A stretch of DNA of 43,824 nucleotides, from NCBI GenBank assembly GCA_964425575.1, contig CAYRMN010000006.1, positions 1,140 to 44,963 of the forward strand, in the 5' to 3' direction. Source of the stretch: an uncultured Gammaproteobacteria bacterium. GTDB lineage: Bacteria > Patescibacteriota > Patescibacteriia > 2-12-FULL-60-25. Positions within the stretch are counted from its first letter, which is position 1; each line of letters starts with the position of its first letter. The position numbers and the translations under genes were made by a program. This document shows positions 1-43,824 of the stretch, piece after piece. The notes beneath the pieces are model-generated. The model saw only the letters and a list, made by a program, of their open reading frames with translations, made no database searches and was not told the DNA's origin.

Positions 1-48
1 TGCGGACCGATTGTTAGCACGCCTCGGTCTGTTGCTCGCGTAACATCG

Positions 49-1584
49 GTGATCGAGGTTAGCGCGCGTTTGCAGCAGGTGCGACAGGAGGCGCTCTCGC
101 AAAACGGTGAAGGCCCGGAGTTCGTTTTCTACATGTCGCTTCTGCAGCTCGATCCTGTCGCGGTGAAGAGTTTTGCCCCTGAATTAGATCAAGGGATCAA
201 TAATGGTGATGTGAATTTGAGGCCACTGAGCGTATTCTTGAAAGACCATACTCGTTGGGGCCTCTACAAGGCGTGCGTCTACGCTCGTCGGCAAGAACAG
301 GAGGCAGAGAAAAGATGGCGTGCTTCCTACGATGAAGGCTCCTCACGTGATCTTGCTACATGGAGGGAACGCATCTATCGCGCCGCTCATATCCTTTTCG
401 TGCTTGTTGTCGAGGCGCAAGAGGGTGACTGGCGGGCAACGGCTCGCTATGTGATTTCCAACTGCGGGAATGATGAACGGCTGCAACAAGCCTATCGTCC
501 CTATGCGTCCGCTCCTCGCGCCGCATCGTTGGTGCGTGAGCACTCGGTTATCAGCCTGTTTGATGGCTATGACGCATCATCTGATCAGGAGCGATATGAC
601 TACGCGACCACATGGTGTACGGGTCAGATTTCACACAGCTCCAACGACGTTGTGACGGTTGAGCTATGCATAAGTCAGCTTCTCGAAGCGTTGTATGCGG
701 CAGAGAAGCGGGGATACGATACGCAATTCGTTGCCGACCTGCTCTATACCTATCAACTCAAACTTGCCGAGCTGGATGGATCTACTGACCACAGGCAGGC
801 TGGGTATGCCGCAGAGCGAGCGGCCCGTATTGCTCAGCTCTTCAATCTATCTGCTCGAAGTATTCACACAGCTGTTCAGGTGGCTCTTGAGGAATATCGG
901 TCCGTTCCGCGGGAGAAGTGGGAAGCGTACGAGTACGGGGTCGGTTCGGATTTACTGCGACTTGCCACGAACTGGATCCTTAAGCCAGAGGACCATCAAA
1001 ATATCTGCGATTTGGTACGGCGCAATTATGAGCGTGATTGGTATCGTTTGCAGCCTGCCCTGCAGGAATGCGAAGCGCCGGCTACGGCGGAAGAAAAGTC
1101 CGCGCTACGTCCGTTATCTAAGGCGCCTATCTATCTCTCAGACTGGATGAAGAAGTTTCTCCGCGACTTTTCCTCCGAGAACATCGCTCGGTATATCCGT
1201 GTCGGTATTGCGGAATGTGCGCGTCATCAGACGCAGCTTTGTTCCACGGAGCCTATCGAAAGCTGTGGAATGAGTCAGGATCAAGATATCCGAGAGATGT
1301 TGGGAACCTGCGCTCAGGCGTATATCGTTGCAGCCGCGCTTCGCAATGGAGCGGATGAGCGTCAGGCGCTCGCACAGCAGGCTCTGCGATTTTACTTCGT
1401 GCAGGCGGAGAGCACGCAGCAGTATGCAAAGATGCTACTCCAGCAAGACCAGAAAGAAGCTCCAGATTGGTTTCATATCTCGCACTCCATTGCGTTGGAT
1501 GCAATCCTGATCGCCAATTCTGAAGGTCTCGCCGGAGAAGTCACTCGTTTTCGGCCTTTCCTACAAAGTCGTCTCATGCCCTAA
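49..1584 (+). CDS. hypothetical protein (looks helical and cytoplasmic); possibly 5'-truncated by the window edge
   Basis: 511-codon ORF. The frame stays open back to nt 1, so the true start may lie upstream (GTG at 49, first ATG at 133). No motif recognised. Elevated G+C. A hairpin plus T-run follows at 1591-1640. Confidence 0.5.
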   Translation: MIEVSARLQQVRQEALSQNGEGPEFVFYMSLLQLDPVAVKSFAPELDQGINNGDVNLRPLSVFLKDHTRWGLYKACVYARRQEQEAEKRWRASYDEGSSRDLATWRERIYRAAHILFVLVVEAQEGDWRATARYVISNCGNDERLQQAYRPYASAPRAASLVREHSVISLFDGYDASSDQERYDYATTWCTGQISHSSNDVVTVELCISQLLEALYAAEKRGYDTQFVADLLYTYQLKLAELDGSTDHRQAGYAAERAARIAQLFNLSARSIHTAVQVALEEYRSVPREKWEAYEYGVGSDLLRLATNWILKPEDHQNICDLVRRNYERDWYRLQPALQECEAPATAEEKSALRPLSKAPIYLSDWMKKFLRDFSSENIARYIRVGIAECARHQTQLCSTEPIESCGMSQDQDIREMLGTCAQAYIVAAALRNGADERQALAQQALRFYFVQAESTQQYAKMLLQQDQKEAPDWFHISHSIALDAILIANSEGLAGEVTRFRPFLQSRLMP

Positions 1585-1590
1585 CCACTC

Positions 1591-1640
1591 GCCTCCGAAG
1601 CCACGGCTCGCCTCCCCCGTGTTCCTCGGAGGCATTTTTC
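1591..1640 (+). terminator. rho-independent terminator candidate
   Basis: GCCTCCGA (1591-1598) pairs with TCGGAGGC (1626-1633), followed by ATTTTT. Lies directly after the stop of the 49..1584 ORF. Confidence 0.55.
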
Positions 1641-1666
1641 GTATAAAAAATGAAAGGAAACTTAGC

Positions 1667-1696
1667 TTGACAAAGTAGAGCAAATATGTTTATATA
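1667..1696 (+). promoter_or_regulatory. sigma70-type promoter
   Basis: TTGACA (1667-1672), 17-nt spacer, TTATAT/TATATA (1690-1696). About 45 nt upstream of the SD (GGGAGGA) and ATG at 1743. Confidence 0.6.
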
Positions 1697-1742
1697 CAGC
1701 CACGTAACCGCCATTTTCGGCGGATGAACAGGGAGGATTTCG

Positions 1743-2879
1743 ATGCTCTTTTCCATGAATATCTCGAGGATGTTCGCTGCCGTGCTCGCGTTGGCGCTGA
1801 CCTGCCTCTCCACGGGGCGTGTCGCCGAGGCAGCACCGCCACAACCGACCTCGCCAGGGTCAGCGGCATCGGGAGCACACGGCGATCTGCCGAAACCGCC
1901 CCTGTCGGTCCCGAAACCCGCCGCTCCGAAGCCGCCGCCGTCTGCCAAGACGCCGCCGGCGAAGCCCGCTCCGAGCGTCAGCCCGCTCCCGGTTGCGGCG
2001 CCACAAGTGGATCCGCTCGTGGATCCATTCAGGAAGCGCTACAACGGGCTTGTTGCAGGAGACTACGGTGCCATCAAGGCGTCGACGAACCTTCTGTACG
2101 GTCTGGTTGGAACCTACGATGAGTGGAAGACCGTCGACCGGATTCTCCTGGCGGGCATGCCGAACAAGCAGCATTGGAAGCCTGCTCCGTACATGCTGGC
2201 CGTCATCAACGACCTCGAGCGCTCGATGTGCCAGGATATTTACGGGTACAGTGGATATTTGGAGGGTGTGACCCAAGAGGAGCGTGAGAAGAAGCGTGAA
2301 GTGTGCCAGTCCCGTTGGGAGGGACACCACAAGGTCACGGGAGCTCTCTTGGCCTACGTGTACGTGAAGGAGAACGCTGCACACTTCACGTCGAACGATG
2401 GTGTCATAGCGCTCAACATCGCGCACAAGGCGCTCGCGACCGTGCATGAGCTTAGTGGGGCTGCTGATCTGGGGGCCTGGATCCAGGCCAAGCTCAACGA
2501 TCAGGGCAAGGCTGATGCCAAAGCTCTGTTCACCGCAGAATACGTGGCTCCCGATTATCGGTCGGCCGCCATCGACGCCTGTCGCTACGATCTTGACGCC
2601 GCCTCGCTCGAGAAGGCGCTCAACGGTCTCGCGGCTGCCGGCAAGTCCAGTGACGAGGATCCGCGCTGGACGAAGTGGAAGGTCGATGCCCTCGCCGCGC
2701 GCAAGGCCGGCAAGTCCTGCTGGGACATTGGCTGGCGCTACCTCAGCGCCGAGACCGAATGCAAGGACAATAGGGTGCGCATCTACTATACGGACGAGGA
2801 TGCATGCCAGCTCACAGGTCCGGTTGTTCTGGAGTTTCCGAACGACCGGACGAAGGCTCGACAACTCGACATCTACTGA
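1743..2879 (+). CDS. secreted hypothetical protein with a Pro-rich linker and a Cys-containing globular domain
   Basis: Signal-peptide-like N-terminus MLFSMNISRMFAAVLALALTCLSTGRVAEA. Pro/Ala/Lys-rich stretch PKPPLSVPKPAAPKPPPSAKTPPAKPAPSVSPLP. Six Cys in the mature part. GGGAGGA SD 7 nt before the ATG. High G+C with GC-rich third positions. Confidence 0.7.
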   Translation: MLFSMNISRMFAAVLALALTCLSTGRVAEAAPPQPTSPGSAASGAHGDLPKPPLSVPKPAAPKPPPSAKTPPAKPAPSVSPLPVAAPQVDPLVDPFRKRYNGLVAGDYGAIKASTNLLYGLVGTYDEWKTVDRILLAGMPNKQHWKPAPYMLAVINDLERSMCQDIYGYSGYLEGVTQEEREKKREVCQSRWEGHHKVTGALLAYVYVKENAAHFTSNDGVIALNIAHKALATVHELSGAADLGAWIQAKLNDQGKADAKALFTAEYVAPDYRSAAIDACRYDLDAASLEKALNGLAAAGKSSDEDPRWTKWKVDALAARKAGKSCWDIGWRYLSAETECKDNRVRIYYTDEDACQLTGPVVLEFPNDRTKARQLDIY

Positions 2880-3032
2880 TCCCGCGCCTCTGACCGGAGG
2901 CGCCACGCTCGCACTCGTGCGACGATCGAAGCATTCTCTTGAACGCTTCGGCGTCGAGCGAGTGCTTCTTTCGTTACAAAGAAAACGTGTATACTAAAAA
3001 TACAGGAGTTTTATTCCTCAACTTCTATTGGT

Positions 3033-3344
3033 ATGTCTACATTTGATGAGCTTGATCGTCGGTTGCGGGAGACTGATCGCGTATTTGATCATGTCTACGA
3101 GGAGAAAAAACGCGAGACCTCGGACGAGCGCGCTCGGCTGGAGCGGGAATGGGCTGAGATGGAGGCTCGAGAGCGCGAGCTGGAGGAGCGAAGCACGACT
3201 GCGCGTCGGATGCATGACAATGCAAGCAGCAAACTGCAATATATGCGCGACAATATCGAAGCAATCACTGAGCGTGATGAGTATGATCTTGAAGCAGCGA
3301 CGACAGGCTTTGAGCGCGTGATTGAAGAGCTGCGGAGATTTTAA
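3033..3344 (+). CDS. small charged coiled-coil protein, function unknown
   Basis: 103 aa, rich in E/R heptad-like sequence (RARLEREWAEMEARERELEERS). Its 3' end overlaps the convergent proS stop by 4 nt. No family recognised. Confidence 0.5.
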   Translation: MSTFDELDRRLRETDRVFDHVYEEKKRETSDERARLEREWAEMEARERELEERSTTARRMHDNASSKLQYMRDNIEAITERDEYDLEAATTGFERVIEELRRF

Positions 3345-4762
3345 TAGGCTTGAGCAAAGTACCACTTTTCCGTGGCTGGTTTTCCGCAATAGATACAAGT
3401 ACCTTCTCCAATATCATTGGTAAAGCATCGCGTGGTGGCTTTTGTTTCTTCTTTGATGGATTTCTCACAGGCAGGGCTCCCGCACCAGAATGCCTTCAGA
3501 AACCCTCGTGTGGTGTTCATCCCTTCCTTGAAGGCCTCATAGGTTTCAACCGTATGCAGGTTGTCTGCAAGGAGCTTTTCTGCTTGGCGAAACAGTTCTG
3601 TTTGAATGTTGGTTAAGCAATTTCCCGCTTCTTGTACGAGACTTGTCAGCGCAACCGTCATTGCTTCCCCGGTATCACGACGAACCATTTTGACGGCACC
3701 CGCCTCTAATTCACGCTTGCCGATTTCAATGCGAAGCGGCACGCCCTTGAGTTCCCATTTATTGATTTTCCAACCGATTGATTCATTATCCTGTTCATCA
3801 ATTTTGACGCGATAGCCCGCTTCTTCAAGTTGCGCGGCGAGTGTTGTACAGCCAGCAAGAATCTCATCTTCTAAACGCACCGGTAGAATAACGATTTGTG
3901 TTGGGGCAAGTTTTGGAGGTAATCGCAAGCCTTTGTCGTCACCATGAACTAAAATGAGTCCGCCAATGGAGCGCGTTGAAAGTCCCCAGCTCGTTTGCCA
4001 GACGTGTTTCAACGTTCCATCTTTATCTTGAAATTCAATACCGAATGACTTGGCAAAGTTTTGACCTAGGTCGTGTGATGTGCAGCTCTGAAGTGCCTTG
4101 CCTTCAGGCATCATCATTTCATAGGTCATGGTCATATCTGCCCCAGCGAATTTTTCTGCATCAGATTTTTTTCCGAGAAGACCCGGAATCGCAAAAATGT
4201 CTCGATAGAGTTTGGCGTACGTTTCAATAGCCCAGCTTACCGTAGCAAGTGATTCTTCGTGAGTCGCATGAGCTGTGTGTCCTTCTTGCCACAAGAATTC
4301 ACTTGTCCGCATGAATAGGTAGGTTCGTTTTTCCCAGCGCACGACGTTGTTCCATTGGTTGATTTGTAGCGGAAGGTCACGCCACGACTTGATCCATTTG
4401 GCATACGTGTCGTACATGATGGTTTCGCTGGTTGGTCGAACCACGAGGCGTTCTTGCAGGACTTCATTCCCACCAATCGTAACGACGGCGAGTTCTGGTG
4501 AAAAACCTTCCACATGTTCCTTCTCGCGATTCAACAGAGACTCAGGAATGAGCATTGGAAAATAGGCATTTTCAACACCATGCTTTTTGATCTCTTTGTC
4601 GAGCTGACGTTGAATTTCTTCCCAGATGGCATAGCCATACGGTCGCAAAATCATGGTGCCTTTGGCTGGACCATAATCCGCTAGTCCTGCCTGAAGTACG
4701 ACCGCGTTATACCAGCCGGAGAGATCTTCGGAACGTGAAGGGAGTTGTTTTTGGAATGCCAT
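3341..4762 (-). CDS. proS: prolyl-tRNA synthetase, archaeal/eukaryote-like type
   Basis: Class II aaRS core (SGWYNAVVLQAGLADYGPAKGTMILRPYGYAIWE, FLWQEGHTAH). Anticodon-binding domain. C-terminal Cys-rich module ending in WYFAQAY. Start placed at the ATG at 4762 (MAFQKQLPS) rather than the longest ORF start at 4801. Confidence 0.93.
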   Translation of the reverse strand: MAFQKQLPSRSEDLSGWYNAVVLQAGLADYGPAKGTMILRPYGYAIWEEIQRQLDKEIKKHGVENAYFPMLIPESLLNREKEHVEGFSPELAVVTIGGNEVLQERLVVRPTSETIMYDTYAKWIKSWRDLPLQINQWNNVVRWEKRTYLFMRTSEFLWQEGHTAHATHEESLATVSWAIETYAKLYRDIFAIPGLLGKKSDAEKFAGADMTMTYEMMMPEGKALQSCTSHDLGQNFAKSFGIEFQDKDGTLKHVWQTSWGLSTRSIGGLILVHGDDKGLRLPPKLAPTQIVILPVRLEDEILAGCTTLAAQLEEAGYRVKIDEQDNESIGWKINKWELKGVPLRIEIGKRELEAGAVKMVRRDTGEAMTVALTSLVQEAGNCLTNIQTELFRQAEKLLADNLHTVETYEAFKEGMNTTRGFLKAFWCGSPACEKSIKEETKATTRCFTNDIGEGTCIYCGKPATEKWYFAQAY

Positions 4763-4813
4763 ATTAAGGTGGATAATAGGTGACGCTGTCTGAATTGGCA
4801 AATCAAATGAGAG

Positions 4814-4886
4814 GTGTCATTCCCGTGAAAACGGGAATCTTGTTCGAGTGGTCTGATGAAGATTCCCGCCTGCGCGGGAATGACAC
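4814..4886. repeat. palindromic intergenic repeat, family C (GTCATTCCCG...CGGGAATGAC), copy 1
   Basis: Two hairpins (cattCCCGtgaaaaCGGGaatc and gattCCCGCctgCGCGGGaatgac) enclosed by the outer arms GTGTCATTCC/GGAATGACAC. A second copy lies at 33566-33633 and a half copy at 17258-17281. Confidence 0.8.
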
Positions 4887-4951
4887 AGGGTAGACGATAA
4901 CAAAATCACTCCCTATGCAGGAAGTGATTTTTTTTATTTTTTGATGTGCGA

Positions 4952-5257
4952 TTACATCGCGGCTGGAGCCGATGTTTCTTTGTGTTTCAATGCGTCCTTG
5001 AGACCCTTCCCTGCCTTAAATTTTGGAACAGTTACAGAAGGGATTTGAATCTTCTGAGTTGGATTCTGAGGGTTGACGCCTGTACGGCCAGCACGTTGCT
5101 TGGCTGAGAAGGCTCCGAAACCGGCAATGTTGACTTCGCCGCCTTTTTTAAGAGTTTCGACAACAACTTCAACAAACATTTCAACCATGTCTTCGGCCTG
5201 TTTTTTGGTAACACCGACCTTATCTGCCAAGTATGAGATGAGTTCTGCTTTGTTCAT
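4952..5257 (-). CDS. hup: HU-family DNA-binding protein
   Basis: MNKAELISYLADKVGVTKKQAEDMV...FGAFSAKQRAGRTGVNPQNPTQKIQIPSVTVPKFKAGK. Full-length HU/IHF fold with a short C-terminal tail. Confidence 0.93.
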   Translation of the reverse strand: MNKAELISYLADKVGVTKKQAEDMVEMFVEVVVETLKKGGEVNIAGFGAFSAKQRAGRTGVNPQNPTQKIQIPSVTVPKFKAGKGLKDALKHKETSAPAAM

Positions 5258-5305
5258 AAGAAAAAATTAATGGATGAGTACATGGGGAGTATAGCATTTT
5301 TTCGC

Positions 5306-6115
5306 TTAGACATCAATCATTTTGCGAATACGGTCAAGATGGATGGCTTTTTTTGTGTTGATATCTACTTCAATCAAGATGCCATTTATTTCTGCAACTC
5401 CTGATGTTGGAAGGCCATAATTTTGCTGAGATTCGCCTAAAAATCGTTTTATGGCCGACGTTTTTTCAAAACCAATGACTGAATCATGACAGCCACAGCG
5501 GCCAACATCGGTCACATAGGCTGTGCCACCTGGGAGGATCTTAGCGTCAGCTGTGGCTACGTGGGTATGTGTGCCAACAACTGCGCTGACTTTTCCGTCG
5601 GCATAATGCCCTAATGCTTCTTTTTCTGCTGTGGCTTCAGCGTGAAGGTCGATCAGGATGGCATGCGGCTGGTTCGTTTCATGCTTGGCGAGTAGTGCAT
5701 CGAGCGCGGTAAACGGAGAGCTGGTTTCTGAATGAGTGAATAATTGTCCCATGAGATTCCCAACCACGACACGTACTCCATCTTTGATAATCAGAACCGA
5801 GTTATTGCCATTTTTCGCGCCTCCATAGTTGGTCGGCACAATCATGCGATTTTTCCATTCTGGATCTTCAAACAGAGGAACGCCAAGGGGATTGCCCCAA
5901 GAATGATTACCGCCAGTAAATGCGTCTACTCCAGCTTGTACGAGCTCCTGTAGGGTTTTCTGCGTTACGCCCGCGCCATGCGCAAGATTTTCAACATTGG
6001 CGATGATAATGTCTGGGCGATGTTTTGTTTTTAATTCAGGCAGAGCTTTGATGAGAGCGGTTCGGCCAAGCGAGCCGACAATGTCACCAAAAAAGAGGAT
6101 ACGAAAGGAGGGCAT
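5306..6115 (-). CDS. ymdB: YmdB-family metallophosphoesterase (2',3'-cyclic-nucleotide phosphodiesterase-like)
   Basis: FFGDIVGSLGR, ANVENLAHGAG, GGNHSW, DLHAEATAEK and GTHTHV motifs, arranged as in TIGR00282/YmdB proteins. Confidence 0.9.
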   Translation of the reverse strand: MPSFRILFFGDIVGSLGRTALIKALPELKTKHRPDIIIANVENLAHGAGVTQKTLQELVQAGVDAFTGGNHSWGNPLGVPLFEDPEWKNRMIVPTNYGGAKNGNNSVLIIKDGVRVVVGNLMGQLFTHSETSSPFTALDALLAKHETNQPHAILIDLHAEATAEKEALGHYADGKVSAVVGTHTHVATADAKILPGGTAYVTDVGRCGCHDSVIGFEKTSAIKRFLGESQQNYGLPTSGVAEINGILIEVDINTKKAIHLDRIRKMIDV

Positions 6116-6144
6116 AGAAGAATAGTTGGATGGTAGCAGGTTTG

Positions 6145-6206
6145 TCTAAAACGAAAAGCGCGCCCGTCACGACCGAGAGCAGGGCAATCACGATCGTGAC
6201 GCGGCT
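6145..6206 (-). terminator. rho-independent terminator candidate for the 6225..6695 cassette
   Basis: On the minus strand CGTCACGA pairs with TCGTGACG (plus flanking GC pairs), followed by CTTTTCGTTTT. Lies directly after the stop at 6225. Confidence 0.55.
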
Positions 6207-6224
6207 TTTCGGCGCGACGAGGCG

Positions 6225-6695
6225 CTAGGGGCGAGGGGGATGAGCGGAGCCGCTCGTCATCGGCGTGACCTGGTGTGCGAGGCAGCAGCCTGTGGTGTTG
6301 AAGCAGCTCGCGGCGTCACGTTTCTGTGCCATACAGCTCGAGTTCATGGAACAGAAGTAATGCTGGCAAGTGTCGGCAACATGGGCGCCGATGACCGTGC
6401 CGTCCTCGTCGCTCAGCGTGCCGATGAAGTGGAGACCAGGGTTGTCCTCGATGCTCGTAATCGCGATCGGACTGCCCTGATCGCAGACGAAGCCGATGAC
6501 CTCCGCGCCCTTCTTGCAGCCGACGAGCGGCCGAGCGGGCGGTTGGGGAGCTGCTTCTGTCTCCTCGAAGAGGGAGTACACGAAGCTGATGAAGGGGAGC
6601 GCGACTTGCCAGATGAAGCAGCCAGCCCCAAAAAGGAGCGCTGCGATGGCCAGCGGAACGACCCAGTCTGAATTGTTCGGTTTTTTCGGTGCCAT
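6225..6695 (-). CDS. membrane-anchored Cys-rich hypothetical protein
   Basis: Start taken at MAPKKPNNSDW (ATG at 6695) with AAGGA upstream. One N-terminal TM helix (WVVPLAIAALLFGAGCFIWQVALPFISFVYSLF), then a domain with about 8 Cys (CKKG, VCDQG, CQHYFCSMNSSC, SCFNTTGCC). High G+C. Confidence 0.6.
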   Translation of the reverse strand: MAPKKPNNSDWVVPLAIAALLFGAGCFIWQVALPFISFVYSLFEETEAAPQPPARPLVGCKKGAEVIGFVCDQGSPIAITSIEDNPGLHFIGTLSDEDGTVIGAHVADTCQHYFCSMNSSCMAQKRDAASCFNTTGCCLAHQVTPMTSGSAHPPRP

Positions 6696-6746
6696 GACGA
6701 TCGTCCTTTCGTTTAACCCGTGTAGAAACAGCAATATTGCATCGAT

Positions 6747-6775
6747 ATATAAGCAGAAAACTAGTGGACTGTCAA
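6747..6775 (-). promoter_or_regulatory. sigma70-type promoter for the 6225..6695 cassette
   Basis: On the minus strand: TTGACA (complement of 6770-6775), 17-nt spacer, TTATAT (complement of 6747-6752). A plus-strand TATAAT at 6789-6794 suggests a divergent promoter for the 6838 gene. Confidence 0.6.
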
Positions 6776-6837
6776 ACTATCTTTACTTTATAATGATCGT
6801 TGTCGAGGTTTTTCAAAATGATCTATACTCCCATTGT

Positions 6838-8028
6838 ATGAACCCTCGTTTTGAGCAGATTTTGCAGGGATACTCCCAATCCGCCAAGGATATTGCGGCT
6901 AATAGAAAAAAGGGCGACGTGAGTGATGAGGCGACAAAACAACGGGACGCACGTTTACATACAGCTGCACATGAGCGCGCATTAGGTGAAGATAGAACGC
7001 CGCGAAATACCTATGAAGAAGTCGTTGTTGAGGAATACTTCAAATCCCACCGGCGTATTTATGAGATTCAAAACAAGAAACAAAAAATCATGGATTGGCT
7101 GCATGCGCAGTTACAGCGTCTTGATGATCTTGAAGATTCAAACGAATGGCTCGATAGCAGGACGGAACAAGAACAGAAAGAAAGAAAACTTGTGCGATCA
7201 ACTGTGTATCGAGAGGGTGAGTTTTATTGCCAGGAGGAGCGTCATGCGGTTGATATTGGAACGATTTTGACAGATGGAGAGTGGGGAATTGGATATCGTT
7301 TTCAGGTTCAGGCTGAATCACGTTTATTGATCAAAAAGTATTTGGTGGCCGAGGCAAAACGGAAAATTCAAGTGTTACTGGATGATCAAATCATTGAGGA
7401 AGAGCTGACTCGAGCGGCAGTACGGAATGATCAAAAAGGCGCGTCAGCTTTTGAGACGTTGAATCATCGTTTGAAAGTTGAAGATTTGTCGGGTGGGGCG
7501 ATCGCCGAAAAGATGACGCGCGCCTTGTTGAGTAAAATGGCTATTTCCGCCGGTCTGGATTTTGAGGTCCTACGCGCGGATGCCTATGACGACGTACGTG
7601 GCAAGGTTGATTTTATTGTTCGTCGGAAGAACTATCGTCGAGGGGTAAAGGTTGAGGCAAATCAAAGCAGCAAGACGACAGGGATTCAATTTACGATCAA
7701 CGATACCGCTGAGAACATGTTAACCAAACAATATCAGCTTGATCGTGTACGTGAACGTAAAATGGCGGAGCATATTGTGGATGATGTTGTGCTCGTAAGT
7801 ATCCCGCTGTTTCAAGTGACAAACCTTTATCTGCAGTGGAAGGAGCAGGGTCGTCCCTGTGGCGGACCGGATGCATTGTGGGATGAAGAAACAAAATGGC
7901 AAGTTTTTGACCAAGTTTTGCGTGGGGTGTATTCGGATCGAGAAATTGATGAACAGTGGCAGACGTATCAAATAGCAATTGGGGGAGGATCGGAGCAGGG
8001 AGGGGGAGAGGAGCGGGAGGCGGCTTGA
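6838..8028 (+). CDS. hypothetical protein (396 aa), backbone-like composition
   Basis: Start chosen at MNPRFEQILQGY (ATG at 6838). The longer ORF-track start at 6496 runs antisense through the 6225..6695 gene. Charged coiled-coil N-terminal half. No motif confidently recognised. Confidence 0.6.
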   Translation: MNPRFEQILQGYSQSAKDIAANRKKGDVSDEATKQRDARLHTAAHERALGEDRTPRNTYEEVVVEEYFKSHRRIYEIQNKKQKIMDWLHAQLQRLDDLEDSNEWLDSRTEQEQKERKLVRSTVYREGEFYCQEERHAVDIGTILTDGEWGIGYRFQVQAESRLLIKKYLVAEAKRKIQVLLDDQIIEEELTRAAVRNDQKGASAFETLNHRLKVEDLSGGAIAEKMTRALLSKMAISAGLDFEVLRADAYDDVRGKVDFIVRRKNYRRGVKVEANQSSKTTGIQFTINDTAENMLTKQYQLDRVRERKMAEHIVDDVVLVSIPLFQVTNLYLQWKEQGRPCGGPDALWDEETKWQVFDQVLRGVYSDREIDEQWQTYQIAIGGGSEQGGGEEREAA

Positions 8029-8050
8029 GGATTTTTTCATCAGCTTTTTT

Positions 8051-8139
8051 TGTCATTCCGACCGAGGAGTTGGATGACGAGCGGAGGAATCCCTTCGAAG
8101 GGGTCCCTCGGCTCCGTCAGACTTCGCTCGGGACGACAG
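8051..8139. repeat. palindromic intergenic repeat, family B, copy 1
   Basis: TGTCATTCCGACCGAGGAG...GCGGAGGAATCCCTTCGAAGGGGTCCCTC...CGCTCGGGACGACAG. Near-identical copy at 21539-21627. Contains the perfect 12-nt palindrome CCCTTCGAAGGG. Confidence 0.85.
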
Positions 8140-8200
8140 TAGTCGTGTCTTTTTGGCTTTAGAGAGCGGGCGCGTTTGTTTTGGCAAACATCAAGTAAAC

Positions 8201-8229
8201 TTGACAAACTTTCAAAAAAGCGCTATACT
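8201..8229 (+). promoter_or_regulatory. sigma70-type promoter
   Basis: TTGACA (8201-8206), exactly 17-nt spacer, TATACT (8224-8229). Leaves a ~140-nt leader before the ATG at 8377. Confidence 0.65.
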
Positions 8230-8333
8230 TTTTATTCAGAATACCAGAGCCGTACCTTACACGTTTTGCAGGTAACCATGAGGAAATACTCGTTTTTTCA
8301 TGGGTGCCTGCAAAGGCAAAAAACCACCCGCCG

Positions 8334-8376
8334 CACGGACGGAATCCGTGTAAGACCCATAGCCCAGGAGGCTCTC
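8334..8376 (+). promoter_or_regulatory. conserved 5'-leader hairpin plus SD (copy 1)
   Basis: CACGGA-cggaa-TCCGTG, then TAAGACCC...GCCCAGGAGGC, then ATG. Same layout with compensatory stem changes at 9130-9180. Confidence 0.5.
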
Positions 8377-8961
8377 ATGAAGCGTTTCCCTCTCGTGTTC
8401 GTCCTCGGCCTCATCGCCTGTCTCTCCATCCTCGCCGGTTGCGCGGATGTTCTCCCGAACACCGCTGATCCCCAGGCTTTCGTCGAGGAGCGCTGTGCCG
8501 AGATGGCCGAGGGATACGGCGTGCGGGTCGACCTCTGGAACGATCCGACCGCCCTTTCAGAGGAGCAGCAGAAGAAGCTTCCGGAGTGGATGCCCGCCTC
8601 GATGACTGTCGAGGGTGCGGGTGTCGATCCCATCATCTGCGAACTGAACGAGAGTGGCACGTCGATCGTCTGCCCTCTCGATGTTCAGGAGGGCGACATC
8701 CGACAGCTCCGGCTGCGCGATCAGGACGAGTCCATCCCGTACGAGAAGTACTTCGGTTGGAACTGCCACCGCGGGACCAGTGATCAACCCGACGAGCGCT
8801 ACGGCCTCGGGATCTTGCAGATGCTCGCCTGCAGCGATGGGAAGCCGGTCGGCTTCATCGATAACTGCGGGGCGTCCAATCCCGCGCTCAAGGACCTTGG
8901 GGTCACCCCCGCGGTCAATGTCGTCACCCTCACAGTCGGGACGACTCCCCCCTCCAAGTAG
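8377..8961 (+). CDS. lipoprotein, Cys-rich, function unknown
   Basis: MKRFPLVFVLGLIACLSILAGC has a lipobox (LAGC). AGGAGG SD lies 6 nt upstream. Seven further Cys in the mature part. High G+C (39/60 at 8401-8460). Confidence 0.7.
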   Translation: MKRFPLVFVLGLIACLSILAGCADVLPNTADPQAFVEERCAEMAEGYGVRVDLWNDPTALSEEQQKKLPEWMPASMTVEGAGVDPIICELNESGTSIVCPLDVQEGDIRQLRLRDQDESIPYEKYFGWNCHRGTSDQPDERYGLGILQMLACSDGKPVGFIDNCGASNPALKDLGVTPAVNVVTLTVGTTPPSK

Positions 8962-9129
8962 CTCTTTCCCACCCTCGCCCCGAATCCCAAACTCAGGGGC
9001 AATCAAGCCTTGCCGCCCTGGCAGGCAACCACGGAGGAACACGCCCTGTGTTCCTCCGCCGATCCGAACTCATAATTATCGCGATTGTGAAGTTAGATCG
9101 GATGTACTGAAAAAAGTTCACACCCCGCG

Positions 9130-9180
9130 CACGAGCGGTTCCTCGTGTAAGTCCATTCCATGCCCGTAGGAGGCACAGCC
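9130..9180 (+). promoter_or_regulatory. conserved 5'-leader hairpin plus SD (copy 2)
   Basis: CACGAG-cggttc-CTCGTG, then TAAGTCC...GCCCGTAGGAGGC, then ATG. Compare 8334-8376. Confidence 0.5.
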
Positions 9181-9612
9181 ATGATTCGTCGTTCCATCGC
9201 CGTTCTCGTCGGCATCGTCGTCCTCTCGCTCTTCGGTTGCGCCTCGGCTTCGAAGCCCCGCGTCGCGGCCATCCCAACTCCCCAGGCGGAGCATCTCACG
9301 AACAACATCACCGACTCGTCTGGACCGAAGCTCGAGGATTTCGAGATCCGCGGCATCATCCGCAGCAGCGGGCTCATGATCGGACCCGATCCGTTTCCGA
9401 AGGGCGTTTCGTACGAGGTGGTCAAGGTGCTGCGCCGGGAGGGCAGGTCTGACCACTTGCAGATCCGGATCACTAGCGGACCCGAGATGGGCGAGCTCTG
9501 GCACTGCAGTCCGTCTCCCGAGTGCAAAAGCGTCGAGGGCTGCTCGGAGGTGGATACTCGGCTCTGCTTCTCCGGTTCCGGAGAGTGCGTCTGCCAGCTT
9601 CCCGGGAAGTAG
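9181..9612 (+). CDS. lipoprotein with a C-terminal Cys-knot-like tail, function unknown
   Basis: MIRRSIAVLVGIVVLSLFGC has a lipobox (LFGC). AGGAGG SD upstream. The last 37 aa hold 7 Cys (WHCSPSPECKSVEGCSEVDTRLCFSGSGECVCQLPGK). High G+C. Confidence 0.7.
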   Translation: MIRRSIAVLVGIVVLSLFGCASASKPRVAAIPTPQAEHLTNNITDSSGPKLEDFEIRGIIRSSGLMIGPDPFPKGVSYEVVKVLRREGRSDHLQIRITSGPEMGELWHCSPSPECKSVEGCSEVDTRLCFSGSGECVCQLPGK

Positions 9613-9627
9613 TGCTCACCCTCGCGT

Positions 9628-9690
9628 GCGTCGAGAGCGCCGACGCAAAAGCCCGCCACCCTGTTGTACTTGGGGAGGCGGGCTTTTAAA
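9628..9690 (+). terminator. tandem-hairpin terminator, probably bidirectional
   Basis: First hairpin GCGTCG-agagcgc-CGACGC. Second hairpin AAAAGCCCGCC...GGCGGGCTTTT, followed by TAAAATT. Confidence 0.6.
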
Positions 9691-9708
9691 ATTCTGGAGA
9701 GGTTAGCG

Positions 9709-9806
9709 TGTCGTCCTGAGCGAGTCTGCGAGTCGAAGGATCTTCTCCATGTCAGACAGAGTAGATCCTTCGACTGCGGTGTCGGACGCCTTCGCTCAGG
9801 ACGACA
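9709..9806. repeat. palindromic intergenic repeat, family A, copy 1
   Basis: Outer arms GTCGTCCTGAGCG/CGCTCAGGACGAC enclose inner arms AGTCGAAGGATC/GATCCTTCGACT. Related copies at 17349-17445, 20635-20718 and 30095-30191. Confidence 0.85.
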
Positions 9807-9846
9807 ACGAAGCCCCCATGCTCTCCCTCGTTTGCAAGAGGGGGTT

Positions 9847-11388
9847 CTACTTCGCGTACTCCGTAATTCTCGTTTCTCTGATCAACGTCACCCTGACTTC
9901 TCCTGGATGTTTGAGTTCCTGTTCAATTTTATTGGCAATATCGCGGGCGAGCTTGGCAGCGCCGAAGTCATCCATGACTTTTGGATTCACAAACACGCGG
10001 ATTTCACGACCGGCTTGAATGGCATAGACTTTTTCAACACCTTCAAATGAAGTCGCGACGTTTTCCAGTTCTTCCAAGCGCTTCACATAAAATTCGAGTG
10101 AGTCTTTGCGGGCACCAGGGCGAGCACCGGAAATCGCATCAGCTGCCTTCACAATCACGGCTTCAAGCGTTTTTGGTTTGTCTTCATGGTGTCCGATGGA
10201 TTGATAGCAAATTTCTTCTGGGAAACCGAATTTCTTCATGATCTGATACCCAAGCTCAGGGTGACCACCCTGCATGTCGTGGTCAACAGCTTTGCCAATA
10301 TCATGGAACAGTCCGCCTTTTTTACAGACCGTCACATCCGCACCAAGTTCTTGGGCCATGAGCGTAGCCAGGTTGGCGACTTCCATGGAGTGCATGAGCT
10401 GGTTTTGTCCGTGAGACGTGCGGTATTTGAGACGGCCAAGAATTTGAATCAATTTTGGATCAATGCCAGCCATGGAAATACCGAGCTGAAATAAGGCATC
10501 TTCACCCGCCTTTTTAATATCAATCGAAAGGTCTTTCTTCGCCTCTTCAATCGCTTCTTCAATACGGCCGGGGTGGATGCGTCCATCGACAATCAATTTA
10601 TCCAAGGCGCGCTTGGCTACGTGGCGGCGAATAGGAGAGAAGCCAGAGATGCTGATCATGCCTGGCGTATCATCCACAATCAGTTCACAGCCCGTCAAAA
10701 GCTCAATGGCTTTGATGTTACGTCCTTCACGACCAATGATACGGCCCTTCATCTCTTCACTTGGGAGTTCGACGTTGGTGGTGGTTGTTTCAGCGACTTG
10801 TGATGAGGCCAAGCGTTGAATGGCTACAGCAATCACATTCCGGGCTTTGCGTTCAATATCTTCTGATTCCATCTGATCGAGCTTACGCATGCGTGACATG
10901 AGCGTATCTTGGTGTTGCTCTTCGATGAGCTTCATCATGCGCTCTAAGGCTTCGTCGCGCGTGAGTCGTGCGACTTCTTCCAGTTTTTTGGTTTCTTCTT
11001 GCTTCAGTGTCTCTACCGCTTGTTGATCCTGGGTAATTTTCAGTGTTTTTACATCTATTTCTTTGCGCGCATCCTCGATTTCTAAAAGCTTCGAGCCGAA
11101 GGTATGCTCCCGTTCAGCTAGCGCCGCTTGTTGCTTTTTCAGCTCTTCTATTGCTCGTTTTTCTTCCAGACGAGCTTCTTCCAGAATTTTAACAGCCTTA
11201 TCCTTAGCTTTAACAAGCACTTCCTGCTCTTTTGTTTCTGCTTGAGTAATGCGTTTCTTGGCTTCAAGCTCAGCGTTTGCAATGAGTAGCTCAGCTTCAC
11301 GAATTTTTTTGGTTTGGACGTATCGCTGACCAAAAAAACCTCCAATTCCACCAACAAGGATGCCAGCAAGTATGGCAAAAAATATCAT
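9847..11388 (-). CDS. rny: ribonuclease Y
   Basis: N-terminal TM anchor, long coiled coil, KH domain (GRIIGREGRNIKAIE) and HD domain (HSMEVANL...FHDIGKA...GHHE). Typical ~510 aa length. Confidence 0.95.
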   Translation of the reverse strand: MIFFAILAGILVGGIGGFFGQRYVQTKKIREAELLIANAELEAKKRITQAETKEQEVLVKAKDKAVKILEEARLEEKRAIEELKKQQAALAEREHTFGSKLLEIEDARKEIDVKTLKITQDQQAVETLKQEETKKLEEVARLTRDEALERMMKLIEEQHQDTLMSRMRKLDQMESEDIERKARNVIAVAIQRLASSQVAETTTTNVELPSEEMKGRIIGREGRNIKAIELLTGCELIVDDTPGMISISGFSPIRRHVAKRALDKLIVDGRIHPGRIEEAIEEAKKDLSIDIKKAGEDALFQLGISMAGIDPKLIQILGRLKYRTSHGQNQLMHSMEVANLATLMAQELGADVTVCKKGGLFHDIGKAVDHDMQGGHPELGYQIMKKFGFPEEICYQSIGHHEDKPKTLEAVIVKAADAISGARPGARKDSLEFYVKRLEELENVATSFEGVEKVYAIQAGREIRVFVNPKVMDDFGAAKLARDIANKIEQELKHPGEVRVTLIRETRITEYAK

Positions 11389-11565
11389 ACGGATTTCAGA
11401 ATGAACTCGGACTTGGCAAACGGCTTTCTTCGATTGTAGACGGAGCCTAACAGGCTACTTAGGCAAAGCTTGGAAATGCGAGGAAAAGCCGACCTTCCAG
11501 AAACAGTGAGAGACAGTGTGCCCATCCGGTTCGAGTCAATAATAAGGGTCGGTAGCTGGAGAATA

Positions 11566-12237
11566 TCAAAACTTGGCCGGTTTGTCGAGGTCGGCAAGTG
11601 CTTCTAGTGTGTACGCTTGTTCAATCGAAAAATCTCCAATTTTGGTTCTTCGTAAAGCGGTCAAATAAGCCCCACATCCAAGAGCGTGGCCGATGTCATC
11701 CGCAAGTGAACGGATATAGGTGCCAGAAGAGCAGCTGACGGCGAGTTCAAGCTCCGGCCAGGCGTAGCGACGTAGGACGAGTTTCGAGATGGTGATTTCT
11801 TTTACGGGGCGCATGTCTTCGGTAGCCGTCCCTGCACGAGCAAGATCATACAGTTTCGCGCCTTTTATTTTTTTGGCTGAATAGAGAGGTGCCTTTTGAA
11901 TAAATGTGCCTCTAAATTGCTTTAAAATAGGCTCTATTTCTTCTAATGTGGGGATTGTATAGGTGGTTGGATCGGTGACTGTACATGGTCCTTCTATATC
12001 AAACGTTGCGCTGGTCGTACCGAGTCGCAAGGTGGCATCGTAGCTTTTATCGAGTCCCACAAGGGCGGTTAGTTGTTTTGTCCCTGTTCCCACCCCAAGA
12101 ATCAAAAGACCAGTTGCAAACGGATCAAGCGTGCCGGCATGGCCGACTTTGCGTGTATGAAAAATCCGCCGGGCAGAGTCGACGACGTCGTGAGACGTCA
12201 TGCCGGCGGGTTTGTCGACCAGGATGATGGTATCCAT
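11566..12237 (-). CDS. truB: tRNA pseudouridine-55 synthase
   Basis: ILVDKPAGMTSHDVV...VGHAGTLDPFATGLLILGVG contains the catalytic Asp motif. Compact 223-aa form. Confidence 0.93.
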   Translation of the reverse strand: MDTIILVDKPAGMTSHDVVDSARRIFHTRKVGHAGTLDPFATGLLILGVGTGTKQLTALVGLDKSYDATLRLGTTSATFDIEGPCTVTDPTTYTIPTLEEIEPILKQFRGTFIQKAPLYSAKKIKGAKLYDLARAGTATEDMRPVKEITISKLVLRRYAWPELELAVSCSSGTYIRSLADDIGHALGCGAYLTALRRTKIGDFSIEQAYTLEALADLDKPAKF

Positions 12238-12249
12238 GGTCAGAGTGTA

Positions 12250-12804
12250 TCATGCGCCCCTGCGCACCAGAGAGCTTGCGTGCAGGAGGGAAAAATGGTG
12301 CGCGAGTTTTCTTTCGAAGCATTCACGGAGTGCCTCGCCTGTTTTCCCCTGACCACAGCGCCTTCCGCTTGTTTGGAGACCGACGCAAGAGGCCACCTCT
12401 TGCCTGATTTGTTCTTCAAGAGCTTGTTCGCCGTAGACGTACAGGACGTCACGCCATACGTTGTTCATGCCCTCACAGGAATCAGTGTCATGATCTAAAA
12501 CTTCTGAAATGCGAATCTCGACGACGAGGAGGACGGCATCCTCATCAGTTATAAAAATATGGACCGCTTCAGATCCAACCGCTTGAATGGTGACGAGGCT
12601 GTTCATTGAGAGCGTGACCGCATTTTCCGCGGCGTATGACTGTAGGGTTTCAATGAGAAGTTTGGTGGAGTTGCTCGGTGAAGGTAGTTTTTGCAGTGAT
12701 GTAAGTGAAGCGCTGAAAAATCTCGTTTGAGCCACATAGTTCGCTTCCCAGTCCGCCAACTTGGATCGCGTGACATCAACCCGTCGAAAGAAGATCGTTG
12801 CCAT
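12250..12804 (-). CDS. hypothetical protein (184 aa)
   Basis: Start placed at MATIFFRRVD (ATG at 12804), preceded by GGGAGG. Intermediate G+C. No family recognised. Sits between the divergent truB and infB genes. Confidence 0.45.
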   Translation of the reverse strand: MATIFFRRVDVTRSKLADWEANYVAQTRFFSASLTSLQKLPSPSNSTKLLIETLQSYAAENAVTLSMNSLVTIQAVGSEAVHIFITDEDAVLLVVEIRISEVLDHDTDSCEGMNNVWRDVLYVYGEQALEEQIRQEVASCVGLQTSGRRCGQGKTGEALRECFERKLAHHFSLLHASSLVRRGA

Positions 12805-12913
12805 GGCGCACCTCCCTAAAGTGGAGTCGTTATGCAAGGTTGTCAATATCCTAACAATAGAATCTGCTCATTTATACGCGTCGTCAAGAGGAGAATAGAA
12901 TCTGTTTTTTGGC

Positions 12914-12942
12914 TTGACCAATATACTTTTTCCTACTAGACT
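12914..12942 (+). promoter_or_regulatory. sigma70-type promoter abutting the infB start codon (possible leaderless mRNA)
   Basis: TTGACC (12914-12919), 17-nt spacer, TAGACT (12937-12942). Only 8 nt separate the -10 element from the ATG at 12951, and there is no SD. Confidence 0.55.
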
Positions 12943-12950
12943 GCGAACAC

Positions 12951-14969
12951 ATGAATGTCTCTGATTTAGCCCGTCGTTTGCGCGTTACGCCGCATGATCT
13001 TCTGCAAAAATTGCCTGAGCTTGGCTTTGATATTGGAGCTCGCGCCATCAAGATTGATGACGTTATGGGTGAAAAGATCGCTCGTAAATGGATTGATAAT
13101 GAGCGCCGAGAGCGGTTGCGTGATTCGTTATTGGCGTCATCTGGTCGTCCGACTGGACCAGCGGGGGAGCTCAAAGATTTGAAAGCGGTCAAGCTACCCG
13201 CCTTCATTATTGTTCGTGACTTTGCTGGGCGGCTCGACTTACCGGTCACGAAAGTGATTCAGCAGCTTATGCGTGCTGGTATTCTGGCTACGCAGAACGA
13301 ACGCTTGGACTACGAAACAGCCAATATTATTGCAGAAGAATTAGGATTTAAAGCGCAGCTCGAAGAGGTAGCATCTGAGAATATGGTTGAGACCGTTCAG
13401 GCCTCAGATCGCGTACGCGAGATTTTAGATAAAGATGCTGGCGGGAATGTGATTGCGCGTCCTCCTGTTGTTGTGGTGATGGGCCACGTTGATCATGGCA
13501 AAACGAAAACACTCGATGCGATTCGTTCAACCAATATCATGGGCGGTGAAGCCGGCGGAATTACCCAACATATTGGCGCATATCAGGCGGTGAAAAAAGA
13601 ACGTCGTATTACATTTATTGATACGCCTGGTCACGAAGCATTTACGGTCATGCGCTCGCGTGGAGCGAAGGTGGCAGATATTGCCATTCTTGTTGTAGCG
13701 GCTGATGACGGTGTGCAGCCACAAACAAAGGAGGCGATTAGTATCATTCAGGCGGCGAAGCTCCCATTTATCGTAGCCATGAACAAGATGGACAAGCCGG
13801 ACGCTGATCCAGATCGTGTGTTGGCACAGCTCGCAGAGCAGAACGTCACAACAGACGCTTGGGGCGGGACGATTCCGCTCGTAAAGATTTCCGCCAAAAC
13901 AGGTTTGGGTATTGATGATCTATTGGATATGATTTTGCTCGTGGCAGATGTGAATGCAGATAAGATTATGGCCAGAGTCGATCGGTTGGCTGCAGGCACG
14001 GTCATTGAGGCGCACGTTGATAAAGGTGAAGGGCCAGTGGCTACCGTTTTGGTACAGGTCGGAACGCTGAAGCGGAATGATCATTTGGGAATCGCGGGCG
14101 CAGCGTATGGTCGTGTTCGTGCAATGCGTGACTGGAATGGAAAGATGCTGGACGAAGCCTTGCCTGGTACACCGGTGAAAATTTTAGGGTTTAAAGTAGC
14201 TCCCGCTGTTGGTGATATCTTTGAAGTGCCGGAAGATCACAAGGCGCTGGAAGTGAAAAAAATGAAGACGAGTATGCAGGTGGCCAGCCAGATGACCGCC
14301 ACAAAAGCGACGCCCACTGAAGAAGAAAAATCAACCAAGAAACAGACCTTGAATGTGGTATTAAAGTGCGATGTGCTTGGCTCGCTCGAAGCGTTGCTCG
14401 GCATGTTTGAAAAGATCCGTCATGATGATGTTGGTGCTGAAGTGATTCAAAAAGGGTTGGGCAATATCACAGAAGGGGATGTGATTCGAGCGGAAAATTC
14501 TCCACCGTCTGTTGTGTATGGATTTAACGTGGTACCAACACCGCAAGCCGCTTCACTCGCGCGTACGAAAAATATTGAGATCAAGGAATTCAAAATCATC
14601 TACGATTTGTTTGATGATGTGATTGAAAAATTGAACGCACTCGTGCCGCCAGAAGTTATTATTACCCCGCTTGGGAATTTTGAAGCGGTGGCTATTTTCC
14701 GTACAGAATCCGCTCGTATGGTGGTTGGAGGAAAAGTGACAGATGGGAAAATTCTGGCAGGTGAAAAAGTGCGGGTGTGGCGCGGTGAAGAGCCGGTCGG
14801 TGAGGGAAGTCTTGAATCTGTTCAATCAGGTAAGCAGGCGGTAAAAGAAGTCCATAGCGGTCAGGAGTGTGGGCTATCTTTCAAGGGGAAAACCAAGATT
14901 CAGGTCGGCGATCGTCTGGAGGTGTATCATGAGGAGGTCAAAGATCGTAAAGTGCAGGTGCAAAGATAG
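12951..14969 (+). CDS. infB: translation initiation factor IF-2
   Basis: IF2_N-like start ([21 protein letters not shown]). GTPase motifs [16 protein letters not shown] and NKMD. Complete C-terminal domains. Confidence 0.95.
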
Positions 14970-14976
14970 GTGGGAA

Positions 14977-15045
14977 AACCCCCTTCATCCCCCTTATCAG
15001 GGGGAGATATGCAGGTCCTCCCCTGACAAGGGGAGTTAGAGGGGT
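14977..15045. repeat. palindromic intergenic repeat, family E (CCCCTTATCAGGGG type), copy 1
   Basis: TCCCCC-ttatca-GGGGGA and CTCCCC-tgacaa-GGGGAG hairpins inside the outer arms AACCCC/GGGGTT. Related copy at 32297-32349 and a fragment near 36193-36220. Confidence 0.7.
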
Positions 15046-15075
15046 TGCAGCTAATGCTTTATTTATTTTCTTTCT

Positions 15076-15399
15076 ATGGAATACACATTTACTGAGGCGA
15101 ATTTTGACGCAGAGGTGTTGGGGTCATCTGTACCAGTGTTGGTAGATTTTTGGGCACCATGGTGTGGACCATGTCGCGTGATGGGACCGATGATTGAAGA
15201 ATTGGCTGGGGAGATCGATGAAGCCACATTGAAAGTTGGCAAGTGTAACGTGGACGAGAATGGAACGATCGCGCAGAAATATGGAATCATGTCGATTCCG
15301 AGTTTTATTGTGTTTAAGAATGGACAGCCGCTCGAACCAATCGTAGGCTCCATGGAAAAAGATCGGTTGCGTGATGAAGTCATGAAGCGTATCAAATAA
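15076..15399 (+). CDS. trxA: thioredoxin
   Basis: WAPWCGPCR active site within a 107-aa thioredoxin fold. Confidence 0.93.
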   Translation: MEYTFTEANFDAEVLGSSVPVLVDFWAPWCGPCRVMGPMIEELAGEIDEATLKVGKCNVDENGTIAQKYGIMSIPSFIVFKNGQPLEPIVGSMEKDRLRDEVMKRIK

Positions 15400-15407
15400 T
15401 TGATTGT

Positions 15408-15448
15408 AGGGGCGCCCGCCGCTCGCGAGCAGCGGGGCGCCCTTTTTG
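15408..15448 (+). terminator. rho-independent terminator after trxA
   Basis: GC-rich stem AGGGGCGCCCGC...GCGGGGCGCCCT followed by TTTTT. Confidence 0.7.
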
Positions 15449-15456
15449 AAATATAT

Positions 15457-16389
15457 ATGATCCACGAAGTTCTCATTATCGGTTCTGGGCCCGCAGGCTG
15501 GACGGCAGCTATTTATGCTGCTCGCGCGAATTTATCGCCGATTATTTTTGAAGGCTTAGAACCTGGGGGTCAGCTCATGACCACGACAGATGTTGAAAAT
15601 TTTCCTGGGTTTCCAACGGGCATTCTTGGGCCGGACATGATGACTAAGTTTCGTGAACAGGCCAAGCGGGTCGGAGCTGAAATTATCTCTGAACAGGTTG
15701 AGGCGGTAGATTTTTCATCTCGCCCGTTCAAAGTGACTTCAAAGGGAAAAACCTATGAAGCAAAGACCATAATCGTTGCCACAGGTGCAACGGCTCGTCG
15801 TCTTGGCTTAGAGAACGAGAAGAAATTATACGGTCATGGTGTCTCTGCTTGTGCGACGTGTGATGGTTTCTTTTTTAAGGAAAAAAATATCATCGTCGTA
15901 GGCGGTGGCGATTCGGCCATGGAGGAGGCCAATTTTTTAACTCGCTTTGCCAGCAAGGTCACCATCATTCATCGTCGTGACGCTTTTCGTGCTTCCAAGA
16001 TCATGCAGGAGCGGACATTTAAGAATCCAAAAATCGAAGTGATTTGGAATACGGGTGTGATTGATATTTTGGGTGCAGACGTCGGTCATGTCACTGGCGT
16101 GCGTTTGAAGAATACACAAACAGAAGAGGAGTCTGAGATGCCCATTGATGGCGTGTTTGCCGCGATTGGCCACGAACCAAACACAGCGCTCTTCAAGGGA
16201 CTGATCGATCTCGACGAGAAGGGCTATATCAAAACGACGCCCGGTACAACCCAGACTTCAATTGAAGGTGTTTTTGCTGCTGGCGATGTCCAAGATGCCA
16301 AATATCGCCAGGCGATTACCGCTGCCGGTACTGGCTGTATGGCCGCGCTTGAAGCAGAACGATTTTTGAGCGAAGAGGCTTCTCATTGA
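15457..16389 (+). CDS. trxB: thioredoxin-disulfide reductase
   Basis: GSGPAGWTAAIYAAR FAD motif, redox-active CATCDG, and GGGDSAMEEA NADPH motif. Start moved to MIHEVLIIG (ATG at 15457), because the longer ORF runs through the trxA terminator. Confidence 0.93.
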   Translation: MIHEVLIIGSGPAGWTAAIYAARANLSPIIFEGLEPGGQLMTTTDVENFPGFPTGILGPDMMTKFREQAKRVGAEIISEQVEAVDFSSRPFKVTSKGKTYEAKTIIVATGATARRLGLENEKKLYGHGVSACATCDGFFFKEKNIIVVGGGDSAMEEANFLTRFASKVTIIHRRDAFRASKIMQERTFKNPKIEVIWNTGVIDILGADVGHVTGVRLKNTQTEEESEMPIDGVFAAIGHEPNTALFKGLIDLDEKGYIKTTPGTTQTSIEGVFAAGDVQDAKYRQAITAAGTGCMAALEAERFLSEEASH

Positions 16390-16488
16390 CAGAATGGACG
16401 TTTTCTCCTATTATTTTCGCACCGTTCAGCTCGTGTTCTAAGGGTCTGGTAGCCCTTCGACACCTCTATTCTTCAATTATATTTTAAC

Positions 16489-16803
16489 ATGTTAACCATT
16501 CGTTTAACTCGGGTTGGAAAGCGCAAGCAGCCAATTTATCGCCTCGCTGTCACAGAAAAGGGTCGGGATCCATGGGGCAAGATGCTCGAAATTGTGGGTC
16601 AATACAATCCACGCATGAATCCGGTGAAGCTTGAATTGAATGCGGATCGTATTACACATTGGATTTCAAAAGGAGCTCAGGCATCAGATACGGTTTGGAA
16701 TTTATTAGTTGACGCCAAGGTTGTTACAGGAGACAAGCGGAAGAAGGTAAAAATCAGCACACGCCGCAAAGAAAAGTTGGCGAAGAAGCAGGCTGCCACC
16801 TAA
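16489..16803 (+). CDS. rpsP: 30S ribosomal protein S16
   Basis: MLTIRLTRVGKRKQPIYRLAVTEKGRDPWGK...YNP. Basic C-terminal extension. Confidence 0.93.
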   Translation: MLTIRLTRVGKRKQPIYRLAVTEKGRDPWGKMLEIVGQYNPRMNPVKLELNADRITHWISKGAQASDTVWNLLVDAKVVTGDKRKKVKISTRRKEKLAKKQAAT

Positions 16804-16865
16804 GGTTTACGCCTCGCTGACAGGTGTGGTATTCTTTGAGTCATAATTCTCTTAATAACGCCGAT

Positions 16866-17246
16866 ATGGCAGACATGTTTAAGGATCAGGAGTTTATTGA
16901 GTTCGTTGTGAAGTCCATTGTGAATCATCCGGATGACGTGAAGTCAGAGCGTACGATTGATGAGCGCGGTGTATTGATTACACTTCACATCAATCAAGAA
17001 GATATGGGGTATGTCATTGGCCGACAGGGTCAGACGGCTCGTGCTCTACGTATTCTCTTGAAGATTGTAGGCGCCAAAGATAATGCTCGCGTAAACCTCA
17101 AGATTTACGAACCAGAGGGTGCTCGTATGGCGCATCGTGAAAGTAAGGGTGGTGACGAAGCTGCTCGTTCAGAGGCTCGTCCAGAAGCTCGCCACGGCGA
17201 CGCAGGACTCGTTTCTGATTCCGACTTAGCTGATTTGGGAATTTAA
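16866..17246 (+). CDS. KH-domain RNA-binding protein (YlqC-like) with an acidic/basic tail
   Basis: FIEFVVKSIVNHPDDV...GYVIGRQGQTARALRILLK. Sits in the conserved position after rpsP. Start placed at MADMFKDQ (ATG at 16866). Confidence 0.85.
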   Translation: MADMFKDQEFIEFVVKSIVNHPDDVKSERTIDERGVLITLHINQEDMGYVIGRQGQTARALRILLKIVGAKDNARVNLKIYEPEGARMAHRESKGGDEAARSEARPEARHGDAGLVSDSDLADLGI

Positions 17247-17257
17247 ATGATGAACAA

Positions 17258-17281
17258 GATTCCCTTCTTCGAGGGAATGAC
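17258..17281. repeat. family C half-element
   Basis: GATTCCCTTCTTCGAGGGAATGAC is a single hairpin with the family C terminus. Confidence 0.5.
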
Positions 17282-17298
17282 ATGTTATCGACAAAATC

Positions 17299-17334
17299 AA
17301 AAAACCGTGGGATTGTACCCACGGTTTTTGTTTG
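17299..17334 (+). terminator. rho-independent terminator, bidirectional shape
   Basis: AAAAAA-CCGTGGG-attgta-CCCACGG-TTTTTG. Confidence 0.7.
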
Positions 17335-17348
17335 AGTAAATGCCGTTC

Positions 17349-17445
17349 TGTCGTCCCGAGCAAAACGGAGTGACGTCGAGGGATCTCTAGAGAAAATGTT
17401 CCTTATAGGTCCTTCGACTACGCTCTCGCTCCGCTCAGGACGACG
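17349..17445. repeat. family A repeat, copy 2
   Basis: GTCGTCCCGAGCAAAACGGAGTGACGTCGAGGGATC...GGTCCTTCGACTACGCTCTCGCTCCGCTCAGGACGAC. Nearly identical to the copy at 30095-30191. Confidence 0.85.
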
Positions 17446-17468
17446 AAAGGTGGCTCAAGCAATCTGAT

Positions 17469-18152
17469 ATGAAACGCAAATCTCTACGTGTCGATATTCT
17501 CACCATTTTTCCAGAGATGTTTCCGGGGTATACCCAAGCGTCAATTTTAGGTCGTGCACAAAAAAGTAAGCTGCTAGATGTGCATGTGCATCAATTACGA
17601 GAATGGGCCTTTAATCGGCACAATCATGTAGACGATCGTCCGTATGGGGGAGGGCCTGGCATGGTGATGAAAATTGAGCCGTTTCATGAAGCGTTGATCG
17701 CCTTAAAATTGCAAACAAAGTCAGGTAAAAAAACCAAGGCAGGAGAAAAAGTACGAATTATTTTAACAAGTGCCAAAGGAGCATTATTCACACAACGCGA
17801 CGCAGAGCGGTTGGCGAAATACGATCGTCTGGTATTTTTATGCGGTCGATATGAGGGAGTGGATGAGCGCGTGGCAGAACATTTGGTCGATGAAGAGCTG
17901 TCTATCGGCCCCTATGTGCTGACAGGTGGGGAATTGCCCGCGCTCGTGATGATGGATGCGATTACGCGATTGCGCCCCGGTGTGCTCGGAAAAGAAGCCT
18001 CACTGGAACGTGAATCATGGAGTGAGGGGATGCAAGCGGAATATCCGCAGTACACACGACCTGAAGAGTATCGGGGTTGGAAGGTTCCAAGTGAGCTGTT
18101 GACGGGTCATCATGGGAATGTTGAGAAATGGAGGGATGGGAAGAAGAAATAA
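17469..18152 (+). CDS. trmD: tRNA (guanine37-N1)-methyltransferase
   Basis: ILTIFPEMF, DDRPYGGGPGMVM, LCGRYEGVDERV and SIGPYVLTGGELPA (SPOUT knot motifs). Confidence 0.93.
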   Translation: MKRKSLRVDILTIFPEMFPGYTQASILGRAQKSKLLDVHVHQLREWAFNRHNHVDDRPYGGGPGMVMKIEPFHEALIALKLQTKSGKKTKAGEKVRIILTSAKGALFTQRDAERLAKYDRLVFLCGRYEGVDERVAEHLVDEELSIGPYVLTGGELPALVMMDAITRLRPGVLGKEASLERESWSEGMQAEYPQYTRPEEYRGWKVPSELLTGHHGNVEKWRDGKKK

Positions 18153-18180
18153 TTGAGCGCCATCGTCTGCGCCCTCTTCT

Positions 18181-18307
18181 TTTTTGCCAAATCGCAAAAA
18201 GAAGCAAAAAAAGATTTTGGGGGCGGCTGACCTCGCTCAACGCGAAGGCTTTATCAGGTAGATCGCCTTCACTAGATCGCTCGAACAGGCAGGCGCCCCC
18301 AAACCCC
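18181..18307. repeat. palindromic intergenic repeat, family D, copy 1
   Basis: TTTTTGCCAAATCGCAAAA...GATTTTGGGGGCGGCTGACCTCGCTCAACGC, then a central hairpin, then CTAGATCGCTCGAACAGGCAGGCGCCCCCAAACCCC. Second copy at 39765-39885. Confidence 0.85.
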
Positions 18308-18377
18308 TTGAGGGTTGTTTATAAAAAGTCTGGTAGTTTGGTTGGCAAGCGCGGCCTAAGTAAGATATGCTGTTGTC

Positions 18378-19748
18378 ATGAACACACGCATATCATTTTT
18401 TTGTCTCGTTTTATTACTTGGTGTAGTGGCACACCCTCTCCAATTACGTGCCGCGACTATTCCCGCTCGTGTAAGCGGGCAGGTGCTTTTGCAAGTACAG
18501 AGTCATGGTGAGGCGTGGTATGTGAATCCGGTTGATGGACGGCGCTATTATTTGAAGAATGGAGCAGCTGCCTATACAGTCATGCGAAAATTGGGGTTGG
18601 GTATCAGTAATGCAAATTTTGCAAAATTCATGTCAGGCAATGCCGTATTACGAGCTCGTTTGAGAGGAAGAATTGTGCTCAAAACAGAAGATCATGGCAA
18701 AGCCTATTATTTGTGCCCACGAACGGGGAGAATCGAGTATTTAAAAGATGGTGCTGCGGCGTATCAGATCATGCGTGGATGTGGATTGGGCGTGACCAAT
18801 GCAACGCTCGCGACAATTCCTCAAGCTGAGGTGTCTTTTGTTCCGCCTTCAGCGCCACCGGTCCTCCCGCCGACAGAACCTACCCCTCCGGCTATTGTTA
18901 TTCCGCCGACGACATCGATTGATCTTCCGCATATTGCTGGCTGTCAGGTATTTCCAGCAGATAATCCCTGGAATCAAGACATTTCTGCGTTGCCAGTTCA
19001 TGCAAATTCAGCGACGTACATCTCATCGATCGGTCTTAGCAAGAAGCTTCATCCTGATTTTGGCTGGAAGATTTACGGCATGCCATATACGGTCGTGTCA
19101 GGCTCTCAGCCGAAGGTGCCGATTACGTTTACAGCCTATGGCAATGAAAGTGATCCGGGACCCTATCCAATTCCCCTTGATGCAAAACAGGAAAGTGGCA
19201 GTGATGCGCATATGCTCGTTGTAGATAAAGATGCCTGTAAATTGTATGAGCTGTTTCACTCAGCTCGGACGGCTAATGGCTGGTCGGGGGACTCTGGGGC
19301 AGTATGGGATTTGAAATCAAATGCGCTTCGGCCTCTTGGCTGGACCTCGGCTGATGCGGCTGGTTTACCGATTTTGCCGGGACTCGTGCGCTACGATGAG
19401 GTCGCAGCTGGGGAGATCAAACACGCTATTCGCTTTACTGCTCCAGCAACGCAACGAGGCTATATTCTTCCAGCCACTCATTTTGCGGGCCAGAATAATC
19501 CCAGCCTTCCACCCATGGGGCTCCGTGTCCGCTTAAAAGCGAATTACGATATTTCCAAATTAACTGGTGAGGCCAAAGTCATTGCCACAGCCATGAAAAA
19601 ATACGGCATGATCCTGGCGGATAACGGTTCTTCTTGGTTTTTTCAGGGGAGCCAAGATGATCGTTGGAACGATGACGAATTGAATCAATTAAAAGTCATT
19701 CCCGGAAGTGCATTTGAAGCAGTAGAGACGGGGGAGATTCATCGATAA
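18378..19748 (+). CDS. secreted protein: two tandem ~70-aa N-terminal repeats, a Pro-rich linker and a conserved C-terminal domain of unknown function
   Basis: Signal peptide MNTRISFFCLVLLLGVVAHPLQLRA. Repeats GQVLLQVQSHGEAWYVNPVDGRRYYLKNGAAAYTVMRKLGLGIS and GRIVLKTEDHGKAYYLCPRTGRIEYLKDGAAAYQIMRGCGLGVT. Linker PPSAPPVLPPTEPTPPAIVIPP. Confidence 0.75.
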   Translation: MNTRISFFCLVLLLGVVAHPLQLRAATIPARVSGQVLLQVQSHGEAWYVNPVDGRRYYLKNGAAAYTVMRKLGLGISNANFAKFMSGNAVLRARLRGRIVLKTEDHGKAYYLCPRTGRIEYLKDGAAAYQIMRGCGLGVTNATLATIPQAEVSFVPPSAPPVLPPTEPTPPAIVIPPTTSIDLPHIAGCQVFPADNPWNQDISALPVHANSATYISSIGLSKKLHPDFGWKIYGMPYTVVSGSQPKVPITFTAYGNESDPGPYPIPLDAKQESGSDAHMLVVDKDACKLYELFHSARTANGWSGDSGAVWDLKSNALRPLGWTSADAAGLPILPGLVRYDEVAAGEIKHAIRFTAPATQRGYILPATHFAGQNNPSLPPMGLRVRLKANYDISKLTGEAKVIATAMKKYGMILADNGSSWFFQGSQDDRWNDDELNQLKVIPGSAFEAVETGEIHR

Positions 19749-20525
19749 AAAAAGACCGGCAGCTGGGGAGTCCCATGCTGCCGGCGCCACATCGTGGCAT
19801 TTTTTGTGCGAGGTCCGGGTTCCTGTAGGCGTAACAGGATAACCGGCGCGGAACAACGTAGCCCATCGGGCTTTCTACTGATTCAGGATGTGGCTCATCC
19901 CTAGCTCGTCGCCGCGGAGCATCTTTCCACAAAAGAGCGTGTTCGGATGTATGTTGGGATCGCAGCCACGCGATCTGGCCCACGCGATATCTGCTCGCGT
20001 CTTGCCTGAAGGATCAGAGGCAAAGACCTATCCGATTGGGGCATGTTCCCCACGGCCAAGTGGCCGTATGTATCTCGCGGGATCGTTCCTCCACCAAATG
20101 TGGAGCTTTCCGCGTTTTTCCTGAAGAAACACCGACCAGCTGAGTCTCCGTCCATCAATGATGGCACGTCCGGGCTAGACTCACTGCAACCCCGGGCTCT
20201 GTCTTCAAGCGGCCACTTGGGCCAGGTCCCTAGGCGAGGTTTCTCGCTTTCGGTCGAACGAACGTGGGCTAGAATCGACCGATCCGGTCGACGGGGGCAC
20301 GTGCCACCCCCTATGCCCTTGGGAAGATGCGTCCGGAGTCTATGTACTCCGCGAAGACGCTATACTCAGATGTGTTACAACCTTGGCAGGCCTTCCTGCC
20401 TTGGTAGCTACGGGAGAGTTCTCTGACCACCAGGCAAAGCGCCAAATGGCGGGGAACTTCGTACCCCCTCACTCTATCCGTTGTCCCTTAGATCGGTTCG
20501 GAGTAACTCCGCTTCGATCCTTGAC
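19747..20525 (-). ncRNA. candidate large (~780 nt) structured non-coding RNA, class unknown
   Basis: A perfect minus-strand promoter lies at 20532-20560. An intrinsic terminator (CCGGCAGC...GCTGCCGG plus a T-run) lies at the 3' end. No ORF exceeds 127 aa on either strand despite elevated G+C. Many 5-10 bp hairpins are present (see finding). TSS and 3' end are approximate. Confidence 0.55.
19755..19805. terminator. back-to-back hairpins forming a bidirectional terminator
   Basis: ACCGGCAGC...GCTGCCGG is preceded by AAAAAAA, which gives a T-run on the minus strand. The adjacent GCCAC-atc-GTGGC is followed by ATTTTTT on the plus strand, which terminates the 18378..19748 gene. Confidence 0.7.
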
Positions 20526-20531
20526 AACCCT

Positions 20532-20560
20532 ACTATACTACAGATCTCAGAATCTGTCAA
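20532..20560 (-). promoter_or_regulatory. consensus sigma70-type promoter driving the candidate ncRNA
   Basis: On the minus strand: TTGACA (complement of 20555-20560), 17-nt spacer, TATAGT (complement of 20532-20537). Embedded in the inverted repeat CCTTGACA...TGTCAAGG (20519-20562). Confidence 0.7.
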
Positions 20561-20634
20561 GGTGGGTTGTCTATGCATAAGTAAGCCAAATTTTACATAA
20601 GAACTCCCTCAATCTCGTAGGGAGAAGGTTGATT

Positions 20635-20718
20635 TGTCGTCCTGAGCTTGTCGAAGGATCTGCTCTGTCTCATGCGGAGAAGATCCTTCGATTTCGTCAG
20701 ACTCCACTCAGGACGACG
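20635..20718. repeat. family A repeat, copy 3 (shorter variant)
   Basis: GTCGTCCTGAGCTTGTCGAAGGATC...GATCCTTCGATTTCGTCAGACTCCACTCAGGACGAC. Confidence 0.8.
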
Positions 20719-20730
20719 GCGGAGGAAGCG

Positions 20731-21516
20731 TTATCCCGTCTCCGGTGCTGGTTCAGATACTCCCCACAAAAATTCAAATACGCTGTTTAGACTCTCGTAC
20801 ATGTCGGTGGAGGTGAGAACGACGGCAAATTGGCGTCCGAGACGGCCGTTCATGAAGGCGATTTTACCGTCATAGAGGTACATCAGCATGTTGAAATTGA
20901 TGGATGGAGGAACATAGCGAATATGCCGCAGAACGCTCATGCCGGACATGGAGATAAGGGGATTGAGTTTTTGTGTTTGTTGTTTTGAAATCTGAGGCCG
21001 AAGACTTTGGTGATACACGCCGGCCGCGATGCGACGCCGACTCCAATCGAGCATGAATGCCTCAGTAACACTCAATAGAAACTCATCATCATGGATCGAT
21101 CCGATAACGCGGTAGTTTTTTGTCGGGTTACGCAGAATTTCTTCCAACACAATTTTGAGTCCTTGGGCTTCGGGGAAAAAGCGGAACTTAGGAATCGCAG
21201 ACGTTTGGTGGGAGAGCGCGTCTTTTAGCAAGGGTAAGGCATGTTGGATGTCTTTGATCCGTTCCTCCATGAGTTTTTGCACCATCTCCGCATCGCAGGG
21301 TGAATACCGGGTTCGTCCTTCGCGAATACTCTCGGACAACAAGCCACGGGCAATTAAGGTTTCAAGATGACGATACACCGCCGTACGCGTCAGCTTGGCA
21401 CGTTTGGCAATATCCGCTGCTTTTGCATCTCCGAGCGTGACACAGGCGGCATAGATGTTGATTTCATCTTGCGTTAGTCCAAGATGGGAAAGGATGGCGA
21501 ATTGAGAGGGAGGCAT
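20731..21516 (-). CDS. TrmB-family transcriptional regulator
   Basis: N-terminal winged HTH LGLTQDEINIYAACVTLGDAKAADIAKRAKLTRTAVYRHLETLIARGLL, followed by a ~170-aa effector-type C-terminal domain. Divergent from the PPDK_N array. Confidence 0.8.
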   Translation of the reverse strand: MPPSQFAILSHLGLTQDEINIYAACVTLGDAKAADIAKRAKLTRTAVYRHLETLIARGLLSESIREGRTRYSPCDAEMVQKLMEERIKDIQHALPLLKDALSHQTSAIPKFRFFPEAQGLKIVLEEILRNPTKNYRVIGSIHDDEFLLSVTEAFMLDWSRRRIAAGVYHQSLRPQISKQQTQKLNPLISMSGMSVLRHIRYVPPSINFNMLMYLYDGKIAFMNGRLGRQFAVVLTSTDMYESLNSVFEFLWGVSEPAPETG

Positions 21517-21538
21517 AGAGAGTTGCTTGTATTTTCTC

Positions 21539-21627
21539 TGTCATTTCGACCGAGGAGTCCGACGACGAGCGGAGGAATCCCTTCGAAGGGGTCCCTCAGC
21601 TCCGTCAGACTTCGCTCGGGACGACAG
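21539..21627. repeat. family B repeat, copy 2
   Basis: Near-identical to 8051-8139. Lies inside the divergent regulatory region between the TrmB-like gene and the PPDK_N gene. Confidence 0.85.
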
Positions 21628-21730
21628 ATTGGGGATACATGGTCAGTTTGTGTGAAGTCTTATTCCCGTTGTCCACCCGTGACAACAGATAATTGAAGAA
21701 TAGCCCGTTAAACGCTATTCTACCGCGTAT

Positions 21731-22669
21731 ATGAACTATACGCGACCTTTTGCGGAGCTCTCAAAACAAGACGTGGGCATCGCGGGCGGAAAGGGTGCAT
21801 CGCTCGGTGAAATGACAAAGGCGGGAATTCCCGTTCCGCCGGGTTTTGTTGTACTTGCCCCTGCTTTTGATCGCTTTTTAGATGAGACGGATTTACGACA
21901 AGAAGTCGAGGCACAGCTTGGTCGCATCAATTATGAGGATGTCGCTTCAGTCGAACGAGCTTCAGAAGTGATCCGGTCACTCATCGAAAGCGCTTCTTTT
22001 CCGGTCGATCTTGAAAAAGAAGTACAGGCGTCGTTTCAGGAACTAGGAGCGGAGTATGTCGCTGTTCGTTCTTCCGCCACCGCCGAAGATTCTTCCGCTG
22101 CGAGTTGGGCTGGAGAACTGGAGAGTTATTTAAACACTCGTGAGCCAGAACTATGCGATCGCATCAAGCGTTGCTGGGCCTCGTTGTTTACGCCACGCGC
22201 CATTGTGTATCGCAAAGAAAAAGAGCTGCATACGACGCATGTATCCGTGGCCGTCGTGGTTCAAAAAATGGTGCAGTCGGAAGTGGCTGGTATCACCTTC
22301 ACCGTCCATCCGGTTACCAAGGACGCAAATCAAATGATCATCGAAGCCTGTTGGGGTTTGGGAGAGTTTATTGTTGGTGGAATCGTTACGCCCGATTCAT
22401 ATGTCGTTGATAAGCGTGACGGCACATTGATTGATGTGAATGTGGCTGAGCAACCAGAGAAGCTCGCGCGTGGCGCGGGAGAGAACGAGCGCGTATCTGT
22501 ACCGTCAGAAAAGATGAGCCAACAAAAGTTGGATGGTAAACAGATTCGCGAGATTGGAGATATCTGTGAGCGCATAGAAAAACATTACGGCTTCCCTTGC
22601 GATATCGAATGGGCGTTTGAACAGAATACGTTTTATATCGTGCAGAGTCGACCGATTACGACGCTGTAA
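21731..22669 (+). CDS. stand-alone PPDK_N-type ATP-grasp (nucleotide-binding) domain protein
   Basis: GIAGGKGASLGEM, VAVRSSATAEDS, WASLFTPRAIVYR, VAVVVQKMV and DIEWAF...YIVQSRPIT. This is the N-terminal domain of PpsA/PPDK/rifampin phosphotransferase with nothing fused to it. Confidence 0.88.
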   Translation: MNYTRPFAELSKQDVGIAGGKGASLGEMTKAGIPVPPGFVVLAPAFDRFLDETDLRQEVEAQLGRINYEDVASVERASEVIRSLIESASFPVDLEKEVQASFQELGAEYVAVRSSATAEDSSAASWAGELESYLNTREPELCDRIKRCWASLFTPRAIVYRKEKELHTTHVSVAVVVQKMVQSEVAGITFTVHPVTKDANQMIIEACWGLGEFIVGGIVTPDSYVVDKRDGTLIDVNVAEQPEKLARGAGENERVSVPSEKMSQQKLDGKQIREIGDICERIEKHYGFPCDIEWAFEQNTFYIVQSRPITTL

Positions 22670-22677
22670 CCAACCCT

Positions 22678-24159
22678 ATGGATAGGCTTGAAATTCAAAA
22701 ATACGTTGATACATATGCATGGTATTTGTTTGAGCAAATACCGCAGTGCCCTTTATGGTTTTGCTTATCTCCGCTGAGTGCGTATGTTCGTCGACTTGAT
22801 GAATCACACGGAGTCGGTCGTTTTCGTGGTTTTTACATTTTCCAAAACGGAGATTTGTACATGTTCAAGATGGCGGGAGAGCTAGAGCATGCGGGTGAAG
22901 TATTGATTGAGAGGGATGTGCAAGAGAAAGGATTTTTGCTTTCTGTGCTGCTTGAGATTGAACAACTGAGTAATGAGTTGACGAGAGGGTCTCGTGCACT
23001 GCAGGACATGGATATAGACAATACAGAGAATAAAAAGTTAGCTGCTGTTTTTCAGCAGGTATTTGAGATCCATGAAGATCTTTGGGTAAAAGGACAAGCT
23101 ATTAATTTATTGGAACATGGGTATTCCTTATTGGGAAAGATGCTAATGAAGCTTTTAAGGCAGGACGGAGTACCTGAGAAACATGTGATCGAGATTTCAG
23201 CTGTACTAACTACGCCGGAGCGTTACAGCAATCTCCAAAAAGAAGAACAAGACCTTCTTTCCCTTGTCGAGCAAGGCGCAACCGAGGATCGAATCACGCA
23301 GCATTGGAAAAAATGGGCGTGGCTTGGTTATAACTGGCTGGGACCTGCCTACGAGCGAGAACACTTTGTTACAAGAGCTCAGCTCTTGGAAAAGGACGAA
23401 ATACGAAAAGGGTTGATAAAGACTGAAGAGCGATATCGAGAAGACGTGCGGGCACGAAAACAAAAAGTAAAAACTGATTTTAGACTTTCCAATGAAACGA
23501 TGAGGATCGCCATTCTTATCGAAGAAATAATTTTTTGTAAGGCTGCACGTGTAGATGCATCTTGGCTCTTTTATTGGAGCGTTGAGGGTCTTTTTAAGAA
23601 AATCGCAGAGGAGTACGGGCTCTCCTATATACAGGTGCAATTTTTAAAACCAGATGAAATTATTGCTGCGTTGAATGGTGAATGCGTGGATGCAGATATA
23701 TTGAGAAAGCGGAAAAGATCTTACGCTATCTTATTCCGTGACGGAATCATTGAAGAATACTTCGATGAGATTGCGACATTAATTTTTACAACCATAGGGA
23801 AAACTCTGTCTATCGACTCTTCAGAGATGCAGGAGCTTAGAGGTGATGTTGGTTCACCAGGAATTGCAAATGGAATCGTCAAAATTGTGAATATGCCGGG
23901 TGATATCTCAAAAATGCAGGAGGGAAATATTTTGGTTTCTCACACGACAAACCCAAGTTTAGTTCCTGCGATGAAAATGGCCGGGGCTATCGTCGCAGAT
24001 GTAGGAGGTGTTACCAGCCACGCCGCGATCGTTGCGCGCGAACTCAAAAAGCCTTGCATCATCGGCACGAAGATAGCCACGAAGGTCCTCAAAGACGGTG
24101 ATGAAGTCGAAGTTGATGCGGAAAAGGGAGTGGTGAGAATCTTAAAACGAGCCTCGTAA
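22678..24159 (+). CDS. phosphohistidine swivel-domain protein, paralog 1 (long helical N-domain plus PEP-utilizers mobile domain)
   Basis: C-terminus GSPGIANGIVKIV...NILVSHTTNPSLVPAMKMAGAIVADVGGVTSHAAIVARELKKPCIIGTKIATKVLKDGDEVEVDAEKGVVRIL. The ~400-aa N-terminal region was not recognised. Confidence 0.85.
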   Translation: MDRLEIQKYVDTYAWYLFEQIPQCPLWFCLSPLSAYVRRLDESHGVGRFRGFYIFQNGDLYMFKMAGELEHAGEVLIERDVQEKGFLLSVLLEIEQLSNELTRGSRALQDMDIDNTENKKLAAVFQQVFEIHEDLWVKGQAINLLEHGYSLLGKMLMKLLRQDGVPEKHVIEISAVLTTPERYSNLQKEEQDLLSLVEQGATEDRITQHWKKWAWLGYNWLGPAYEREHFVTRAQLLEKDEIRKGLIKTEERYREDVRARKQKVKTDFRLSNETMRIAILIEEIIFCKAARVDASWLFYWSVEGLFKKIAEEYGLSYIQVQFLKPDEIIAALNGECVDADILRKRKRSYAILFRDGIIEEYFDEIATLIFTTIGKTLSIDSSEMQELRGDVGSPGIANGIVKIVNMPGDISKMQEGNILVSHTTNPSLVPAMKMAGAIVADVGGVTSHAAIVARELKKPCIIGTKIATKVLKDGDEVEVDAEKGVVRILKRAS

Positions 24160-24162
24160 ATT

Positions 24163-25269
24163 ATGACTTTTAAGATGAACCCAACGATCAAAGATTTTGA
24201 ATTGACCTTTGAGGGTCAAGGCATGCCATATATTTATGAACGCTTTTTGTATGCCTACTATCTTCCTGCGAAGTCGGTCTCGATTATTAAGAATGGGGTT
24301 GTTCAGGAATTCATGCACAAGGACACGCTTGAGGAGATGAATCAGGAAGGCCTGAGGCTTACTCCGAAAAAAGTTCAGGACTTGATAGAACAAATGGACC
24401 TAACTGTTCAAAAGAATAAAAAGGAGATGGAAGAGATTTTGAAAGAACCGTTAACCAAAGAGTCCCTTCAAAGAGCATTTCGCAATGTGGGAGAAGTAAC
24501 TAGGGCGTATTATTTTTTTGACCCACATTTTTTTGACGGAATTTTTGCCACATCACTTCACGATCCTCAGGCGGCAGAAGTCGTACGACTGGTTCAAGAA
24601 TATAAGAATGTGGCCCGGGAATATTTTAATCACGTTCATTTTGGAGAGACAGGAGATATTCCTCGTGTACTTTTGTGCCTGAGTCTCCAGACCGGCATCT
24701 CGTTCGAGGAATTACAAAACTATACGGAAGATGAGCTTGTTCTCATTATTGATAGCGTGAGGGTGCCGCAAGAGATTATCGCTGGCCGAAAGAGGTTGTA
24801 TGTTCCGTGGTGCGACGAATCTGGAAAACAGGTGGGGGAAATAGCCGGTCAGGAGGCGGAAGAATTTTGCCAACAGTTTTACGCGAGCAAAGAGGCGTTT
24901 GAAGGAGAGATATTGAAAGGAAAAACCGCCCACTCATCCCCATCTCTGGTACGCGGCATCGTGAAGTGCATCACACGAGACTACAACGATGTGAAGCGCA
25001 TGTACCGACAGATGGAGGAAATGAAGCAAGGGGATATTTTGGTCACACAAACGACAGATCCCGAAATGATGCTTGCACTTCGCAAGGCATCGGCAGCCAT
25101 TACAGATATCGGTGGTATGTTGTCGCATACGGCCATCACCGCCCGAGAACTCAATATCCCGTGCATTGTCGATACCAAATTTGCTACTCAACGTTTGCGA
25201 GATGGGGATGAAGTTGAAGTTGATACGGAGAAGGGGATCGTAAGGATTTTGAAGCGCGCGCAGAAGTGA
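24163..25269 (+). CDS. phosphohistidine swivel-domain protein, paralog 2 (most divergent)
   Basis: C-terminus DILVTQTTDPEMMLALRKASAAITDIGGMLSHTAITARELNIPCIVDTKFATQRLRDGDEVEVDTEKGIVRIL. Confidence 0.85.
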   Translation: MTFKMNPTIKDFELTFEGQGMPYIYERFLYAYYLPAKSVSIIKNGVVQEFMHKDTLEEMNQEGLRLTPKKVQDLIEQMDLTVQKNKKEMEEILKEPLTKESLQRAFRNVGEVTRAYYFFDPHFFDGIFATSLHDPQAAEVVRLVQEYKNVAREYFNHVHFGETGDIPRVLLCLSLQTGISFEELQNYTEDELVLIIDSVRVPQEIIAGRKRLYVPWCDESGKQVGEIAGQEAEEFCQQFYASKEAFEGEILKGKTAHSSPSLVRGIVKCITRDYNDVKRMYRQMEEMKQGDILVTQTTDPEMMLALRKASAAITDIGGMLSHTAITARELNIPCIVDTKFATQRLRDGDEVEVDTEKGIVRILKRAQK

Positions 25270-25285
25270 TTTGAATCCTTTGTCT

Positions 25286-26380
25286 ATGTCCTCAAAATAT
25301 AAAGGAGCGTTAAGAGAATATACGGTCGTAGGTATTTCGGCTGTGTTTCGGGCGATTATTTCGAAAGAATTTTCGGATTTCTTTGGTGGGAAAGGTTTAA
25401 GCAAGATTCTGTTTGTGGCTCGTGAAGATGGCTTCTGGCATTTTCAATCAGAGGAAGAAGTCTGTGGATTGGCGGATGCCTTTCTGTCCCGCGTAGAGCG
25501 GAAAGAACTCGATCTAGAAGCCGTATATCGTGATCTCGATGCGAGAGTAACGCGGCTTGAGAGTATTTATGCCAAGACGAAAGCAGACTACAACTTTGAT
25601 TTGATTCTAGGGTTTTATGAAGTCTACACTTCATTGATTCCATTCGCGTATGCCATTGCCTATAGCGGAGATAGATTAGAGGCCGTTACTCAGGATGCGG
25701 CCACACGGCAGGAGTACCTCAATTGGCTGACGAAGGCGCGTCTTCGGGCAGAGAATATTTATAAACAAGGTGAAATGTTTTTTATCCCGGCATACATGAC
25801 CTGGCTCTCAAAAAAATTATCTCGAGCCTATACCCCAGAACTTCTTCAATATCTCATGCATACGGAATTGGTTCATTTGGCGAAAAATGAAGGTGTTTTG
25901 CCTACAGTTGCTGAGTTACAAGCAAGAAAGACGCTGATGTATGCCAGCTTCTCATCTACAGGAGAAGAATATCTGACCGGGACAGCTGCCGCTCATCGTA
26001 TTCAAGAACTGGGATTATTTGAAGAAGGGAGTGTAGATACGCAAAATGTGACGCATTTCAAAGGTCAGACCGCGTATGGTGGCAGAGCAACGGGAAAAGT
26101 CCGATGTATCTTTAAGCGAGCAGATTTAGAAACGTTTGTAGAAGGTGAAATCATCGTCTCTCCCATGACTGATCCGAGCTATCTATCGGTGATGAAAAGA
26201 GCGAAGGCGTTTATTACCGATGAAGGCGGTATTTTGTGTCATGCCGCCATTGTGGCGCGTGAATTACAGAAGCCCTGCATTATCGGCACCAAAATCGCCA
26301 CCAAGGTCCTTAAAGATGGCGATGAAGTCGAAGTTGATGCGGAGAAAGGTATGGTCAGAATATTGAACAAAGCTTCGTAA
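25286..26380 (+). CDS. phosphohistidine swivel-domain protein, paralog 3
   Basis: C-terminus EIIVSPMTDPSYLSVMKRAKAFITDEGGILCHAAIVARELQKPCIIGTKIATKVLKDGDEVEVDAEKGMVRIL. ATG at 25286 chosen; a TTG at 25271 is an alternative start. Confidence 0.8.
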   Translation: MSSKYKGALREYTVVGISAVFRAIISKEFSDFFGGKGLSKILFVAREDGFWHFQSEEEVCGLADAFLSRVERKELDLEAVYRDLDARVTRLESIYAKTKADYNFDLILGFYEVYTSLIPFAYAIAYSGDRLEAVTQDAATRQEYLNWLTKARLRAENIYKQGEMFFIPAYMTWLSKKLSRAYTPELLQYLMHTELVHLAKNEGVLPTVAELQARKTLMYASFSSTGEEYLTGTAAAHRIQELGLFEEGSVDTQNVTHFKGQTAYGGRATGKVRCIFKRADLETFVEGEIIVSPMTDPSYLSVMKRAKAFITDEGGILCHAAIVARELQKPCIIGTKIATKVLKDGDEVEVDAEKGMVRILNKAS

Positions 26381-26525
26381 CATGGAGAAGATTGTATGGG
26401 AGAAATATATTGAAAGAAAACAGCCTTAGTTTGGGGCAGCGGCTTTTACTGAACCGTACGGCTCTCTTCTTTATGAGGCAACGGGTTTTGGTTTTCGTCA
26501 TCAGCTCTACATCTATCAGGCGGGA

Positions 26526-27467
26526 ATGTGTACCTGGTTTCATGATGAGCGGGAAGCGCGTTTCGCCGATCAGTATTTCTTAGATCTCGTCCTGAGGCAG
26601 GATCCACGGCTTTTAGAATGGAGAAGCGAGGGTGATAGATCTAATCTTCATGCTGATTATCTATTACATCAGTTTACGAAAGGCGAGCCCATTTTTGGAG
26701 CAGATCAATATAGAAAACTCGTGGTGGAATTTCAAAAAATTATGCTGTATGGAACGGTCATTCCATATCGGATTCCGTCCGCAATCAACAGTTTAGATGA
26801 AGAGAGACGCATGGAAGAGGCGGTGATCCAGGCACTGCATCTGTTTGAGCCTCTGCGTGCACAAACCCGTTATCCGCAACTTGTACAGAGTATTTTTCAA
26901 AAGTATTGGGAGTTTGCTTTTCAAGAATGCGGCCTCGACCCCTTGATGGGATCTTTGCTCACACCTCAGGAGTTCCAACAGTTTTTAGACGATCCCACGT
27001 CAGTAGATCGTTCCACTCTCTCTAAAAGAGAGGCATGGTGTTGCTTTTGGACCGACGGATTATCTTCAGACATTCACATTACCACGGACCGAGAAGCCAA
27101 GAGAGATTTTGAGATTCCGATCCTATGTATCGAAGCCTCCAATGAGTTACAGGGTCGAACTGTTTATCCGGGGAAGGTGCAAGGAAAGATTCAAATTGTG
27201 AATACAATCGAAGATATGCAGAAATGCTCGCCTGGCTGTATTGTCGTCTCCATCAACACTAGTCCATCAATCATGCCAGTTTTAAAACAATGTGCCGCTA
27301 TTATTACTGATGAAGGTGGCATCACCTGTCACGCCGCAATTGTATCCCGTGAACTTGGAAAACCCTGCATCATTGGTACGAAGATCGCTACCAAAGTTCT
27401 CAAAGATGGTGATAAAGTTGAAGTTGATGCGGAGAAGGGCATTGTGAGAATTTTGAAACGGAATTGA
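26526..27467 (+). CDS. phosphohistidine swivel-domain protein, paralog 4; the N-terminus is interrupted by an in-frame TAG (possibly truncated or a pseudogene)
   Basis: C-terminus CIVVSINTSPSIMPVLKQCAAIITDEGGITCHAAIVSRELGKPCIIGTKIATKVLKDGDKVEVDAEKGIVRIL. The same frame is open from the ATG at 26382 except for TAG at 26427-26429. Confidence 0.65.
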   Translation: MCTWFHDEREARFADQYFLDLVLRQDPRLLEWRSEGDRSNLHADYLLHQFTKGEPIFGADQYRKLVVEFQKIMLYGTVIPYRIPSAINSLDEERRMEEAVIQALHLFEPLRAQTRYPQLVQSIFQKYWEFAFQECGLDPLMGSLLTPQEFQQFLDDPTSVDRSTLSKREAWCCFWTDGLSSDIHITTDREAKRDFEIPILCIEASNELQGRTVYPGKVQGKIQIVNTIEDMQKCSPGCIVVSINTSPSIMPVLKQCAAIITDEGGITCHAAIVSRELGKPCIIGTKIATKVLKDGDKVEVDAEKGIVRILKRN

Positions 27468-27469
27468 AG

Positions 27470-27510
27470 AAGGCTCGCCCGGCGCAGTGCGCAACAGGCG
27501 AGCCTTTGGA
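27470..27510. terminator. convergent-gene hairpin
   Basis: AAGGCTCGCC...GGCGAGCCTT with the inner hairpin GCGCA-g-TGCGC. No clean T-run, so terminator function is uncertain. Confidence 0.4.
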
Positions 27511-27529
27511 GCGGAGTGAGAGCGTTGCT

Positions 27530-28096
27530 TCAGGCGAATTTCAAGAGATCGAGGGTGACGTCGCCCTCATCGCCGAAGAAGAGATCGAAGCCGTCGCCCT
27601 CTTTCAGGGTGACCGTGAGAATTCGTGGATCATGGCAGCCAAGTGCTCGAGCCACGGCGGCGATCAGGGTCGGGTGTCCAACCACGATAGAACTCCAAGC
27701 CCCTTCTCTTTCGATTATTTCTCGAATTCGTGCAGCAGCCGTGTCGGCGCACGTTCTCAAGACCATTCTAGCCGTGCTGCCGCACTCAAAGTACGAACTG
27801 AGTTCGAGGTTTTTGAGTCTGTGACAGAGCGCATCGAGTTCATCTCGTTCTTGCGTGAGAAGCGTCGGATAGAGCTCCATTACCTCAATGTGCTGTGCTT
27901 GCGGAGCGAGGATGTTGATCGCGTGTACATCGCACGGAGCGGCGGCAGATAGTGCGAGCCCGAATGTTGCCGGGTGATGATTCTTGTGCCGCATCATGTG
28001 CGCCGCATCTCTGGAAGTCGGTTCGATATCCTCGCGTATCTCGGCAGACCAGGATGGTCCGGCGCACACGAATCGAATCAAGCATCTTACCGTCAT
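27530..28096 (-). CDS. hypothetical protein; weak by-eye resemblance to the histidine-phosphatase (PGAM/SixA) fold
   Basis: Start at MTVRCLIRF (ATG at 28096) with AGGAGAG 7 nt upstream. VVGHPTLIAAVARALG resembles the C-terminal His motif of that fold, but the N-terminal RHG motif reads RFV. Elevated G+C. Confidence 0.45.
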   Translation of the reverse strand: MTVRCLIRFVCAGPSWSAEIREDIEPTSRDAAHMMRHKNHHPATFGLALSAAAPCDVHAINILAPQAQHIEVMELYPTLLTQERDELDALCHRLKNLELSSYFECGSTARMVLRTCADTAAARIREIIEREGAWSSIVVGHPTLIAAVARALGCHDPRILTVTLKEGDGFDLFFGDEGDVTLDLLKFA

Positions 28097-28183
28097 CGCG
28101 TCTCTCCTGAAGTTTGTGTCGCCAAAAAAGATCAGCGAGCTGCTGATTGATATCACACATTGGCCCGAATGTCGATATTTGGC

Positions 28184-29557
28184 CTATGTTCCTTGTCGTT
28201 TCAACACGATTGCTACCGTTTTTAATAAAATAGCCAGATCCATGAATAGGGAACGATGTTTGATGTAGTACAGATCGTATTGGAGTTTTTTTAAGTTATC
28301 TTCGACATTGCCAGCGTAGGGAAACTTTACCTGGGCCCAACCAGTTACGCCTGGACGTGTAAGGTGACGCAGCGCATAAAAGGGCATTTGGCGGGTCAGA
28401 TCATCGACGAACTTCGGACGCTCCGGACGAGGACCGATCATGGACATATCACCTCGCAGCACGTTCCAGATTTGAGGTAGTTCATCCAAGCGTGTCGCTC
28501 GCAGAAAACTGCCAATGCGTGTAATGCGCGGATCATTTTCAGTAGCCCATTGCGGTGTTCCTGCAGCTTCTGCGTCTTGTCGCATGGTGCGAAACTTCCA
28601 GATAATGAATGGCTTGCCCATTCTCCCAATGCGTTCTTGGAAATACAGAATCGAGCCAGGGGAGCTAAGTTTGATGCCAAGAGCGATGAATGGGAGCAGG
28701 GTCAATGTGATGAGAGCGACGGGAATGGCGAGGACAAGATCGATCCCCCGTTTCATGCTCTCATACCAGGTTTTTTCTCCTTCGCGCAGATGATCCAGAA
28801 ACCATGTCTGAGAGATGTATTCAAGGGGCACACGGCCAGTCAGCGTTTCTTCAAGCACGGCACGATCAAGCAGCGTAACCGGTAAAAACAAGGTTTTGTA
28901 TAAGGCTTCGCTTAAGCCTTCAATGTCTTTTGGATGATGACCCAAGATGACGGTATCGATCCGCTGTTCCTGAATAACAGACTCGAGTTGTGTGATGGAG
29001 GAAAACCATTGAATACGTGAATCTTCAATGCGATTGCCTGGAGCTGTTTCAATCACAGCGACAAGTTCGAACCCGTACGCAGCTTTTTCGAGGAGATGAA
29101 CCATCTTTGAAACGTCTGCCCCTTTGCCAATGAAGAGCACGCGATGTCGGAAGAGCGTATTGGCGATAAAGCGGTTATACCCAAGACGCCAGCCATAGCC
29201 GAGCAGCAGGACGATGGAAAAATATAGAATGAGGTTGGTGCGGGGGGCGATGCCAAAGAAGGGAGTAAGATAGAAAAAAACGAAGGCGATCGTGAGATTC
29301 GCAATCATGCTCTCCAAATAGAGGCGAAAAAAACGAATAGTATTTTCGCTGAGTGTGAGGTCGTATAGCCCTGCAATATAGGATCCAATAACCCACAATA
29401 AACTCACGATCCCGAACGGGAGCGCGTGGAGGCCCCAGTCTTCAGCGCGCATGGTTCCGTAGCGTATCCAAAGGGTCAAAACAAGCGCGAGCTGATAGAT
29501 TGCGACATCTCCAATGACAAGGAGAAAACGCTTCATGCGTATGCCAAAACGGTACAT
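28184..29557 (-). CDS. polyprenyl-phosphate glycosylphosphotransferase (WbaP/WcaJ-type bacterial sugar transferase)
   Basis: Multi-TM N-terminus and a central Rossmann-like region. C-terminal PF02397-type core: FIIWKFRTM, DPRITRIGSFLRATRLDELPQIWNVLRGDMSMIGPRPERP, GVTGWAQV. An alternative start lies at 29536. Confidence 0.9.
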   Translation of the reverse strand: MYRFGIRMKRFLLVIGDVAIYQLALVLTLWIRYGTMRAEDWGLHALPFGIVSLLWVIGSYIAGLYDLTLSENTIRFFRLYLESMIANLTIAFVFFYLTPFFGIAPRTNLILYFSIVLLLGYGWRLGYNRFIANTLFRHRVLFIGKGADVSKMVHLLEKAAYGFELVAVIETAPGNRIEDSRIQWFSSITQLESVIQEQRIDTVILGHHPKDIEGLSEALYKTLFLPVTLLDRAVLEETLTGRVPLEYISQTWFLDHLREGEKTWYESMKRGIDLVLAIPVALITLTLLPFIALGIKLSSPGSILYFQERIGRMGKPFIIWKFRTMRQDAEAAGTPQWATENDPRITRIGSFLRATRLDELPQIWNVLRGDMSMIGPRPERPKFVDDLTRQMPFYALRHLTRPGVTGWAQVKFPYAGNVEDNLKKLQYDLYYIKHRSLFMDLAILLKTVAIVLKRQGT

Positions 29558-29646
29558 AATTGCTTATATCCTCGCATAGAACGGGGCTACAATCAAGGTA
29601 TCTCTGTATCGTCAAGGAGGAGAAGATCAGGTAAACTGGCGTGAGT

Positions 29647-30072
29647 ATGCAGCGCGAGATGCTTCGAACTCTTTTTCGTTTTGTGGTGGTTGGTGGCAGC
29701 GCATTTCTGGTTCGTGCAGGAATCTATGCCCTTCTGTCGCGTTTTTTGTGGCCGCTGGGTTCGCGTATCATCGAAAACGTCCTGGCGATCGTGTGCGCGA
29801 CCGTGTTTAGTTATTTATGTAATTTCGTGTGGACATTCCAGCATCAATCACCTGCGCCCGGGAGTTTTTTTCGTTTCATCGGCGTATCTCTGTTGGGGCT
29901 CTCGATCGACTCGCTGTTGTTCTATGCGCTGCATGTGCGCTTTGGGATCTATGATGGATTCATCGTGGTGTTTAACAGTGCGGCCATTGCATTTTTAACC
30001 TTCCTTTTGCATCGTCGCTTCACCTTTCATGCAGATCCGTGGAGGAAAATAGAAAAAAGTACCCATCTTTGA
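29647..30072 (+). CDS. GtrA-family membrane protein (polyprenyl-phosphate-sugar translocation-associated)
   Basis: FRFVVVGGSAFLVRAGIYALL...NFVWTFQH...LHRRFTFH. Four TM helices in ~140 aa. Confidence 0.8.
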   Translation: MQREMLRTLFRFVVVGGSAFLVRAGIYALLSRFLWPLGSRIIENVLAIVCATVFSYLCNFVWTFQHQSPAPGSFFRFIGVSLLGLSIDSLLFYALHVRFGIYDGFIVVFNSAAIAFLTFLLHRRFTFHADPWRKIEKSTHL

Positions 30073-30094
30073 TTGCTATTGTCCCTGAAATAGT

Positions 30095-30191
30095 TGTCGT
30101 CCGGAGCAAAACGGAGTGACGTCGAGGGATCTATTAAGAAATGTTTCCTTATAGATCCTTCGACTACGCTGTCGCTCCGCTCAGGACGACA
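30095..30191. repeat. family A repeat, copy 4
   Basis: Nearly identical to the copy at 17349-17445. Confidence 0.85.
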
Positions 30192-30244
30192 AATATGCGG
30201 ACAACTAGAACGCTTTGTTGCGCATATGCTAAACTTCTCTGACT

Positions 30245-31258
30245 ATGGCTGAGCAGTTATTTGAACGGAGAAATGTATTGGTAACGGGTGGGGCGGGCTT
30301 TATTGGATCGCATTTATGCGATCAGCTCGTTCAGAAAGGGGCGAACGTGATTTGTGTTGATAATTTTATCACCAGTTCAGTGGGGAACATCGATCATCTG
30401 TTGCGCGATCCTCACTTTGAATTCATCAACCATGACATCACGCAGCCGCTCGACCTCCTAGCCTATCCTGAACTCGAACAGTTTAAAGTACGTTTTCAGG
30501 GTATTCAGGAGATTTACCATCTCGCTTGTCCAATTTCAAAACGACACTTTGATGATTTTAAAATCGCGACTGTTCTGACGAATTCGATTGGCGTTAAAAA
30601 TGTCCTTGATATTGCGGTGGCACAACGAGCAAAGGTGCTATATGCCTCATCGAGCGTATTATATGGACCACATCAGGCCGACCAGCGGCATGTTAAAGAA
30701 ACGGATGAATGCCACCTAAACCACTTAACCACACGTGGTGCCTATGATGAAGGCAAGCGGTTTTCCGAAGCGATCTTGCAAACCTATGCGGACGTCTACG
30801 GTATTGATATTAAGATTGCTCGCATTTTTCGGACCTATGGTCCACGCATGAAGATTTTTGATGGCAACTTGATTCCGGATATGGTCCTCTCTGCGCTTGA
30901 AGGGAAGGATATCGTTTTGACGGGTGACGAAGAAACTCGTGTTTCGCTTGCGTATGTAAGTGATATTGTAGATGGCATGCTGCGGCTCATGTCTACTCCG
31001 ATCGATGTGACGCTGGTGAATCTTGGTTCTGATGTGGAAGTGCGGCTCGTTTCTGTAGCCCAAAAAGTGTTACAGATTACGGGATCAGAATCACGGGTAC
31101 GTTTTGAGCCTCCGCAAGGTACGCCAATCGAGCCAAACCTTCCTGATATTACCCGGGTGCGTGAAATTCTTGGTTGGTTGCCCTTAGTCCGTCTCGACGA
31201 TGGTCTGAAAAAAATGATCGATTACGCCAACTCACATCGTCACCTTATCTCCTTTTAA
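30245..31258 (+). CDS. NAD-dependent sugar-nucleotide SDR, UDP-glucuronate decarboxylase (UXS)-like, paralog 1
   Basis: VLVTGGAGFIGSHLCDQL Rossmann motif. YDEGKRFSE catalytic YxxxK in the UXS-like context. IARIFRTYGPRM. Confidence 0.85.
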   Translation: MAEQLFERRNVLVTGGAGFIGSHLCDQLVQKGANVICVDNFITSSVGNIDHLLRDPHFEFINHDITQPLDLLAYPELEQFKVRFQGIQEIYHLACPISKRHFDDFKIATVLTNSIGVKNVLDIAVAQRAKVLYASSSVLYGPHQADQRHVKETDECHLNHLTTRGAYDEGKRFSEAILQTYADVYGIDIKIARIFRTYGPRMKIFDGNLIPDMVLSALEGKDIVLTGDEETRVSLAYVSDIVDGMLRLMSTPIDVTLVNLGSDVEVRLVSVAQKVLQITGSESRVRFEPPQGTPIEPNLPDITRVREILGWLPLVRLDDGLKKMIDYANSHRHLISF

Positions 31259-31262
31259 CAAT

Positions 31263-32279
31263 ATGCCTACTCCTTTGTTCGATAAGAAGAACGTGCTTGT
31301 GACCGGCGGAGCTGGATTTATCGGATCGTTTTTGTGCGAAAAATTGCTGGCAGACTCACGCGTCATTTGCGTTGATAATTTTTTGACCTCACAGGAGTCA
31401 AATATTGATTCATTGCTCAAGAATCCTGATTTTGAATTTATTCGCCAAGATGTAAATGCTCCATTTGATTTGGAATCATTTCCAGAGTTGGCGCGTTTTA
31501 AGCTTAAATTTCAGGGGATACAGGAAATATACCATTTAGCATGTCCCATGAGCGCGAAGAAGTTTGATCAATACCAAATGCAGACGCTGTATTCCAATTC
31601 GATTGGCATGAAGAACATTCTTGACCTGTCCGTTCGCTATAAGGCGAAGGTCGTGCACGCCTCAACCTCCGTTGTCTACGGGGCGAGGCCAGTCGACGGA
31701 CACTCATTTACAGAGGCGGATTTTGGTGCCGTTGATATGCTATCTCCTCGTGCATGCTATGACGAAGGGAAACGTTTTGCAGAAACCTGTTGCTCTACCT
31801 ATGCTCGCGTACATGGACTTGATATTCGTATCGCTCGCATGTTCCGTACCTATGGTCCGCGTATGCCGCTGTATGATGGTCAAATGATTCCAGACTTTAT
31901 CACTGATGCCTTGGATAATAAGGATTTGGTGATTTTTGGTGATGAAAGTTTTAAGACATCGTTTGCATACGTGAGCGATATTGTTGATGGTCTTATCAAG
32001 TGTATGAATGCCCCGGCAGGTCTTGGGCCTATCAATCTGGGCAGTGATTTGGATGTTTCGTTGGTAGATGTGGCGCAGCGTATTATTGAGATGACCGGTT
32101 CAACATCGCGTATCACGTTTCAGCCGCGACTCCTGTTTATGACTGAACTTGGACTACCAGACCTAACGAATGTGAAAGAAAAACTCGGCTGGCTGCCACT
32201 TGTTGGTTTGGATGATGGTCTGAAGAAAACGATTGATTACACCGTAGCGCACAAGGGTCTATTGAAATTCAGGGTGTAG
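31263..32279 (+). CDS. NAD-dependent sugar-nucleotide SDR, UXS-like, paralog 2
   Basis: VLVTGGAGFIGSFLCEKL, YDEGKRFAE, IARMFRTYGPRM. Colinear with paralog 1 over the full length. Confidence 0.85.
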   Translation: MPTPLFDKKNVLVTGGAGFIGSFLCEKLLADSRVICVDNFLTSQESNIDSLLKNPDFEFIRQDVNAPFDLESFPELARFKLKFQGIQEIYHLACPMSAKKFDQYQMQTLYSNSIGMKNILDLSVRYKAKVVHASTSVVYGARPVDGHSFTEADFGAVDMLSPRACYDEGKRFAETCCSTYARVHGLDIRIARMFRTYGPRMPLYDGQMIPDFITDALDNKDLVIFGDESFKTSFAYVSDIVDGLIKCMNAPAGLGPINLGSDLDVSLVDVAQRIIEMTGSTSRITFQPRLLFMTELGLPDLTNVKEKLGWLPLVGLDDGLKKTIDYTVAHKGLLKFRV

Positions 32280-32296
32280 GATTTGGTCTATCCGGT

Positions 32297-32349
32297 TCTC
32301 TCCTTATCAGGGGAGGATATGAAACGCCTCTTTGAAGATTGAGGGGGTT
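32297..32349. repeat. family E repeat, copy 2
   Basis: CTCTCC-ttatca-GGGGAG...GAGGGGGTT. Compare 14977-15045. Confidence 0.6.
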
Positions 32350-32383
32350 GTCCGCTCCTGCATCTCAGGCTAACCTGTTGTTT

Positions 32384-33064
32384 ATGAAGACTTTCGCGGT
32401 AATTCCAGCGTATCAGGAGGAGACTCGTATTGGACAGACGATTCGGGATGTCCTGCCATACGTGGATCATGTCATTGTCGTGGATGATGGATCGGGCGAT
32501 GCGACGGTTGATCGTGCCAGAGAAGCAGGGGCTGTAGTATTCCGTCACGCCGTAAATCGTGGACAGGGAGCGGCGCTCCGGACGGGAACAGAAGGCGCGT
32601 GTAGACTGGGGGCTGATTTTATTTTACATATTGATGCAGATGGTCAGCATGATGCGAATTCTATTCCAGCGATCATACAGCCTCTCGTTGAAGGAGAAGT
32701 GGATGTTGTGTTTGGATCTCGTTTTTTAGGGGCCGAAGCCCTAGGCATGCCATCGAGCCGACGATTGCTCTTGGGCGTCGCACGGACGTTTAATGCGTTT
32801 GCGGTGGGAGTGCCGCGACGTCTCACAGACCCGCAATCCGGTTTTCGTGGATTTACAGCAGACGCAGCCAAAAAAATTGATTTTCATCAAGACCGCATGG
32901 CACACTGCTCAGAGATTTTACGGCTCGTCACGCGTTCAGATTTACGCTGGCGTGAGGTTCCGGTGGTTGTTCGATATACACAAGACTCTCTTAAAAAAGG
33001 TCAAAAACCATGGGATGCTGCGAAAATTGTGTGGCAACTTTTTTTAGGGGCTTTTACCAATTGA
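32384..33064 (+). CDS. GT2 glycosyltransferase, polyprenyl-phosphate sugar synthase type (Dpm1/GtrB/ArnC-like)
   Basis: AVIPAYQEE...VIVVDDGSGDAT...NRGQGAALRTG...HIDADGQHD...FGSR. Start at MKTFAVIPA (ATG at 32384). Confidence 0.88.
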   Translation: MKTFAVIPAYQEETRIGQTIRDVLPYVDHVIVVDDGSGDATVDRAREAGAVVFRHAVNRGQGAALRTGTEGACRLGADFILHIDADGQHDANSIPAIIQPLVEGEVDVVFGSRFLGAEALGMPSSRRLLLGVARTFNAFAVGVPRRLTDPQSGFRGFTADAAKKIDFHQDRMAHCSEILRLVTRSDLRWREVPVVVRYTQDSLKKGQKPWDAAKIVWQLFLGAFTN

Positions 33065-33069
33065 TATCT

Positions 33070-33408
33070 ATGCTGTTGATTCAAATTTTGTTTATTTTGT
33101 TTTTTATACTAGCGCTCGTTATGACCTGGCGGCGTCAGGGGCAGCGCGTTATTCCGACGAGCGAAGCGCTCGCGTGGTCTTTGATTTGGGTATCTGGAGC
33201 GATTGCAGTGGTATTACCAAACAGCACGACGACCATCGCCCATTTTTTTGGAGTCGGTCGTGGGGCAGATTTTATTATGTATGGGTCGGTCTCCGCGCTT
33301 TTTCTTCTTGTGTTCAAATTATTTATTCAACATGAAAAATTAGAACGAAAGCTTACAGATGTCGTACGTCAAGAAGCATTGCGTGATATCAAAGACAAAC
33401 AAGCATGA
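33070..33408 (+). CDS. small membrane protein, DUF2304-like partner of the GT2
   Basis: 112 aa with three hydrophobic helices and a charged tail. This is the usual position directly after a Dpm1-like GT2. The family call is from memory of that gene pairing. Confidence 0.65.
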   Translation: MLLIQILFILFFILALVMTWRRQGQRVIPTSEALAWSLIWVSGAIAVVLPNSTTTIAHFFGVGRGADFIMYGSVSALFLLVFKLFIQHEKLERKLTDVVRQEALRDIKDKQA

Positions 33409-34016
33409 TGCATTATTTGGGATTTGTTGCTGATGGTGAGGTAGAGGCCTTTCCATCTGACGATCTTATTCGTCAGATTGGATCGATCGATGAAACGCTC
33501 GTTGAACCCTATCGATCAGCGGACATGTTCTGGCGCATGGGGATTGCCGGGTTGACTCCTTTGACGTGTCATCCCCGCGAAGGCGGGGATCTTGTTCCTA
33601 TGCCGAAAAATTCCCGCCTGCGCGGGAATGACAATGATATGGACTGGTATGAATCGGAGCGAAGTCGCATGGCCATGGTTTTGAAAAATTATCAAAGCTC
33701 CACTCTTCTTTTACTTGTAGTACCTTTCCTCGTGATGGATCTTGCTCTATTAAGCATAGCTATTCATGAGGGTTGGTGGCGTGAAAAAGTACGGGCGATG
33801 GTATGGCTATGGAAGCCTTCTACATGGGGCTATCTTCTTAAGCGTCGACAACAGATCGCACATATCCGACAGGTTCCAGATCGTCTTGTCTTTTCAGAAT
33901 TCGTTTCAAAGATGCCTCTTCGTTTGTATTCAACCGATCCAGCGCTGCGCATTATTCAGCCATTTCTTGAGATGTATTTTCAGCTGGTGAAGATGATGAT
34001 AGGGTTTCAGCGATGA
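33405..34016 (+). CDS. membrane protein resembling the C-terminal part of a GT2 enzyme, with a family C repeat embedded in-frame
   Basis: ATGA start/stop overlaps at both ends (33405 and 34013) indicate translational coupling. Residues CHPREGGDLVPMPKNSRLRGNDN are encoded by the repeat at 33566-33633. FWRMGIAG and YESERSRMAMVLKNY resemble GT2 C-terminal motifs. The catalytic N-domain is absent. Confidence 0.5.
   Translation: MMHYLGFVADGEVEAFPSDDLIRQIGSIDETLVEPYRSADMFWRMGIAGLTPLTCHPREGGDLVPMPKNSRLRGNDNDMDWYESERSRMAMVLKNYQSSTLLLLVVPFLVMDLALLSIAIHEGWWREKVRAMVWLWKPSTWGYLLKRRQQIAHIRQVPDRLVFSEFVSKMPLRLYSTDPALRIIQPFLEMYFQLVKMMIGFQR
33566..33633. repeat. family C repeat, copy 2 (inside an ORF)
   Basis: GTGTCATCCCCGCGAAGGCGGGGATC...ATTCCCGCCTGCGCGGGAATGACA. 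The first hairpin differs from copy 1 by compensatory changes. Confidence 0.8.
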
Positions 34017-35098
34017 AGATTGTTCATATTTCCTGCGTGGCGCCCCCGGATATCGGGGGAATCGGCCGTGTGGCGTTCAAAGAAGCCGAGCTTCTTCAAG
34101 CCCGCGGCATCGAAGCAAGTGTTGTCTCGCTTAGTACACACGCGGGGTTTCGCGTGGGGAATGTAGGCTTCATCTTTGCCCTCGAACATCTCGTTCGTGA
34201 GGCAGATATCGTACACCTCCACTATCCGTTTTATGGTACACAGGAAATCGTCTGGTGGTTGAAGTCACGCAAGAAGATCAAGAAATTGGTGATGACTCTG
34301 CATATGGATGCCACAGCTGGCGGATGGAAATGGTTGGCTGCCAATATCCATCGTGCGTTCATTCAGGACCATCTCTTGAAACAGGCGGACACGCTCATTG
34401 TCTCTTCAAGGGATTACGCTGAGCATTCCTCATATCGAGATATGGCATCGAAAACGATCGAACTTCCGTTTGGAGTTGATGAAGATATTTTCTGTCCGGG
34501 ACCAGCACGACGTGAGTTGTTTGGTCTTCCAGCGAACGCGCAGGTCATTACGTTTGTTGGTGGGATGGATCAGGCGCATGCATTCAAGGGAGTAGATGTG
34601 CTGCTTGAGGCTATAGCTCGTGTGCCAAATGTGCATCTTCTGTTGGTAGGAGAGGGAGCGCTGCGAACGCAATATGAACAACACGCCGAGCGTCTCGGTA
34701 TAGATCCGCGTTGTCATTTCGTTGGAAGAGTTGAGGAGCCGCAGTTGGTAGAAGCGTATCGAGCTGGGGATGTTCTGGCGTTTCCCTCTATTTCCGGAGC
34801 CGAAGCCTTTGGACTCGTGGCAGTCGAGGCTCAGGCGTGTGGGATTCCCGTCGTGGCTTCGGCGTTGCCTGGGGTGAGAACAGTAGTGGCGCATGAGGAG
34901 ACAGGCCTACTGGTTCCTCCGCGAGAACCTGCTAGTCTCGCGACGGCTCTATCTCGTCTGTTAGAAGACGTGGCATTGCGCGCGCGTATGGGGCAACGTA
35001 CTCGCGAGCGCGTGTTGGAGCGTTTTACATGGACACGGCATATCGATGAGTTGATAAAAATGTATGAAGGCATTACGGATCGCCATTTTCACCAATGA
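34013..35098 (+). CDS. GT4 (group 1) glycosyltransferase
   Basis: MKIVHIS...GGIGRV N-domain and the C-domain EAFGLVAVEAQACGIPVVAS...ETGLLV (EX7E-type). Confidence 0.88.
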   Translation: MKIVHISCVAPPDIGGIGRVAFKEAELLQARGIEASVVSLSTHAGFRVGNVGFIFALEHLVREADIVHLHYPFYGTQEIVWWLKSRKKIKKLVMTLHMDATAGGWKWLAANIHRAFIQDHLLKQADTLIVSSRDYAEHSSYRDMASKTIELPFGVDEDIFCPGPARRELFGLPANAQVITFVGGMDQAHAFKGVDVLLEAIARVPNVHLLLVGEGALRTQYEQHAERLGIDPRCHFVGRVEEPQLVEAYRAGDVLAFPSISGAEAFGLVAVEAQACGIPVVASALPGVRTVVAHEETGLLVPPREPASLATALSRLLEDVALRARMGQRTRERVLERFTWTRHIDELIKMYEGITDRHFHQ

Positions 35099-36203
35099 TT
35101 ATCCGCCTCGCGCACGCGGGGGCGCGGGTGTGATTGCACATATCCAGGCGCAGGAGCTGGAGCGGCGTGGTCATGTCGTTCGGGTATTTGAGTGTCCGCC
35201 GACCTTTCTATCTTCTCCGATCATTGTTCGGTTGCTTCATCACGTGCGAGATCTTTGGCCACGAACACAATATAGACAATCAATTGTGGAGTGGAAGCCA
35301 GATATTTTGTTGACGCATAATTTGACGGGCGGCGGAATAGGCACGCCTAGCTCGATTCAGGCAGAAGGAATTCCATGGGTGCATATATTGCATGATGTGC
35401 AGCTTATCGAGCCGTCGGGGCAGATTGTGGCAGGTGAGTTGTATCCATTTCTTCGAGCTGTTTGGCGGAAGATGTGGGCGAGATTGCGTCGAGCAGCTTT
35501 TGGCGCCCCTCATGTCGTTATTTCCCCGACACGATGGCTGTTGAGTTTTCATGAGCGATACGGATTTTTTGGTTCTTCGCAAAAAAAGGTTATTCCAAAT
35601 CCGTTGCCAAAAAATATTCATGATGGGCCCCTCGTAGGGGCGAACCCATGTGTTCGCCTTTCAGAGGACGTATCCATGTTATACGTCGGTCGTCTTGATT
35701 ACGATAAGGGCGTTGATGTGTTGTATGAAGCATGGAAACGCATGGGCGATGATCGTCCTGTATTAACCCTGGTAGGTAATGGAAAGCTCCGAGCGGAGTT
35801 GGAAGAGAAGCAGAAGCACGATGATCGTTTACGCGTTGTGGGTTCCGAGCCTCATGAGCGCGTGCTAGAACGCATGCATGAGAGCGCGATTGTGGTTGTG
35901 CCGTCGCGTGTATATGAAAATCAATCAACTGTTATCCTTGAGGCATTAGCTTGCGGTTGCCGAGTGATCGCAACAGACGTAGGAGGCATTCCAGAAACGC
36001 TTGGGAATGCAGGTTGGATTGTCACAGCTGGTAATGTTGACCAGTTATATAAGGCATTCGGAGAGGCGCAAAAAAATCTACTCACTGATGAGCAGCATCG
36101 AGAACGTTCCAGGATTCTAGAAGAACACGACATTGTGAGTGTTATGGATGAAGCGGAAAGGATTTTGGAAGAGCTTGGAGAGAATGTGAGAATCTCCCCC
36201 TAA
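35064..36203 (+). CDS. GT4 (group 1) glycosyltransferase
   Basis: RIAIFTNDYPPRARGGAGV N-domain and the C-domain YENQSTVILEALACGCRVIATDVGGIPE. Overlaps the preceding gene by 35 nt. Confidence 0.85.
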   Translation: MKALRIAIFTNDYPPRARGGAGVIAHIQAQELERRGHVVRVFECPPTFLSSPIIVRLLHHVRDLWPRTQYRQSIVEWKPDILLTHNLTGGGIGTPSSIQAEGIPWVHILHDVQLIEPSGQIVAGELYPFLRAVWRKMWARLRRAAFGAPHVVISPTRWLLSFHERYGFFGSSQKKVIPNPLPKNIHDGPLVGANPCVRLSEDVSMLYVGRLDYDKGVDVLYEAWKRMGDDRPVLTLVGNGKLRAELEEKQKHDDRLRVVGSEPHERVLERMHESAIVVVPSRVYENQSTVILEALACGCRVIATDVGGIPETLGNAGWIVTAGNVDQLYKAFGEAQKNLLTDEQHRERSRILEEHDIVSVMDEAERILEELGENVRISP

Positions 36204-36219
36204 GAGGGATGAAAGGGGT

Positions 36220-38361
36220 TTATTTTAATTCGAATTTATACACGTTTACGTTTCCATCTTCGATGGTCCAGTTACGATCGGCTATCTGGAGTAGTTCTTC
36301 GGAGAGGGTGTCTGCTTTCCACCAGTAGTCATTTAACACGACATAGACGAGATCGGTTTTTCCGAGTCGAGCAGCTTCAGCGATCGTATCGCGTGACGGT
36401 TCTTGATAGGTTATGCGCAAAAATAATTCGTAGAGCGAGCCACCTGTTGGAATTGGATAGAAAAAAATGTCATCAACATAGCGCTTGAATCCAAGCGTCG
36501 CCACAGCTGCCGCGGATACGCTTTGATTCGCGAGAACGATATAATCGCGTCCATCCGCATCGCGCTCAATTCGTTTGACGGCCTCTATATCTGCGGCGCT
36601 CGTACTCCACCCATGCCCAACAACGAGGGCGTCATGGCGGGGCAGGCTATTGTAGACAGCGGCAGTCGCAAGGGCAATGAAAAAGAGCATGAGTCCAATG
36701 ATCATCAGCCGTGAGATGCGAGCGGCATGTTCAGCAAGTAAACGAAAAAAAGGCAGCGTAGCCGGAAGAAGACAGAATAGACTGAGTAGAAATAAACGAT
36801 CAGCGTAATTACCTCGCTCGTAATCAATTAAAAAGGTAAAATCGCCTGTCGCTTTTAGAAGTGTGGCTGCAATCCAAAGTCCTGCGGCTGAACCCAGCCA
36901 TGCGAGTTGCATAGAACGGGATTTGCCGGACGTATACACGAATCCCATAATCCCGAGCACACAGAGAACGATCGGAAGTGCCTGGAGAGTTAAGCTGGAC
37001 CAGGCCGGCCACAGCGAGGACGTGTAGCCAATAAACGGATTGAGGCTCGATAGAATGCTGATCCAGGAGTCGGGAAGAAACAGAGAGTTGATATTCCATG
37101 CGATCGGTGTTCCACTCTGTGAGCTAATGATAAAGAAGAGGAGTGGAATGCTCACTGACGCCATGAGTACATTTACGCTTAATAATAACCTGCGTGATTG
37201 TGGCGTAGATATGTTTGAACTCAGCACGGCTATGGCCACAAAAAAGAGTGGAATACCTGCCAGCGGGTGAATAGCGATTGCCCAACTGAGGAGAAGCAGG
37301 GGTGCGAGCGAATGTAATTCATCTTCAATACATCCATATGTCAGGAATAACGCAGATAGGCCTAAGACATAGGCGAGGGATTGAGGGGTGGTTGCTACAA
37401 AAGGCGCGAGTGGTAGTAGGCCAAGAACCAAGAAGGAATACAGTCCTAGCTTGTGTCCCCTTGAAGTGAATACTACACAGATGGGAATGAGTAGTGAGGC
37501 CGCAACAGGAACAAGCCAACGGTCAATCAGTGGAAGTGAAAACTCTGTTGTTCTGCTGAGCCAGGTGGTAAAAACGTACTGGCCGATATAATAAAAAGGC
37601 TTAGGATGAAGAGTGCCGGTAGCAAGCAGAATTTTTTCACTCGCCACATGCAGGAACCCATCAAACCCAAAACCGATTTTATAGATGAGTGGAGTAAGGC
37701 TCAGGGTAGTGAAAAAATTGATAATGGCTTGGAATGTGGTGAGCCAACGGTTTTGTATCCATATTATCGAAACGGCAAATATCAGCCACATGGCGGCGAT
37801 AATGAGGAGGGTGGATGATGGGAGGAGCGGCCAAGGCGTGCGGATAGAAGCGACTGTTGCAGCCTGTATCGCATGGCGCAGAATATGAATAGACAGGAAG
37901 AGGCTCGTGACACCAAGCAGACAGCCAAAGACGACTTTCTGTAGTTTTTTATTCTCGTAAAGATTGGAATTTTGCTCGTTGCTTCTCGTCGTTCGAATGC
38001 ACACTGATCCAATGTGAATCAAAAGTGTGCTCATGACATAGGCCAAGAGATCTGTTGATGCTCCGAGTGGGATATCGATGTAGTAATACGCCGTTTGAAG
38101 AATGCTTTGAAGAGCGAGGACGAGAATAAAACCAGGTAGCACTGCATAGCCCGGATGGAGATGGGGAAATGTGTAGGTTCCAATGACGTAGGCATTGAAG
38201 AGGAGAGTGAAGAGAAAAAGAAATGAACGAAGGACATGTATTGAATCAGGTAGCAGAGGACTAAGCGCGAGAAGCAGGATCAAAACAAGCCCAACCCATG
38301 TAGGGGCGGGGTTTCCCCGCCCTCCGACATGCCGAACAATAGAGATGACGCCGCAGAACAT
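36220..38361 (-). CDS. large polytopic membrane protein with a C-terminal extracytoplasmic domain (GT-C-like candidate)
   Basis: More than 15 hydrophobic segments, followed by a ~170-aa soluble tail. Start placed at the ATG at 38361, because the longest ORF (GTG at 38430) abuts the divergent Mur ligase ATG. The family was not recognised at motif level. Confidence 0.7.
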   Translation of the reverse strand: MFCGVISIVRHVGGRGNPAPTWVGLVLILLLALSPLLPDSIHVLRSFLFLFTLLFNAYVIGTYTFPHLHPGYAVLPGFILVLALQSILQTAYYYIDIPLGASTDLLAYVMSTLLIHIGSVCIRTTRSNEQNSNLYENKKLQKVVFGCLLGVTSLFLSIHILRHAIQAATVASIRTPWPLLPSSTLLIIAAMWLIFAVSIIWIQNRWLTTFQAIINFFTTLSLTPLIYKIGFGFDGFLHVASEKILLATGTLHPKPFYYIGQYVFTTWLSRTTEFSLPLIDRWLVPVAASLLIPICVVFTSRGHKLGLYSFLVLGLLPLAPFVATTPQSLAYVLGLSALFLTYGCIEDELHSLAPLLLLSWAIAIHPLAGIPLFFVAIAVLSSNISTPQSRRLLLSVNVLMASVSIPLLFFIISSQSGTPIAWNINSLFLPDSWISILSSLNPFIGYTSSLWPAWSSLTLQALPIVLCVLGIMGFVYTSGKSRSMQLAWLGSAAGLWIAATLLKATGDFTFLIDYERGNYADRLFLLSLFCLLPATLPFFRLLAEHAARISRLMIIGLMLFFIALATAAVYNSLPRHDALVVGHGWSTSAADIEAVKRIERDADGRDYIVLANQSVSAAAVATLGFKRYVDDIFFYPIPTGGSLYELFLRITYQEPSRDTIAEAARLGKTDLVYVVLNDYWWKADTLSEELLQIADRNWTIEDGNVNVYKFELK

Positions 38362-38430
38362 ATCAAATACAGAAGTAATGGTAGCACAAAATGTGTGGTA
38401 TGAATTGCCTGATTGCGTTATTATCTGCAC

Positions 38431-39735
38431 ATGATATCTGCATTACGCGCTCTGGTTCCTGAGCCAATTCTCTCGTTGTACCATCGCTTGCTTTCTTGGT
38501 TTGCGGCAGTTTGGTATCGTCATCCGTCAGAGGAGTTGATCGTGATTGGGGTGACAGGAACGACTGGAAAGACCACGACCTGTTATTTAATAGCAAAAGC
38601 GCTTGAGGCGTCTGGGTATCAGACCGGTTGTACGACAACAGCTCTCTTCAAGATTGGGGAGCGTGAATGGTTGAATGCTACCAAGATGACCATGCTCGGC
38701 CGCTTTCAGTTACAAAAGCTATTACGCGAAATGGTGACTGCTGGATGCCGCTATGCGGTCGTTGAAACCTCTTCTCAGGGGATTGTTCAGCATCGTCATG
38801 CTGCGATCAACTATGACGTGGTTGTTTTTACGAATTTAACACCGGAGCATATTGAGGCCCATGGAGGGTTTGAAAAGTATAAAGCTGCAAAAATAACATT
38901 GTTTACCTATACGGCTTCCTGTTTGCGCAAGACGATTGATGGTGAACGCATTGCAAAAATTTCCGTGCTGAATGCAGATGATCAGTACGCTCGTGATTTT
39001 GCGGTGCCGGGGTTTGATCAGACGTTTTTCTTTGAACTGTCCGCCGCGCTTGATCTTGAAATTGGTTCAGGAAAGACTCATTTTTTTGTCGACAACATTC
39101 CCTTCACCTTACGTCTGCCTGGTGCGGTGAACATACAGAATGCGTTAGCAGCTATTACCGTTTGCAAGTCACTGAAGATGTATCTGCCCGCTGTATCTGA
39201 AAAACTTTTTTCTATTACAAACATGCCAGGGAGATATGAATGGATCAATGGAGGTCAGTCCTGGAAAGTCCTTGTTGATTATGCACATGAGCCCGAGGCA
39301 ATGACACGTCTGTATGAGGCAATGAAGGCGGTGCCTCATCAAAAAATAATTCACGTCATCGGTTCTGCCGGAGGTGGTCGAGATGTGGCGCGTCGTCCGG
39401 TGCTCGGACGATTGGCTGGGGAAAATGCGGATGTGGTTATTGTCACTAATGAAGATCCATATGATGATGATCCACGCACCATCATCGATCAGGTTGCTGA
39501 AGGAGTAAGACAGGCTGGGAAAAAAGATGGGGAATCACTTTTGATTATTGAAGATCGAAAACAGGCCATCAGTGAAGCGATGCGTCGAGCGCAGCCGGGG
39601 GATCTTGTGTTGCTGACTGGCAAAGGAAGTGAGCAGGCGATCTGTCTTGCGAATGGAAAAAAAATGCGGTGGGATGAACGTGAGGTGGCACGGGAGGCGA
39701 TTCGTATAATTTTGAATTCAGAAAAATCGACGTAG
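38431..39735 (+). CDS. murE: Mur ligase family protein, MurE-like with a short N-terminus
   Basis: VIGVTGTTGKTTT P-loop, VETSSQG, VFTNLTPEHIEAHGGFEKYKAAK, and VIVTNEDPYDDDP in the position of the MurE DNPR motif. ATG at 38431. Confidence 0.75.
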   Translation: MISALRALVPEPILSLYHRLLSWFAAVWYRHPSEELIVIGVTGTTGKTTTCYLIAKALEASGYQTGCTTTALFKIGEREWLNATKMTMLGRFQLQKLLREMVTAGCRYAVVETSSQGIVQHRHAAINYDVVVFTNLTPEHIEAHGGFEKYKAAKITLFTYTASCLRKTIDGERIAKISVLNADDQYARDFAVPGFDQTFFFELSAALDLEIGSGKTHFFVDNIPFTLRLPGAVNIQNALAAITVCKSLKMYLPAVSEKLFSITNMPGRYEWINGGQSWKVLVDYAHEPEAMTRLYEAMKAVPHQKIIHVIGSAGGGRDVARRPVLGRLAGENADVVIVTNEDPYDDDPRTIIDQVAEGVRQAGKKDGESLLIIEDRKQAISEAMRRAQPGDLVLLTGKGSEQAICLANGKKMRWDEREVAREAIRIILNSEKST

Positions 39736-39764
39736 GGATAGACCGACGCGCTCAAGGGATGTAC

Positions 39765-39885
39765 TTTTTGCCAAATCGCAAAAGTACCAAAAAAGATTTT
39801 GGGGGCGGCTGACCTCGCTCAACGCTTCGACCAGCTGAAGCTGGTCATCGCTAGATCGCTCGAACAGGCAGGTGCCCCCAAACCC
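39765..39885. repeat. family D repeat, copy 2
   Basis: Same flanks as 18181-18307, but the central hairpin is replaced by GACCAGC-tgaa-GCTGGTC. Confidence 0.85.
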
Positions 39886-40053
39886 CATGGGAAAAATCCG
39901 TGTAGGGGCAGACTTGTATGTCTGCCTTTTGTGTTTGTTTGATGTATCCGATCCTCACGTTCCATCCGGTGATGGGAAGTAAGGGAGGGAAGGGAGCAGC
40001 GAGGGGATAGGTGCTGCTCCCGAAGAGGGGTGTCCCGCCGGGAGGGCGGGAGA

Positions 40054-41610
40054 TCATGCAGTTGTCGGAGAAGGCGCCCATTCCTTCATCCAGCTTTGCA
40101 ACCACTGGAACTGTAGGCGTGCCTCATGAAGCGCATCGAGCACGACCACGATTGATGCTGATTGGTCGATCAAGCGGAGGACTTTCTCAAGAGGAGGTCG
40201 GCAGTTGAAGCGGATACGGGAGCAAGCCGCTTCCATGTTCCGGGAATCATGTTCTTCCGCATCATCTCTCGGCTGGACCGATGCCTCGATTTTGTCGAGC
40301 TTTTTCTGCAGCGCTTCCGCTGCTTCAAGAGCTTGCACGAGCACGTCGAGAGGCTCGCTTCTCCGCGCTGTGAGCAAGCGCGAGATGTTGTCGTTCAGAA
40401 GCGCGATGGTTTGGTTGAGGTTTTCGATGTTCGCCCGATTTCCCTCGGTGAGTCGAACGGTGGCCGTGACATCATCGATCGCTTGACCGATATAGATTTC
40501 GGATGCACCGTCAGCCTCGAATTGAGGATCGCGGTCGCTGAGACTGCTGAGCGCCTGGCGCGCCTGCTGGAGTTCCCGTCGCGTTCGCTCCATGACATCT
40601 TGGGGGAACAACCCATCATTCACGAGCTTTTCGAGCGCTCTCACGCAGACCATGATGGCTCCGTGATGACTTGCTTCCGGTGATAGCACCCTCCGGATAT
40701 ACTCTTGCTTGTGCCAGGCCGACGAGTGTAGCGTGGGCCGCAGGAGGGTGACGACAAACCTGCGTTGTTCTGGTGAGAGATGGTTCTCGAACTCCCCGTG
40801 AAAACGAGCCCGATGCACGAACGCATGATCAGGGCTGAACCATTCGCATGTGGCGAGTACTTCAGCTTCGAGGATCCAGCGCCCGTCGAGGAGCAAGACA
40901 TCAGCGATCACGTGGCCGCAATCGTTGAGCCGAATGTTTCTGAAGGCGCATCCCGCAGCGAGCGCGGTCCTGAGCGAGAGCTCGGCGTACAGCGTTCGTT
41001 GGTTCCTTGTCCAGGCCACCATGACGGCTTTGCCAGGCTGCGGATCGATCTTCGCCGGTTTGCCAAGATCAGCTCGGGCCTGCGCCCAATCGACGATAAC
41101 GGCACCGCTACGTCCTCGTTCGATGCCGGTCGTGATGCTCACCGTCACGAGGCCCTCATCGTGAATCATGAGGGAACTTCCTCGAAGGCGATGGGTAAAT
41201 CGCCAGACCATGCCATATGATGTGATTCCGTAGATTGAGCGTGGGAAGCTTCCGTGAAGCTCCCCTTGCCAGCCCGGCATATCGACATTGAGCCAGGTCT
41301 CGCCGAGATAGTGACCTTCGCGGATCACCTTGAGCATCCGTGCTCGCGCCTCTGCCTCAGAAAGGGCATCGGGATCAAGCGGATGGATGGGCATCACTCG
41401 GTAGAACTTCCCTTTGCCATCAGGCGTGCGCTCAGAGTCATAGGTCACTCGAGCTTGGGTGGTTGTGTTGTGAGCGGGAGCTTGCCCGCTGAAGGCTCGT
41501 TCGATGAACACCCTCTTTCCCAATCGGCCGCCCTCCAGGACTTCTTGTCCTGTCGTCTCGTGGCCATTAAGGAACCAGTGCACCGTGATCGTATTGATTC
41601 CATTTTCCAT
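40054..41610 (-). CDS. hypothetical protein (518 aa): beta-rich N-terminal half and coiled-coil C-terminal half
   Basis: Strong SD AAAGGAGGAG 6 nt before the ATG. Own promoter at 41698-41728. Elevated G+C. No motif recognised. Confidence 0.65.
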   Translation of the reverse strand: MENGINTITVHWFLNGHETTGQEVLEGGRLGKRVFIERAFSGQAPAHNTTTQARVTYDSERTPDGKGKFYRVMPIHPLDPDALSEAEARARMLKVIREGHYLGETWLNVDMPGWQGELHGSFPRSIYGITSYGMVWRFTHRLRGSSLMIHDEGLVTVSITTGIERGRSGAVIVDWAQARADLGKPAKIDPQPGKAVMVAWTRNQRTLYAELSLRTALAAGCAFRNIRLNDCGHVIADVLLLDGRWILEAEVLATCEWFSPDHAFVHRARFHGEFENHLSPEQRRFVVTLLRPTLHSSAWHKQEYIRRVLSPEASHHGAIMVCVRALEKLVNDGLFPQDVMERTRRELQQARQALSSLSDRDPQFEADGASEIYIGQAIDDVTATVRLTEGNRANIENLNQTIALLNDNISRLLTARRSEPLDVLVQALEAAEALQKKLDKIEASVQPRDDAEEHDSRNMEAACSRIRFNCRPPLEKVLRLIDQSASIVVVLDALHEARLQFQWLQSWMKEWAPSPTTA

Positions 41611-41697
41611 GGCTCTCCTCCTTTTTCGAAGAGCGATTCACGACCCGCGGGCCGCTACAGTTATTCATCTCAAAACTGCCAAAATCCGAATAACGTT

Positions 41698-41728
41698 ACA
41701 ATCTAGCAAAAAAATGCTAGATTGTCAA
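41698..41728 (-). promoter_or_regulatory. sigma70-type promoter overlapped by a perfect 11-bp inverted repeat (operator-like)
   Basis: On the minus strand: TTGACA (complement of 41723-41728), 17-nt spacer, TAGATT (complement of 41700-41705). The arms ACAATCTAGCA (41698-41708) and TGCTAGATTGT (41715-41725) span both promoter elements. Confidence 0.6.
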
Positions 41729-41803
41729 GTGTGATTGATACCTTTTTTATCTATCAAATAGGCAACAATTGCCCCCAGCGCCCTTTCCCATTACCATATC
41801 CCC

Positions 41804-42457
41804 ATGTTTCACATCGAAGACGTCCTACAGATGAAAGACGGGGAGGATATCAAGCAGCTGATTCGGCGACATCCGTTGACATTGGTTACACGTTTAACGC
41901 TGTCTTTCTTGTTGATCGTCGTGCCGTTCTTTTTTCTGTTTCCTCTCTTCTCGCTAGGTTTGGTTGGAATGATCCTCTTTTTCATGATTGTCCTTGGGGG
42001 AGTGGTATTCGCTTTTCGAACATTTATCATGTGGGATTCGGATGTGCTCATCCTCACCACCTTACGCGTTGTAGAAGTTGACCAGCGTGGTGTATTTTCG
42101 CGTTTTGTCACCGAAGTTGCGCTTCCATCCATTCAAGATGTGACCTGGAGTCGACATGGCGTGTGGGCGACACTCTTTCGCATGGGAAATGTGGAGATTC
42201 AAACCGGTGGGGCAACGCCACGTATATTGGTTACAAACGTATCTAAGCCAGACATGATTCACGAACTCATAAACGATCTGCGCCATGCCACCGTGCCGAA
42301 GCGAACACATTTGTCTCCGGAACGACAGGAGCGGTTGCGAAAATTGACTAAATTGATGGAGGAGTTGTCAGATGAAGCTCTTGATCGCCTTGAGTCCGGG
42401 ATAAAAAAAGAGGGTCAGGATATTGCAGTAGGGAATTTTTTGAAGAAGCAGTTGTAA
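41804..42457 (+). CDS. membrane protein with a bacterial PH domain (YdbS/YdbT-like)
   Basis: Two TM helices, then ...DSDVLILTTLRVVEVDQRGVFSRFVTEVALPSIQDVTWSRHGVWATLFRMGNVEIQT. Charged C-terminal tail. Confidence 0.72.
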   Translation: MFHIEDVLQMKDGEDIKQLIRRHPLTLVTRLTLSFLLIVVPFFFLFPLFSLGLVGMILFFMIVLGGVVFAFRTFIMWDSDVLILTTLRVVEVDQRGVFSRFVTEVALPSIQDVTWSRHGVWATLFRMGNVEIQTGGATPRILVTNVSKPDMIHELINDLRHATVPKRTHLSPERQERLRKLTKLMEELSDEALDRLESGIKKEGQDIAVGNFLKKQL

Positions 42458-42477
42458 TCATGCTATCCTAGTCCTGC

Positions 42478-42924
42478 ATGCGGCCAACCGGACACGCTGA
42501 ACGAAAAACCTCGTGGCGAACGCTGGTGCGCTGGCCGGTTTTTCTGCTGGCAAATATCACGTTTCTATTCGTGATTGGAGTTTCAACAGCCCGGGAAGTG
42601 TATCGAGGCTGGACAGTGGATCGTGAGATTCATGCGCTCGAAGCTCAAGCAGCTTCACTTGAGGGAAGGAGGATGCAGCTTGAGACGCTAACACATGAGC
42701 TCGTATCAGCCGATCGAGTGGAGTACGAAGCGCGGGCTCGCTTGGGAAAGAAGAAACCCGGGGAACGAGTCATCGTACTTGAAGGGATTGCAACCAGTGG
42801 AACGTGGTCGAATGGAGAATCAGAAGCAGGTCAGGATGTAGAAGATTCAGACAAGAACATGCCGCATGTGCCCGTCTCGAATCCTGAACTATGGTGGAAT
42901 TATTTTTTCTCAAGTAAACGATAA
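42478..42924 (+). CDS. septum formation initiator family protein (FtsB/DivIC-like)
   Basis: Single TM helix, then a coiled coil (REIHALEAQAASLEGRRMQLETLTHEL), then DRVEYEARARLGKKKPGERVIVL. Confidence 0.7.
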   Translation: MRPTGHAERKTSWRTLVRWPVFLLANITFLFVIGVSTAREVYRGWTVDREIHALEAQAASLEGRRMQLETLTHELVSADRVEYEARARLGKKKPGERVIVLEGIATSGTWSNGESEAGQDVEDSDKNMPHVPVSNPELWWNYFFSSKR

Positions 42925-43043
42925 GCCTGTTTAAAAACGCGATCTGCTCGCGCTTCACTCAGAAAAATCCTCATCGTACGGTTACGTACGCCTCCGGTTT
43001 TTCCTCGCTCCAGCACGTCGCATCTCATCCTTTTTAAACAGGC
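42925..43043. repeat. inverted-repeat element (single copy in this window)
   Basis: Perfect 13-nt arms GCCTGTTTAAAAA (42925-42937) and TTTTTAAACAGGC (43031-43043), 93 nt apart, with an internal CGTACG...CGTACG hairpin. Confidence 0.6.
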
Positions 43044-43066
43044 AGATTCTAATTAACACAAAATGT

Positions 43067-43699
43067 ATGACAGACTCTCTTCCAAAAAAATCTTCACGTC
43101 TCGTTTGGTGGATCGTTGCGATTGTTGTTATTCTCGCCCTTCTCGGGTCTGCGGTAGCAGGGGGGTGGGCTCTTTTTATCAAGCATTCTGACGGCCGATT
43201 GATACGAAATGTAGCGAATACACTACCTATTCCTGCCGCCTCGCTTGGTTCACACCGCATTCTGTATCGTGATTTCTTGCACACGCGAGATACACTGAAG
43301 ACGTTTTTAGCGTCCCCAGCGGCAAAAGCGCAGAATTTGAGCGCCCCATTTGATCAGAGCATGGAGAAGAATATTCTAGAGAAGCTGTTAAGTCAGGCAG
43401 CGCTTGAAGAATTAGCCCAGCAAAAAAAGATTACTGTGAGTGATGAGCAGCTCCGTTCCGCGTTTGCAGACGTGGTCTCGGCGGCATCATCAACAACGCC
43501 TGATGTTGGTGTCTATTTATTGCAGAATTTTGGTTGGAATGAAGAGGACTTTCGTCAACAAGTGCTTCGTCCCGCTCTCTTAGAGCAGCAGCTTGGTGCT
43601 GAGATGGCGAAAGAAAAAGCAGGAGATGAGAATGCGTTGAATATATATCTTGAGCAGCGTTTAAAGGAAAAGGACGTAGTGAGATATTTGAAGTTTTAG
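43067..43699 (+). CDS. membrane-anchored SurA-N-terminal-domain-like chaperone
   Basis: N-terminal TM helix (LVWWIVAIVVILALLGSAVAGGWALF), then a helical region with the pattern ...ILEKLLSQAALEELAQQKKITVSDEQL... typical of SurA_N-type proteins. No PPIase domain. Confidence 0.55.
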   Translation: MTDSLPKKSSRLVWWIVAIVVILALLGSAVAGGWALFIKHSDGRLIRNVANTLPIPAASLGSHRILYRDFLHTRDTLKTFLASPAAKAQNLSAPFDQSMEKNILEKLLSQAALEELAQQKKITVSDEQLRSAFADVVSAASSTTPDVGVYLLQNFGWNEEDFRQQVLRPALLEQQLGAEMAKEKAGDENALNIYLEQRLKEKDVVRYLKF

Positions 43700-43824
43700 A
43701 AAATTCCCGATCATTGTATTTTTTGGGAGTTTCGGTATGATTCCCATGGTTTCAGCATAGGGCTGTTGGGTTTGGATGCAGACCGCGAAGCGAACGAGGC
43801 TTTTCTCGACCCGTAGCAGCGCTA

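Follow-up and report, generated by a model that had tools for sequence, protein, structure and literature searches.

The window analysed here, a stretch of 43,824 nucleotides, represents core chromosome, carrying the genes for ProRS, RNase Y, TruB, IF-2, TrxB, KhpA and TrmD, and the homologs of its TrmD and of a TrmB-like protein identify the host as a member of the Patescibacteria. Between the gene for the TrmB-like protein and that for a secreted protein lies a candidate non-coding RNA unit of ~780 nt, on the minus strand. The G+C content of this unit is 0.58-0.60, compared to 0.46-0.52 in the flanking DNA (~0.48), and it likewise stands above that of the genome, at about 0.48, bearing out the elevated value that a first-pass annotation had reported for this gap of ~0.8 kb.

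At the upstream end of the unit, a consensus scan identified a -35 hexamer TTGACA (20555..20560, minus strand) and a -10 hexamer TATAGT (20532..20537, minus strand) separated by a 17-nt spacer, an 11/12 match that confirms the promoter previously proposed at 20560-20532. Given the usual distance of ~7 nt from the -10 hexamer, transcription would be expected to start at ~20525 (+/-3). Matches of this quality occurred three times in the ~41.8 kb scanned, this one included, and one of the other two precedes the rpsP-khpA-trmD operon. The promoter spacer contains a perfect palindrome, ACAGAT-N6-ATCTGT (20540..20557), the sole perfect copy in the window and a possible operator. The inverted repeat CCTTGACA...TGTCAAGG that had been described as bracketing the promoter is also present (20519..20562); its two copies of the 8-mer are the only ones in the window, a number close to chance level (expected mean 1.4). 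Further upstream, a repeat search combined with folding delineated the boundary with the TrmB-like gene, where a long REP-like palindrome (GTCGTCCTGAG...CTCAGGACGAC) and a CUCCCU...AGGGAG-UUCUUAU hairpin (20595..20720, minus strand), located 3' of that gene, separate it from the RNA promoter. Additional copies of the palindrome family are found at 9700-9778, 17349-17447, 30095-30193, 8045-8139 and 21533-21627. These REP/BIME-like elements, one copy of which lies directly upstream (20626-20720), are similar to the unit in being intergenic palindromes, but share no sequence with the 0.78-kb unit, which is single-copy in the window.

At the opposite end, the minus strand encodes a G+C-rich intrinsic terminator hairpin (19756..19784; pair probability 0.98), in which the pairing of CCGGCAGC (19756-19763) to GCTGCCGG (19777-19784) is part of a 13-bp stem, followed by the U7 tract UCUUUUUUU (19747..19753, minus strand). 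This corresponds to the stem (19784-19756) and T-run noted earlier, and its absence from our consensus scan for terminators is explained by an outer loop larger than the 8-nt limit of the scan. The 56-nt 3' segment, comprising the terminator hairpin and a 5-bp neighbour, folds with an energy of -32.6 kcal/mol (z = -5.9). Back to back with it, the terminator scan placed a weaker plus-strand terminator, GCCAC-atc-GTGGC followed by TTTTTT (19786..19805), which serves the convergent secreted-protein gene. Thus, as judged from sequence signals, a promoter and an intrinsic terminator bracket the element in the same orientation, as would befit an independent unit and in line with the promoter-to-terminator arrangement first described. 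The unit is probably a discrete minus-strand non-coding transcript, with predicted bounds at 19747..20525, a length of ~779 nt and a minimum free energy of -332.6 kcal/mol (z = -6.2).

By all tests run, the unit is non-coding. No ORF exceeds 127 aa in any frame, as had been stated, and when the 127-aa ORF was searched against 1.84e9 representatives, repeat or low-complexity artefacts were the only matches. Across the unit, every one of the six frames has a negative codon-usage score, below the minimum of real genes, and alternative codes in which TGA, TAG or TAA is read as sense revealed no long ORF, ruling out a recoded gene. The concatenated six-frame translation was also searched against 5.8e9 proteins, aiming at a decayed gene or at spurious ORFs called on homologous RNAs, and gave no match at E<=10, so that the degraded coding sequence against which the first-pass annotation had cautioned did not come to light. 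Decayed copies of the aaRS/RNHCP genes that occupy the syntenic position in a relative, or of the genes neighbouring the secreted-protein homologs, were ruled out by lack of similarity. A Pfam scan detected nothing real, with one 20-residue stretch giving a sub-threshold match to Zn_ribbon_11 (21.4 bits; cut-off, 24). Together with minus-strand ORFs of 53, 88 and 95 aa, this stretch is what could be cited for an mRNA encoding one or more small proteins, or for a recently inactivated gene. However, the 95-aa ORF passes through the terminator, none of the small ORFs is led by a Shine-Dalgarno sequence except a 34-codon GTG ORF with a weak GGAG, and both the uniformly negative codon scores and the absence of protein matches make this reading very improbable.

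The unit is also unusually rich in short hairpins. Counting perfect hairpins with a stem of at least 5 bp and a loop of 3-8 nt, we found 16, compared to 4.2±2.1 in 1000 dinucleotide shuffles, none of which reached this number (maximum 12); for stems of at least 6 bp the figures were 8 and 1.0±1.0. The hairpins listed in the first-pass annotation were all located where it had placed them (20052-20067; 20089-20105, nested in 20076-20114; 20234-20247; 20275-20291; 20334-20351; and 20385-20400), as were its remaining features, which taken together exceed chance. Among these is the nested 5' structure at 20528-20480, predicted to form a 5'-terminal, three-tier stem-loop of 49 nt (20480..20528, minus strand; GUUGUC/GACAAC, GGAUCG/CGAUCU and CGGAG-uua-CUCCG), with pair probabilities of 0.92-0.98 for the two inner helices and, when folded alone, an energy of -20.8 kcal/mol (z = -3.5). 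The body of the predicted RNA (19799..20479, minus strand) holds 14 of the 16 perfect hairpins, with stems of 5-7 bp and loops of 3-7 nt, at a spacing of ~36 nt in its 3' half. Folding additionally predicts a three-way-junction domain at 20219-20057, closed by a perfect helix of 10-11 bp (inverted repeat I8, 11 nt, 100%).

To put this structure in context, the 780-nt minimum free energy was compared with that of shuffled sequences, yielding z-scores of -5.5 to -8.3 on the minus strand (-6.2, -8.3 and -5.5 in separate runs) and -4.2 to -4.8 on the plus strand. The unit is extreme among 30-32 control 780-nt folds sampled across the window, which ranged from +2.2 to -5.0, and the outlying control at -5.0 moved to -3.2 upon refolding with the fold tool. 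When only local pairs spanning at most 50 nt were allowed, the minus strand already had a z-score of -4.6 and the plus strand one of -5.4, a nearly strand-symmetric result, while the energy gained from long-range pairing was not above that of shuffles (z = +1.0); long-range helices therefore failed as the source of the low energy. These energies point to a string of ~16-17 short hairpins rather than a global long-range fold, and because the excess structure is local, we read the unit as a hairpin-array RNA. Accordingly, the dense local helices of the original description stand (16 vs 4.2), but its likening of the fold to the ornate, long-range architecture of OLE, GOLLD and ROOL does not. G-U pairs that would extend the hairpins number 10 on the minus strand and 3 on the plus strand.

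The near symmetry of the hairpin excess between strands, and the fact that the stems are perfect Watson-Crick palindromes, could alternatively indicate an element acting at the level of DNA, such as a single-strand origin, a cluster of recombination or binding sites, or a landing pad for a nucleoid protein. Each palindrome has a different sequence, however, which leaves no common binding site, and no replication, recombination or mobility domain was detected in the large ORFs scanned. Moreover, cumulative GC skew shows no turning point at the unit, ruling out a replication origin there, and promoter and terminator frame the palindromes exactly. We consider a DNA-level element highly improbable.

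Returning to a hairpin-array RNA, we found no repeated or conserved motif within the unit, including any resembling box C/D. No loop motif was significantly enriched; ACAU occurs 8 times where 1.9 would be expected, an excess that is no longer significant once 256 tetramers are corrected for. GGA is not enriched, ruling out a CsrA-type GGA sponge. The longest complementarity between the unit and the rest of the window is 13 nt, a chance-level value that also rules out an antisense regulator of a window gene.

The first-pass annotation had proposed a comparison with Rfam, and a cmscan against Rfam 15 returned no family, with no match at the gathering threshold and none reaching E = 1. Six matches up to E = 10, obtained with permissive filters and most of them at the terminator hairpin, were short, attributable to chance and involved unrelated families. 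The unit is therefore not OLE, GOLLD, ROOL, RNase P, tmRNA or an intron. In agreement with the earlier statement that RNase P, tmRNA and group II intron signatures could not be matched, the models for RNase P, tmRNA, SRP RNA, 6S RNA and group I and group II introns gave no match at E<=10, and ARAGORN found no tmRNA. Universal RNAs are frequently divergent in CPR lineages, and this divergence, along with a compatible size and G+C enrichment, might suggest a divergent or degenerate known RNA, whether what remains of a group I or group II intron lacking an ORF or an enlarged RNase P, SRP RNA, 6S RNA or tmRNA. Given that not one Rfam 15 model was matched at E = 1, and that the unit is intergenic rather than inside a gene, with its own predicted promoter and terminator, there is very little to recommend such an origin. 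Of the proposal that the locus encodes a large structured non-coding RNA, hairpin density, lack of coding capacity and lack of an Rfam match thus speak in favor, while the ornate long-range fold was not borne out.

Comparison with described systems further delimits what the RNA may be. GOLLD and ROOL are likewise large (0.6-0.8 kb), ORF-less RNAs of orphan function known mainly from metagenomes, and often occur in a prophage or tRNA-cluster context. The unit matches neither Rfam model, ARAGORN found no tRNA or tmRNA in the window, none of the 37 large ORFs scanned contains an integrase, transposase, reverse transcriptase or phage domain, and neither blastn nor pattern searches matched the unit in phage and viral collections. 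A template repeat of a DGR was ruled out as well, since the unit and the 3' terminus of the neighbouring gene share no direct repeat and the large ORFs scanned yielded no reverse transcriptase. OLE RNA (ornate, large, extremophilic) also stands alone as a non-coding RNA, 0.6-0.8 kb in length and extensively base-paired, with a G+C content above that of its genome and a chromosomal housekeeping context. It is described, in part by PMC9723947 and PMC12054373, as having adjacent genes for OLE-associated proteins and a Bacillota host. In contrast, the unit belongs to another phylum, its neighbours encode a TrmB-like regulator and a secreted protein instead of OLE-associated proteins, it does not match the Rfam OLE model at E<=10, and it gave no sign of long-range architecture beyond chance.

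TIGR arrays, including a stem-loop type, have been described in CPR bacteria and phages, where they accompany an adjacent Nop-domain Tas gene and consist of repeated units, each carrying a pair of 8-12 nt spacers between conserved box C/D motifs (PMC12045711). The stem-loop type resembles the unit in its tandem, variable palindromic stem-loops, single precursor, intrinsic terminator and occurrence in CPR/Patescibacteria (PMC12045711). This similarity raises the alternative that the transcript is a precursor cut into many small hairpin RNAs, as a guide or adaptor array of the TIGR stem-loop type or an unknown analogue, and the tandem, variable, perfectly palindromic hairpins, rho-independent terminator, Patescibacteria genome and ~36 nt spacing in the 3' half are all consistent with it. 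However, the unit has no conserved box C/D motifs or other repeated motif, and its loops of 3-7 nt are far too short to hold two spacers of 8-12 nt. Furthermore, a Pfam scan of 37 large ORFs spread over the window detected no Nop/Tas domain, and PADLOC returned nothing except the HTH of the TrmB-like protein. This protein matches wHTH regulators only and its AlphaFold model is poor (pLDDT of 42), so that its C-terminal half may conceivably conceal a Nop fold. We therefore reject a TIGR array and regard a precursor array in general as very improbable. The architecture that we think the unit most resembles, by analogy, is that of the CsrB/RsmZ-type sponges, trans-acting RNAs in which a strong promoter and an intrinsic terminator likewise enclose a series of short hairpins, although the unit exceeds them two- to fivefold in length and lacks a repeated loop motif.

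The first-pass annotation had also proposed a search for homologs in relatives by nhmmer or blastn, and none was found, either beside relatives of the flanking genes or in the sequence collections searched. In metagenomes, 80 loci encoding homologs of the secreted protein gave no nhmmer match at E<=10 and no comparable gap. Next to trmD in three relatives there was no nhmmer match at E<=100, with blastn matches at chance level only, and none was found beside the sole homolog of the TrmB-like protein (47% identity). Blastn of the unit in distant mode against phages and plasmids gave no match, six degenerate 24-nt patterns back-translated from one reading frame of the unit had no confirmed match in GTDB species genomes and viral contigs, and exact-match queries with three proteins of the window returned no entry. 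At present, the unit is a single, unconserved example.

These comparisons also revealed that the unit lies precisely where synteny breaks in a lineage-specific manner. In three relatives whose TrmD is 74-77% identical, the gene order from RNase Y to TrmD is kept and the genes downstream of trmD differ, while the sole TrmB-like homolog has a tRNA synthetase gene directly next to it, where the RNA would be. Because of this position, the unit may have been acquired recently or be decaying rapidly, and a foreign origin, instead of structural constraint, may account for its G+C content. Horizontal transfer at this spot is also suggested by the secreted-protein gene, the best homologs of which (61-73% identity) are found in unrelated contigs of 0.44-0.63 G+C. 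Consequently, foreign or decaying DNA stays a real rival: the unit could be non-functional, either a foreign fragment of higher G+C content or a fully decayed gene at a rearrangement junction, with a fortuitous promoter and a terminator that is simply the back half of that of the convergent gene. In addition to the synteny break and the signs of horizontal transfer, the lack of any homolog and the presence of another segment of 0.59 G+C in the window (40054-41610) are consistent with this explanation. On the other hand, that second segment folds ordinarily, with z-scores of only -1.0 and -1.2, whereas the unit has four times the expected number of hairpins, a count reached by 0/1000 shuffles. 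The minus-strand hairpin and U7 form the stronger of the two terminators and are not needed by the plus-strand gene, 11/12 promoters are rare in the window, and no protein similarity was detected in any frame. On balance, we consider non-functional DNA unlikely, while giving it appreciable weight.

Based on the data presented above, we propose that a near-consensus sigma-70-type promoter would start minus-strand transcription at ~20525, that the 49-nt stem-loop would cap the 5' end of the RNA, that a chain of ~16 short, G+C-rich hairpins would form its body, and that the strong intrinsic terminator, back to back with that of the convergent gene, would stop transcription. We infer that the RNA is transcribed, stable, acts in trans and binds protein; its most likely role would be that of a scaffold or sponge bound by one or more RNA-binding proteins in a ribonucleoprotein. 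The chances appear about even that the unit is a selected, functional structured non-coding RNA of a new family, and we hold with equally divided confidence the fuller description, in which a non-coding RNA from a new family is independently transcribed, stable, hairpin-rich and trans-acting, and probably serves as a scaffold for protein binding. A scaffold or sponge mode specifically is a tentative suggestion that may well prove wrong. It is conceivable, at somewhat less than even chances, that with this unit a previously unseen family of large (~0.8 kb) hairpin-array non-coding RNAs comes to light in CPR/Patescibacteria, one whose member here would be driven by a promoter on a par with that of a ribosomal-protein operon and would form the RNA core of an unknown ribonucleoprotein.

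For now, the unit is of value less as an established class than as a precise lead open to testing, for which exact ends, the strand and a hairpin map are available. To our knowledge, very few bacterial non-coding RNAs longer than 500 nt exist, those that have been found (OLE, GOLLD and ROOL) all have unusual biology, and we know of no such large RNA that is specific to CPR/Patescibacteria. Members of this group are symbiotic, with reduced cells and genomes of ~1 Mb that leave little space for idle DNA, so that a 0.78-kb unit among housekeeping genes, with a predicted promoter of top strength, would point to an RNA-based function so far unrecognised in this large and uncultured bacterial branch.

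The candidate non-coding unit (minus strand, 19747-20562) lies between a gene for a 456-aa secreted-type protein (18378-19748, plus strand), which has no Pfam or NCBIfam match, and a gene for a 261-aa TrmB-like winged-helix regulator (20731-21516, minus strand). A consensus scan recovered the promoter proposed in the first-pass annotation, TTGACA-17-TATAGT, at 20560-20532 on the minus strand with 11 of 12 matches, and transcription should start near 20525. Only two other sites of this grade occur in the ~41.8 kb of the window scanned. Because such sites are rare and one (16386-16414) lies directly upstream of the rpsP-khpA-trmD operon, the unit's promoter is of the grade used by this organism for highly expressed genes. 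The third sigma-70-like site, TTGACA-17-TATACT (8201-8229, plus strand), is located just past a REP-like element and within the 5' end of listed ORF 8176-8961, whose real start is probably further downstream of the listed one. REP-like elements form a family of long intergenic palindromes (GTCGTCC(T/C/G)GAGC ... GCTCAGGACGAC) at gene ends (20626-20720, 9700-9778, 17349-17447, 30095-30193, 8045-8139 and 21533-21627) and yield spurious small ORFs such as '...RPELVEGS...'.

The spacer of the unit's promoter is exactly the site of a perfect palindrome, ACAGAT-N6-ATCTGT (20540-20557), with no second perfect copy within the window. This palindrome could be an operator, possibly with the TrmB-like protein, encoded just upstream, as its ligand. 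That protein matches wHTH regulators only, and its predicted structure (pLDDT 42) was too poor for a fold search. The inverted repeat CCTTGACA/TGTCAAGG reported around the promoter does bracket it, but two copies of the 8-mer are about the chance expectation.

Both ends of the inferred transcript are predicted to be structured. At 20528-20480 (minus strand) lies a three-tier 5' stem-loop with a predicted fold of -20.8 kcal/mol (z = -3.5 relative to shuffled sequences). The terminator hairpin, CCGGCAGC...GCUGCCGG (19784-19756, minus strand) followed by UCUUUUUUU, was confirmed with its T-run and its stem extends to 13 bp; the 56-nt 3' segment has a predicted fold of -32.6 kcal/mol (z = -5.9). 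Since the convergent secreted-protein gene has its own weaker adjoining terminator (GCCAC-atc-GTGGC + T6), the strong hairpin and U7 serve the minus strand. The remaining elements listed by the first-pass annotation were all found in the sequence where it had placed them.

No evidence for coding capacity was detected. As claimed earlier, the unit lacks a substantial ORF, the longest being 127 aa, and a log-odds score of codon usage, trained on 22 of the window's genes and applied in 300-nt windows, was negative throughout the unit even for the best of six frames, compared to a mean of +0.28 and a minimum of +0.04 for in-frame gene windows. Neither a long ORF with TGA, TAG or TAA as sense nor a convincing SD-led small ORF was present in the unit, and an mRNA for a small protein is considered a minor alternative. 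A decayed gene, which had been a concern, found no protein match when the concatenated six-frame translation was searched against 5.8 billion proteins (E<=10). Pfam on the six frames gave two sub-threshold chance matches only, the only matches of the 127-aa ORF in a set of 1.84 billion representatives were repeat proteins or proteins of low complexity, and tblastn with genes from equivalent positions in related loci found no match in the unit.

The unit has a G+C content of 0.58-0.60, compared to 0.46-0.52 on both sides. The 780-nt minus-strand fold reached -332.6 kcal/mol, with z-scores of -6.2 (20 shuffles), -8.3 (16 shuffles) and -5.5 (60 shuffles), and the plus strand gave -4.2 to -4.8. 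Thirty same-length control folds across the window ranged from +2.2 to -5.0, and the lone -5.0 outlier rose to -3.2 on refolding with the fold tool. This outlier (1000-1779, minus strand) ranks second-lowest in the window by folding z-score; in the surrounding 1-3400 region there are large ORFs with no Pfam domain (plus strand 49-1584 and 1743-2879; minus strand 1860-2906, overlapping), codon-usage scores are low and gene models are uncertain. Composition alone does not explain the unit's signal, as another segment of 0.59 G+C at 40.5 kb gave z-scores of only -1.0 and -1.2. That segment (genome ~0.48) contains a 518-aa minus-strand ORF (40054-41610) without a Pfam domain, overlapped by several plus-strand ORFs, and may be foreign DNA.

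The dense local helices described earlier withstood statistical testing. Counting perfect stems of >=5 bp with loops of 3-8 nt, the unit has 16 hairpins, compared to 4.2±2.1 (maximum 12) in 1000 dinucleotide-preserving shuffles, and eight stems of >=6, compared to 1.0±1.0. A reference set of other genomic loci (553 kb) showed counts this high in ~1% of windows, mostly those of extreme G+C. Restricting base pairs to a span of 50 nt already gave z = -4.6 (minus) and -5.4 (plus), and 160-nt windows were individually modest. Nested long-range complements of 11-13 nt do occur, but were rejected as the source of the signal, the energy gained from long-range pairs not exceeding that of shuffles (z = +1.0). 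What these results demonstrate is a chain of ~17 short perfect hairpins of unrelated sequence, with a spacing of ~36 nt in the 3' half, rather than an ornate global fold. One predicted long-range helix (20219-20210 / 20066-20057; 10-11 bp, perfect, pairing probability 0.97) is a reasonable candidate for a real long-range pairing. Assignment to the minus strand is based on the promoter and terminator, a slightly more stable fold and the G-U pairs able to extend hairpins (10, compared to 3 on the plus strand); a cluster of palindromes acting at the DNA level is a minor alternative.

Consistent with the earlier failure to recognize a known class, Rfam 15 gave no match anywhere in the window at gathering thresholds. 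At E<=10 it gave only six chance-level matches, all to small families unrelated to one another and most of them falling on the terminator hairpin, and ARAGORN detected no tRNA or tmRNA; a very divergent known RNA is thus given minor weight. The stem-loop type of TIGR arrays, tandem guide-RNA arrays partnered by Nop-domain Tas proteins, has been described in CPR bacteria and likewise consists of variable palindromes in tandem, with a terminator at the end (PMC12045711). However, no Nop-domain gene was found among 37 large ORFs of the window scanned with Pfam, the repeated box C/D-like motif is absent from the unit, and loops of 3-7 nt are too short for two spacers, so this identity was rejected. 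A processed hairpin array is a minor possibility.

Homologs of TrmD, at up to 78% identity, bear Patescibacteria or Candidatus Uhrbacteria labels. Three relatives (TrmD 74-77%) keep the RNase Y-TruB-IF-2-...-TrxB-S16-KhpA-TrmD order, but synteny ends immediately after trmD, where a cation ATPase gene, an OMP decarboxylase gene or both lie on the opposite strand. Among 5.8 billion proteins, just one homolog of the TrmB-like protein (47% identity) was found, in Patescibacteria MAG GCA_029004215.1; its gene there also diverges from PEP-utilizer genes and has a gene for a class II aminoacyl-tRNA synthetase directly after it. In the window, the divergent neighbor is a split PEP-synthase/PPDK-like cluster (21731-27467), a stand-alone PPDK_N gene and then four tandem paralogs, each ending in a PEP-utilizers mobile domain and sharing 65-72% DNA identity at their 3' ends; the regulator/PEP-utilizer pairing is thus seen in one related MAG as well. 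The secreted-type protein has >570 metagenomic homologs (best at 61-73% identity; best full-length match 61%) on unrelated contigs of 0.27-0.77 G+C without shared neighbors, which suggests horizontal spread, and the copy at this junction was probably transferred. With gene order differing past trmD and the TrmB-like gene, the unit sits precisely at a junction specific to this lineage, along with this gene and repeat elements.

A ~130-nt intergenic element occurs twice on the plus strand, at 18181-18310, preceding the secreted-protein gene, and at 39765-39889, followed by a terminator-like hairpin (39904-39929). Its outer stem (UUUGGGGGCG.CUG.CCU / AGG.CAG.GCCCCCAAA) is conserved, apart from a single C-to-U substitution that still pairs as G-U, and the 25-nt centers differ in sequence while both form a hairpin (GAAGGC...GCCTTC and GACCAGC-tgaa-GCTGGTC). 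It matches nothing in Rfam and is a candidate for a small structured RNA or a leader.

The proposed search for relatives of the unit returned no homolog: nhmmer with the 816-nt query found no match in 85 collected loci (553 kb), blastn was negative against phages and plasmids, and back-translation scans found none in viral contigs (three reading frames, 18 degenerate 24-nt patterns) or in 185,579 GTDB species genomes (six patterns). The main rival explanation, G+C-rich DNA at a rearrangement junction that was acquired recently or is decaying, would account for this lack, yet it leaves unexplained why hairpins are four times as frequent as expected, why the promoter is of a rare grade and why there is a terminator that the convergent gene does not need, and we regard it as unlikely.

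The most economical reading is a stable, independently transcribed non-coding RNA of ~779 nt (19747-20525), whose body would be an array of short hairpins protected by the 5' stem-loop and 3' terminator hairpin. On sequence evidence, a discrete non-coding transcript is probable; whether it is a selected structured ncRNA founding a candidate new family is evenly balanced. This layout is easier to reconcile with a scaffold or sponge that binds protein and acts in trans than with a compact fold of the ribozyme kind, although such a role is itself rather doubtful, and since no enriched loop motif, target complementarity or partner gene was found, no specific mechanism is favored. The first-pass observation is thus confirmed and its interpretation supported in part: this is a real, statistically abnormal non-coding promoter-to-terminator unit outside known families, with neither homologs nor an ornate long-range fold found, and it stands as a clearly delimited lead, short of an established new class.

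What the first reader, a model, noticed from the sequence alone, without database searches (positions are those of the whole stretch)
20731..27467. Split rifampin-phosphotransferase/PPDK-like system: one ATP-grasp subunit followed by four diverged phosphohistidine-swivel paralogs
A stand-alone PPDK_N ATP-grasp protein (21731-22669) is followed, with gaps of 1-8 nt before three of the four paralogs, by four paralogs at 22678, 24163, 25286 and 26526. Each paralog ends in a PEP-utilizers mobile (swivel) domain that keeps the catalytic His (TSHAAI, LSHTAI, LCHAAI, TCHAAI). No PEP/pyruvate-binding TIM-barrel domain is present, so this is not a PEP synthase or PPDK. In known enzymes, PPDK_N plus a substrate-binding domain plus a C-terminal swivel domain is the architecture of rifampin phosphotransferase (RPH). 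Here that architecture is split into separate polypeptides, and the substrate-side subunit is present in four copies. The N-domains of the four have diverged strongly in length and sequence. The last ~30 residues (KPCIIGTKIATKVLKDGDEVEVDAEKG.VRIL) are almost identical in three of them while their codons differ at many third positions. That pattern indicates purifying selection rather than recent gene conversion. One reading is that a single kinase module charges several alternative His-carrier/substrate-recognition modules, giving a multi-specificity small-molecule phosphotransferase. A divergent TrmB-family regulator (20731-21516) probably controls the array.
Basis: partly seen in the sequence, partly recalled or inferred. 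Interest (0 to 1): 0.75.

Follow-up and report, generated by a model that had tools for sequence, protein, structure and literature searches.

The report
One ATP-grasp kinase, many phospho-His carriers
This is a rifampin-phosphotransferase-like kinase split into one ATP-binding subunit and four different phosphate-carrier/substrate subunits, a one-to-many layout that also occurs as arrays of up to 12 genes and as giant fused proteins in ultra-small CPR bacteria and DPANN archaea, and that I could not find described.

Summary
A stand-alone PPDK_N ATP-grasp gene (21731-22669) is followed by four tightly packed genes, each ending in a PEP-utilizers swivel domain with the catalytic His. No TIM-barrel partner is present in the window.

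- **Correction:** the fourth gene really starts at 26382, one base after the third. It carries an in-frame TAG at codon 16, so it is a pseudogene or makes a truncated product.
- **Fold:** AlphaFold models of paralog 1 (long type) and paralog 4 (short type) both match rifampin phosphotransferase (RPH) best, beyond the swivel domain. Profile comparison links all four N-domains. An invariant Lys aligns with catalytic Arg666 of RPH.
- **Already known:** the split itself is not new. HpeHI, CreHI and PpsAB are characterised two-component RPH-like dikinases.
- **Apparently undescribed:** the 1:n layout. I found arrays of 4-12 carrier genes with at most one ATP-grasp gene per locus. I also found natural fusions of one ATP-grasp domain with 2, 3, 4 or 8 carrier modules (up to 3,761 aa).
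- **Conserved tail:** it reflects family-wide purifying selection, not gene conversion.
- **TrmB-like regulator:** control of the array rests on adjacency only.
- **Substrates:** unknown.

Verdict: a new variant of a known kind, of moderately high interest.

The parts
20731..21516 (-). TrmB-like winged-helix regulator (261 aa), transcribed divergently from the array. No C-terminal sugar-binding domain was detected.
   Evidence: Pfam PF01978, 48 bits, residues 9-77 only. NCBIfam TrmB/TrmBL1 models score far below their cutoffs. It is not conserved next to related arrays.
21533..21627 (.). 95-nt palindromic intergenic repeat lying inside the 214-nt spacer between the regulator gene and the ATP-grasp gene.
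   Evidence: 93% identical to 8045-8139, with an internal inverted repeat (families D4/I2).
21731..22669 (+). Stand-alone ATP-grasp (PPDK_N) subunit, 312 aa. It is the proposed ATP-dependent charging module.
   Evidence: PF01326 E 1e-100 over 17-311. It aligns end to end with the RPH-Lm ATP-grasp domain (E 1e-56) and keeps the counterparts of Lys22, Arg117, Thr136 (as Ser) and Glu297. It is the only PPDK_N ORF in the window.
22678..24159 (+). Paralog 1 (493 aa): long-type RPH-like substrate domain (about 1-385) plus a C-terminal swivel domain. Catalytic His448 is at 24019-24021. The invariant K288/R291 pair is at 23539-23550.
   Evidence: AF2 model pLDDT 93.7. Foldseek top hits are RPH-Lm 5fbu/5fbt/5hv1, E 5e-13, about 570-584 alignment columns (gaps included) spanning nearly the full length of P1. 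K288 aligns with RPH Arg666. Orthologues in L001 (48%) and L003 (38%).
24163..25269 (+). Paralog 2 (368 aa): short-type N-domain plus swivel domain. Catalytic His322 is at 25126-25128.
   Evidence: PF00391 E 9e-25. hhalign to the P1 family gives 94% over the C-terminal 78 columns. Conserved K148/R152, E189/E191 and R209-K210. Only 3 relatives found in 5.8 billion proteins.
25286..26380 (+). Paralog 3 (364 aa from ATG 25286; an alternative TTG start lies at 25271): short-type N-domain plus swivel domain. The catalytic His codon is at 26240-26242.
   Evidence: PF00391 E 2e-25. hhalign to the P4 family gives 96.5% over 186 columns. The orthologue in L009 sits in a fused-G + 3-carrier array. Only 3 relatives found.
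26382..27467 (+). Paralog 4: full-length frame of 361 codons, interrupted by an in-frame TAG at 26427-26429. The remaining ORF 26526-27467 encodes 313 aa. Short-type N-domain plus swivel domain. The catalytic His codon is at 27330-27332.
   Evidence: tblastn of family members aligns across the stop. 62 family representatives, mostly about 340-370 aa. AF2 model of the 313-aa product has pLDDT 91.7. Foldseek top hit is RPH-Lm, E 3e-11, 269 columns. hhalign to the P1 family gives 97.5% over 231 columns.

Best explanation
The locus encodes a multiplexed two-component dikinase of the RPH / HpeHI mechanistic type.

**Proposed mechanism**
1. The 312-aa ATP-grasp subunit binds ATP.
2. The C-terminal swivel domain of a carrier subunit docks on it. 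Its catalytic His is pyrophosphorylated and then left as phospho-His, with AMP and Pi as by-products.
3. The swivel domain swings back onto its own helical N-domain. There a conserved basic site (K288/R291 in paralog 1, aligned with RPH Arg666/Lys670) positions the phosphate for transfer to a bound acceptor.

Because the kinase half is a separate protein, one copy serves three or four carrier subunits. Their N-domains are ancient, strongly diverged paralogs (one long type, three short types) that most likely bind different acceptors.

**Shown here**
- Domain content, RPH-like folds and retained catalytic residues.
- Absence of a TIM barrel.
- Recurrence of 1:n arrays and of 1:n fusion proteins.

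**Inferred**
- Charging in trans.
- Dikinase chemistry.
- Small-molecule acceptors with distinct specificities.

**Unknown:** the acceptors and the physiological role. Scavenging or detoxifying compounds from the host or the environment is my guess. Paralog 4 is currently broken by a stop codon.
For: - **Domains:**
- **ATP-site residues conserved against RPH-Lm:**, with residue roles taken from PMC4844700.
- **Folds:** the P1 and P4 models are confident and RPH-Lm is the best PDB match for both, extending beyond the swivel domain.
- **Sequence link to RPH:** the P1-family profile aligns to RPH 590-866, placing invariant K288 on Arg666 and R291 next to Lys670. The same basic-helix / Glu / Arg pattern is kept in the P2, P3 and P4 families.
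- **N-domain homology:** hhalign 94-97.5%.
- **Natural fusions:** one ATP-grasp domain plus n carrier modules, each with a His motif. L025 has n=8 (3,761 aa), L024 n=4, L051 n=3 followed by 4 carrier genes, L043 and L016 n=2, and L009 n=1 followed by 3 carrier genes.
- **Stoichiometry:** never more than one ATP-grasp gene per locus, against up to 12 carrier genes.
- **Ancient paralogs:** they are orthologous across genomes, so they have been kept as distinct types.
- **Biochemical precedent:** a separate ATP-grasp protein charges an RPH-like His-subunit in HpeHI (PMC12167813).
Against: - There is no biochemical data for any member of this clade.
- Six of 13 loci with three or more carrier genes or modules show no ATP-grasp gene (stand-alone or fused) in the DNA fetched (L005, L011, L021, L022, L026, L027). 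In a seventh, L032, the multi-module ORF runs off the contig start. Single carrier genes also occur without one nearby (L006, L008). The partner may lie elsewhere, or may not always be needed.
- HpeH alone can exchange phosphate between substrates.
- On its own, the N-domain profile does not reach RPH by sequence. The Arg666 alignment is anchored by the swivel domain, and Glu667 of RPH is not conserved.
- P2 and P3 were not modelled. The direct P1-P3 profile link is weak (41.8%).
- Paralog 4 carries a premature stop.
- Gene neighbourhoods are not conserved and give no clue to the substrate.
Confidence: 0.58

Rival explanations
1. The carriers phosphorylate macromolecules or act as regulators rather than modifying small molecules. 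Examples would be protein or cell-envelope glycan targets, as in the PPDK-derived regulatory kinase VadK of M. tuberculosis or the plant glucan, water dikinases.
For: VadK is a PPDK-derived His-autophosphorylating kinase with a regulatory role. The array lies beside a polysaccharide/cell-envelope cluster: sugar transferase, GtrA, two epimerases and glycosyltransferases. No substrate is known.
Against: The N-domains have the RPH substrate-domain fold, with the phosphate-site basic residues retained. No carbohydrate-binding or protein-interaction domains were detected. The envelope-gene neighbourhood is not conserved in other loci.
Confidence: 0.13
2. The modules are PigC/RedH-like ATP-dependent ligases. 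Phosphoryl transfer would activate a substrate for condensation, so the array would be a biosynthetic toolkit and not a set of modifying kinases.
For: PigC/RedH share the ATP-grasp / central domain / C-terminal swivel layout. The swivel regions score as well against the PigC/RedH models as against RPH. HapC literature.
Against: All scores are far below the family cutoffs and cover only the ATP-grasp or swivel parts. No pyrrole or secondary-metabolite genes are nearby. CPR genomes generally lack such pathways (my own knowledge).
Confidence: 0.07
3. The carriers work without the ATP-grasp subunit, as phosphate-exchange enzymes between phosphorylated and unphosphorylated metabolites. The neighbouring ATP-grasp gene would serve only one of them.
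For: HpeH alone transfers phosphate from 4-phosphoacetophenone to acetovanillone. Several arrays and single genes have no ATP-grasp gene in the fetched flanks.
Against: Fusion proteins physically tie one ATP-grasp domain to 2-8 carriers. The exchange rate of HpeH alone was very low (2.7 nmol/min/mg). Tight operon spacing in the window.
Confidence: 0.08
4. The array is a birth-and-death family with little current function. The extra copies would be redundant or decaying duplicates.
For: Paralog 4 carries a premature stop. The P2 and P3 types have only three detectable relatives each. Carrier genes have lower GC (0.43-0.45) than the ATP-grasp gene (0.50) and the flanks. In L003 the array is interrupted by KilA-N, Bro-N and toxin-antitoxin genes.
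Against: Catalytic His and N-domain motifs are intact in all four. Synonymous differences accompany conserved protein sequence. Paralog types are orthologous across distant genomes. Arrays persist in genomes of about 1 Mb or less.
Confidence: 0.1
5. It is an ordinary PEP synthase broken into pieces, with the PEP/pyruvate TIM-barrel domain encoded elsewhere.
For: The ATP-grasp and swivel parts score best against PEP synthase models and structures. Relatives are annotated 'pyruvate, water dikinase' in NCBI.
Against: No TIM-barrel hit in the window or in any of 40 carrier-only loci. The swivel domain is C-terminal and preceded by an RPH-like domain, not followed by a barrel. Four different carriers make no sense for a single PpsA.
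Confidence: 0.03

Closest known systems
Two-component small-molecule dikinases HpeHI, CreHI and PpsAB (phenylphosphate synthase)
   Same: They have a separate ATP-grasp subunit plus a His-subunit made of an RPH-like substrate domain and a C-terminal swivel domain, with no TIM barrel. The mechanism uses ATP with a phospho-His intermediate (PMC12167813).
   Different: - The known systems are described as one ATP-grasp with one His-subunit. Here the ratio is 1:4, and elsewhere up to 1:12 or fused 1:8.
- The His-subunits here are 360-490 aa, against about 610 aa (HpeH is 71 kDa).
- Their N-domains do not match the PRK08296 family, where only the swivel region aligns.
- The hosts are CPR/DPANN symbionts, not aromatic-compound degraders.
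- No carboxylase or catabolic genes are nearby.
Rifampin phosphotransferase (RPH-Lm; PDB 5FBS/5FBT/5FBU/5HV1)
   Same: It is the best structural match for both modelled carriers. The ATP-grasp residues are conserved. A basic residue is aligned with catalytic Arg666. The overall domain logic is the same: ATP-grasp, substrate domain, C-terminal swivel.
   Different: RPH is a single polypeptide of about 865 aa. Sequence identity here is only 13-20%. Scores against the RPH NCBIfam models are 42-62 bits for the carriers and 189-276 bits for the ATP-grasp subunit, against cutoffs of 999-1700. Glu667 is not conserved. The short-type N-domains lack roughly the central third of the domain. Nothing indicates that rifamycins are the substrate.
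PEP synthase / pyruvate phosphate dikinase
   Same: These are the closest sequence relatives of the ATP-grasp and swivel parts. They share the swivelling phospho-His mechanism.
   Different: There is no PEP/pyruvate TIM-barrel domain. In these enzymes the swivel domain is central, whereas here it is C-terminal.
Prodigiosin ligases PigC / RedH / HapC
   Same: The three-part layout is the same as in RPH, and the swivel and ATP-grasp scores are comparable.
   Different: They are single polypeptides that catalyse a condensation reaction in a pigment pathway. No such pathway is present here.
PTS Enzyme I feeding many sugar-specific Enzyme II branches (functional analogy only)
   Same: One general phosphoryl-donor enzyme supplies many substrate-specific modules through phospho-His carriers, and the swivel domain is homologous to that of EI.
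   Different: The phosphoryl donor here is presumably ATP, not PEP. There are no HPr, EII or transport components, and the substrate domain sits on the carrier itself.

Membership tests
Two-component RPH-like dikinases (HpeHI/CreHI/PpsAB type) | ATP-grasp (PPDK_N) domain on its own polypeptide | tested here: met
   21731-22669 is PPDK_N only, 312 aa.
Two-component RPH-like dikinases (HpeHI/CreHI/PpsAB type) | His-subunit made of an RPH-like substrate-binding domain plus a C-terminal swivel domain with the catalytic His | tested here: met
   The P1 and P4 models match RPH beyond the swivel domain. P2 and P3 are linked by profile comparison only. His motifs are present in all four.
Two-component RPH-like dikinases (HpeHI/CreHI/PpsAB type) | No PEP/pyruvate TIM-barrel domain | tested here: met
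Two-component RPH-like dikinases (HpeHI/CreHI/PpsAB type) | Sequence membership of the His-subunit in the phenolic-kinase clade (about 45% identity among HpeH/CreH/PpsA; NCBIfam PRK08296 models) | tested here: not met
   PRK08296 sub-models score 42-100 bits against cutoffs of 578-730, and they align only to the last 81-132 residues.
Two-component RPH-like dikinases (HpeHI/CreHI/PpsAB type) | One ATP-grasp subunit paired with one His-subunit | tested here: not met
   One ATP-grasp gene and four carrier genes in the window. Ratios reach 1:n with n up to 8-12 elsewhere.
Two-component RPH-like dikinases (HpeHI/CreHI/PpsAB type) | Dikinase reaction (ATP to AMP + Pi + phosphorylated acceptor) that depends on both components | not testable with these tools
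   This needs enzyme assays.
Rifampin phosphotransferase (RPH) | Single polypeptide that reaches the curated NCBIfam score (NF041857 / NF000283) | tested here: not met
   The proteins are separate. Against NF041857 (cutoff 999) the ATP-grasp scores 276 bits and the carriers 54-62 bits; against NF000283 (cutoff 1700) they score 189 bits and 37-44 bits.
Rifampin phosphotransferase (RPH) | Catalytic Arg666-Glu667 (and Lys670) in the substrate domain | tested here: inconclusive
   Invariant K288 aligns with Arg666 and R291 lies next to Lys670, but Ala stands at the Glu667 position. The alignment is anchored by the swivel domain.
Rifampin phosphotransferase (RPH) | Rifamycin-binding cleft residues and rifampin inactivation | not tested
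   No residue-level structural superposition or assay was possible.
PEP synthase / PPDK | C-terminal PEP/pyruvate-binding TIM barrel (PEP-utilizers_C) | tested here: not met
TrmB family sugar-sensing regulators | N-terminal TrmB winged-helix DNA-binding domain | tested here: met
   PF01978, 48 bits, above the cutoff of 25.6.
TrmB family sugar-sensing regulators | C-terminal effector (sugar)-binding domain and full-length equivalog score | tested here: not met
   Only residues 9-93 match TrmBL1, at 32 bits against a cutoff of 650. No C-terminal domain hit was found.

The most novel reading that the evidence does not exclude
CPR bacteria and DPANN archaea carry a previously unrecognised modular 'hub-and-spoke' phosphorylation system. 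A single ATP-grasp charging enzyme services a changeable set of up to a dozen substrate-specific phospho-His carrier enzymes, encoded as arrays or as giant polyproteins. This would give genome-reduced symbionts a cheap, expandable way to phosphorylate (trap, activate or detoxify) many different compounds from the host or the environment, a soluble ATP-driven counterpart of the PTS logic.
Probability: 0.35. Interest if true: 0.8.

Novelty: new variant of a known kind. Interest (0 to 1): 0.62.

Why it matters
- **Annotation.** At least one of these genes is labelled 'pyruvate, water dikinase' in a public record (P0004); other named relatives are labelled 'PEP-utilizing enzyme'. A CPR resistome survey also reports rph (rifampin phosphotransferase) genes in CPR genomes, though I did not check whether they belong to this family. 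A 'pyruvate, water dikinase' label misleads metabolic reconstruction for CPR/DPANN organisms, because it wrongly suggests gluconeogenesis, and an RPH label would be untested.
- **Enzymology.** A one-to-many dikinase would extend the recently defined two-component dikinase subfamily from dedicated 1:1 catabolic enzymes to a modular system. It raises a clear question: how does one ATP-grasp domain recognise many swivel domains, and what sets the specificity of each carrier?
- **Biology.** Arrays of 4-12 such genes take up about 1% or more of genomes near 1 Mb, so the function is probably important for the episymbiotic lifestyle.
- **Testability.** The system is small and soluble and can be tested directly in vitro.

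Tried and rejected
1. **Fusion to UDP-GlcNAc 2-epimerase (PF02350).** Precomputed Pfam lists suggested this for some relatives. On rescanning, the hits fall below the cutoff and mostly overlap or adjoin the swivel domain. The 700-860 aa relatives carry two swivel domains and look like tandem double carriers.
2. **Anti-phage defence.** PADLOC gives no hit for any dikinase gene. Viral contigs and BFVD structures match only the swivel domain.
3. **Concerted evolution or gene conversion of swivel domains within a genome.** Rejected for the domain as a whole: 84 of 92 nearest neighbours lie in another locus. Within the tail the signal is only weak and inconsistent, with mean identity 0.69 to orthologues and 0.65 to same-locus paralogs.
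4. **Sequence search of the N-domain alone against the PDB.** No RPH hit. The homology needs structure comparison or a swivel-anchored alignment.
5. **Conserved regulator.** The TrmB-like protein recurs near only one other locus.
6. **Promoter and terminator scan of 20.5-28.3 kb.** Counts are not above shuffled expectation.
7. **Downstream ORFs as accessory subunits.** 27464-27952(+) and 27530-28156(-) have no Pfam hit. They show no relation to the HD-type or His-phosphatase-like genes found next to other arrays.
8. **RNA genes.** Rfam and tRNA scans of the window found nothing.
9. **Literature.** Searches for CPR/DPANN dikinase arrays or multi-swivel proteins found nothing relevant.

Full report
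**1. What is in the sequence**

On the plus strand, a 312-aa ORF (21731-22669) is followed by ORFs of 493 aa (22678-24159), 368 aa (24163-25269), 369/364 aa (25271 or 25286-26380) and 313 aa (26526-27467). A 261-aa ORF lies divergently at 20731-21516.

Pfam assigns the first ORF to PPDK_N alone (E 1e-100). Each of the four followers gets only the PEP-utilizers mobile domain, at its extreme C-terminus (E about 1e-25). The divergent ORF has a TrmB-type HTH. NCBIfam agrees. Every PEP synthase, PPDK, RPH or PigC/RedH model is hit far below its cutoff, and only in the ATP-grasp or swivel part.

The catalytic His motifs are GGVTSHAA, GGMLSHTA, GGILCHAA and GGITCHAA. Direct-repeat detection picks up the four swivel-coding 3' ends independently, at 65-72% nucleotide identity (families D1/D2).

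**2. Correction for the fourth paralog**

A full HMMER scan with its N-terminal 205 residues found 62 family representatives. Most are about 340-370 aa, and in these the match starts near residue 55. tblastn with those N-termini aligns straight across the supposed 145-nt gap. The frame opens at ATG 26382, one base after the stop of paralog 3, and contains a single in-frame TAG at 26427-26429. Most of the relatives compared have Leu at that position, so one TTG>TAG change explains it.

Paralog 4 is therefore a 361-codon gene with a premature stop. It could be a recent pseudogene, a sequencing error, or a gene expressed as a 313-aa truncated protein. With this correction all four genes are tightly packed, with gaps of 8, 3, 16 (or 1) and 1 nt.

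**3. The codon claim**

In the last 35 codons, paralogs 1, 3 and 4 share 30-32 residues. Sixteen of these identical residues use different codons, and nucleotide identity is 77-81%.

The tail (KPCIIGTKIATKVLKDGDxVEVDA...) is conserved across the whole clade in other genomes, and archaeal PEP synthases have a similar segment. It is the conserved core of PpsA-type swivel domains and not a special feature of this array.

I tested for concerted evolution with 123 modules from the window and the related loci.
- The nearest relative of a swivel domain lies in another locus in 84 of 92 cases. For the window's paralogs 1-3 it is the same protein that is the nearest relative of the N-domain.
- In the first 60 swivel residues, identity is 0.55 to the orthologue and 0.34 to same-locus paralogs.
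- In the tail, the figures are 0.69 and 0.65.

The carriers are therefore ancient paralogs inherited as whole units. Any genome-specific homogenisation of the tail is weak.

**4. Not a PEP synthase**

No PEP-utilizers_C domain appears in Pfam scans of the window's larger ORFs. An HMM I built from 35 PpsA C-terminal domains hit none of the window's ORFs of 80 aa or more, and none of the 40 carrier-only loci. It did recover the bona fide PpsA loci.

**5. What the N-domains are**

They show no BLASTP similarity to each other.

*Paralog 1.* It has many full-length relatives of about 480-510 aa, mainly labelled Patescibacteria/Parcubacteria. An AlphaFold2 model built on 50 of them is confident (pLDDT 93.7, pTM 0.89). 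Its best PDB matches are the Listeria rifampin phosphotransferase structures (E 5e-13, TM about 0.5 normalised to the query). These alignments span nearly the full length of P1 (about 570-584 alignment columns, gaps included). All other hits cover only the swivel domain. I attribute the modest TM-score and large rmsd to the mobile swivel domain sitting in a different place (inference).

The family profile also aligns by sequence to RPH-Lm 590-866 (E 9e-29). In that alignment the family's invariant K288 falls on Arg666 and invariant R291 next to Lys670. Arg666 and Glu667 contact the transferred phosphate, and their Ala substitutions abolish rifampin inactivation (PMC4844700).

Two caveats apply. 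The N-domain profile alone does not reach RPH, so the alignment is anchored by the swivel domain. Glu667 is also not conserved.

*Short paralogs.* hhalign gives the following:

| Pair | Probability | Columns |
|---|---|---|
| P1 family vs P4 family | 97.5% | 231 (spanning P1 residues 11-368) |
| P3 vs P4 | 96.5% | 186 |
| P1 vs P2 | 94% | 78 (C-terminal) |
| P2 vs P4 | 86.7% | 92 |
| P2 vs P3 | 74.8% | 98 |
| P1 vs P3 | 41.8% | 66 |

The short types match the long-type HMM in two collinear pieces, about positions 40-125 and 300-380. This suggests the same fold with the central helical part shortened. Across 111 modules the N-domain length is bimodal, at about 200-280 and about 320-440 residues.

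An AlphaFold2 model of the 313-aa paralog 4 product is confident (pLDDT 91.7). It also matches RPH best (E 3e-11, 269 columns, well beyond the roughly 110-residue swivel domain).

All four families keep a collinear pattern of a basic helix motif ([K]-x2-3-R, reduced to the Arg alone in P4), a Glu, and an Arg-[K/R] position. The mapping between families rests on spacing and on the profile alignments.

**6. The ATP-grasp subunit**

It aligns end to end with the RPH-Lm ATP-grasp domain (E 1e-56), and even better with PEP synthase ATP-grasp domains. The counterparts of RPH Lys22, Arg117, Thr136 (Ser here) and Glu297 are present (roles). By sequence it looks catalytically competent.

**7. The split is already known**

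The characterised two-component dikinases are:
- HpeHI, which acts on hydroxyphenylethanones.
- CreHI, which acts on 4-methylphenol.
- PpsAB, which is phenylphosphate synthase.

In these, a separate ATP-grasp protein works with a His-subunit that combines the RPH substrate and swivel domains. HpeI has a crystal structure, the His581 mutant is dead, and AMP is the product (PMC12167813). The window's carriers do not belong to that clade by sequence, because the PRK08296 models align only to the swivel region. The mechanism has direct precedent all the same.

**8. What appears to be new: the one-to-many layout**

Neighbourhoods of relatives, and a scan of one genome per species classified with my own HMMs, gave these loci:

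| Locus | Organism label | Layout |
|---|---|---|
| L001 | Parcubacteria | 4 carriers + 1 ATP-grasp |
| L003 | Patescibacteria | 6 carriers + 1 ATP-grasp, interrupted by KilA-N, Bro-N and PhD/ParE genes |
| L005 | 1.19 Mb contig | 10 carrier genes, one of them a double |
| L011 | Nealsonbacteria | 12 carrier ORFs |
| L021 | Woesearchaeota | 7 carriers |
| L022 | Falkowbacteria | 5-7 carriers |
| L027 | Uhrbacteria | 6 carriers |
| L030 | Buchananbacteria | 5 carriers + 1 ATP-grasp |
| L026 | Nanoarchaeia | 4 carriers |
| L009 | unnamed metagenome contig | fused ATP-grasp-carrier (841 aa as called) followed by 3 carrier genes |
| L051 | Patescibacteria | 1,399-aa protein with ATP-grasp + 3 modules, followed by 4 carrier genes |
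| L043, L016 | archaeon; Moraniibacteriota | ATP-grasp + 2 modules |
| L024 | uncultured bacterium | ATP-grasp + 4 modules (1,994 aa) |
| L025 | Woesearchaeota | ATP-grasp + 8 modules (3,761 aa, confirmed with the ORF tool) |
| L032 | archaeon | at least 8 modules (ORF of 2,937 aa or more, running off the contig) |

No locus has more than one ATP-grasp gene.

These fusions are Rosetta-stone evidence that one ATP-grasp domain works with several carrier modules. Arrays in which a fused ATP-grasp-carrier is followed by carrier-only genes imply charging in trans.

Against a strict rule, six of 13 loci with three or more carrier genes or modules show no ATP-grasp gene, stand-alone or fused, within the DNA fetched. 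Some of these arrays run to the edge of that DNA. Single carrier genes also occur without one nearby (L006, L008).

The distribution is striking. The family is labelled almost entirely as CPR bacteria or DPANN archaea. A few odd bin labels exist that I would not trust.

Literature searches found no description of such arrays or multi-swivel proteins. The only related item was 'rph-like' counts in a CPR resistome survey.

**9. Function**

Neighbourhoods are not conserved. In the window the array lies between translation/tRNA genes and a cell-envelope polysaccharide cluster. Elsewhere it lies next to pentose-phosphate genes, Mur ligases or unrelated genes.

Two small genes recur beside or inside arrays in other genomes:
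- An HD-domain protein of about 200 aa in L005, L011, L016 and L022, with a weaker match in L043. Only the L011 copy reaches Pfam's HD cutoff; L005 scores below it and the other copies are linked by homology to these.
- A protein of about 270 aa with an 'RH' motif and sub-threshold similarity to histidine phosphatases, in L009, L028 and L044.

Neither is detectable in the window. They hint at phosphate removal from products or from the carrier His, but this is speculation.

PADLOC and the viral searches give no support for a defence role.

My best account is a multiplexed RPH/HpeHI-type dikinase whose carriers have different small-molecule acceptors. The rivals are macromolecular or regulatory targets (VadK precedent), PigC-like ligase chemistry, ATP-grasp-independent phosphate exchange, and partial decay of the array.

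**10. Regulator**

The TrmB-like protein has only the N-terminal HTH. It recurs near just one related locus. The 214-nt divergent spacer contains a 95-nt palindromic repeat that is 93% identical to a copy at 8045-8139. Regulation of the array by this protein is possible but rests on adjacency only.

**11. Verdict**

The split itself is already known, while the 1:n arrays and polyproteins in CPR/DPANN look undescribed. Substrates and physiological role are unknown. I rate it a new variant of a known kind, with interest 0.62.

Noticed in passing
window 19749-20730: This is a convergent intergenic stretch of about 980 nt with no ORF that has a Pfam hit. Its GC is 0.556, against about 0.50 in the flanks. 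It has no Rfam, tRNA or tmRNA match. It folds far better than shuffled controls (z = -7.7 on the plus strand, -6.5 on the minus strand). It could be a large structured RNA of unknown class or a decayed element. No similar sequence occurs in the loci fetched up to that point (L001-L089), apart from the terminal hairpin repeat.
   Followed up: partly
window 8045-8139 / 21533-21627; 17349-17447 / 30095-30193; 9732-9778 / 20650-20696; 18181-18310 / 39765-39889: The window carries several families of intergenic repeats, some palindromic, with copies 76-100% identical. Those at 8045/21533 and 17349/30095 are 95-99 nt with GTCGTCC...GGACGAC-like ends and look REP/MITE-like. One copy sits in the spacer between the TrmB-like gene and the ATP-grasp gene. 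Another forms the terminal hairpin of the structured region above.
   Followed up: partly
window 26427-26429: Paralog 4 has an in-frame TAG at codon 16, where most relatives compared have Leu. Public gene calls start the protein at the internal ATG 26526. It may be a nonsense mutation or a sequencing error, and I cannot tell which without the reads.
   Followed up: yes
window 21731-27467: The four carrier genes have GC 0.43-0.45. The ATP-grasp gene has 0.50 and the flanks 0.49-0.51. The cause could be different origin or age, or simply amino-acid composition.
   Followed up: no
L025 473-11758; L024 6938-12922; L032 1-8814; L051 2734-6933: These are giant natural fusion proteins. One ATP-grasp domain is followed by 8, 4 or 3 carrier modules (3,761, 1,994 and 1,399 aa). 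L032 has an ORF of at least 2,937 aa with 8 swivel domains that runs off the contig.
   Followed up: yes
L005 11494-12075; L011 11376-11981; L016 4316-4918; L022 14618-15222; L009 7123-7941; L028 1117-1911; L044 6896-8554: Two small accessory genes recur inside or next to arrays in other genomes. One is a protein of about 200 aa related to HD-domain proteins; only the L011 copy reaches Pfam's HD cutoff (L005 is below it; the other copies are linked by homology to these). The other is a protein of about 270 aa with an RH motif and sub-threshold His_Phos_1 similarity. They may be phosphatases acting on products or on the phospho-His. Neither was found in the window.
   Followed up: partly
L003 11627-13114 and 15167-16021: One array is interrupted by KilA-N, Bro-N and PhD/ParE toxin-antitoxin genes. 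This suggests that mobile elements have inserted into the array.
   Followed up: no
window 30245-31258 and 31263-32279: Two adjacent NAD-dependent epimerase/dehydratase paralogs (72-74% nucleotide identity in places) sit in a cell-envelope sugar cluster. The cluster also holds a sugar transferase, GtrA, a GT2 and two GT4 genes, downstream of the array.
   Followed up: no
protein P0004 (L001 10001-11482) and other relatives: In NCBI, P0004 (a carrier-only relative) is named 'pyruvate, water dikinase'; other named relatives are called 'PEP-utilizing enzyme'. The first name is wrong for a protein that lacks both the ATP-grasp and the TIM-barrel domains. It could distort metabolic reconstructions of CPR genomes.
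   Followed up: partly
window 49-1584, 1743-2879, 6496-8028, 8176-8961, 36220-38430, 40054-41610: Several large ORFs (261-736 aa) have no Pfam family at E <= 0.001. Some lie in GC-rich segments (0.55-0.58).
   Followed up: no
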